Source of the DNA: Chiloscyllium plagiosum
Lineage: Eukaryota
Direction of reading: 5' to 3'
DNA: 51,971 bases
Assembly (NCBI RefSeq): GCF_004010195.1
Contig: NC_057760.1
Location: 2,270,343 to 2,322,313, forward strand
Position 1 is the stretch's first letter. Each line of letters opens with the position of its first letter. A model generated the notes under the pieces. The model made no database searches, was not told the origin of the DNA, and saw nothing but the letters and a program-made list of their open reading frames with translations. Positions 1 through 51,971 of the stretch are shown piece by piece. The translations under genes and the position numbers were made by a program.

Positions 1-299
1 TGATACCACCTGCAGGGAAAGGGAAACACTCGTTCAAGCTATGTGAAGTCTCAAGGCTCATAGCAGTGGAGAAAATACATAGTATATCAAGAAGTGATGA
101 CTAGTTTACACTACTCTGGGGCCTTAAAGCTATGTTAATTGGAGGCAGAACCAAGGAAAGGAAAGGGATTGCACAGTTTGAAGTCAGAAAAGGAATGAGT
201 TACAGTTGGGTATGGCACAACAATTTTATATTTCAGCACAGCGAGGATGAAGGAAAAAGGAAGAAAAATGTGTAGAATGAGTGCAGTTGTGGTCACTTA

Positions 300-518
<219 letters not shown>

Positions 519-624
519 TTATTTCCATATCTGCTTTAGTATACAAATGTGTCTTTGCAGAACAGTAGACCACATCCTTTTAGTTTTAGTTCATTTTTCA
601 TATGCTGATATCCTGATCTGAGAG

Positions 625-841
625 GTGAAAGTGAGTACTGCAGATGCTGGAGATTAGAGCGGTGCAGGAAAAGCACAGCAGGTCAGGCAGCATCCAAGGA
701 GCAGGAAAATCGACGTTTCAGGCAAACACCCTTCATCATGAATAAGGGCTGATGATGGGCTTATGCTTGAAATGTCGAATTTCCTGCTCCTTGGATGCTG
801 CCTGACCTGCTGTGCTTTTCCAGCACCGCTCTAATCTTGGG
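625..841. mobile_element. Palindromic mini Penelope-derived element (family A) with two inverted hammerhead-like cores
   Basis: Inverted arms at ~651-739 and ~750-837. 14-bp TSD TCCTGATCTGAGAG at 611-624 and 842-855. Confidence 0.8.
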
Positions 842-1187
842 TCCTGATCTGAGAGCCCTCTCGTGCTTCACCTGATTCTTTCAAATGTGAATTTTTACAG
901 GTTACTTGACCTAGAGTCATGTTGCTAGATTTGATGCTCCCCTGCCAATTGAAGACAGGTTTGAAGGCAGGAGGCATATATCAAACCTAATAGATAATCT
1001 CCTTCCTGTCACCTATCCCGATCTGTCTGAAATTATGCAGCAGGTGGGAGAGATGGTGGGTAGCCCTTGGGTCTACTGAGTCCCTTAAGTGGACACTTGT
1101 ACCCACGGCTAGAGAAACCCATTCCCTGAAGGAAGTACAACAGTTTGAGCTGTTTCGACTGGTGCCAGGCAATACTGGCGGAAGACT

Positions 1188-1650
1188 AAATATAAACAGA
1201 AAGAACTGTGGATGCTGTAAATCAGAAACAAACCAGAAATTGCTGGAAAGGCTCAGCAGGCCTGGCAGTATCTATAAAGAGAAATCAGAGTTAACATTTC
1301 AGGTCCAGTGACCCTTCCTCAGAACTGATGGTAGCTAGGAAAATGTCAGTCTGTATGCAGAAGATAGGATAGGTGGGGATAGAGCCCAAAGAGAGAGAAA
1401 ATCAGTTGGATAATGATCTGGCTGGGGGAGTGAATAGCTATTAATGGAGATATTAATGGCTAACAATAGGCAGTGTGTACTGGCAGACTGTGTGATAACA
1501 AGGCCTGGTGTGTGGGGTTGGGGGCTAGGACATGGGAGAATTCAGGCCCTAAAATTATTGAACTCGATATTGAGTCCAGAGGGTTGCAGGCTGCCCAAGC
1601 GGAGAATGAGATGTTGTTCTTCCAGCCTTCGCTGAGCTTTGCTGGAACGT
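1188..1650 (-). mobile_element. Penelope-like element 3' fragment (family B)
   Basis: Minus strand 1540-1640 reads RRLEEQHLILRLGSLQPSGLNIEFNNFRA*, a PLE endonuclease C-terminus. Hammerhead-like core CTGAGGA-AGGGTC-ACTG-GACCT-GAAA at 1297-1322. Confidence 0.75.
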
Positions 1651-2369
1651 TGTGTTGGAAACACATTTACTTTCCACAAGTGCCCATTCAATTATTGATT
1701 TTCACAATCCCTGTAAAGTGGAAATGTCCAAGTCACTATCATTTCCTGCATAAAAAACATTCTTGCTCACAATCCTCCAGCAGCTTGTCTAAAACTTAAA
1801 CCCATGGTGCCCAGTGCTTGTATGAACAGCAAATGGAAATAGATGTTCCTGGTTACCTTATGAAACCTGTCATTGTCCTGTAGACCTCCATCAAGTCAAA
1901 TCTCTTCTCAATCTCTTTTGGTCTGAACAGAACAATCTCACTTTCTCTATTCCCACCTTGTTCTGTTTGGACTTGATAGGCCAAATAGCCTTCTTTTGTG
2001 CCATAATAGTTGTTTGGGCTGGACTTGCCAAGTTGCCTGTTGTCCCCCACCATCTAAAAGATCAAGGGAATCTATTCAAATTCCTGCCAACTGCCTTGCG
2101 GCACTTTTATAACCATATTGATAAATCTTCTCTGTACCCTCACAGCCTTTCCCAGAATGGGCTGACTGCACCTTTTCCAATTTCTTTTTGAAAGTATTGA
2201 TTACAATTCTGCTTACATCATCCCTGTGGGCAGCAATTTGCCTGAATCAAAATCTGGTGAGGAAACACCAGCCCTTCCCATATACATGCTTACGTTTGGA
2301 TATGACTGAGAGCTACATTAGCTGATCCTTTTGTTCTTCTGAACCTCTTGCACAAACAGAGCTGTTCTA

Positions 2370-2699
<330 letters not shown>

Positions 2700-2872
2700 T
2701 CAAGGATCAGATAAATTATTGCCAGTCTGGAAACTAATTGAACAACGCGTGTTCAATTAATGTCGGTTTCAAGGACCGTGAAAGGAAGAAAAAAAATAAA
2801 ATGTTGCAAGAAACCTGTCACAAGCAATCTAAAACACTCAACACAATCAACATGAAAAGCAATTTTGTACTC

Positions 2873-3227
2873 AGTTAAAAATCACACAACACCAGGTTAT
2901 AGTCCAACAGAGGTAAAAACAATGGCTGCAGATGCTGGAAACCAGATTCTGGATCAGTGGTGCTGGAAGAGCACAGCAATTCAGGCAGCATCCGACGAGC
3001 AGCAAAATCGACGTTTCAGGCAAAAGCCCTTCATCAGGACTGATCCAGAATATATTCCAACAGGTCTAATTGGAAGCACTAGCTTTCAGAGCGCTGCTCC
3101 TACAACAATCTGATGAAAGAGCAGTGCTCCAAAAGCTAGTGCTTCCAATTAAACCTGTTGGACTATAGCCTGGTGTTGTGTGATTTTTAACTTTGTACAT
3201 CCCAGTCCAACACCAGCATCTCCAAAT
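2873..3227. mobile_element. Palindromic mini-PLE (family C) with a nested family A insertion at 2911-3051
   Basis: Inverted arms AAAATCACACAACACCAGG...CCTGGTGTTGTGTGATTTT. Outer TSD CAATTTTGTA(C/T)TC at 2860-2872 and 3228-3240. Inner TSD TATA(G/T)TCCAACAG at 2898-2910 and 3051-3063. Confidence 0.8.
3008..3038 (-). ncRNA. Minimal hammerhead ribozyme core
   Basis: Minus strand CCTGATGA-A-GGGC-TTTT-GCCT-GAAA-C-GTC-GA. Confidence 0.65.
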
Positions 3228-3595
3228 CAATTTTGTATTCTGCTTTGAATAGCACTCCCATTCCTCAGATGGTTATCAGAACCCTCAGCCCAGGTGGAAA
3301 GTACAGGTTTGCCATTTCAAGTGTGAACCTGCTTGGTTGTAATACCTGACCTAAATAGTTATTAGCACTACTACTAATTAGTTGCCACATAGGTGAAGGA
3401 AAGGGAGGGTGGTACAGTCAGTCCAACAAGTAGACATTGCCTTCAAGAAGAAAGACAATAAAGGGCATACGTTAATTCTGCTGACATCAAGATACAAGGG
3501 AGAGAGCAGGAAAATGACATTAAGCTTGTGTTATATGATCAGCCATGATGTACAATGATGGAGGAGGCTCAAAGAGCTGAATCATCTACTAGGTG

Positions 3596-6500
3596 AGGTC
3601 AGCAGAGATGCCAGTGGCCAGTGCAAGGACACCAGCGACCGGCAGCTGGAGTGGGAACACTGGCAACCAGCAGCCTGGAGCAGGGACACCGGTGACCAGT
3701 GGCTGGAGTGGGGATGCCGGCGACCAGCAGCCTGGAGCAGGGACACCGGTGACCAGTGGCTGTGAGCAGGGACTTAAGAGACCAGTGGCTGGAGTGGGGA
3801 CACTGGTGAACAGTGTCTCAGAGTGCAGACACCAACAACCAGTGGCCTAATGCGGGGAAACCAGTGACCAGTGGCCCGGAACAGGGACGCTGGTGTCCAG
3901 CGGCCTGAAGCAGGGACGTCAGAGACCAGCGGCCCAGTGCGGGGACACCGGGAATCAGTGCCATGGAGCAGGGATATCAGTGACCAGCGGCACAGAGCAG
4001 GGACACCGGTTACCAGCAGCCTGGTGTGGGGGTAACCTGCAACCAGTGTCTTAGAGCAGGATATCGGTGACCAGCAGCCCAGAGCTGGGATACCGGTGAC
4101 CAGTGGCCCAGAGCAGGGACGCCAGTGACCAGCGGCACAGAGCAGGGACACCAGTGACCAGCGGCCCTGAGCAGGGACACCAGTGACCAGCGGCACAGAG
4201 CTGGGACACCGGTGACCAGCGGCACAGAGCTGGGACACTGGTGACCAGCGGCCCAGAGCTGGGACACCGGTGACCAGCAGCACAGAGCAGGGACACTGGC
4301 AGCCAGCGGCCCAGACCATGGACAATGGTGACCAGCGGCCCAGAGCTGGGACACTGGTGACCAGCGGACAGAGCAGGGACACCAGCAACCAGTGGCTGGA
4401 GTGGGGTCACCAGCGACCAGTGGCGGGAGTGGGGACACCAGTGACCAGTGCCTCGGAGTGGGGACACCAGTGACCAGTGCCTTGGAGTGGGGACACCAGT
4501 GACCAGCAGCTGGAGTGGGGACACCGGTAACCAGTGCTTTGGAGTGGGGACACCAGTGACCAGTGCCTTGGAGTGGGGACACCAGTGACCAGCGGCTGGA
4601 GTGGGGACACCGGTGACCAGTGCCTCGGAGTGGGGACACCGGTGACCAGTGTCTCGGAGTGGGGACACCGGTGACCAGTGTCTCGGAGTGGGGACACCGG
4701 TGACCAGTGTCTCGGAGTGGGGACATCGGTGACCAGTGTCTCGGAGTGGGGACACCGGTGACCAGTGTCTCGGAGTGGGGACACCGGTGCCTCGGAGTGG
4801 GGACACCAGTGCCTCGGAGTGGGGACACCGGTGACCAGTGTCTCGGAATGGGGACACCGGTAACCAGTATCTCGGAGTGGGGACACCGGTGACCAGTGTC
4901 TCGGAGTGGGGACACCGGTGACCAGTGCCTCGGAATGGGGACACCGGTGACCAGCGGCTGGAGTGGGGACACCGGTGACCAGCCGCTGGAGTGGGGACAC
5001 CGGTGACCAGTACCTCAGAGTGGGGACACCGGTGACCAGCGGCTGGAGTGGGGACACCGGTGACCACCGGCTGGAGTGGGGACACCGGTGACCAGCGGCT
5101 GGAGTGGGGACACCAGTGACCAGGAACTGGAGTGGGGACACCAGTGACCAGTGCCTCAGAGTAGGGACACCAGTGACCAGCGGCTGGAGTGGAGACACTA
5201 GGGACCAGTGCCTCGGAATGGGGACACCAGTGACCAGCGGCTGGAGTGGGGACACCAGTGACCAGGAACTGGAGTGGGGACACCAGTGACCAATGCCTCA
5301 GAGTGGGGACACCAGTGACCAGCGGCTGGAGTGGGGACACCAGTGACCATATCCTCAGAGTGGGGACACCTGTGACCAGTGGCTGGAGTGGGGACACCAG
5401 TGACCAGTGCCTCAGAGTGGGGACACCAGTGACCAGTGCCTCAGAGTGGGGACACCAGTGACCAGCGGCTGGAGTGGGGACACCAGTGACCAGCAGCCCA
5501 GAGCAGGGACAATGGTGACCAACGCCCAGAGCAGGGACAATGATGACCAGCGGCCCAGTGCAGAATGTGTTAGCGGCCAGTGGTCAGACCACATGGAAGC
5601 CCACTGCATCAGGCTACTATGGCTAGCCCTTGGAGAGAGACTGTGATGTTTGTCTTTGTAATTTTGTTTCTTGTTCTTCTTTCCTATGGTTATACTGTGT
5701 ATAGCTGTAATGTAACTGTCCTATGGTTATACTGTGTATAGCTGTAATGTAACTGTGCTCTTCCAGCACCACTGATCCAGAATATAGTCCAACAGGTCAG
5801 CAGAGATGCCAGTGGCCAGTGCAAGGACACCAGCAACCGGCAGCTGGAGTGGGAACACTGGCAACCAGCAGCCTGGAGCAGGGACACCGGTGACCAGTGG
5901 CTGGAGTGGGGATGCTGGCGACCAGCAGCCTGGAGCAGGGACACCGGTGACCAGTGGCTGGAGTGGGGATGCCGGCGACCAGCAGCCTGGAGCAGAGGCA
6001 CCAGTGACCGGTTGCCCTGAGCAGGGACTTAAGAGACCAGTGGCTGGAGTGGGGACACTGGTGAACAGTGTCTCAGAGTGCAGACACCAACAACCAGTGG
6101 CCTAATGCGGGGAAACCAGTGACCAGTGGCCCGGAACAGGGACGCTGGTGTCCAGCGGCCTGAAGCAGGGACGTCAGAGACCAGCGGCCCAGTGCGGGGA
6201 CACCGGGAATCAGTGCCATGGAGCAGGGAACGCAGTGACCAGTTGCACTGAGCAGGGACACATGTGACCAGTGGCCCAGAGCAGGGATATCAGTGACCAG
6301 CGGTCCAGAGCAGAGACACCGGTTACCAGCAGCCTGGTGTGGGGGTAACCAGCGACCAGTGTCTTAGAGCAGGATACCGGTGACCAGCAGCCCAGAGCTG
6401 GGATACCGGTGACCAGCGGCCCAGAGCTGGGACAATGGTGACCAGCGGCCCAGAGCAGGGACACTGGTGACCAGCAGCCCAGAGCTGGGACACCGGTGAC

Positions 6501-7976
6501 CAGCGGCAAAGAGCAGGGACACCGGTGACCAGCGGCCCAGAGCTGGGACACTGGTGACCAGCGGCACAGAGCAGGGACACTGGTGACCAGCGGCACAGAG
6601 CAGGGACACTGGTGACCAGCGGCCCAGAGCTGGGATACCGGTGACCAGCGGCACAGAGCAGGGACACTGGTGACCAGCGGCCCAGAGCAGGGACACTGGT
6701 GACCAGCGGCCCAGAGCTCGGACACCGGTGACCAGCGGCCCAGAGCTGGGACACTGGCAGCCAGCGGCCCAGAGCAGAGACACCAGCGACCAGTGGCTGG
6801 AGTGGTGACACCGGTGACCAGTGCCTCGGAATGGAGACACCGGTGACCAGTGCCTCGGAATGGAGACACCGGTGACCAGTGTCTCGGAGTGGGGACACCA
6901 GTGACCAGTGCCTTGGAGTGGGGACACCAGTGACCAGTGCCTCGGAGTGGGGACACCAGTGACCAGTGCCTCGGAGTGGGGACACCAGTGACCAGCGGCT
7001 AGAGTGGGGACACCAGTGACCAGTGCCTCGGAGTGGGGACACCGGTGCCCAGCAGCTGGAGTGGGGACACCACTGACCAGCGGCTGGAGTGGGGTCACCA
7101 GTGACCAGTGCCTCAGAGTGGGGACACCAGTGACCAGTGCCTCAGAGTGGTGACACCAGTGACCAGCGGCTGGAGTGGGGACATCAGTGACCAGTGCCTC
7201 GGAGTGGTGACACCAGTGACCAGTGCCTCGTAATGGGGACACCAGTGACCAGCGGCTGGAGTGGGGACACCAGTGACCAATGCCTCAGAGTGGGGACACC
7301 AGTGACCAGCGGCTGGAGTGGGGACACCAGTGACCAGTACCTCGGAGTGGGGACACCAGTGACCAGCGGCTGGAATGGGGACACTAGTGACCAGTGCCTT
7401 GGAGTGGTGACACCAGTGACCAGCGGCTGGAGTGGGGACACCAGTGACCAGCGGCTGGAGTGGGGACACCAGTGACCAGTGCCTCGGAATGGGGACACTA
7501 GTGACCAGTGCCTCGGAATGGGGACACCAGTGACCAGAGGCTGGAGTGGGGACACCAGTGACCAGCGGCTGGAGTGACACCAGTGACCAGTGCCTCAGAG
7601 TGGGGACACCAGTGACCAGCGGCTGGAGTGTGGACACAAGTGACCAGTGCCTCGGAATGGAGACATCAGTGACCAGCGGCTGGAGTGGGGACACTAGTGA
7701 CCAGTGCCTCGGAATGGAGACACCAGTGACCAGCGGCTGGAGTGGGGACACCAGTGCCCAGTGCCTCAGAGTGGGGACACCAGTGACCAGCGGCTGGAGT
7801 GGGGACACCAGTGACCAGTGCCTCAGAGTGGGGACACCAGTGACCAGCAGCCCAGAGCAGGGACACCAGTGACCAGTGCCTCAGAGTGGGGACACTAGTG
7901 ACCAGCGGCTGGAGTGGGGACACCAGTGACCAGTGCCTCAGAGTGGGGACACCAGTGACCAGCGGCTGGAGTGGGA
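3596..7976 (+). repeat. GC-rich 28-29-bp minisatellite in two higher-order copies (from 3596 and from 5794)
   Basis: Units GGGGACACCAGTGACCAGTGCCTCGGAGT, GGGGACACCAGTGACCAGCGGCTGGAGT and GGGACACCGGTGACCAGCGGCCCAGAGCT. Both copies begin AGGTCAGCAGAGATGCCAGTGGCC. Confidence 0.95.
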
Positions 7977-8017
7977 CTGTGATGTTTGTCTTTGTAATTT
8001 TATTTCTTGTTCTTCTA

Positions 8018-8273
8018 TCCTATGGTTATACTGTGTATAGCCGTAATGTAACTGTCCTATGGTTATACTGTGTATAGCTGTAATGTAACTGTCCTATGGT
8101 TATACTGTGTATAGCCATAATGTAACTGTCCTATGGTTATACTATGTTTAGCTGTGATGTAACTGTCCTATGGTTATACTGTGTTTAGCCGTGATGTAAC
8201 TGTCCTATGGTTATACTGTGTATAGCTGTAGTGTAACTGTCCTATGGTTATTCTGTGTATAGCTGTAATGTAA
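8018..8273 (+). repeat. 37-bp tandem repeat, ~7 units (2 more units at 5682-5756)
   Basis: TCCTATGGTTATACTGTGTATAGCTGTAATGTAACTG with starts at 8018, 8055, 8092, 8129, 8166, 8203 and 8240. Confidence 0.95.
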
Positions 8274-8566
8274 TTTCTCTATGCTGTAACGAAGGACTAT
8301 ACCTAGGTACCTTTGTATGTAAGAAGGCACTGTAACTGGTGACTTATAAACAGTGACAATAAAGCTAATTCAATTCAAGAGACACAGGTATGGTGCAGGA
8401 AAATGACATTAAGCTTGTGTAATGTGACCAGTAACGATCTACAAACATCTAATGGCTTACTCTTGTTTCTAGGTTCTTATCTGCTCTACACACCAAGAAG
8501 CTGAATTCCTGATTTCAAGAAAAAGGCTTTCCATAGCCAGAATAAAATAATAGGTTTATTTTGCTA

Positions 8567-8697
8567 TGATTTGGAGGTGCCGGTATTGGACTGGGATGTA
8601 GAAAGTTATAAATCACACAACACCAGGTTATAGTCCAATAGATTTATTTGGAAGCACTAGCTGGTGGACTATAAACTGATGTTGTGTGATTTTTAAC
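8567..8697. mobile_element. Centre-deleted family C palindromic mini element
   Basis: Same arms as 2873-3227. 12-bp TSD TTTATTTTGCTA at 8555-8566 and 8698-8709. Confidence 0.7.
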
Positions 8698-8773
8698 TTT
8701 ATTTTGCTAAGCAGTGCAAGAACCTACCAAAACCCAATTCAGTTATGTTTGCAATCTGTTACACCAATGGTTT

Positions 8774-9978
8774 TTAGGCGAAAGTGAGGACTGCAGATTA
8801 GAATCAAGATTAGAGTGGTGCTGGAAATGCACAGCAGGTCAGGCAGCATCCGAGGAGCATGAAAATCGACGTTTTGGGCAGGAGCCCTTCATCAAAGTCT
8901 TAGAGAGAATTGTAAGGGATAGGATTTATGAACATCTGGATAGGAATAATGTGATCAAGGATAGTCAGCATGGTTTTGTGACTAAGGAGGTAGACGAGGG
9001 TAAAGCGGTAGATGTGGTGTATATGGATTTTAGTAAGGCGTTTGATAAGGTTCCCCATGGTAGGCTACTGCAAAAAATACGGAGGTCTGCCATTGAGGGT
9101 GAGTTGGGCGTTTGGATTAGGAATTGGCTGGCTGGAAGAAGACAGAGGGTAGGAGTTGATGGTAAAGGTTCATCTTGGAGTGCAGTTACTAGCGGTGTTC
9201 CACAAGGATCTGTTTTGGGACCATTGCTGTTTGTCATTTTTATAAATGACCTGGAGGAGGGGCTAGAAGGTTGGGTGAGCAAGTTTGCGGAAGATACGAA
9301 AGTCGGAGGAGCTGTTCACAGTGAGGAAGGATGTGGCAGGTTACAGCAGGATATAGAGAAGCTGCAGAGCTGGGCAGAAAGGTGGCAAATGGAATTCAAT
9401 GTAGCTAAGTGTGAGGTGATTCACTTTGGGAAGAATAACAAAAAGATGGGGTACTGGGCTAATGGTCGGATACTTGGTAGTGTGGATGAGCAGAGGGATC
9501 TTGGTGTCCATGTACACAGATCTCTGAAAGTTGCCACCCAGGTAAATAGTGCGGTGAGGAAGGCATATGGCGTACTGGCTTTTATTGGTAGAGGAATTGA
9601 GTTCCGGAGTCCTGAGGTCATGATGCAGTTGTATAAAACTCTGGTCCGCCCGCATCTGGAATATTGTGTCCAGTTTTGGTCGCCATACTATAGGAAGTTC
9701 ATGGAATGCCCTGCCAGTAGCAGTCGTGGACTCTCCCTCTTTATGGGCATTTAAACGGGCATTAGATAGGCATAAGGAGGATAGTGGGCTAGTGTAGGTT
9801 AGGTGGGCTTGGATCGGCGCAACATCGAGGGCCAAAGGGCCTGTACTGCGCTGTATTTTTCTATGTTCTCTATTCTATCAGGAATGCATGATGAATGGCT
9901 CCTGCCTGAAACGTCAATTTTCCTGCTCTTCGGATGATGCCTGACCTGCTGTGCATTTCCAGCACCACTCTAATGATG
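8774..9978. mobile_element. Family A palindromic mini-PLE split at its centre by a CR1 LINE
   Basis: Left arm 8776-8893, right arm 9877-9973. 10-bp TSD CCAATGGTTT at 8764-8773 and 9979-9988. Confidence 0.78.
8895..9876 (+). mobile_element. CR1-clade LINE ORF2 RT fragment with 3' tail, internally deleted
   Basis: QHGF, VYMDFSKAFDKVPH, GVPQGSVLGPLLF, KFAEDTK, RPHLEYCVQFWSP. TTCTA(TG)-like tail. Confidence 0.92.
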
Positions 9979-11689
9979 CCAATGGTTTCTGCCCGCCCAT
10001 ACTCTGGGGGCCTGCAGTGTCTGCAACCCCAAGCAGCTGTCAGGCAACCTGAAGGAGTTTCAGACAGCAGGTCAGAAGGCAAGGTTATCGCTGGTCCTTT
10101 CCAATATAATTTTACCACACATAAGTAGTGCACAATTTTCAAAAGATGTTGTTTCAGTCAGATCAATGGAGTAGCAACTGAAATCATGTCTCAGGATCTG
10201 TACAAACATCTCACATCTGACACTGCAGCACACAGCAGAAAATAGAAACAGACAGCAAGACCCTCATAGAGTCATAGAGATGTACAGCATGGAAACAGAG
10301 CCTTATCTTGGGTGGAAGCTCTCCACAAGATCTGTTGTGCATCTGAATAACTCTATTTTGCTTTGTCTATTTTTTTCCCTTCCTCTCCCGAAAGTATTGA
10401 CTTCTTTTCAAATATGGCTGTCTGAATACTGAACACCTCTTCTAACCCCTCCCCTGACATGGAGAGGACTGAGGCTCATCACAGCTCAGCCAATCCTCTC
10501 CAATACACACACACACACACACACACAGAGCAAGATCCCAAAAGCAGCAATAAGATGGCTGAATGTTTTTCATGGTCCTGAAATGAGGAATGTTGGCCAC
10601 TGGGTGAAAAGCACCACACTCCCTGCAATTGCTGTCACCAACACCACCACCCCCCCTCCACCCATCCATCCACTCTCTCCACAACCCAACATACTCCTCT
10701 TCCTGAAGAGGCATTTGGCATCTCAGAATATTGTCTCATTAAATGGACACCACCTCTAACAAACAGCAACCACGCTCTGTACAACACTGCAACAGAAGGT
10801 GAGTCCACATAGTCATGTCCAGTAGTGATGTCCAAACTTATACCCTTCTATTCACAGGCAAGCTGAATGAACATAGATTAGTGGAAGATCCATGTGTTTT
10901 TTTAATCTGTATGGAAAGCAGTGTTTGGCAGGAAAATGGTTAATCCTATGTTCTCGGAAACCTGTCTCCTGTCCAGAAGATTTCCAAATGTGGATGTGTT
11001 GTATTGTTTCCAGGGTGCAGTTTCCTCAGCATGTTTCCTCCCTCTCTCTCCCACTTCCTCTCTGGGCTACACATGCCACATTCATACTGAGGAAAGGAAG
11101 TCTTCGCTTGCAGCAGTGGGATTGTTGCTGTTAGCCCGGCGTCGCCCTTGCTCTGGCGACACTGGGCTCACATGCTCAGGAAGTCGTGCTGTGACGAAAT
11201 AATCCTGCAGCCACCAAACAAGCCACAGTGCATCACTGCACAATTATCAACAAGCACTGGTTTAGGACCACAGGCAGGTGGCTGATAGTTGAGGAACAAA
11301 AGTTGCCATCTCTAAGCCCTTTCGAGCAAAAAGGTCATGAGTCCACTTCCTGCTCCATGCTGAGTTATCTGATTCCAGCAGGAAAAACACAAGGAATGCT
11401 ACAATGGAACTCAATGCCTATGGATTACAGAAAGAGAAAGTCACAAAGTGTTCCTGCTCATGATACCCGTCCAATAATGTCTGCTGGCAAGGGGTTGTAT
11501 ATGGATGTCAGGTGAAAACAGAATTGCATGAAACTTGGATTTTTCTTCTCTGCTTCCTCATAACTCAGTTCCAGAGTTGTTGTTAAAAATATCTAAACAA
11601 GATGTGCAGAAGTACATTCAATTTGCAAAGTTCCCTGTTTTCCCTGCTGCCTCTCTTTAGATGTTTCTGGGCTAAGTGCTTTCTGTTTA

Positions 11690-11970
11690 CTGTGGCTCAG
11701 ATGTTAGTATTCTTGCTTCTGAGTCAGAACATTGTCAGTTCAAGCATCACTCCAGAGCCTTGGAAAGAAAGTGTAGGCTGATACCGCAGTACCACATTGC
11801 ACAGCGTAAAGTGCTGTCTTTTAGGAGAGATTTTACATCTTTTCAAAAGAGGTTAAAGAGTCAGTGGTAACTTTGAAGGAGAGCAGGGAAGTTCACTTTG
11901 GTGTCCAGATCAATACTCTCCTCAACCAACATCACCTGTTAATGTTGATTATCTAGTCATTATTGCTGTT
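11690..11970 (+). mobile_element. Old tRNA-headed Deu-domain-type SINE (related fragments ~14070-14215, 22535-22950, 24075-24490)
   Basis: A/B-box-like head. Shared core such as CTTTCGGATGAG...CCCTCTCAG...TATCCCTCA seen across copies, recalled as DeuSINE/SacSINE-like. Confidence 0.55.
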
Positions 11971-12037
11971 TCCGAACAGATAATTCTTCAATGAAATATG
12001 ACATTAGTTTCAGGTTATTTTTTCCTTATCTTTGGCC

Positions 12038-12778
12038 TAGAACATAGAAAAGTACAGCACAGAATAGGCCCTTTGGCCCACGATGTTGTGCCGAGATTTA
12101 ATCCTAATGTAAAATATAGTAACTTAACCTACGCACCCCTCAACTCACTGCTATCCATGTGCATATCCAGCAGTCACTTAAATGTCCCCAAAGACTTCAC
12201 TTCCACCACCTCAACTGGCAACGCATTCCATGCATTCTCTGCATAAAGAACCTACCTCTGATGTCTCCTTTATACCTTCCTCCTAATATCTTCAAACTAT
12301 GACTTCTTGTACCAGTCAATCCTGCCCTGGGGAAAAGTCTCTGGCTATTGACTCTATCTATTCCCCTCATTATTTTGTATACCTCGATCAGGTCTCCTCT
12401 CTTCCTCCTTATATTCAGCATTTGAGTTCGATCTTCCAAAATGCATCATTTTGTATTTATCCAGGTTGAACTCCATCTGCCATTTCTCAGCCCAGCTCTG
12501 AATCCTGTCTATGTCACGCTGCAGCCTGCAGTAGCCCTCTGTACTATCGACGACACCTCCAACCTTTCTGTCATCTGCAAATTTACTAACCCACCCCTCA
12601 ACCTCCTCATCCAAATCATTTATAAAAACTACAAAGAGCAGAGGCCCAAGAACAGAGCCCAGCGGGACCCCACTCAACACTGACCTCCAGGCAGAATACA
12701 ACCATTCTCTGCTTTCTGTCAGCCAGCCAATTCTGAATCCAGATAGCCAAATCTCCCTATATCCCATACTTCCTGTAG
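12038..12778 (-). mobile_element. CR1 LINE 3' fragment
   Basis: Minus ORFs SVLGPLLFVVFINDLDEEVEGWVSKFADD and RGDLIEVYKIMRG. Tail TAGAACATAGAA on the plus strand. Confidence 0.9.
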
Positions 12779-14740
12779 TCCTGCCAGTCTTGTTTCAAAA
12801 TATCTAAACTCAATAATACACATATACATTGCAAAGAACAATGAAGACATGAAAGCTTTCAGTGATCACAAATCCTTCATCTGTTCTCTTCAATATCTAT
12901 GATCCCAGTAACGAGAGGATGTAGGTGGATTTTAAATGGTTCAGAAATAATAAATACTGTGTTGGAAGTTCCCATTGTCAATTACGCTGGAATCAAGAAC
13001 CATGCACCAGAAAAATTATAGCAGTAGGGTGTGAGGGTGAGAAGGAGCTGGAGAGTTATAATTTTGACTTTGTGCAATAGTGCATTGTGGGCCACAGCCC
13101 ATTCCACACCTTTCCTGCTTTTAATTTCCATTGTAATAATTTTCAAAAGCAAAGGATAATCTGGGCATGTAATGACATGACTCTAAAGGGCTATCTTAGC
13201 ATCTCTTTAACTGCACAGCAATGAAATCACATCCCCAGGCATTACTTGGTGGAACACACTCCTGCAATATTCACAATTATTAGACATTTTTCATTCCTAC
13301 AGGATGCAGCAACAGGAACCTTGCCTGACTTTTCTCCCCATTCCAGGTTTAGGGTAAAATGAGATCCCTGACTGCCACTCTGAGACTTTCTGTTCATCTG
13401 AAGTGACATGATCTCCACATTCAGCCAGACCCACAACCCATCTACAATCATTCACATCCCAATGTAGAAATAAATCACACTTTAGCCATACAAAATACTA
13501 GTTAGAGCACAAGCAGACTTCACCAGATGCATTTTCCCTGGAGGAAAGACAATGTAAATTAATTTAAATTTAATTGATCAGCTATAAGGCAGGATTTAAT
13601 ACTCCCTGCATTTTAGAAGGTTGAGGAGTAATTTGATTCAAACTTAAGATATTAAGGGAACAGATAAGTTAAATAGAGAGAAACTATCTGTCCAAGTTTA
13701 GGAATGGAGGACTTTCTTGAAGTCCAGGCAAAAAAACAGAATCGGTTTTCAGTAATATAATTAGGATACACTTATCAGACAAAAAGAATGGCACAAGTTT
13801 ACAACTCTCTTTCACAAACAGCAATTGATGCTCGATCAATTACTAATTTTAAAATCTGAAATTGATAGATTTCTAACAGCCAAAGCTACAGAGGAATAAA
13901 AGGCAGAAGTTAGTACACTGGGTTATGTCACAGATCAGCCATGACCTCTTATAAAAATGGCAGAACAGCCCTGGGGGATCAAATAACCTACATCTGTTCC
14001 TACACTCCTACGTTTACAAATTGTGTTTCTAGCTCAGTTTGTACAACACGATCAATATTAAGGGATCTTTGCACTGCTGGATGAAATGTTAACAAGGGTT
14101 AATAGGGGTTAACCATCTCCATCTGCCCTCTCAGGAGGATGTAAAAGATCTTACATACACTGTCTCAAAGAATAGGAGAGGACTATTGCTGGTGTCCTGA
14201 GTCAATTTTTGTTCCTTAACAAATTTGAACTTGTATGTTAGTGAAAGGGGTCGTAGAAATGCAAATCTTCCTTTTTCTGCTGCTAGTTTTATACATTATG
14301 CAGCAGATGATGGTTTGCATGGGGTTAACATATTTAAAGGTAAATCTTAGAATTACTGTTCCATAAATATCAGTGATCAGGAACTCGGCACAAACAACAG
14401 GCAAAAATTACATTAATAAAAAGAACAAAATCTTTTATTCTGGTCTTCCGCTGCCTGCCTGGTGACTTCCTGACATTCTATGCAGCTGGAGAATTATTAA
14501 CTCTTTCCAGGACAGACACTGAGCCCTCCTTCCCTCATGTTTGAATCTCTGGCTAATTTTCTTTCTTTCCCATCTGAGGGCACTGAATCTCAACGGGGTT
14601 GCAGTCCACAGGCTATAGCAGTCCCACCTCCCTTAACTGGTAACCTTCTTTGTGTCTGAGCGTGAGCAGCAAATGTTGGTTTGACTGGTCTCAGCAAAAA
14701 TCTTATTCTAGGCTCTACCGAAATCCACAAACCCATAATT

Positions 14741-15053
14741 GAGCGGCACAGTGGTTAGCACTGTTGCCTCACAGCACCAGGGATCCAGGTTCGATCCCAG
14801 CCTCGGGCGACTGTCTGTGTGGAGTTTTCACATTCTCCCCGTGTCTGCATGGGTTTCCTCTGGTGCTCCGGTTTCCTCCCACAATCCAAAGATGTGCAGG
14901 TCAGGTGAATTGGCCGTGCTAAATTGCCCATGTTGTTCAGGGATATTAGTCAGGGGGAAATGAATCTGGGTGGGTTACTCTTCAGAGGGTCTGTGTGGAC
15001 TTGTTGGGCCGAAGAACCTGTTTCCACACTGTAGGGAAACAAACCTAATCTAG
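14741..15053 (+). mobile_element. HE1-type V-SINE
   Basis: tRNA head (GTGGTTAGCAC...GGTTCGATCCC), V-domain TGGGTTTCCTCTGGTGCTCCGGTTTCCTCCCAC, TAATC tail. Confidence 0.85.
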
Positions 15054-17709
15054 ACGCACACTGTTCAGCCGGAAAACAACTTGTATTTATATAGAGTCTT
15101 TAAAATAAAATGTCCCATTTAAGTTCCACACTGAGCCACAGACGGCAATATTAAGATGGGTGACCAAATGCTTGACAGAAATAGGTCTTAAGGACCCCAT
15201 CTTAAAGGGGGAGAAATGGATAGATTTAGGGAGGAAATACTTGTAGGGCCCAAGAAGCGTTAACGTAATCCTCCTTCCAAGTGATGGAGCAATGGAAATC
15301 AGAAATGTATAAGAGGTCACAAAAACAGAGATCTTGGAGGGTTGCATGGCTGAAGAAGACCATAAACATAGGAACTGAAGCTATGGAAGGATTGTTTAAA
15401 AAGAATACAAGAGGCATATCAGAATCACTAGCTGGAATCCTCCCTGACATTCATGTCCTAGTCCAGGAGACTAGACATCTTACTGCTGTCAGTAAGATAT
15501 GGCTAGTGAAAATAATAGTAAATATAAATAAAAGCAGTAAAAATCATTTCACAGTCAAACAGTTCCAGAAACATGTAATCATATGTGGTTACTGATGCTC
15601 CTCATTTACACAGAATTTGGATAAATGTTTGAAAAGGTAAAGGGATCAGAGAGCTTCACTAAAATAGACAGATTTTACCAGAAAGTGGCAAATGTGAGGA
15701 CTTTTGATTGAAAATTTATCCCAAAAATAAAGTGCACAATTTAAATCACAGTAACATATCTCTCTAAAATATCCTGAAGTACCTCAAACACAATGGGCCA
15801 AATGTCATTCTTGTGATTCTACATGGTATACTTTGATCTCAGAAAGTTCCTAGTCATATCAATTGGGCTTTCTGGTCACCAGAAATGCATTAACGTGAAT
15901 GCCCCCTATCAAGGTTACAAACTCTGTGTTACACAGTATACATCTCCTCATATTACAACTCACCCTCATTCTTGAGATACATAACAATTCCGTAAGTATA
16001 CAGAAGCATTGTGATCATGTCACTGCTTGAGGAAACCACAGGCCTGGACCAACAAGTTGGAGACTTGAGTTCAAATCCAATGACAGCAGTTGGAGAATAT
16101 AAATTCAATTCATTAAATAACTCTAGAATAAAAAGCTAATCTCTGCAATGGAGGCCATGAAACCAGCTGATTGTTGTAAAAGAAAACCAGTTCATTTGTG
16201 TTCTTGGGAAGGAAATCTACCATGTTTTCCTTGTCTGGCTTACATGTGACACTAGAATCACAACAACGTGGCTGAATCTTAAGTAACCTTAAATGATCTT
16301 AAATATGGTTGAGCAAGTCTCTCAGTTGAATCAAAGAAGGCGACATCTCAATGTCTTTCCGAATGCAAATACAGAGGAGCAATAAACCGTAGGCCTTGCC
16401 AAAAATGCCTACATTCCATGAATGAATTAAAAAAAGAGGTCAGAATAAAAACAGTATCGGATGCCTCTCTCTTTAGGCTTCCAAAACAATTAATAAGCAA
16501 TTATTGTACCAGCGTTGTTGCAAGGCTCCTGAAGTTGTAGTTAAAAAGCACTGCAAATATTAATGTTGTTGAATTTGGATTTAGTATTATTAAACTGTTA
16601 GGAACATGACAGATTGAGACAGTCTCAATCTTCAATGGATTACAGATGAGACTGTTTGGATGAGCAATGAACACAGCCCCTCTTTGGCAATGAAAGCTAC
16701 AAAAGGAATAATCCAATCAGAAATGGGAGGCAACTTCTACTGCAGATTTAAGGAAAAAAGTTGGAAATTTGAAAGTACCATACAACATTGTTCAGATCAG
16801 AAACAACTCAAACTCTTTCACATGCAATGAGGCACTTTGAAATGTAGAAAACAGTTATGTGCACTATTGGAAAAGAGCAGAGAATTGGGAATAGTTGTGT
16901 GTCTCTTTCAAAGGATAGTCATAGGCATGTCATAGGTTGGGGCTATTCTTCCTGGAGACAAGAAAACTAAGAGAAGATCAGATCATCTTTCAAAATCATG
17001 AACAAGGTTGATTAAGTAGATGGGGGGAAACTGCTCCCATTAGTGAATGGATCAAGAACTGGAGGGCACCAATTTAAAAAGTGATTTGCAAAATGAGCAA
17101 ATGTGTTATCAGGAAAAACCTTTTCACACAGCGAGTATTTAGGGTATGGAATGCACTGCATTGAAGTGTGGTGGAAACAGCTTAAATTGAGGCATTTAAG
17201 AGTGTAATTGATGATTATTTGGAGAGAAATAACATGCAAATGTAATGGGAAAAAAGCAGGACATTGGTACTAAGTAATGTTGCTGATTTGAAGAGCTGGT
17301 GCAGACATGTATGGGCCAAATAGCCTCCTTCTGCACCTATTGGGATTTGATTGTCACACAATGCGCCAAATGGCCTTCCTCTGCTCTGTAACATTCTATG
17401 ACTATATAAACTAATACAGCAGCTATTTCCTATGCTGCAAAGTCACAGAAGCAATGATATTATCAGTTAATTTGTTTTTTGGTCAAGGGAGGTATTTTGC
17501 TAGGATACCAGAATGCCCTGTTGGTCTTCATATGGAGTAATGGGATTGCTGATTATCACACAACTGCACCAGCAGAATAGGCAGAAAGATCCTTGGGTTA
17601 ATATTTTATCCAAAGATCAACATCTGAAAAAGCAAAACATCCCGTTGGTACTGCAATAGAATGATAGACTGGATTACAACCTCTTAAATCCTGGACTGGG
17701 ATTCAAAGC

Positions 17710-17916
17710 GGCTAGGCGAAAGTGAGTACTGCAGATGCTGGAGATTAGAGTTGAGAATGCGGGGCTGGAGAAGCACAGCAAGTCAGCCAGCATTCGAGGA
17801 GCAGGAAAACTGACGTTTTGGGCAAAAGCCCTTCATTAGGAAACTGCAGGAAATTCCTGATGAAGGGCTTTTGCCTGAAACGCTTGATCTGTGTGCTTTT
17901 CCAGCATCACACTCTC
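17710..17916. mobile_element. Family A palindromic mini-PLE
   Basis: Direct repeat GACTGGGATTCAAAGC at 17694-17709 and 17917-17932. Plus-strand core CTGATGAAGGGCTTTTGCCTGAAAC at 17857-17881 and a degenerate minus core at 17812-17840. Confidence 0.8.
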
Positions 17917-19124
17917 GACTGGGATTCAAAGCTACAATCTTCTGACATGGGGTGAAAATTCCATCAGTAGAGACAAGTTAAAAAACACAAAGGTATCCTG
18001 GTGAGAAGTCGGGATTTATTTTGAAAAAATGAGGAAAAAAATTGATATACTGATCAAGACATTGCTATTCAAATCAGCTGATCCAAAGCTGCCTCCAGCA
18101 AGCAGTAAACACCTGAACAAAGTGGATGAGAAACAGAACTAAGTGTATAAGAATCCTTCATATTTTGAGAATGTGGAAACAGATATGAATGCAATTTTCT
18201 TCAGGCAATCTCAGCAGGAATGTGGGGTGGGTGGTGATGGGGACATTTTTAAAGAGACTTCATGAGCTGTATAGTAAATCAGTATCTGACTCACTGCAGC
18301 TGGGTTCAGAAGTCATGACCTCAAAGGTCAGCACTGACCTTGTCATTTCCCCCTCCCCTGGCGTCCTTATCTCTCCTTCACACGAGGGCAGGAAAAAAAA
18401 ACTCGCCGCCTTCCGCCAGCAAGGCGTCGCTTTTTGAAAGCCACCCCTGACCCGGTCACAGGAACTGGGCTGCAAGGAAGGGAACATTTGAAGGCTTATA
18501 TCAATGCCAGCTTTCTGTGATTTGTCTCATCAACACGGTATCCTCCCTTTTTCGTGGGATTACAAAGCAAATTTACAGTGCTCTGTTCATACCAAGGACT
18601 GGGTCCTGATGCTTCTGTTTAATGCCCAGATCTGTACTTTGAGGATTGTCCTCCTTGAGAATTGAGAAATGAATGATTCACATTACAGAATACCCAAGTT
18701 ACTAAGAATGGAAGAAGAGGCAAAACAAATCAAGATGGAGCAACTTGGTAGAGCCACAATAACATTGTAAAAGCCCGCAAATTCATTGTGAGTGACAGTT
18801 TTCAGATCCTGTGGCAGATTAAACTGAAATTTCCTTAATTGTTTGTCTCACTGTTACACTTCCCTCTTTTACCCCAAGAATGTAGGTCTTGTTAGCTGCT
18901 GAAAAGCTGCTGAACTTTAATATACTTCATGATGTGAAAGTTTAATCTGTGAATGTCAACAGCTTTTCTCTCAAAAGGAGGCAGACTGTCATCCTCATGT
19001 GTGCATTTTGAAGTAGGAACCCTGATCCAACCCATCACTAATCCAGGGGTTACAATAGTAATTACAATGTCTTCAGAGCTGAAGGACAGAAGATCAGAGA
19101 ACATTTCCCTAATCATTCCGTTCA

Positions 19125-19345
19125 AAAAGTAGAACAGAAACGGTTGGAAATACTCAACCAGTCTGCAGCATTAGTGGAGACAGAAACGGAGTTAATGCTT
19201 TGAGTCCCAAACGACTCTTGGACTCTGAAGAAATGTCATATTTGATTTGAAATGTTAACTTAATTTCTCTTTCCACAGATGCTGCCAGACCTGTTGGGTT
19301 TCTCAAGTCCTTTTTTTTGTTTAAGATTTCCAGCATTTGTAATAT
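19125..19345. mobile_element. Degenerate family B-like palindromic mini-PLE (similar element ~29720-29905)
   Basis: Inverted arms similar to 1190-1320. Decayed CTGAAGA...GAAATGTTAAC core. The 29810-29840 minus core reads CTGAAGAAGGGTCACTGGACCCGAAAC. Confidence 0.6.
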
Positions 19346-20457
19346 TTTGCCTATTTTTGCGTGCTTCAGGTTGTTCAATTAGTAAAATTTACCATACCAT
19401 AGGGGAAACCACCAAGGAAGGAAGAAAAATCCATGGAATTTTTAAAAGAGAAAATAAAATTCAGTGTTCAACATTTATGAAATATCACTCATTAGGGCAG
19501 CAATGTGTGGCATCACTGAGTGGGGGGCTGCAAGTTAACTCCTCCCCCACATTCCCAAATTCAGAAACATGGGATAAATGTGAAGGGCATATTCTATCAA
19601 GCTTCTCTTACCCAGTAATTAATCAACAAAAGCACAGATAATGGTCTGACAAGGAAAATAGGATACTATTTCCGTGATAGCTCAGTGGGTAATTACACAG
19701 TGTGATGTGGTATCAAGCCACACAGCTTAGGATGCTCCCTGTTTGTGTCCTTGCCTGTGCTGAATTTGCTGACCTCAGCCAGATAGGGCTTGGATTCCCA
19801 CTTTCAGTTTCATAGGGACTGGATCAGGGTGTAAGAAACAAGGCACCAGTTAGATTTATAAACCTAAGCGAGAAGATTTCTTCACATCCAAGTTCTACAT
19901 GGCTGAACCTTTATCCAGAGGTATGGGACTTGATGTTAACTCACTCTAAACTCACCCACTTAGACAAAGTCAAAATAGAACCTTATCACCCTAAACTCTC
20001 TAACCAATGGAAACAGCCTCTCAGCATCTACCTTGTCAAACACCCTCAAAATTTTTATATGTTTGAATTAGAACACCTTTTAATCTTCTACATGCCAGCC
20101 CATTCTACTTAATTACTACTCACATTACAACACTCTCATCATGAGACTCAATCTGGTAAACCTTTGTTACACTTCCTTTAAAGCAAGTATATCCTTTCTG
20201 AGACACAGAGACCAATATTGTTGCACTACAGGTGTGCATTCACCAAAGACAATTATACCAAGATTTCATACCGTCATACACCAACCCCTCTCACATTCTT
20301 CATTGTCAAATAATTTACTAACGTTGACTATCTAGATTTACACACATAGGTGCCTCGCTGCCACCTTCTCAATGAGAATTCTGAAAGGATAGCAAACACT
20401 ATCCTTGCATAAGTCCCATGAATGAATAAAACCAAGAATAGTTGCTAGTTTGAGGTA

Positions 20458-20664
20458 AAAACAATGACTGCAAGATGCTGGAAACCAGATTTTGGATTAG
20501 TGGTGCTAGAAGAGCACAGCAGTTCAGGCAGCATCCAAGGAGCAGCGAAATCGACGTTTCGGGCAAAAGCCCTTCATCAGGAATAAAGGCAGTGAGCCTG
20601 AAGCAGGTGGAAAAGGAGATAGGCAGGTAGGACAAGTCCGGACAAGTCATGGGGACAGTGCTGA
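20458..20664 (-). mobile_element. Family A PLE 3' end with intact hammerhead core
   Basis: 14-bp direct repeat GCTAGTTTGAGGTA at 20444-20457 and 20665-20678. Confidence 0.8.
20549..20584 (-). ncRNA. Minimal hammerhead ribozyme
   Basis: ATTC-CTGATGA-A-GGGC-TTTT-GCCC-GAAA-C-GTC-GATT on the minus strand. Confidence 0.72.
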
Positions 20665-21020
20665 GCTAGTTTGAGGTACCAAGTGCTGCTGCAAGGATGA
20701 CCCCATAATTCCTTGTCTGGGTTTGTCCTCTGTCTCAAAAATTAATCAATGCCTTCAGGAGAGGAGGAGAATGAACTGTGTCTCAAAGAACGGACATAAT
20801 TTCAAAAAGTAAATGAAGTAAGTGCCTTGTTGGTACCAAAGTCAATTTGGGTCTTACTGTGGTCAAATTTATGAGACTGCAAACTGTTGTTGGAGTGAAA
20901 ATACATTCCAATAAATAACATAAATACTACAGTGCAATCCTCTAATAGATCCTGCAAGTTTCAGAATAGGCAATGAAATATATCTGTCTCCAGTAGCGTA
21001 GAGCAAGGGAATGTATTTCA

Positions 21021-21287
<267 letters not shown>

Positions 21288-22954
21288 TTAGTTGACATGT
21301 TTCATCTCTTTAAGACTCTATGTGCACATCTGCTCCTCCTCCTCTGCAAAGCTCAATTAAAGCCTAACAGGCACTTCAGTTTCCCTTTCCTTTGAGCAGG
21401 GGAATATTTACATTCTGCTTAATGCCTTTCATGGAAGAATTGGTCTCCTTTTGTTCCCAGATGTGTGAGACTCACCAGCTGTAGCGTCATAGCCACAGGC
21501 CGAACTACCAAGCCTTTTTTGATTGGGATTGTGGTTGACGCATAAATGATGGCAAACTTTCTCTTAACTGGCATTTCTGGGACCAGGAGTGTGCCAGTTG
21601 ATCAAATACTCTGGATAATCAAGAGTTCCACAAAAACAAGTAATAGAAACATAACGCAGGGCAAATACGCGTCACTGTTATATTTTACTGACAGCATAAA
21701 TCACGTAAATAATAAGGCAACTTTGCCTTAAATAAAACTTACCAAAGAGTCTTCTCACTTGCACCCTCAACTGACTACTCATACATCGTGGTATTTGAGA
21801 CAAATTAACTTAAAATTGAATCAACTATTGATATTTCATGTGTCCATTCGTTTGAACAACAAGTACATTTACTTTGAGGTTAATACGTTAAAAAAACTAT
21901 AATAATTGAACAGAACAATACACTAAACTTCACTCAACTAAATTTGAAGTGTATCATTTTTTGCAGGTTTATCAAGAGTGCCGATTCATAAGACAGCAGT
22001 TAAAATGAAATTTGCTGTCATGTATTTTCTTACGCAGGATTGAGCACAAGTTTTGTGCATAACCTATACATTTATCAGTACTGTAATTAGCAATGAAGAA
22101 CAAGTGTGGAAAATACAACCCAAAACCTGTGTTAAACTAACTGATTATCAGAAGAATAAAATGTAGCTGAGCATGCTTCTGCAATGAACTGGTTCAGAAT
22201 TTGATGCCTGAGACTCCCACATGGTGGGTTAACAATCTCTCCAAAAATCAATCTTGCAATAGAGAGGGACCAGGAAGAAAGGGAAAATCGTCAGAAAGCC
22301 TAGACATACAGAAAGTGTGGCATTGGCATTACTTCCCGTCCAGTATACTTTTAGGATTGAGGTGCACATACATGTGAAACAAGTGTATCTGGACTTGTAC
22401 GATTGTGAAGCTGCTTTGCATACTCATGTATGTGGGAGCTTTGTTACAGTTTGTAAACTGGAATGTAATGATCCCATTTTCAATTATGAAGATTCCATTA
22501 AAAGCTAAATGTTGCACATCATCTACTAAATGCCAACTAGGGTTCAGTGGGTAACATGCTCATCTTTAGCCAGGAAATTGTGGTTTCAAATCCCATGCAG
22601 TGACTTGAACATAAAATCCCAGTTTACTGTCTCAGTGTAGTGAGTACTACATTGCCAGAGATGCTAATTCCCAGAGGAGTTGTCAAATCAAGGCCCCATG
22701 TTGCATCTCAGATCCCATGGGACAATTTCAACAAACAGCAGGGGATCTCTCACTGGAAGCCAAAATTTATCCCTCAGCCATATCTTTGAAATTGATCATC
22801 TAGTCACGATTCCACTGGTGCTTGTGGGATCTTGCTATGTGCCTGTGCGCCACATAAATTGCCTTTTTCCTCCATTGCAACAAAAAGTACCTAACACGCT
22901 GTGAAAAAGCTAGGGTCTTCCTGAGGATGTGAATGGTGCTGTATGACTGCAGTT

Positions 22955-23306
22955 GAAGGGTGACCTTATGAGGTTTATAAAATCATGAAGGGCAGAGACA
23001 AGGGTTTTTTCCCTCAGATGAGGAAGTTCAAAACTGGCGGGCATATTTTTTAAGGAGAAAGATTTAAAAAGGACATGACAGGCAACATTTTTACACAGGG
23101 AGTGGTTTGTGTGTGGAATGAACTGCCAGAGAAAGTGGTGGATGCGGGTACAGTTACAACGTTTAAAAGCCACTCAAGTTCATGAATAGGAAAGGTTTGG
23201 AGGGAAATGGGCCTAGCACAATTAAGTCGGACTAGGTTCATTTGGGAACATGATCAGTGGGAACTAGTTGGACCAAAAGGTCTGTTTCCATGCTGTATGA
23301 CTCTAC
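22955..23306 (+). mobile_element. CR1 3' end (related short 3' fragments at ~29140-29290 -, 31230-31600 -, 35890-36205 -, 44140-44340 -, 48315-48830 -)
   Basis: GGTGACCTT...GGTTTATAAAATCATG, TTTTTACACAG...GTGTGGAATG, TGCTGTATGACTCTA tail. Confidence 0.75.
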
Positions 23307-23570
23307 AAGTCGATTTTTGTTATTGATTGGGAAGTAACAATAATTAGATTTTGTCCCTAATTTCTCCTCCGCTCCTTTTGAGGCCAATTCTTGGTGGGGT
23401 ATGGTTCTACAACTCACCTGAACCTTATTCAACTGGCTAGTGTTTACGTTTTAATACTGGAAGAGAGTATTAAAGGCTACTCAACTGTGGAAGGCCTCTC
23501 AGATACTTTCCCAACCCACTTTCTACGCAATACATAGCCCAGCAAGAGTCGCTCATCAAGAGCAGTTTCT

Positions 23571-23874
23571 AGATTAGATTAGATTCCCTACAATATGGAA
23601 ACAGGCCCATCGGCCCAACAAGTCTACACCGACCCTCCGAAGAGTAACCCACCCAGACCCATTCCCCCTGACTAATGCACCTAACACTATGGGCAATTTA
23701 ACATACCAATTCACCTGACCTGCACATCTTTGGATTGTGGGAGGAAACTGGAGCACCTGGAGGAACGGGGAGAATGTGCAAACTCCACACAGATAGTTGT
23801 CCAAGGCCAGAATCGAACCTGGGTCCCTGGCACTGTGAGGCAGCAGTGCTAACCACTGAGCCACCGTGCCACCC
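23571..23874 (-). mobile_element. HE1-type V-SINE
   Basis: Reverse complement of the 14741 family with (AGATT)n tail. Confidence 0.87.
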
Positions 23875-24754
23875 ACTCATGGATTTTTCCCTCATGGATA
23901 TTGCAGATCACTGCAGTGCAGCCTTAGCTTAGATAGAACTTGGAGCCATCCAGCTCTATTTAGCTTAGCAGCAAACCAAACATCCCACTTACAGAGGTTG
24001 TGAGTGCTCATTCAATGGCTCAGTGAGTATTCTCACAATAAAATAACTGGCTCAATACAAATCTGACATCCTTTTCTCATTTTGTCTCTGAGCTGAAACG
24101 TCCATTCAAGTCCCATTCCAAAGCCTTCAGCACAAAAATCTAAGAAAACACTTCAGTAAAATACTGAGGGAATGCTGTCAGAGATGCCACCTTTCGGATG
24201 AGCTGTTGAACCAAGGTGCTGTCCTCCCTCTCAGCTTAAGATAAAATACTCTGCAAAAGGATCTGCAAATGAACAGAGCATTCTCCCCAAAGTCATGCAC
24301 TAATATTAATCCCTCAACCAAATAATTAAAAAAAGATGATTCCATTGGTGTTTTTTGGGTGTTTGCTGTGCACAAATTGGAAGCTGCTTTTGTAACATGA
24401 TACACTGGTGATTGCATTTCATTGGCATTTAGGAATTCTGGAATGTCCCATGGTTATGAAAAGTGCTATAGAAATTCATGGTTATCTTTATTATTTGCAA
24501 AAAAATCGAGGTCCTATGTGTCAATCCAGATGGATGAACTGAAGGCACAAAAATTCTGCTGTCCGAGGCAAATTACTCCCTCAACCTGCACCACCACAAA
24601 AAACTACAAATCACCATTCATCTAAAGCCTTCTGCGGGTTATTGTTCATGCATAATGTATTTGCTTCCATAACATGTCACTGTACTATAAAAGTAGTCCA
24701 ACGTGTGGTGTGCTAAGTTGCTGTATAAAGTTAAGGTATTAAGCAGTTCCTTAC

Positions 24755-25861
24755 CGTGTCTTGTTTGGCGTTTCCATTTTCTTCATTCTCCACTGAATTC
24801 TGAATCCTATTCATAAGGTTTTTCCCATTTTTCTCTTGATTTTCCACTTTGATCAGTCTGTGTTTTGGTAAAATGTAGCTGGGTCCTGACAGTTTTCCAG
24901 GGTTTAGTCCTGCTTTTCCAGAATTTGTCCCAGTTAGTTTCCCCAGGTTCAATCCAGTCTTCCCTGGACTTTGTCCTGCTTTCCCAGATTTCAGTCCATT
25001 TTTCCCAGCGTTCGTCCCAGTTATTTTTCCAAGATTTAATCCCGTTTTTCCAGGATTTTGAGTGGGTGTTTTGCTAGCCTTTGGGTCAGGTTTCTTGGTT
25101 TTCAAATCAGGCGTCTTCCCAGTTTTTGCTTCAGGCTTCGCTGTTTTCAGATCTGCCTTCCTGGTTTTCATGTCTACTTTTCCACTTTTTACATCAGTTT
25201 TCCCTGTTTTTGAGTCTGCTTTGTCAGTTTTTGAATCTGTTTTCCCAGCTTTCTGTTCAGGTTTCAATTCAGTTTTGACTGGATTCTTCGCAGTAATTTT
25301 CCCTGGATTCAAGCCAAGTTTCCCAGAAAAACTTTGTCCTGACTTAATGGGATTCTGTCCCCGTTTCAACGATGGGGTTTTGACTGGTTTTCCAATTTCT
25401 TCACCATTCCCAGGATCAACGTTGGAATTTTTGCTGTTTTTTCCAGGGATACTGTTTCCAATTTCCCCAGATCCTTTGGGCAGTTTCCCATTATCCTTCT
25501 TTATCGTCAATCCATTTTTTATCAGTCCTGTAGGATTTTTCCCCTGAATTAAATTTTTCTTCGATTCAGTTTTCCCTCGTATTAGTGTGCTGCTGCCTGT
25601 CTTTCCTTGAGTCCCCACAGATTTTCCCTGCATCCCGGCATTTGGTGCTTTTCCGAGTTTTCCCAGCTCTGACTCATTGTGTCCTCTCTCTACAGCCCCT
25701 TTTGCCTCTCTTCCAGCTCCCCGAGGGTTCACCTCACCTTGAGTGGCACGCCGGTTCCTATTTGTTCCCTCACCATCTGTTCTGGTCCGGGTTGCACCCA
25801 TGCCCTCTGGCTTTGGTCGGGTCTTCAAGCTCAGCTGGAAATCCTTGAACCACTTTGCCAT
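24755..25861 (-). CDS. SHE: SHE first coding exon (369 codons), N-terminal region with Lys/Gly repeat expansion
   Basis: ATG at 25861 gives MAKWFKDFQLSLK and later RLIKVENQEKNGK...KQDT, matching recalled SHE motifs AKWFKEFPLNLK and RLIKVDTQEKNGK. Donor ACG|GTAAGG at 24755/24754, phase 0. Confidence 0.9.
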
Positions 25862-27074
25862 AATGAGCAGCAATAGCACAATTTGCGCGGCCACAGGCTT
25901 GGGTTCTTATCAAGTACAGCGCAACTGGTCCTGGAAGTCTCCAACCTTAAATTAAAATGCAACTCAAACAGAGGATGCAGCAAAATCTTGGCGTTTTCAA
26001 AAGTGTGAACCTAGTCAAAAATAAATGTTAAAAACATTCAGGGTTTTTAGATCAGCACAGTCTGCTTTTCATCCAGCAATTACATTTTCTTCGACTCTGT
26101 GTTTTCCTGGGATTCCAGTCTAAAAGCTCCCTCTCTCCCTCTGAAGATCTCCACTTGTTGTAGACGTGGGCTATTCCACACAGCTTGCTCCTCTCATTAG
26201 CCTTCAAACTCCACCTTCCTGCCATTGTGAGTTTGAGTGATGACACAAGTACAGCCACTTCCACTTCTATGGACACCTGATAATTCAACAGTGGCTGAAA
26301 AAAAAAGCCACGCAAACATTTTCCATCTCACTGCCATTGTACTCATTCCTGTTTGAATTGAACACAATCAGTCTGAGAATGAACATTCATGGCAGGAGCC
26401 AGCTGACACCTTTTTGAAAAGTTTTCAGACACATCTTTTATTAACTTAAAATACAGTATTTCGTGTCAAGCTGTGAATCATAATTCTGCCCAATACTTTT
26501 ATCTACACAATTGTGATCTCCATGTCATACGGTACAATAAACTGATTGTTAATCCCCAACCCTGCAAAACAACTTCTGCACGTAACGTTCCACAACTTAA
26601 AAGTCTCTTGCCTTTCAAAATTGTTTCTTCATGTGTAGTACGGCCATTATTTCCACATCATGTTCCATAATTACATGATCCTAATATGGAATAAATAGGT
26701 GATTTCGCTTACATGAGTGAAACTTTATTTTCATTCTTTCAGAGGATATGGGTGTCACTAGCTAGACCAGCATTTATAGTTCATCATAAATTGCCCTTGA
26801 GAAGGTAATGGTCAGCTGCCTTTTCAAACTGCAGCAGTCCTTGTGGGTGTATGATATCCAGTGTTTATAAGGAGGGAATTCCAAGATTCTCACCCAGCAA
26901 CAATGAAAGAATAGCGATATAGTTCCAAGTCATGGTGGTATTGTTGCTGTCAGGTTTTGCTGGCACACTAGGAGAATGCTATGCTCCCTTCATTGCTTTC
27001 TTCCCAGCCCTCCAGCTGCCGTCTTCCCTCGAGATTAGTGTGAGATTTTAATTGGCGTGGGACCTGATATCTGA

Positions 27075-27822
27075 CTACCCCTGATATCTGTCCTAAATCT
27101 ATTACCTCTCAATTTAGAGCTATGTCCCCTTGAGCTAGCCTTCACCATCTGAGGAAAAAGGCTCTCATTGTCCACCCTATCTAACCCTCTGATTATTTTA
27201 TATGTTTCAATTAAGTCACGTCTCAACCTTCTCTCCAACAAAAACAGCCTCAGTTCCCTCAGCCTTTCCTAAGACCTTCCTTCCATACCAGGCAACATCC
27301 TAGTAAATCTTCTCCGAACCCTTTCCAAAGTTTCCACATCCTTCTTATAATGTGGTGACCAGAACTGCACGCAGGTGTGGCCTTACCAGTATCCTGTACA
27401 ACTGAAGCATGACCTCGCGGCTCTGAAACTCAATCCCCCTACTAATAAACGGCAACACAACATTTGCCTTCATAACAACCTTATCAACCTGGGTGGCAAC
27501 TTTCAGAGATTTATGCATCTGGACACCGAGATCTCTCTGTTCATCTGCACTGCCAAGGATTTTACCATTAACACAGTACTCTGCATTCCTGTTACTTCTT
27601 CCAAAGTGAACTACCTCACACTTTTCCACATTAAACTCCATTTGCCTTGATGGTTTTTTTTTTCTTTATATATAAATGTTTTATAAAAGATTTAAAAAAG
27701 CTTTTCAATAAAAATATTTATTAAAAAAAAACTCCATTTGCCACTTTTCAGTCCAGCTCTGCATCTTATCTATATCCCTCTGTAACCCACAATATCCTTC
27801 AGCACTATGCCTACCTTAGTGT
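27075..27822 (-). mobile_element. CR1 LINE fragment containing a small poly(A) insertion
   Basis: Minus ORFs MEFNVEKCEVVHFG...EQRDLGV and RRDLIETYKIIRGLDRVD. Confidence 0.88.
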
Positions 27823-30800
27823 CATGAGCACATGATGAAGAGCTCATGCTCCAAACATCGACTCTCCTGCTCTTCAGATGGTGCCTGACCGTCTGTGCTT
27901 TTCCAGCACCACATCTTTTGAAACTGAGCATTACTAAGTTTGTTTCATTAAAAAAAACATATAAGGTTAGGAGAAAGGCTTTTCTAATTTCCCTACCTTG
28001 CCTTGATTGAATATGGCATAGGATATGGTCTTGAGTGATGCAAATCAGAACATCCCTCCCTAATGGCATTGTGGTCTCTCTTCAGCAGATTGTCTGCAGC
28101 TATTCAAGAAAGTACCTCACTACCACCTAATCAGGTGCAACTGGGCACAGATGATAAATACTGGCCCAGCCAGCAATTGCCCACATCCCATGACTTTTTT
28201 TTTAAACATCCATGATTCAATCCCCTACCTGTATCAACTAGGATTGTAAGTGGTGCACTATAAAGTGAACTTAGTCACTAGCTAGAATACAGAAGCTAGA
28301 AAGGGTTCGCATTCTAATGTTTAGGCAACAGTGAAGAGAGGAGGAAAAACAACAATAAAACAAAGGAGTGATATTTACCAGTCCAAATCATCTTGTATAC
28401 CTCAAAATGGAGCTCAGTACAACTGGCATGTTCATTTCCAAGTATTAATGCTTTTTTCCCTCTGGAAGGGGTATAGATAAAGACAGAAAGGAAGTGAGAG
28501 AAAAAGGATAGAAGGAGAAAAGACTTTTTGTATCTTTTATCACCTCAGGATCTCACCCAGAGCCAATTAAATGCTGTCATAATCTACACTGATGGTAGTA
28601 CTGGACAAGTCAGATTCCAAAGTAAAACCTGGCTCAATGGACAATAAGTTTAATTTTACTTTTTAGTGTGGAGATCAGTTATTGAGCATGATCACTAGAT
28701 ACAATCAATGTACATTAAATAAAATGTAAGAGTTTCTCATTCAAAAGGGAAAGCACCAACAACATTACAGGGACTATTGAAACTATTTCATTACAAACAT
28801 CAGAAAGGAACATTCATCCCTTTTTATCACAATGATATCCTTAGTGATACTCAAACCTCAGTGAAGAGTCACCCTTTCCTTGATGCTAGAACTTCTAGTA
28901 CATCTGGCATGGCTGTAATCATAAAGATTGGATGAAAAAAGGAAAACAAAGAAATATAAAATAAACAGAATGGGAAAACATTCTCATGCCATTTAGGAGC
29001 TTCAGCAGCTCATTTGTTGGCTGGTTAGGATTATATAGAATATACAATATAGCAATTGGCCATTCGGCACAATCAAACCATGCTGGTGTTTATGCTCATC
29101 CTAAGGGTCCTCTTGTTGTTTCATCTAAATTTACCTATTTAGAACATAGAACATAGAAGAATACAGCGCAGTACAGGCCCTTCGGCCCTCAATGTTGCGC
29201 CGATCCAAGCCTACCTAACCCACACTAGCCCACTATCCTCCATATGCCTATCCAATGCCCGCTTAAATGCCCATAATGAGGGAGAGTCCTTCTCCCTTGT
29301 GTATTTATCTAATTTTCTCTTAGATGTATCAATCCCATTTCCTTCCACCATTCCCTGTACTATAGTTCCTCATTCTTACCATGCTTTGGATAAAGAAACA
29401 CCTTCCTAATTCTTCATTGGATGAATTAGTAACTATCTTGAAAGCATTGGTAATGCTCTTACCCACAAGGGGAGATATTCCCTCATCTGTAACAACTCTA
29501 TCAAAACCACTCACTGAGCTAGACAGATCACTGATTGAAGAGGGAGTCCAGAATTATGGACAGCAGGTGGAAAAATGGGGTTAAGGTCATAATCAGATCA
29601 GCCATGATCTTATTGAATGGCAGAACTCCGAGGTCCACACACAGCAGCAGCTTTTAGGAAGTAGCGGCTACACATCAGCATGCCATTTGGTGAGCATACG
29701 TCCCAGTGATGGTCCTTAGAAGGAACAAAAAACTGAAGAACTGCAGATACTGGAAATCAGAAAACAGATATTGCTGGAAAAAAAACTCAGCAGGAGAGAA
29801 CCAAGAGTCATTGTTTCGGGTCCAGTGACCCTTCTTCAGAATGGATCTGTGTTCTCTCCACAGATGCTGCCAGACTTGAGTTGTTTTCAGCAATCTCTGT
29901 TTTTGTCTTAAAGGGAATGATGGATGGATGCGGGGAATCAAATGAACAGTGATCTTTGCTTTGCCTAACAGACTTTGAGATGACAAAACAAACCCAATTT
30001 AAAACAGTGGAGAAGGCTTGAGGGCTGAATGGCCTAATCCTGTTCATGTTCCTTATGCTCAATAAGTAAAGTTAACTTTCATTGCAACAGGATTTGATTT
30101 CAGAAGTAGGGATGTATTATAGCAACTTGATGAGACCACATCCAGAGTTCAGTATGTTGTTTTTATCTCCTTACCTAAGTAAAGTTATACCTGCCATAGA
30201 GGAGGTGCAGCAGGGATCCAGTTGGCTGATACTGGGGATGACAGTATTCTCACTGTCCTGTGAAGAGAGATTGGTTTGACTGTACTCAGTAGAGTTTATA
30301 AGGATGAGGAAGGATCTGATTGAAATGTTTAATGATAGCATTCCTACATCTGAATCAGGAGACCCTGATATAATTCCTACCTACTCCAGAAGTATGTAAT
30401 AATATATCTGAACAGGTTGTTTAAAAATATCTAGTATTCTAACAGGACTAGGCAGACTAGATACAGGGAAGATGTTTTCCTGATTAGGGAGTCTAGAATC
30501 AAGGGTCACAGTCTCAGGATATGGCAAGACCATTTAGGACTGAGATTTCTTCACTCAAATAATAATAGACCTGTGGAATTCTCTATCACAGAAGGCTGTG
30601 GAAGCCAAGTCATTTAATATATTTAAGAAAAAAATTATCATTTTTAAGATTGGGGTATGGGGAGAAAGCTGGGAAATGGCATTGAGATAAATGATCGGCC
30701 ATGATTCTATTGAATGGTTGAGCAGACTTGAAGGGCCAAATGGGGGTATAATGGCCTAGTGGTATTATTGCTGAACTATTAATCCACTGATGTTCTGGGA

Positions 30801-30939
30801 CCAAGATTCGAATCCCTCCAGAGCAGATGGTACAATTTGGTTCCAATAAAAATCTGGAATCAAAACTCTAATGATGACCATGAAATCCTGACAATGGTTG
30901 AAAAACCCACCTGGTTCACTAATGCCCTTTTAGAAAGGA

Positions 30940-31091
30940 AGGTGAAAGTGAGGACTGGAGATTAGAGTCGAGAGAGCGGTGCTGGAAAAGCACAGCAGGT
31001 CAGGCAGCATCCGAGCAACAGGAAAATCGATGTTTCGGGCAAAAGCCCTTCATCAGGAATGGAAAATCAGCATTTCAGGCAAAAGCCCTTT
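30940..31091 (-). mobile_element. Family A PLE end with one hammerhead core and a tandem partial second core
   Basis: Minus CTGATGAAGGGCTTTTGCCCGAAACATCGA at 31027-31056. Repeated TTTC(G/A)GGCAAAAGCCCTT at ~31073-31091. Confidence 0.72.
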
Positions 31092-31839
31092 GTCCTTACT
31101 CAGTCTGGGCAATGGGGTCTGACTCTTTCTTAACAATTAAGGATGGGCAACAAACACTGACCGAGCTGGCGATGCCCACATCCCACCAACCAACAATGGA
31201 GGAAGAGCTTAATAAGGAAACTCCTGCTCTCATAGCATCATAGACCTATACAGCAAGGAAACAGACCCTAGGGTCCAACGTGTTCATGCCAACTAGATAT
31301 CTTAAGTTAGTCTAGTCCCATTTACCAGCATTTGGCCCATATTCCTCTAAACCCTTCCTACTCATGTACCCATCCAGATGTCTTTTAAATGCTGTAATTA
31401 TACCAGCCTCCACCACGTCCTCTGGCAGCTTGTTCCACACATGTACCACCCTTTGCATGGAAAAGGTTGACCTTAGGTCTCTTTTAAATCTTTTCCCTCT
31501 CACCTTTAACCTTTGCCCTCTAGTTTTGGACTCCACTACCCCGTGGAAAAAAGATTTTGCCTATTCACTCTATCCATGCCCCTTGTGATTTTTGTAAACT
31601 CCTATACAGTTCCTATGTTTCGAAACACAAAAAACGGGGAGACAGAGAGAAAATAAAAGCAGAATAATCATACAGAACAAAGAACCGCAGGTGCTAAAGA
31701 TGTGAAACATAAACTGCTGGGGAAAAAATCTGTGGAGGGAAAGCAGAGTCAGCGTTTTCAATGCGGTGAGAGGATAATAATAAAATTTAAGTAAAGGTTA
31801 GATAAATAAGGTTGAAGAGGTTAATGGGGAGCAGCTGCC

Positions 31840-32230
31840 ATCGACCAAAGTGGGAGGCAATGGCACAAGATGGCGACGGTCACCCCACGCGCGCGGCTTT
31901 CCCGCCCTGACGGGGAACGTTCGCCCGCTGTTCCAGGGCCGCCTTGCGGGGCGGAAGTGGCCTCCGATTCCGCCAACCCCTGCGGGGCGCAAACAAAACG
32001 CGGGAGGGGGAACATCCGGTGGAGGGGCCTACTTTCGGTGGCTGAGGGCGTGTGCGGGGGAGTCACGTGGGGCGATGGAGCGCGAGGCTCATGGCGGTTC
32101 GAGCCTGACCAGGCTTTCTCCGCCTCTTCATCTTCCCCTGTCCCGGCTGGGTAAGGCCGGTATCTGATGCTTACCGTACCACTTTGCTACGACCTTCTTC
32201 TGGAAGGGAAGCGGGGCAGAGCGCAGTCCT
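31840..32230. promoter_or_regulatory. CpG-island promoter of TDRD10 (possibly bidirectional with SHE)
   Basis: Main CpG-dense non-repeat stretch in the window. YY1-type AAGATGGCG at 31867, GC box at 31948, ETS/GABP GCGGAAGTG at 31951, E-box GTCACGTG at 32062. Confidence 0.8.
32075..32150 (+). CDS. TDRD10: TDRD10 putative exon 1 (coding or 5'UTR)
   Basis: ATG at 32075 (gcgATGG) reads MEREAHGGSSLTRLSPPLHLPLSRL to donor G|GTAAGG. Phase 1 is compatible with the next exon. Confidence 0.5.
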
Positions 32231-33552
32231 CCAGTGGGGACTGGAGTCACCTATAATTGAGCAGAGGGTTAGAGTAAAGAAGGTGTGCCCCAGTGGGGAC
32301 TGGAGTCACCTATAATTGAGCAGAGGGTTAGAGTAAAGAAGGTGTGCCCCAATGGGGACTGAGTAAAGGGTTAGAGTAAAGAAGGCATGCCCCAGTGGGG
32401 ACTGGAGTCACCTATAATTGAGCAAAGGGTTAGAGTAAAGAAGGCATGCCCCAATGGGGACTGGAGTCACCTGTAAGGATTGAGCAAAGGGTTAGAGTGA
32501 AGAAGGCATGCCCCAATGAGGACTGAGTAAAGGGTTAGAGTGAAGAAGGCATGCCCCAATGGGGACTGGAGTCACCTATATTTGAGCAAAGGATTAGAGT
32601 AAAGAAGGCATGCCCCAATGAGGACTGAGTAAAGGGTTAGAGTGAAGAAGGCATGCCCCAATGGGGACTGAGTAAAGGGTTAGAGTAAAGAAGGCATGCC
32701 CCAATGGAGACTGGAGTCACCTATATTTGAGCAAAGGATTAGAGTAAAGAAGGCATGCCCCAATGAGGACTGAGTAAAGGGTTAGAGTGAAGAAGGCATG
32801 CCCCAATGGGGACTGGAGTCACCTATATTTGAGCAAAGGATTAGAGTAAAGAAGGCATGCCCCAATGAGGACTGAGTAAAGGGTTAGAGTGAAGAAGGCA
32901 TGCCCCAATGGGGACTGAGTAAAGGGTTAGAGTAAAGAAGGCATGCCCCAATGGAGACTGGAGTCACCTATATTTGAGCAAAGGATTAGAGTAAAGAAGG
33001 CATGCCCCAATGAGGACTGGAGTCACCTGTAAGGATTGAGCAGAGGGTTTAAGTGAAGAAGGCATGCCCCAGTGGGGACTGGAGTCACCTATGAGGGTTG
33101 GGTAGAGAGGGAGATCAGAAGGATTCAGAAGAAGGATAGGGTAGAGACCAAGGGTGAAGAGGGGATGCCCCAGTGGGACTGGAGTCACATATAGGGATTG
33201 GCTAGAGGGTTTAGGAGTTCAGAAGGATTCAGGAAAAGGATTGGGTAGAGGGTTATGGTAATAAAGGCATACCCTAATGGGACTGGAGTCACATGTAAGA
33301 ACAGGCAGCAGGGTTAGGGGGATGGAGTGGGTGTGTCTACATGGATTTGGAGTGAGCAAAAACATTAGGAGGGTGTTGGGGAGAAATGTGTAGATATGGT
33401 GCCCCAGTGGGGCTGAAATCACATGTAAAGTTCAGGCAGATGTTTTGGTGTGAGGTTGGTGGTGTTGACCTTATAGGACTGGAGTCATTTATAAGGAATG
33501 GGTAAAAGATTAGGGATATGGAAGGATGCCCCAATGGAACTGGAGTCACTTA
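32231..33552 (+). repeat. Minisatellite of interleaved ~59-bp and ~43-bp units, decaying 3'
   Basis: CAGTGGGGACTGGAGTCACCTATAATTGAGCAGAGGGTTAGAGTAAAGAAGGTGTGCCC and a deleted variant lacking GGAGTCACCTATAATT. Confidence 0.92.
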
Positions 33553-33929
33553 TGAAGAAGGTTTCTACATGGAATAAAAGAGCACCCTGCAGTGAGTTAT
33601 ACACTGGAATCTAATTGAGGGGTTCAGGGGCTTTATATACAAAATAGATGCTCAGGAGTGAGTTAAGGTAGGGAGTGGATGGGGGGCTGTGGAAGAGAGG
33701 TTATGGGCACCACAAATCTCTGCCTCACGTGGTGTTGAGGGTCCATTGCCAACTGAACTGCTACAATAAGCTGCATGATTGCATCCTGCTCTACCTAGAT
33801 CTTGCTTCCCAACCCTTCTGACTGTGAAACTTAGTGGCTGTTAGGAAAGGCCCTCCATCAGATCCAGGCTTTTAACCTCCTCTCGGGATATCAGTTTAAC
33901 TGTGCTTTAATCACTTTGATGCAATTCTA

Positions 33930-34715
33930 CCAGGTTCTGGAGATCTGTGGAATTCCATTATTTTCCTCTGTCAGATTCCAGTCTATAACTCCTTCCTGAG
34001 TAACTTATTCGATATATAATTCACCTGAGCCCTCTGATTATGTCAGCTGGGAAATCACTCCTATATATCTGTTATTTTCTATCTAAACTATCCCCACACC
34101 CCTTGATTATATTCTAATCTGTAACTCTCCCCTAGTATGTTATTCTATATATAAATCCTCTGAACCTCTTTATTAGATTTGTTTTCAATATATAAATGCC
34201 CATTTCCCCCCAATCCCTACGCTGGATACCAGCCTGTAACTCACTTCTGAGCATCAGTTCTATATATAAAGCCTCTGAACCTCAATTAGACTCCAGTCTG
34301 TAACTCACCGCAGGGTGTTTTTTATTCTATGTAGCAAAGCTTTGAAGCTCTTGACTATATTCCAGTTCATCTCCCTGAACCCTTGATCAGATTCCAGTCT
34401 GTAAAACATTGCTGAGTATCTGTTATTGAATATAAAAGCCACCGGAATGCCTCATTTGATTCTAGTCTGTAATTCACTCCCAGGTATCTTATCTAAACAT
34501 ACCTCTTCTTCTCCCCGCCCCCCCCCCCCCCCTCCCCCCATCGATTCCAGAACCTCTAGATTAAATTCTAGTCTGTAACTCACTCCTGGATCTCTGCTAT
34601 TCTATCTATAAAGCCCCCGAACCCCTTGATTAGATTCCACTCTGTAACTTACTCCCATTTATCTGTTATTTTGTAGATAAGCCCTCAAACGTCATGATTA
34701 GATTCCAGTCTGTAT
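33930..34715 (-). repeat. Degenerate ~70-bp satellite (inverted copy at ~33585-33665)
   Basis: Recurring GATTAGATTCCAGTCTGTAACTCACTCC...TATCTGTTATTCTATATATAAA...GAACCC. Confidence 0.8.
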
Positions 34716-34940
34716 CTCTTGTCTGGGGTTACATCCTTAGTTTAATGTACTTATCACTTGTTCTTTTCCAATAGATCATGTATATTAGTTCAACAGCACT
34801 TTCAGGGAGTTCTGGGGTATTTTAAGCTAAATCTATTGAAAGTTGCATTGTTTAATTCTGCAGTTGTTTAGTTGGTGGAACTTCAATTGCTGGAACCTTT
34901 GCTCAGAATTGAAACTAACTGGCTGCTTGAATTCCTTCAG

Positions 34941-34971
34941 GTCTTAGGAAGCCTCTGCAGAAAATGAAAAT
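34941..34971 (+). CDS. TDRD10: TDRD10 putative 31-nt micro-exon ending in AT
   Basis: ttccttcag|GTCTTAGG...AAAAT|gtaagt. Phase 1 to 2 keeps the frame open (GLRKPLQKMK). Confidence 0.55.
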
Positions 34972-35311
34972 GTAAGTTTATGCAACATTATTTTATTTCC
35001 TTAAGGACGTATAATCTTGGGTAGGGAGATTTAATGATGTTTACAAACAGAAGTATTAGTTGCCAGCCTCATGAACTTCCTTCACCATTCAGCAAGATTG
35101 TGGCTGATCTGATTAGAACTGAACTGGTAGATCTGTGGGTTTTGGGTTGCTGATGGACTCTAGAGTGCTGGCCGCATGTGTTTCCACGGTGATATGCCTC
35201 ACTGCCCATCTTTCATGTGGGAGCAATGCAGTCGATGTGGATGGATTATTTGCCTGCAGGGGGTGTCACAGTTGAGTGATCTTGGCTTGACATCCAGTTG
35301 TAACGGTGGAA

Positions 35312-35624
35312 TTTGATTAGATAACCTGCAGTATGGAAACAGGCCATTTCGCCCAACAAGTCCACACCGTCCACACCCACTCAGACCGTTCCCCTACCCT
35401 ATATTTACCCCAGACTATTGCACCTAACACTATGGGCAATTTAGCATGACCAGTTCACCTGACTAGCACATCTTTGGATTGTGGGAGGATACCAGAGCAC
35501 CCGGAGGAAACCCACACAGACACAGGGACAATGTGCAAACTCCACACAGACCAAGGTGGGAATCAAACCTGGATCCCTGGCACTGTGAGGCAGCAGTGCT
35601 AACCACTGATTCACTGTGCCGCCC
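35312..35624 (-). mobile_element. HE1-type V-SINE
   Basis: Same V-domain and tRNA head in reverse orientation. Confidence 0.85.
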
Positions 35625-36365
35625 TATTGAACCCATGTAACCAGTGCATTTTCCCAGGCCTATGGATTACTAATCTAGTGACAATACTGCTCTGGAACCA
35701 TCTTGCCTCTGTTCATTGAATTTAATTTATTGTCACATGTACCGAGGCACAGTGAAAAGCTTTGTCTTGCGAGCAATACATGCGGATCGCATAGTTAAGT
35801 AGCATAGATAAGTAAATACTAGGTAAACAGCAGAAACAACAAAAACACAGGTATAGGCTTCATCTGACTGTACTCCCCAGTGTTCAGGCTGTCGTAGAAT
35901 TGTACAGCATGGAAACCCTTCGGTCCAACTTGTCCGTGCTGACCAGATGTCTAAAATTAATCTAGTCCCATTTACTTGCATTTGGCATATCTCTCTAAAC
36001 CCTTCCTATTCATGTATCCATCCAGATGACTTTTAAATGCTGTAATTGTACCAGCCTCCACCACTTCCTCTGGCAGCTCATTCCATACACACACCACCCT
36101 CTGTGTGAAAAAGTTGTGCCGAAGATCTCTTTTAAATATTTCCCCTCTCACTTTCCCTCTAATTTTGGACTGCCCTACCCTGGGAAAAAGAGCTTGGCTA
36201 TTCTGGGCTCTTAAACAGTTAATTGATCTGCCATTAGCACAAAATGCTAAAGGAATGCAGGTTACAGGCAGTTGAATTACTAAGAATACTGCTGTCTTAT
36301 CAGGCATTAGTGTGCTTCTGGAATTGAAACAAGATTGGATTTGTCTGTTCCTATATTGATCCCAG

Positions 36366-36460
36366 GGCGACAAGTGAAAGCAGTGAAAAGCAGGTAGCAA
36401 GGAGGGTGATTCACCGTGAAGGAGCTTCTAACAGAAGACAGGAACCAAAGAATTCGAAAG
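36366..36460 (+). CDS. TDRD10: TDRD10 exon (MATSESSEKQ...EPKNSK)
   Basis: Pyrimidine-rich tract and cccag acceptor. Open 95 nt, donor AAG|GTACGT. Phase 2 to 1 joins in frame to the RNP2 exon. Confidence 0.7.
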
Positions 36461-38377
36461 GTACGTGGAATATCATTTTTTATTCTTCAGATATTCTCTT
36501 CCCGAGTCTTCAATGAACAAAGAGATTTGTCATTTTGGGGCAAGAATAAATGAGCAGTCAGAAATACTGTATGACGTCCGGTAGAGTTTTGAAAAGAAAA
36601 CTGTATTAAAATTGTTCTTGGAGTTATGCAAGGCCAGCATTAACTACTTTTCATTTTTGTCCACTTGAGAAGGTATGAACTGCTGCAGTCAACTGGTAGC
36701 AGAGTTGCTAGCAAGCTATTACAGAGGGCAGTTAAGAATCGACCACATCTTTGAGAGCCTGGAAATGGTGTGTAGGCTGGGCTGGGAAAGGATGGCAGAT
36801 TACCCTCCTAAAGAAGCAGCTTGGTTTTTCTGGCGATCCAATAGTTTCATGATTATTTGTATATTTAAATTTCCACCAATGTCATTGCTTGGATCAGAAC
36901 GCGCGCCTCTGGATTATCAGTTCAGACTTTTGATTGACAAGGCCAGTAGCATTGCCACCGTCAAGTGCTATTAAGCCCTTCAGGCCTGTGATTTCCAAAG
37001 CTCTCCATTGTTGGGGTATTTTTCACCTCGGGTCCTGTCCGACAAACAACAACAGACAGGAAAGGATGCTTGAAGTCACCCAGCCTGTCCATGCATGTAT
37101 TCATCTGCAGGAGGTGTTACAATTCCATTTAATGTAGATATATGAACATCCATACTGTCCTGACGAAACTTGAGAGAGGTGAACCCATTCAGAGCTCAGT
37201 AGTGAGCTAGTTTTGGACATCTCGTGTCAGACGCGCAGAGAATGTGGCTCATTGACCATAATCAGTGCCTCAGTGCTGGGAATATTGGCTGGAGAGATGA
37301 CAATGATGTTGGAATGCCAAGCCTGTCAGTACATTTGCAGGATTTTGCATCTGGGATTAGCAGAATGGGAGAGAGGGAATTAAGGGTGGAACATGGTTTT
37401 TCTTTCAACTAACAGTCACCTTGTTCCATTGCGGGGGGGGGAAGAAAATCCAATTAGGAAACCTGAATTGTAGAGTATGATCTTTGGCATTCACCCAAGT
37501 TGGACTGGGAAGTTCCTAGTTTCATCCCTATTTTATGGTGAGTTTAGTAAATAGGTAAGGAAAGTGCCTTGGGTCGACCTGTTTCAGCTCTGCTTCCCTT
37601 GGCTATGGAGCACGGGAGAATGTTGCCTGAGTTCCTGCTGTAGTCGCTGATTCCCGTGTGCAGAGATCATATGGAGTTGGGGGTGGGGTGGGGCTTGCTT
37701 GCTAGTGATGCATCCCCTTGTCTGAATTTCCTATTGATTCAGCTAATGTACTAGTGGAACTCAAATCCCAGAGGAACCACATCCTAGCTGGATTGAACAG
37801 ATGTGGTAGTGGGGGTGGAGGGGGTTGGGCACCTTTCACGGTCTCCCCTTTAAACATATATGGAAATGGCTTTGTATTATCGCTAGACTATTATTTTAGG
37901 TAAGGTTTGAACCCCACTGCACCTGATGGAATTCTTAATTCAATAAAAATCTGGAATTAAGGGTCTAATTGTGTTCATGAACTCTTGCCAATTAGAGTCA
38001 TGGAGTCAGACAGCATGGAAACACACATGTTAGTCCAATTAGTCCATGCCAACCAAGTTTCCCAAACTAAAGTTGTCCCATTTGTCTGTGTTTGGTCCAT
38101 TTCCCTCTAAACCTTTCCAATTCATATACCTGTCCAATAGTTAAACGTTGTAACTGTACCTGCGCCCACCACTTTTTCTGAATTGTAGGCAAATAATGTT
38201 TTTTAGGGAAGGAAGTGTTTTGTCCTCACTTGGTTTAGCCTCCACATGACTCTAGGCCCACAGCAATGTGATTGTCCATCACTAGTTGAGATTCCGTAAA
38301 TGCTGGCCCAGTCAGCGGCACTGTCATCTTGTAAATGAATAAAACAATTAACCCTTTTTATACTTGTTTTTCCATAG

Positions 38378-38430
38378 GACCCAGAAAGAAGGGCATCTAC
38401 ATTGGGAACCTTCCATCCGAGATTGCGGAG
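38378..38430 (+). CDS. TDRD10: TDRD10 RRM exon with RNP2 (IYIGNLP)
   Basis: tttttccatag|GA... encodes GPRKKGIYIGNLPSEIAE. Donor GAG|GTGCGT. Confidence 0.88.
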
Positions 38431-38799
38431 GTGCGTCGGGACACAATGATTCCATCCTTATTAAGACCTATGGTTTTGAATGATCAGCTTTGCTGTGTGC
38501 AGGAGCCTGATCTAGATTCTTTCAACCACACATGATTGTTGATCACGGGAGAGAGAGTTTGTGTTTCAGTTATTATCCCCATTGTATATTGTCCTCGCAT
38601 AATGGTTACTGTAAACCTACTGTTCACAGAGTATTTGGGAAACTAAACCTAGAGAGCATAATTTAATCCCATTAAATCGGATTTTTGTTCTCTCAAAGTC
38701 ATGAATCTATGGAATGCAATTTCTGGAGATTGCTAAATGCAGAGTCATTGAATACTTTTAAGGCTGAGTTAGATTCTTGATTTGGAGAAGGCAGTCAAG

Positions 38800-39606
38800 G
38801 TAGAAGACAGAAGGTGGTGGTGGAGGGTTTTTAGACTGGAGGCCTGTGACCAGTGGAGCGCCACAAGGATCAGTGCTGGGTCCACTACTTTTCATCATTT
38901 ATGCAAATGATTTGAATGTGAGCATAAGAGGCATAGTTGGTAAGTTTGCAGATGATACCAAAGTTGGAGGTGTAGTGGACAGCGAAGAAGGTTACCTCAG
39001 ATTACAACAGGATCTTGATCAGATGCGCCATCGGGCTGAGGAGTGGCAGATGGAGTTTAATTTAGATAAATGTGAGGTGCTGCATTTTGGGAAAGCAAAT
39101 GTTAGCAGAACTTATACATATAATGGTAAGGTCCTAGGGAGTGTTGATGAACAAAGACCTTGAACAAAGACCTTGAACAAAGACCTTGAACAAAGACCTT
39201 GAACAAAGACCTTGAACAAAGACAGACCTCAGGTTCATAGCTCCCTGAAAGTAGAGTTGCAGGTAGATAGGATAGTGAAGAAGGTGTTTGGTATCCTTTC
39301 CTTTATCGGTCAGAGTATTGAGTACAGGAGTTGGGAGGTCATGTTGCGGCTGTACAGGACATTGGTTAGGCCACTGTTGGAATATTGCGTGCAATTCTGG
39401 TCTCCTTCCTATTGGAAAGATGTTGTGAAACATGAAAGGGTTCAGACAATTGCAACATTTAAAAGGCATCTGGATGGGGACATGAATAGGAAAAGTTTGG
39501 AGGGAATTGGGCCAGGTGGGGCTAAATTGGGTTGGGATATCTGGTTGGTGTGGACAAGTTGGACTGAGAGGTCTGTTTCTGTGCTGTACATCTTTGACTC
39601 TATGAC
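38800..39606 (+). mobile_element. CR1 LINE RT/3' fragment
   Basis: PQGSVLGPLLF, KFADDTK, RPLLEYCVQFWSP. TGACTCTATGA tail. Confidence 0.9.
39148..39223 (+). repeat. 13-bp tandem repeat TGAACAAAGACCT, ~6 copies, inside CR1
   Basis: Unit starts at 39148, 39161, 39174, 39187, 39200 and 39213. Confidence 0.93.
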
Positions 39607-40158
39607 ACTTAAGAGTATGCGACAATAGATAGAAAAGTAGAATCCATGGTCAGATTAGCAATGATCAAATGGCAGAGCAGGCTGAGAGAGAAGGGAGAGG
39701 AGGGAGATTGGACAGAGAGAAAATGAGTTATCTTTGCTGCTGAGGGCGATTGTACTTTACTCCAGCCATCATTCATTATTACATTGTTCCTGGCTGCATA
39801 AACTCCAGAATGTGTTAGTACGCCAGCTGCAGTGGGCAATGAATTTGAGTCCTGGTGCCGGGGAAGGAGAGAGAGACTTAAGGAGCAAATGATGGACACA
39901 CCTGAGTAGCTCAGCCACTAACTCTGGATGGAGAAACAGTTAACACAAATGCTTGCCTTCTCCAGAGACACGTGCTGCTTGAGTTGCTGAATATTTTCAG
40001 CCTATGCTGATTTCACTTTCAATTTCTTGCATCTGCAGTGTTTTTTGATTTAGTTCACTGGCATTTCTCAACTAAAAAAAGTCATCTGCACATTCTGCTT
40101 TTCTCTCCAGTTTTGACAAAGATTTCTCTCTCTGCCCCCTACCTATCTCTCTGCCCTG

Positions 40159-40160
<2 letters not shown>

Positions 40161-40200
<40 letters not shown>
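40161..40200. repeat. (CT)n microsatellite (also (CA)n at ~10505-10527, poly-G at ~41466-41487)
   Basis: Read directly from the sequence. Confidence 0.95.
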
Positions 40201-40202
<2 letters not shown>

Positions 40203-40631
40203 TCCCCCCACCCACTTCACTCCTTTTACTCCGCCCTCGCTCGTTCTCTCCCTTTGCTCACCCTCCCTGCTCTCTTTCTCTCTAGCTCTGCCCTGTCTCT
40301 CTGCCGTTTCAAAAAAGAATCTGTTGCCCTTATCCATCTGGCCTACAGCCAGTGGGGCTGTCAACATCTGAAATTGCCAAATGAGCCATTCAATTCGAGT
40401 GCAGTTAGCAATGGGCAACCAGTTTTATTTTTGCTGGTGAACTCATTCCCATGAACAGTAACAGACTCTACTTGTATTTTATCTTGTGTTTGGTTCCTAG
40501 AATAGAAATGAAGGAAATGGGTGAGGTATGGGGAAATTGGGGTTTTGGCCTCGTTTGTTCTGCTCTCATTAGACATTCTTTGGAAAGGGCTCGGAGATGT
40601 GATGTCTGACCACTGTTTCCATTTCTTCCAG

Positions 40632-40702
40632 GAGCAGATCCAGAAGCTGTTTGCTGCATTTGAGCCTGTGACAGTTCGCAAAATAGTGTCAGGGCTGAAG
40701 TG
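40632..40702 (+). CDS. TDRD10: TDRD10 RRM exon
   Basis: ttcttccag|GAG encodes EQIQKLFAAFEPVTVRKIVSGLK. Donor TG|GTAAG, phase 0 to 2. Confidence 0.88.
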
Positions 40703-40994
40703 GTAAGCTGCAGATTGGTGGTTCGGGAACAGCTTGCACTTAGAGAGCATCTTTATCCTTTAGCGTAGTAAGACATCTGGCAAAGTTTCACACGGAGAGA
40801 AAATTTGCTAACATAATTTGACCAAGAGGCACCAAGGAGGTAGAAAGATCAGGCTGTATGGAGATAGGGAGAAGTATAGGGGCTGAAGGAGATTATAGAG
40901 GTGAGGATATAGAGAGGATTAAAAACAAATGCTCTCCTATTCATTTCTGGCTCTTGCACGATGAGTAACAGCCCACTCTAGTGTTCTCAGCCAA

Positions 40995-41465
40995 CAGATT
41001 CATAGCTCCTTGAAAGTGGAGTTGCAAGTAGATAGGATAGTGAAGAAGGCATTTGATATGCTTTCCTTTTATTGGTCAGAGTATTGAGTACAGGAGTTGG
41101 GAGGTCATTTGCAGCTGTACAGGACATTGGTTAGGCCACTTTTGGAATATTGCATGCAATTCTGGTCTTCCTATCGGAAAGATGTTGTGAAACTTGAAAC
41201 AGTTCAGAAAAGATTTACAAGGAGCGTCGGAGGCTGAGGGGTGACCTTATAGAGATTTATAAAATCATGAGGGGCATGTATAGGATAAATAGACAAAGTC
41301 TCTTCCCTGGGATGGGGGAGTCCAGAACTAGAGAGCATAGGTTTAGGGTGAGGGGGGGAAAGATATAAAAGAGACCTAAGGGACAACATTTTCACGCAGA
41401 GTGTGGTGTGTGTATGGAATGAGCTGCCAGAGGAAGTGGTGGATGCTGGTACAATTGTAACATTT
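40995..41465 (+). mobile_element. CR1 LINE fragment
   Basis: Near-identical in part to 39235-39445; continues GGTGACCTTATAGAGATTTATAAAATCATG. Confidence 0.85.
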
Positions 41466-41560
41466 GGGGGGGGGGGGGGGGGGGGGAGAGAGAGAGAGAG
41501 TGAGTGGAGTGGTGTTCACTGTGATGTGGAGAAAAAGCAGGACGCCTGGTGACATGGAGT

Positions 41561-43255
41561 AGAAAGTGAGGACTGCAGATGCTTGAGGTCAGAGTCGAGA
41601 GTGTCGTGCAGGAAAACCACAGCAGGTCAGGCAGCATTTTAGGAGCAGGAGAAACGTCGTTTCGGACTTAAGCCCTTCATCAGGAATGTAGGGGAGGGCT
41701 GAGAGATAAATATGATGGGGTGGGTCTGGCAGGAAGTTAGCTGGGAAGGTGATGGGCCGATGCAGGTGGCGGGTAATGGTGATAGTTCAGAGCGGATAGG
41801 TGGGAAGGAAGATGAACAGGTAGGACGGTTCACGAGAGCAGTGCAGAGTTGAAGGGTTGGATCTGGGATGAAGTGGGAGGAGGGGAGATTAGAATACTGG
41901 TGAAATTGGTGTTGATGCCATGTGGTTAGAGGGTCCCAAGGTGGAAGGTGAGATGTTCTTCCTCCAGATGTCAGGTGACTAGGATTTGGCGGTGGCGGTG
42001 GAGGAGGCCCAGGACTTGCATGTCCTTGGCAGTTGGAGTTGGAGTTGAAGTGTTCAGCCACAGGGCGGTGAAGTTATTTGGTGAGTGTGTCCCAGAGATG
42101 TTCTCTGAAACGTTCTGTGAGTTGGCATCCTGTCTCCCCAGTGTAAAGGAGACAACATGAAGAGCAATGGATAAGTAGATGAGGTGTTTGGGTGTGCAGG
42201 AAAATCTATGCCGATGTGGAAGGATCTTTAGGGACCTTGGATGGAGGTGAGGGAGGGAGGGAGGTGTGGGTGCAGGTTTTACACGTCTTGCAATGGCAAG
42301 GGGAGATGCCAGGAGTGGAGGGTGGATGTGGACCTAACGAAGGAGTCGTGGAGGGAATTGGTCTCTGCAGAATGCTGATAGGATGAAGAAGGAAATATAT
42401 CTCTGATGGTGCGGTCTGACTGTAGTTGGCAGAAATGGTGGGGGATGATGCACTGCATCTGAAGGTGGAAGGTGAGGACCAGGGGAGTTATATCCTTGTT
42501 GTGGTTGGAGGGTTCAAGGGCAGAGGTGCGGGAAGTGAAGGAGATGCACCAGAGGACATTGTTGACCAAGTGGGAGGTGAAATTGCGGCCTTTGAAATAG
42601 CAGGTTGAATGGAATGTTCTGAAGTGGAATTGCTTCTGCTGGGAACACACCTGTCAGAGGCGGAGGAATTGGGAGTAAGGATAGTGTTTTTAGAGGAGAG
42701 GGGAATGGGAGGAGGTGTAGTCCAGGGAGTTGGTGGGTTTGAACTAGCTATCCGTGTTGAGTCGATCGCCAGAAATGGAGATGGAGAGGTCCAGGAAGGG
42801 GAAGGAAGTGTCTGAGGTGGTCCAGGTGAACTTGATGTCAGGGTGGAAGATGTTTGTGAAGTTGATGAACTGTTCAACCTGCTCGTGGGAGCACGAGGTG
42901 GCACTGATACAGTCATCAATATAATGGAGGAAACGGTGGATATGGTGCTTGTGCATCTACGAAAGATGGAGTGTTCCACGTATCCAACGAAGAGGCAGGC
43001 ATAGCTGGGGCTCATGCGGGTGCCCATGGCTACCCCTTTGGTCTGAAGGAAGTGGGAGGATTGAAAGGAGAAGTTGTTCAGCCAATCGAATGAGTGTGTC
43101 AGTGGAGGGGTACTGGTTTGGTCGGCGGGAGAGGAAGAAATCGAGAGTTTGAAGGCCTTTGCTATGGCGGATGGATGTGTACAGGGACTGGATGACCATG
43201 GTGAAAATGAGGCATTGGGGGCCAGGGAAACAAATGTCATGGAGGGTGTGCGCCA
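41561..43255 (-). mobile_element. 5'-truncated, frameshifted Penelope-like retroelement (RT and endonuclease remnants, hammerhead-bearing terminus)
   Basis: Minus frames: QTKGVAMGTRMSPSYACLFVGYVE, FLHYIDDCI, HPDIKFTW...PFLDL, PLVLTFH, AEHFNS. Core CTGATGAAGGGCTTAAGTCCGAAAC at ~41659-41683. Confidence 0.88.
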
Positions 43256-43544
43256 GGGATCCTGCTAGATTGTGGAATCAAATTCCAGGTTTCATCTGAA
43301 CAAAAATTAGCATGAAAGTGGCGAAAAAGCACCAATGGGTTCACTGAACACAAACCCTTACCTGGTCTGTCCAAAATTTTAGACATGGGTAACTTAGCAA
43401 GTTACTGTTGTGTTGGGTATTGTCAGCAACCTCTTCAGGAAACCTTGGGATGGGCAGTAAATGTGAGAGTTGTGGTTGATTGATTTTTTTGGAGGTGATA
43501 GTTGTTCTTGCAACATTCCCGATGTTCCCATCCTTTGTTGGCAG

Positions 43545-43701
43545 CTACGCTTTTGTTGACGTAGGGGATGCTGAAAATGTGGCGCTGGCTATCAGTCACT
43601 TGAACAACACCATCTACAATGGGCGACGCCTGGTCGTGAGAGAGCTGTGCGAGTCCCGGGGCAGTGAAAGATTGACAGAAACAACAGAGGTTGAATTGCC
43701 G
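43545..43701 (+). CDS. TDRD10: TDRD10 RRM exon with RNP1 (CYAFVD)
   Basis: ggcag|C encodes YAFVDVGDAENVALAISHLNNTIYNGRRLVVREL...ELP. Donor CCG|GTAGGA. Resembles recalled human CFAFVDLGSMQKVTLAIQELNG. Confidence 0.9.
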
Positions 43702-45417
43702 GTAGGATTTGGTAGCTTGCCGTGGACGGTGGCAGTTCGCACTGAGACGGTCAGGCCTTCTCTTTCACCTTGCAGACACTCATCAATAATGCATAGAGTT
43801 GCCAACTCTCCAGTCTTCCTTTGGAGTCACCAGGAATTGTAGATTAGCTTTATGGATAATTGTTGTATGCAGACCCATGAGAATAACAACACTGAAGAAG
43901 CTTTACACCATCCAGGATAAAGCAGCATCTTAACTGGTACACCACTTACCATCTTCAACGTTGACTCCCTCCACTCTGATACTCAGTCACAGCATTGTGC
44001 ATCATCTACAGTAACTCACTAAAGTCACCAAACTCTTACAGCACCTTAATTAGCTGAGCAGTTTTCCCTTCCAAACCCCTTCACCATCCTGACTTGGAAC
44101 TAGATCAGCCATTCTTTTAGTATCGCTGGATCAAACTCAGAGTTGTATAGCATGGAAGCAGTTGGATCCTTTAGTCCAATTGTCCATGCTGACCAGATAT
44201 CCTAAATTAATCTAATTCCATTTGCCCCATATCTCCCTAAACCTTTCCTGTTCATGTATCCATCCAGATGCCTTTTAAATGTTGTAATTGTACCAGCCTC
44301 CACCACCACCTCTGGCGGCTCATTCATACGCATGCCACCCTCTATGTACAAAGGTTGTCCGTCAGGTACCTTTAAATCTTGGAACTCCTTCCCTAACAGC
44401 ACTTTGGCTGCACTATTCCCCAAGGAGTAGAACGGTTGGAGAAGACAGCTCACCACCACCTAAGGATCATTTGGGGATAGGCAATAAATTGCAGGTCTAG
44501 CCACCGACACCCACAGCCTATGAACAAATCTTTAAAAGAATGCAAGTAATCCACTAGCACATCAAACAGACATTCGTTGATTGTTTTTCATTTCAGTGAT
44601 AGGAGTGTTGGAAATGGGGAGGGGTGAGGTTTCCTGATACTGCAGGACTGTTGGCAGTGGAAGGCCATGACAAAGCTAGTTGGTAGCCTTGGAAAAGGGT
44701 AGAATCCAAGTTGTTTGGGAGAAATGGGCAGGAGGCCTGTCTTGGAGAAACCATCTAAGCCCTTGCTTTAAACAAAACCTATTCTTGGGAAGTAGCCAGT
44801 TTCAGCAATTGCCCCTCCCCAGTTGTCCCTTGAGAAGGTGGCAATGAACTGGCTCCGTGAATTGCTGGATCCTGTAGTGTAGTGTAGGTGCATCCATCAT
44901 GCTGTTCAGGAGGCAGTTCTGGCAAAGAAGTATTTCTCAGTCAGCATGGTGTGGAGCTCAGAGGGAAACCTGCAGTTGGCAAGGCTCCCACTGTGTCTGC
45001 TGCCCCCACTGTCCTGTCCACTGTTGGAACGTGTTGTAGATTGAAGCAAAGCTTCAGGCTAACCAGCCAAAGAGGATGGGTTGCTCCCATGACCACTGCC
45101 CGTTGTGGCGCTGAACTCCAGAGATCTGAAAGCTCCCATCTTTCATTAGCCTAAACAAGGAGGGAGGGTTGGATAAAATAATTGAAGGTCCATACTCCTG
45201 ATCAGTCACATATTGAGAAATGTTTTTTAGTGAGGTGTGATTCTGACCTGTCATTATTGAGGCTTTGATTATACAGCCTACTGCCGATCCCTAGGGAAAT
45301 AATGGAACAGTCAACTCCAGTGGTGCTCTCAGCTGGAAAGTGACTCAAATCTAAATTGTGCAGTGCTTCCATTGACCGTTATTCTAATCTTGTACCCTCT
45401 CTTTATTTTACTCACAG

Positions 45418-45457
45418 CCTTTGGAGAAGGTTGACAAAGACCTCAGTCTAGGTAACA
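45418..45457 (+). CDS. TDRD10: TDRD10 short linker exon (PLEKVDKDLSLGN)
   Basis: Long polypyrimidine tract and cacag acceptor. Donor A|GTAAGT at 45458, alternative G|GTAACA at 45452; both phase 1. Confidence 0.75.
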
Positions 45458-45647
45458 GTAAGTACTTTCTATGGCTTTATCTCCTGCATTCTTTCACTCC
45501 CTCACCTTCTCTTCTTCCTTCACTCACTCATTCCTACCATCACTCACTTCCCTCTTTTCCTGTTCCTTTCTTTTCATTCTCCTCTTTCCCTTGTGTACAT
45601 ACGTAAACACATGCAGACAGATATGCGCATGCACGCACTTTTTTTTT

Positions 45648-45958
45648 AGATTAGATTACTTACAGTGTGGAAACAGGCCCTTCGGCCCAACAAGTCCACA
45701 CCGACCCGCCGAAGCGTAACCCACCCATACCCCTACATTTACCCCTAACCTAACACTATGGGCAATTTAGTATGGCCAATTTGCCTGACTTGCACATCTT
45801 TGGAACTGTGGGAGGAAACCGGAGCCCCCGGAGGAAACCCACGCAGACACGGGGAGAATGTGCAAACTCCACACAGTCAGTCGCCTGAGGCGGGAATTGA
45901 ACCCGGGTCTCTGGCGCTGCGAGGCAGCAGTGCTAACCACTGTGCCACCGTGCTGCCC
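45648..45958 (-). mobile_element. HE1-type V-SINE, CpG-retaining and so probably young
   Basis: Full head, V-domain and (AGATT)n tail. Confidence 0.88.
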
Positions 45959-47407
45959 ACCATGGGTCAGGTGGAGACCATTTAGTCCTTTGAGCCTGCA
46001 TCACAATTCAGCTAAACTGGCCAATCATCACTTATCCCAAGTGCTTTGGGCTTTGGAGCAAAGTTCTACACACGACCCCCCACCTGCAACCCCATGGCCC
46101 CATTGAGGGTGTATATCTTACAGACGATAGATTTTGACATGTGAGCCACACCTGAACCCTGTAAACATGTTATGGCTGACTCATCACTGCTGGTTGGGTG
46201 GGTGTCAGTGGTTAGTCTGGCTGTTTTGTATTGTCTGGTAGCTCCACATCACCACCTTGGGTGTCTTAGTCATTAGGAACAATTACATTTGTTGAATCTA
46301 TTCTTGACTTTTAATGATGAGTCAGTCTGTGCCTGACCTAATTTTCAGCATTTACTGATTTATGGGAACAGGAGGAGGCCATTCCATCACATCATTGTTG
46401 ATCTTGCACTTAACTGAATCCCATTTAACAGCCTTCACTCAATGTGCCTTGTTGTGGATCAGTCCAGAACCATACGGTGTCATCCGTTTTGCACAGAAAT
46501 AAGGAAAAATTGTTTGAGAATTGTGTAACTTTAGGAGTCTGCACTCAGAAGGTGGTAAAGGCAGCGTTGTTAGCTATTTTTTTAGGGTGGGGTGGATAGA
46601 TTTGAGTGAGGCAAGGAAATTGAAGATTGTTGGGTGAAGATGGGACGGTGAAATTCAAGACACAAACAGATCAGTCATGACCTTATTGAATAAAGCTCTG
46701 ACCTCTGGATTTTATAGCATTTTGTGGGAAAGAGGGTATTGTATTTTCATTAATCTTTGTGTGGAGGTAAAAGTGTTCCACATAAATTGCCTCACTCCAG
46801 TTTTAAGATAATGTCCCCAGTCTTCCACTTCTCCACTGTAGAAAGTTGTTTCTCTGTGCCTACACTGTCAAAGCTTGGTAAAATTTTAAGCACTGATCTC
46901 CAAAAGTCAAGGGAGCTTAGTTGAGGTTTAATAGACCTATCTTTGAATCTGAGCCCTTTAAGCCCTCGTGTCAGAGGTCATCGGGGTTGATGGAAATGTG
47001 TGTGTAATCAGATTAGTCGTCATTTTATTACTTGGCAGAGCAGGCTTGAGACAAATAGCTGATTCCTGCCTCTAATGTGTACTGTTCAGATAAACCTGTA
47101 CTGCACCCTCCCCTCTCCAAGGCCAATAAGTCATTCATGCGATACCATATCTGTTGATGGCGTTACCTCTCAGATATCCATCTATCTGAAGATACTTGTA
47201 TTGAAGACCCTTCCACCTTCAGCTTTCTGTTCTTGATGTTCAAACCTAGACTATGAAACCCACGTTCCTCCAGCATCTTAATATAGCAAAGTGCACCCCC
47301 CACCCCCCATTAGATGCATAATTAGATGGACATTGATGATCAGTAGCTTAAGGGGACATTGACATGATTTGATTTATTATTGCCAAATATACCAAGATAC
47401 AGTGAAA

Positions 47408-47743
47408 TAGAATCATAGAATCCCAGCCATTCAGCCTAACAAGTCCACACCAACTGTCTGAAGAGTAACTCACCCAGACGCATTCCCTTACCCTATTACT
47501 CTAAACTTACCCCTGACTAATGCACCTAACCCACACATTCCTGAACACTATGAGCAATTTAACAAGACTAGTTCACCAAACCTGCACATCTTTGGATTAT
47601 GGGAGTAAACTGGAGCACCCGGAGGAAACCCAAGCAGACACGTGGGGAATATACATATTTCACACAGTTGCCCGAGGCTGGAATTGAATCCAGGTCCCTG
47701 TTTCTGTAAGGCTGCAGTTCTAACCACTGAGTTGCCGTGCCAC
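47408..47743 (-). mobile_element. HE1-type V-SINE inserted in another retroposon 3' end
   Basis: V-domain in reverse. Flanks 47366-47407 and 47752-47850 resemble the contiguous sequence at 35720-35850. Confidence 0.75.
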
Positions 47744-48854
47744 CTTCAACAATAGTATTGTTTTGCATGTCAACCAGACAAATCATTACCTTGCATAAGT
47801 GCGTCAGTGTAATAGAACAGAATGCAGAAAACTGTGTTACAGCCACATATGCCCAAAAGCTTAGTGCCACTGGGAGAAACATAAAAATAGGAGCAAGAGG
47901 AAGCAATTTGATCCATTAAACCCACCCTGTCATTCAAAATGATCAGTCCTGAATAAGATTTAACACCCAAAACATTGATTTCTCCACTTTCTGATGCTGC
48001 TTGGCTTGCTGTGTTCTTCTAGCCTCCAGCTTGTCCAAATTCAAAACAATCATGGCTAATTGGATCACACATTGAGCTGTTCTGATCCATCCATCTTTGC
48101 CTACTATGAGTCTATTTATTTATTTCTTAAATAAAGTCAGTAATTTCATCTCCATAATTTCACCACCTATCTAAGTGAAGAAAAGTGTCCTCATCTCAGT
48201 CAGAAATGGCCTATGCTGTACCTGGAGACCATGATCCATTGTTATGAATGCCTCCCAGCTAGGGGAAACACCTTTCCCACATCCAGTATATCCAGCCCTG
48301 TTAGAACAATATATATTTCATAGAGTAATAGAGATGTACAGCATGGAAACAGACCTTTCGGTCCAACCTGTCCATGCCGACCAGATATCCCAACCCAATC
48401 TAGTCCCACCTGCCAGCACCCGGCCCATATCCCTCCAAACCCTTCCTATTCATATACCCATCCAAATGCCTCTTAAATGTTGCAATTGTACCAGCCTCCA
48501 CCGACGCTCCAGAGAAAACAGCCCTAGCCTGCTCAGCCTCTCCCTATAGCTCAAATCCTCCAACCCTGGCAACATCCTTGTAAATCGTTTCTGAACCCTT
48601 TCAAGTTTCACAACATCTTTCCGATAGGAAGGGGACCAGAATTGCATGCAATATTCCAAAAGTGGCCTAACCAATGCCACAGCATAACTTCACAACTTTC
48701 AATAAAATATCTTCTCATTCTTCTAAACTGCAATGAATACAGGTCCAGTTGACCCAATCTCTCCTCCCACAAACCTGTCATCCCTGGAATCAGTCTAGTG
48801 AATCTTCTCCGCATTTCCTGTTTGACAGTTATAACTTTCCTTAGGTAAGCAGAA

Positions 48855-49132
48855 CACAGTGGTTAGCACTGCTGCCTCACAGCGCCAGAGATCCGGGTTC
48901 AATTCCCGCCTCAGGCAACTGTCTGTGTGGAGTTTGCACATTCTCCCTGTGTCTGCATGGGTTTCCTCCGGGTGCTCCGGTTTCCTCCCACAGTCACAAA
49001 GATGTGCAGGTCAGGTGAATTGGCCATGCTAGATTGCCCATAGTGTTAGGTCTGGGTGGGTTGCTCTTCAGAAGATTGGTGTGGACTTGTTGGGCCGAAG
49101 GGCCTGTTTCCACGCTGTAAGTAATCTAATCT
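48855..49132 (+). mobile_element. HE1-type V-SINE within a minus-strand CR1
   Basis: CAGTGGTTAGCACTGCTGCCTCACAGC head and TAATCTAATCT tail. Confidence 0.85.
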
Positions 49133-50099
49133 ATAACTGCATGCAATCCAAGTGTGATCTCACTAAGCTCCTGAACAGATGCAGTAAGACTTTCCTTGCT
49201 CCTGTACTCAAACCCTCTTGCAATGAAGGTGAACATGCCATTTGCCTTCCTAACTGCTTGTTTCACCTGCGTGCTTGCTTTCAGTGCCTGGTTCACGCTG
49301 ACATCCAGATACTTTTGTACATCAAGACCTAGTTCTTGTCAACATACTGGAAATATTCAGTCTGATTTCCTCGTCTAAATCTTTGGAATGTACAGTGAAT
49401 AGCTGGGGCATAAGTACTGGTCATTGGGATACCCAACTTGTCATCACCTTCCGCTCTGAAAATTACTCACTTATTTATATTCTCAGTTTCCAGTCTGCTA
49501 ATCAGTTCTCAATCCATGCCAGTACATTAGCCCAATCCCACGTGATTTGATTTTGCACCACAACCTCTTGTGTGGGACATTATTGAAAGCTTTCTGAAAA
49601 TCCACATACTCCACATCCGCCAGTTCTCCCACATCCATTAACTCGTTATATCCTCAAAAACATAGGTTTTCAGGAGTCTCTTAAAGGAGGAGTGAGAAGT
49701 GAAGAGGCTTAAGGAGGGAACTGCTGGGTGGGTGTTGGAAGCATGGATGGCTGTAGGCGCAGCCACTAATGGTGCAGCGAAAGCACTAGAGGGTGCAGGC
49801 GAGGCACGTTAGAGAATGGCCAGAAGTGGTTAAAATGTTGCTAGGAGGCAGTCCTTGGAGGAATTTGAATGTGAGAATGTACATGCTAAATTAGAGATGT
49901 CAGAACCATGGAGACCACCAGTACAAACACACAATGCACCGTAGGATTGCATGTGCAAAATGGGCAGGAGAACACTGGCTCGCTTCTCTCAAAAACAAAG
50001 TGGGGATGGTGAAAGCGAAGGGGCCATTTTATAAAGCGTTGCTTCAGTCTATTTAATGGTACTTATTTCTTCCACACGCTTTGTTTTTCTCTCCTGCAG

Positions 50100-50169
50100 A
50101 AACCTTGTGTATCTCTCGGACGGTTAAAGATGGAAGTCAGATCAACTACGCGATCCCTTTAGAGATGAG
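50100..50169 (+). CDS. TDRD10: TDRD10 exon ending YAIPLEMR (gene continues right of the window)
   Basis: ctcctgcag|AA encodes TLCISRTVKDGSQINYAIPLEMR, compare recalled human FAVPLEMR. Donor AG|GTACTG. Confidence 0.85.
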
Positions 50170-51519
50170 GTACTGACGACAGTTTTCATTCTCTGCCATG
50201 CCTCCAGGTCAAAGGTTACTACTGTCAGTGGCTCAAAAGAAATTAGAGCTATGCAGGCCAGAACTTATTCCATTGTTTTGAACTGAACTCAGAGAATTGT
50301 GTCGCACAGAAAGAAGGCCATCTGGCCCATCAAACTTGTGCTGGACTTTGACGTAGTAATCCACTGAGTCCTATTCCATTCCCTCTCTTATTTTTCCCCC
50401 TACCCTGCAAAGTTTTCTTTGTAAGTGTTAACCCAGTTCTCTTTTGAAAGTTTGAAATGTTGCTGGTATTGCATCTGAAGGTTTGTGGGCACCGTGAACC
50501 CGTTACCTAAGAAAGGATATAGAGTAGATTCCTGAGGTATCAGATCTACTCTCTGTGGAGCGGTTGATGAGTTTGGGCCTCTATTGTTTGGAATTTAGAA
50601 GCATGAGAGGTGATCTAATTGAAACTCGGGGTGGGGGGAGAAGAAAGTCTTGCAGAGTGGATGCAGGAGAGGAGGGTGTCTAGACCTAGGGCAGTCTCAG
50701 ATTTAGGAGCAGGCAATTTAAAACTGATGAGGAAAGTTTTCACTTAGACAGTGGTGAATCTTTGGAATTCTCTACCCCCCAGAAAGGCTGAGGAAGCTCA
50801 ATCTTTGAACAGGTTCAAGATCAGAGATCAATCAATTCCTACACACCAGTAACATCAAAGGATGTGGGGAGAGTGCAGGGAAATGGCATTGAGGTGGATG
50901 ACAGTCATCATCTGCAGCAGTTCATTTGAATCGAGGATTACATCTGTCAAGCTGGGTGAGTTTTTGGATCACTGTGCAGTCAGTATCAGATCCACAAGTT
51001 TTTCTGCAGTGGGAGCACATAGATGCAAGAGATTTATAACCTCAGGTTGGCTTTCTGTTCTTTCCTCTGCTGCCATCATTCCACTTAGTTGAGTTGTTTC
51101 TAGGTAGTTTGTGCTTAGAGGATCAGTAGGAGCTATGTTGACAGCTTTTTGGTCCCTGTCTGTGGTAGAGGGTCGGCCATGATCTAATATAGCAGGGCAG
51201 GCTGTTTGGGCTGAATGACTGCCCCCTGTTGCTGTGTATCTATGTTTTTATGTTCCCATTGAACATTCTTCCACTTTCCCTTTGGTTAGTGTGTTTCGGA
51301 TCACAACTCGCTGCTTCAGGTTTTTTTACACGTTCTCCTGGTTACCCATCTGGTTGCTTTGTCAGTCCATTGCTTACCAAATCTTTCCACCTTAGTCAAC
51401 TGGTGCAATGATAGATCATTAGTCTATAGGAACAGAAGTAGGCTATTCAGCTCATCAAGTCAACTGTGCCATTTGATGAGACCATGGCTGATCTCTCAAT
51501 TCTCAAGGTTGAAACTTTA

Positions 51520-51971
51520 TTGCTGGAACAGCACAGCAGGTCAGGCAGCATCCAGGGAACAGGAGATTCGACGTTTCGGGCACAGGCCCTTCTTCAGGAA
51601 TGAGCAGAGAGTGTTCAGCAGGAGAAGATAAAAGGTAGGGAGGAGGGACTTGGAGGAGGGGAGTTGGAAATGTGATAGGTGGAAAGAGGTCAAGGTGAGG
51701 GTGATAGGTCGGAGTAGGATGGAGGCGGAGAGGTCAACAAGAAGACTGCAGGTCAGGAAGGCGGTGCCAGGCGGGAGGGATTCGGCTGAGACAAGGGGGG
51801 GGGAGGGGGATGAAGAAACTGGTGAAGTCCAAGTTCATCCCCTGCGGTTGGAGGGTTCCCAGTCGGAAGATAAGACGCTCCTCCTCCGACCGTCGGGTTG
51901 TTGTGGTTTGGCGGTGGATGAGTCCAATGACCTGCATATCCTCGGTGGAGTGGGAGGAGGAGTTGAAATGC
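51520..51971 (-). mobile_element. Penelope-like element 3' end (runs off the window)
   Basis: RRSEEERLIFRLGTLQPQGMN endonuclease C-terminus, followed by a family A terminus. Confidence 0.88.
51566..51601 (-). ncRNA. Intact minimal type I hammerhead ribozyme
   Basis: ATTC-CTGAAGA-A-GGGC-CTGT-GCCC-GAAA-C-GTC-GAAT. Perfect 4-bp helix I and 4-bp helix II, GUC cleavage triplet. Confidence 0.8.

Follow-up and report, generated by a model that had tools for sequence, protein, structure and literature searches.

The insert and its host gene

The window, as used here, is the whole stretch of 51,971 nucleotides from Chiloscyllium plagiosum that was analysed. It carries exons of a SHE-like gene, which were placed by mapping the protein to the window:

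25861-24752, minus strand: SHE-like exon
21194-21066, minus strand: SHE-like exon
2639-2394, minus strand: SHE-like exon
470-300, minus strand: SHE-like exon

Over 78 residues, the translation of 2394-2627 matches the SHE-like adapter protein of C. plagiosum with 100% identity. This SH2 adapter gene has an unusually long first coding exon (370 codons), and the shark protein has 647 residues compared with about 500 in most tetrapod matches. The element at 611-855 sits some 150 nt away from the splice acceptor at 464, in the intron between the exons at 2394-2630 and 300-470. SHE-like exons likewise enclose the loci at 2873, 8567, 8776, 17710 and 20452. A contig of a related species (organism B) spans 480-649 with two differences, so the insertion is common to that relative. 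Intronic minisatellites occupy ~3560-8300 and 32200-33100, with units of ~29 nt over 4 kb, units of 37 nt and mixed units of 43 and 59 nt. A weak match to RRM_5 at 43480-43842 on the plus strand (E 0.0018, below the cut-off) is perhaps an exon of a neighbouring RNA-binding gene.

The features of the insert, whose arms derive from a Penelope-like element (PLE), are the following:

611-624, plus strand: left target-site duplication (TSD), matching 842-855 at 14 of 14 positions
625-650, minus strand: one-sided PLE 'tail', the distal 3′ end, from its lack of pairing in folds and from sister alignment
651-748, minus strand: left arm, a 5′-truncated PLE terminus in minus-strand sense, 78-88% identical to sister arms in the window
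712-739, minus strand: minimal hammerhead motif, damaged, with C3 changed to A (at 739) and G10.1-U11.1, from motif inspection
739-749, no strand: head-to-head junction with an 11-nt loop, unlike every other centre in the window
749-841, plus strand: right arm, a 5′-truncated PLE terminus in plus-strand sense, tail absent, from complementarity and alignment
749-776, plus strand: minimal hammerhead motif, intact in its core letters, with the 5′ strand of helix I missing, G10.1-U11.1 and a changed loop-3 palindrome, from motif inspection
842-855, plus strand: right TSD, the second copy of the 14/14 repeat

An earlier, sequence-only reading had described some 217 bp of inverted Penelope termini, bounded by a 14-bp TSD and free of coding sequence, and this description was borne out in outline. 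The insert measures 217 bp (625-841), contains no ORF and is flanked by an exact 14-bp direct repeat; the Penelope origin of its termini is documented below. A direct repeat of this grade occurred in 17 of 16,602 random window pairs when minisatellites were excluded, and in 1,111 of 20,000 when they were included. Around the 11-nt loop, 80 of 88 positions pair between the arm at 651-738 and the arm at 750-837. The predicted fold of either strand of the insert is a rod, at −159.7 kcal/mol (z −18) and −153.5 kcal/mol (z −20), with a stability that was matched by none of 200 shuffles on either strand. The element is palindromic in its arms but asymmetric as a whole, because the 26 nt at 625-650 have no partner in the folds and leave a tail on one side only. 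In the alignment of sister copies the tail is ~35-38 nt long, if a 12-nt gap in the left arm of the 611-855 insert is allowed for. Family contigs from the DNA runs begin their alignment to the locus at 623-628; the last 2-3 nt of the left TSD may double as the element end, which would give a TSD of 11-14 bp.

The two arms differ by 9%, and the copy is old. Their mismatches are unevenly placed: 7 of the 8 fall within the inner 30 nt of the arms (709-738 and 750-779), leaving the outer parts nearly identical (1 of 58; Fisher p 0.002). The split element at 8774 has no such inner excess (p 0.23), and mismatch rates between loci are similar for the inner and outer parts (0.19 and 0.17). Loss of perfect hairpin tips or homogenisation of the outer arms are possible causes. 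The uneven pattern suggests post-insertion events in the hairpin, and could be taken to mean that the insertion began as a solo terminus, to which a mirror arm was added afterwards through template switching in replication or through repair. We regard such a sequence of events as exceedingly improbable. Three separate stubs have right arms that end, abutting the TSD, at one and the same 3′ site without a tail, which counts against later duplication because a duplication of this kind would not respect the site; the right arm also retains nucleotides that have been lost from the left.

Source of the arms and related copies

The window contains about a dozen occurrences of the arm, which are 78-88% identical. 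Two of the related copies are long:

41560-43250, minus strand: decayed long copy with a broken reverse transcriptase (RT), CX2-5CxxC linker, GIY-YIG-type endonuclease, 3′ UTR, hammerhead and tail, from homologue search
51500-51971, minus strand: second long copy with the endonuclease C-terminus and an intact minimal hammerhead with helix I, running off the window, from homologue search and motif

The broken frame at 41560-43250 (minus) matched shark protein P0001 at 57% (tblastn, E 7e-89), and the copy covers residues 336-801 of the 803 in the full-length homologue P0004. P0001 carries RVT_1 and several homologues are annotated with both PF00078 and PF01541. Many of the homologues, among the 120 listed, carry PF01541 (GIY-YIG). 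A Pfam search of the broken PLE frames gave no matches (0/4 and 0/4), and their identity was drawn from the homologue search instead. The CX2-5CxxC linker is found upstream of the endonuclease in 78 of the 80 homologues that show an endonuclease motif, and also in the 41560-43250 copy. This linker ahead of GIY-YIG marks Neptune/Nematis rather than Penelope/Poseidon elements in the accessible text of PMC8557442; judged by the linker motif alone, the family is probably of Neptune/Nematis type.

Since the terminus follows the RT and endonuclease ORF, each arm, read in the hammerhead sense, is the 3′ end of the element. The insert is made up of two 5′-truncated PLE 3′ ends placed head to head, with a TSD beyond each 3′ end. 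The distal end, with the tail, belongs to the left arm; the right arm stops at a proximal site that it shares with the right arms of the stubs at 8776 and 17710. An exact 22-nt pattern from the arm had no matches in viral contigs. It had five in metagenome contigs, where similarity ended at 22-25 nt; these were treated as chance.

The sequence-only reading also saw the same design at three further places in the window, which we resolve as follows:

17710-17916, no strand: head-to-head sister stub with a 16-bp TSD, an internally deleted right arm and its own centre and spacer, from alignment
8776-9978, no strand: head-to-head sister stub (the 8774/8776 element), TSD 11/12, its centre split by an unrelated RT retroelement, from alignment and Pfam
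2873-3227, no strand: palindrome of a different terminus family, TSD 12/13, containing a nested stub, from alignment
2911-3050, no strand: the nested stub, with one long arm and one 12-nt arm, from alignment

Head-to-head stubs are thus present at the first two places, but they are not the same unit: one has a deleted arm and another centre, and the other holds about 1 kb of RT sequence in its centre. The third is a palindrome with a TSD, but it belongs to another terminus family and has a second insertion nested inside it.

The RT-bearing retroelement (8896-9880; PF00078, E 4e-26) sits at the very centre of the 8776-9978 palindrome and is presumably of LINE type. Hairpin tips might attract insertions, or might survive better once split. 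The nested stub at 2911-3050 has its own duplication (2898-2910/3051-3063, 12/13). At 5753-5800, within the minisatellite region and ~2.7 kb off, 31 nt are 100% complementary to the nested stub arm (2946-2976) and are followed by the 13-nt target sequence of the stub; the piece appears to be the right end of the nested insertion, either displaced or duplicated. A short palindrome of the 2873-3227 family, with a duplication of 13/14 and a different junction downstream of the hammerhead, lies at 8555-8711 (hammerhead family 8567-8697). The copies at 1190-1340 and 29733-29900 represent a further terminus family that has a hammerhead motif with a longer helix II (cores 1322 and 29839, minus strand), and the 29733-29900 copy has an apparent mirror arm. 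In the stub at 30942-31090 the hammerhead region is partly repeated in direct (tandem) orientation, in place of an inverted arm.

Hammerhead motifs and 5′ ends

The hammerhead of the family is of minimal type I; the copy at 51597 has it intact, helix I included, and the copy at 20580 almost intact. For the insert, a hammerhead core had been read on each strand. A motif does occur on both strands, but the minus-strand core has A at C3, and the plus-strand motif lacks the helix I 5′ strand because the plus arm begins at C3 (749). An intact CUGAUGA...GAAA core is present on the plus strand only. Neither motif has the G10.1-C11.1 pair; both have G-U.

The expectation that a transcript of either strand would fold as a rod containing one hammerhead held, by prediction, for the rod and for the motif, but not for a foldable ribozyme. 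The predicted probability of helix II is 0.0000, both in the full transcript and in transcripts that end just past the motif, whereas it exceeds 0.94 in two solo copies. Opening the core is predicted to cost 21.6-28.6 kcal/mol in the rod, compared with 3.5-3.9 kcal/mol in two solo copies. Because either strand transcribes the complement before the motif, the motif is predicted to be trapped even in partial transcripts. The host intron is transcribed from the minus strand, on which the motif is the C3 mutant. This intron is the sole predicted transcript, and within it the motif would be buried in a hairpin of 88 bp formed by the insert. By sequence and predicted folding, neither motif of the insert combines the intact core, helix I, G10.1-C11.1 pair and accessible fold of an active hammerhead, and both are predicted to be inactive and buried in the rod. 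An Rfam profile search of the window (E<=1) returned five matches, none to a hammerhead and none at 611-855. The matches to miRNA families on other palindromes of the window were below the gathering score and were judged to be generic hairpin matches.

The left arm of the 611-855 insert stops 6-9 nt upstream of the hammerhead core, and 6 of the 9 loci counted have their 5′ end in the interval −9..+1 relative to C3. This count excludes 47941 (70% identity), the 5753 fragment and the hammerhead families of 1190-1340, 29733-29900, 2873-3227 and 8567-8697. The binomial p for the clustering is 1e-4 to 9e-9, for assumed uniform ranges of 100-500 nt and with the interval −9..+1 chosen once the data were known. 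The clustering goes beyond what simple random truncation explains, and in this respect counts against the origin by abortive insertion proposed below. Hammerhead cleavage was rejected as the source of the 5′ ends, which lie at −9..+1 of C3 with the cut site at +27. Run-off at the RNA 5′ end, a stall at a structure or a splice boundary could explain the clustering; in Drosophila an intron ends at helix I (PMC4209133, in part), and an internal promoter has been described in Drosophila Penelope (PMC2377424).

The ends at the hammerhead 5′ edge also bear on whether the stubs are copies of short non-autonomous RNAs (~150 nt, beginning at that edge, from solo termini) that use PLE protein in trans, with the palindrome rebuilt at each insertion in a SINE-like lineage. 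In addition to the 6 of 9 loci, this proposal is consistent with a loose-end consensus that breaks ~5 nt upstream of the core, with the internal promoter of Drosophila Penelope, with the sufficiency of pLTR sequences in cis for mobilisation in trans (PMC3846280) and with the finding that 5′-shortened RNAs still serve as templates in vitro (PMC11167929), as far as the accessible parts of these sources go. However, clustering of this kind should also arise where RT, having initiated in the 5′ pLTR of ordinary full-length transcripts, continues to the RNA 5′ end and runs off, or stalls at the hammerhead structure. A stub-specific diagnostic lineage was not demonstrated, and the 611-855 copy is old, being present in organism B as well as having arms 9% apart. 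We therefore consider short-RNA copies an unlikely source of the stubs. The narrower suggestion that the stubs record a fixed stop, with cDNA ends piling up at the hammerhead 5′ edge (~30 nt upstream of the cut site) as the starting point of a short terminus-only RNA, seems to us rather unlikely. If it were true, tens of thousands of shark stubs would constitute a SINE-like non-autonomous PLE lineage whose palindrome is rebuilt at each insertion, and a genome-wide map of breakpoints would bear directly on whether PLE integration uses fold-back or two-nick priming.

Formation of the insert and comparison with known systems

Two origins had been put forward from the sequence: a class of mini-retroelement amplified as a unit, and repeated independent inversion-truncation during PLE insertion. 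The former would require that a palindromic mini-element with its ribozymes be transcribed and reinserted whole, either MITE-like or as a viroid-like rod; the clean TSD, compact size, recurring shape and rod fold of the insert are all compatible with it. However, the centres of all palindromes in the window differ, and every locus has its own centre and its own arm lengths. Shared changes in the arms point the same way. The arms of the 8774 element share three departures from the window majority, and those of the 611-855 element share two (both CpG-type), plus C at position 660, where ~95% of family depth reads T and where C is also found in 30940. The left arms of the two elements share no departures, so that arms group by element rather than by side, although this comparison rests on two elements and later homogenisation of the arms could also yield it.

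A genome-wide view was obtained by matching contigs of three DNA runs (X1, X5 and X13) at 80% likeness to a reference of 480-765, which comprises flank, one arm and centre. The matching contigs numbered 76,431 (X1), 60,023 (X5) and 58,872 (X13). Summed contig depth, which is not equal to copy number, was 6-18 in the flank, ~2-3 × 10^7 in the arm, 30,549-40,503 at 740-749, 34-325 at 750-759 and 0-34 at 760-765; private changes at 727-739 shorten the alignments of paralogs. Expressed in units of the single-copy flank, depth fell from ~1,750-4,760 at 740-749 to 8, 19 and 2 at 750-759 and to 3.1, 1.9 and 0 at 760-765 (X1, X5 and X13 respectively). Daughters of 611-855 would align through 765 and can therefore amount to at most a handful; the reference stops at 765, and masters with other centres fall outside this count. 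Among the 24 pieces listed, one contig (X5 record 24, 675-765, 17 differences) spans the centre without a gap, which is the one further point in favour of copying as a whole.

Loose ends behind 718 and 724 (469-707 contigs per row) gave a consensus that is common up to ~5 nt upstream of the core in the best 18 of 568 rows. Farther upstream the consensus varies by row and by run in the same 18 rows, with an agreement of 0.47-0.56; this level of agreement and the divergence of the rows indicate that no single centre or continuation dominates, although upstream subfamily differences would also blur such a consensus. Strand-change joints were few across the DNA runs (15 of 33 listed). In an RNA run (X22), none of the 8,328,510 records in a sample of ~6% of the run matched, which counts neither for nor against expression.

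Amplification of the insert as a unit is not supported by these data. The check proposed by the sequence-only reading, that every copy should have a unique junction if the stubs are by-products, largely turned out that way: the window centres all differ, with the reservation that contigs, few in number, cross the 611-855 centre at 0-3 flank units of depth. Further points against a mini-element reinserted whole are that neither hammerhead is intact, that the motif on either strand follows its own full complement and is predicted to be trapped, and that the ends fit PLE RT start sites, not the ribozyme cut site. For the 611-855 copy this explanation is largely refuted, and we judge it highly improbable. 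Independent inversion-truncation during PLE insertion is supported by the differing centres, by the loose-end consensus that varies between runs and by the small depth across the centre.

We suggest instead, with good confidence, that the insert consists of two 5′-truncated 3′ ends of an abundant shark PLE, arranged head to head between TSDs, that it is likely to stem from one abortive insertion and that, by prediction, it is inert today. The hammerheads ride along with the terminus as passengers. The endonuclease of the element would cut the target with a stagger of 11-14 nt. RT would then prime at one nick and start at the distal internal start, giving rise to the tail, and would stop just past the hammerhead. 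The second arm would be copied from the same template, either by fold-back of the cDNA or by priming at the second nick from the proximal start, and joining of the two 5′ ends would complete the head-to-head insert. For PLE in vitro, both DNA strands are cut and extended, the tail corresponds to the distance between two internal RT starts and ribozyme cleavage is not required (PMC11167929, accessible text). How the head-to-head repeats of PLEs form is stated as an open question in PMC8557442 and PMC3846280, as far as their accessible text goes.

As a single locus the insert matters little, being a decayed by-product of a known class of retroelement. Collectively, the stubs are useful, because they are very numerous in the shark genome and each keeps the two RT start sites and the two stop sites of a single insertion. 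Intronic hairpins of the stub type would also be predicted sources of dsRNA; inverted Penelope copies yielded siRNAs in Drosophila (PMC3681739, in part).

The closest known system is the insertion unit of EN+ PLEs. According to the available parts of PMC8557442, PLE copies are often 5′-truncated, have an inverted truncated copy next to them and carry a tail of 30-40 bp at one end; those of PMC3846280 describe an inverted pLTR together with a tail and a TSD, in most cases with head-to-head orientation, and ascribe the structure to self-priming. The insert shares with these units the 5′-truncated terminus, the head-to-head inverted truncated copy, the one-sided tail of 30-40 bp and the TSD. Together with the hammerhead motif and the family ORF of RT and C-terminal GIY-YIG-type endonuclease, it thus presents the features of such a unit. 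It differs in that both halves are reduced to the bare terminus and enclose no ORF, and in belonging to a very abundant shark family. With Neptune/Nematis-type PLEs (PMC8557442, in part) the family has in common an RT followed by a C-terminal endonuclease and the CX2-5CxxC linker, a likeness in which the clade is given by the motif only.

The minimal hammerheads of metazoan PLE pLTRs (PMC4209133) are likewise of type I: an additional nucleotide precedes helix II, a stable helix III is lacking and loop 3 is palindromic. Pairs of minimal hammerheads on opposite strands, 100-700 bp apart, are ascribed there to truncated PLEs. In contrast to those hammerheads, both motifs of the 611-855 copy are damaged; sharks are not named in the accessible part of that source. 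The non-LTR retrozymes of animals (bioRxiv 10.64898/2026.07.22.740005, in part) are also non-coding, derived from PLE termini and equipped with a type I hammerhead, but they are head-to-tail tandems with intact hammerheads, whereas the insert is head to head with damaged ones. A retrozyme is recognised by at least two units in head-to-tail order, every one of them containing a whole hammerhead; the insert has no such arrangement.

MITEs are short, palindromic, TSD-flanked and non-coding. Unlike them, the insert and its sisters have asymmetric ends, TSDs of variable length (12-16 bp), arms derived from a retroelement and no uniform copies. Many unlinked copies with the same ends and the same centre would characterise a MITE-like family; here the centres in the window differ and depth at 760-765 is equivalent to 0-3 flank units. 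We found no description of a palindromic non-autonomous PLE from a shark or other vertebrate in the literature, mostly open texts, and absence from print is not established by this. The insert itself is an ordinary new instance of an already described form of PLE insertion.
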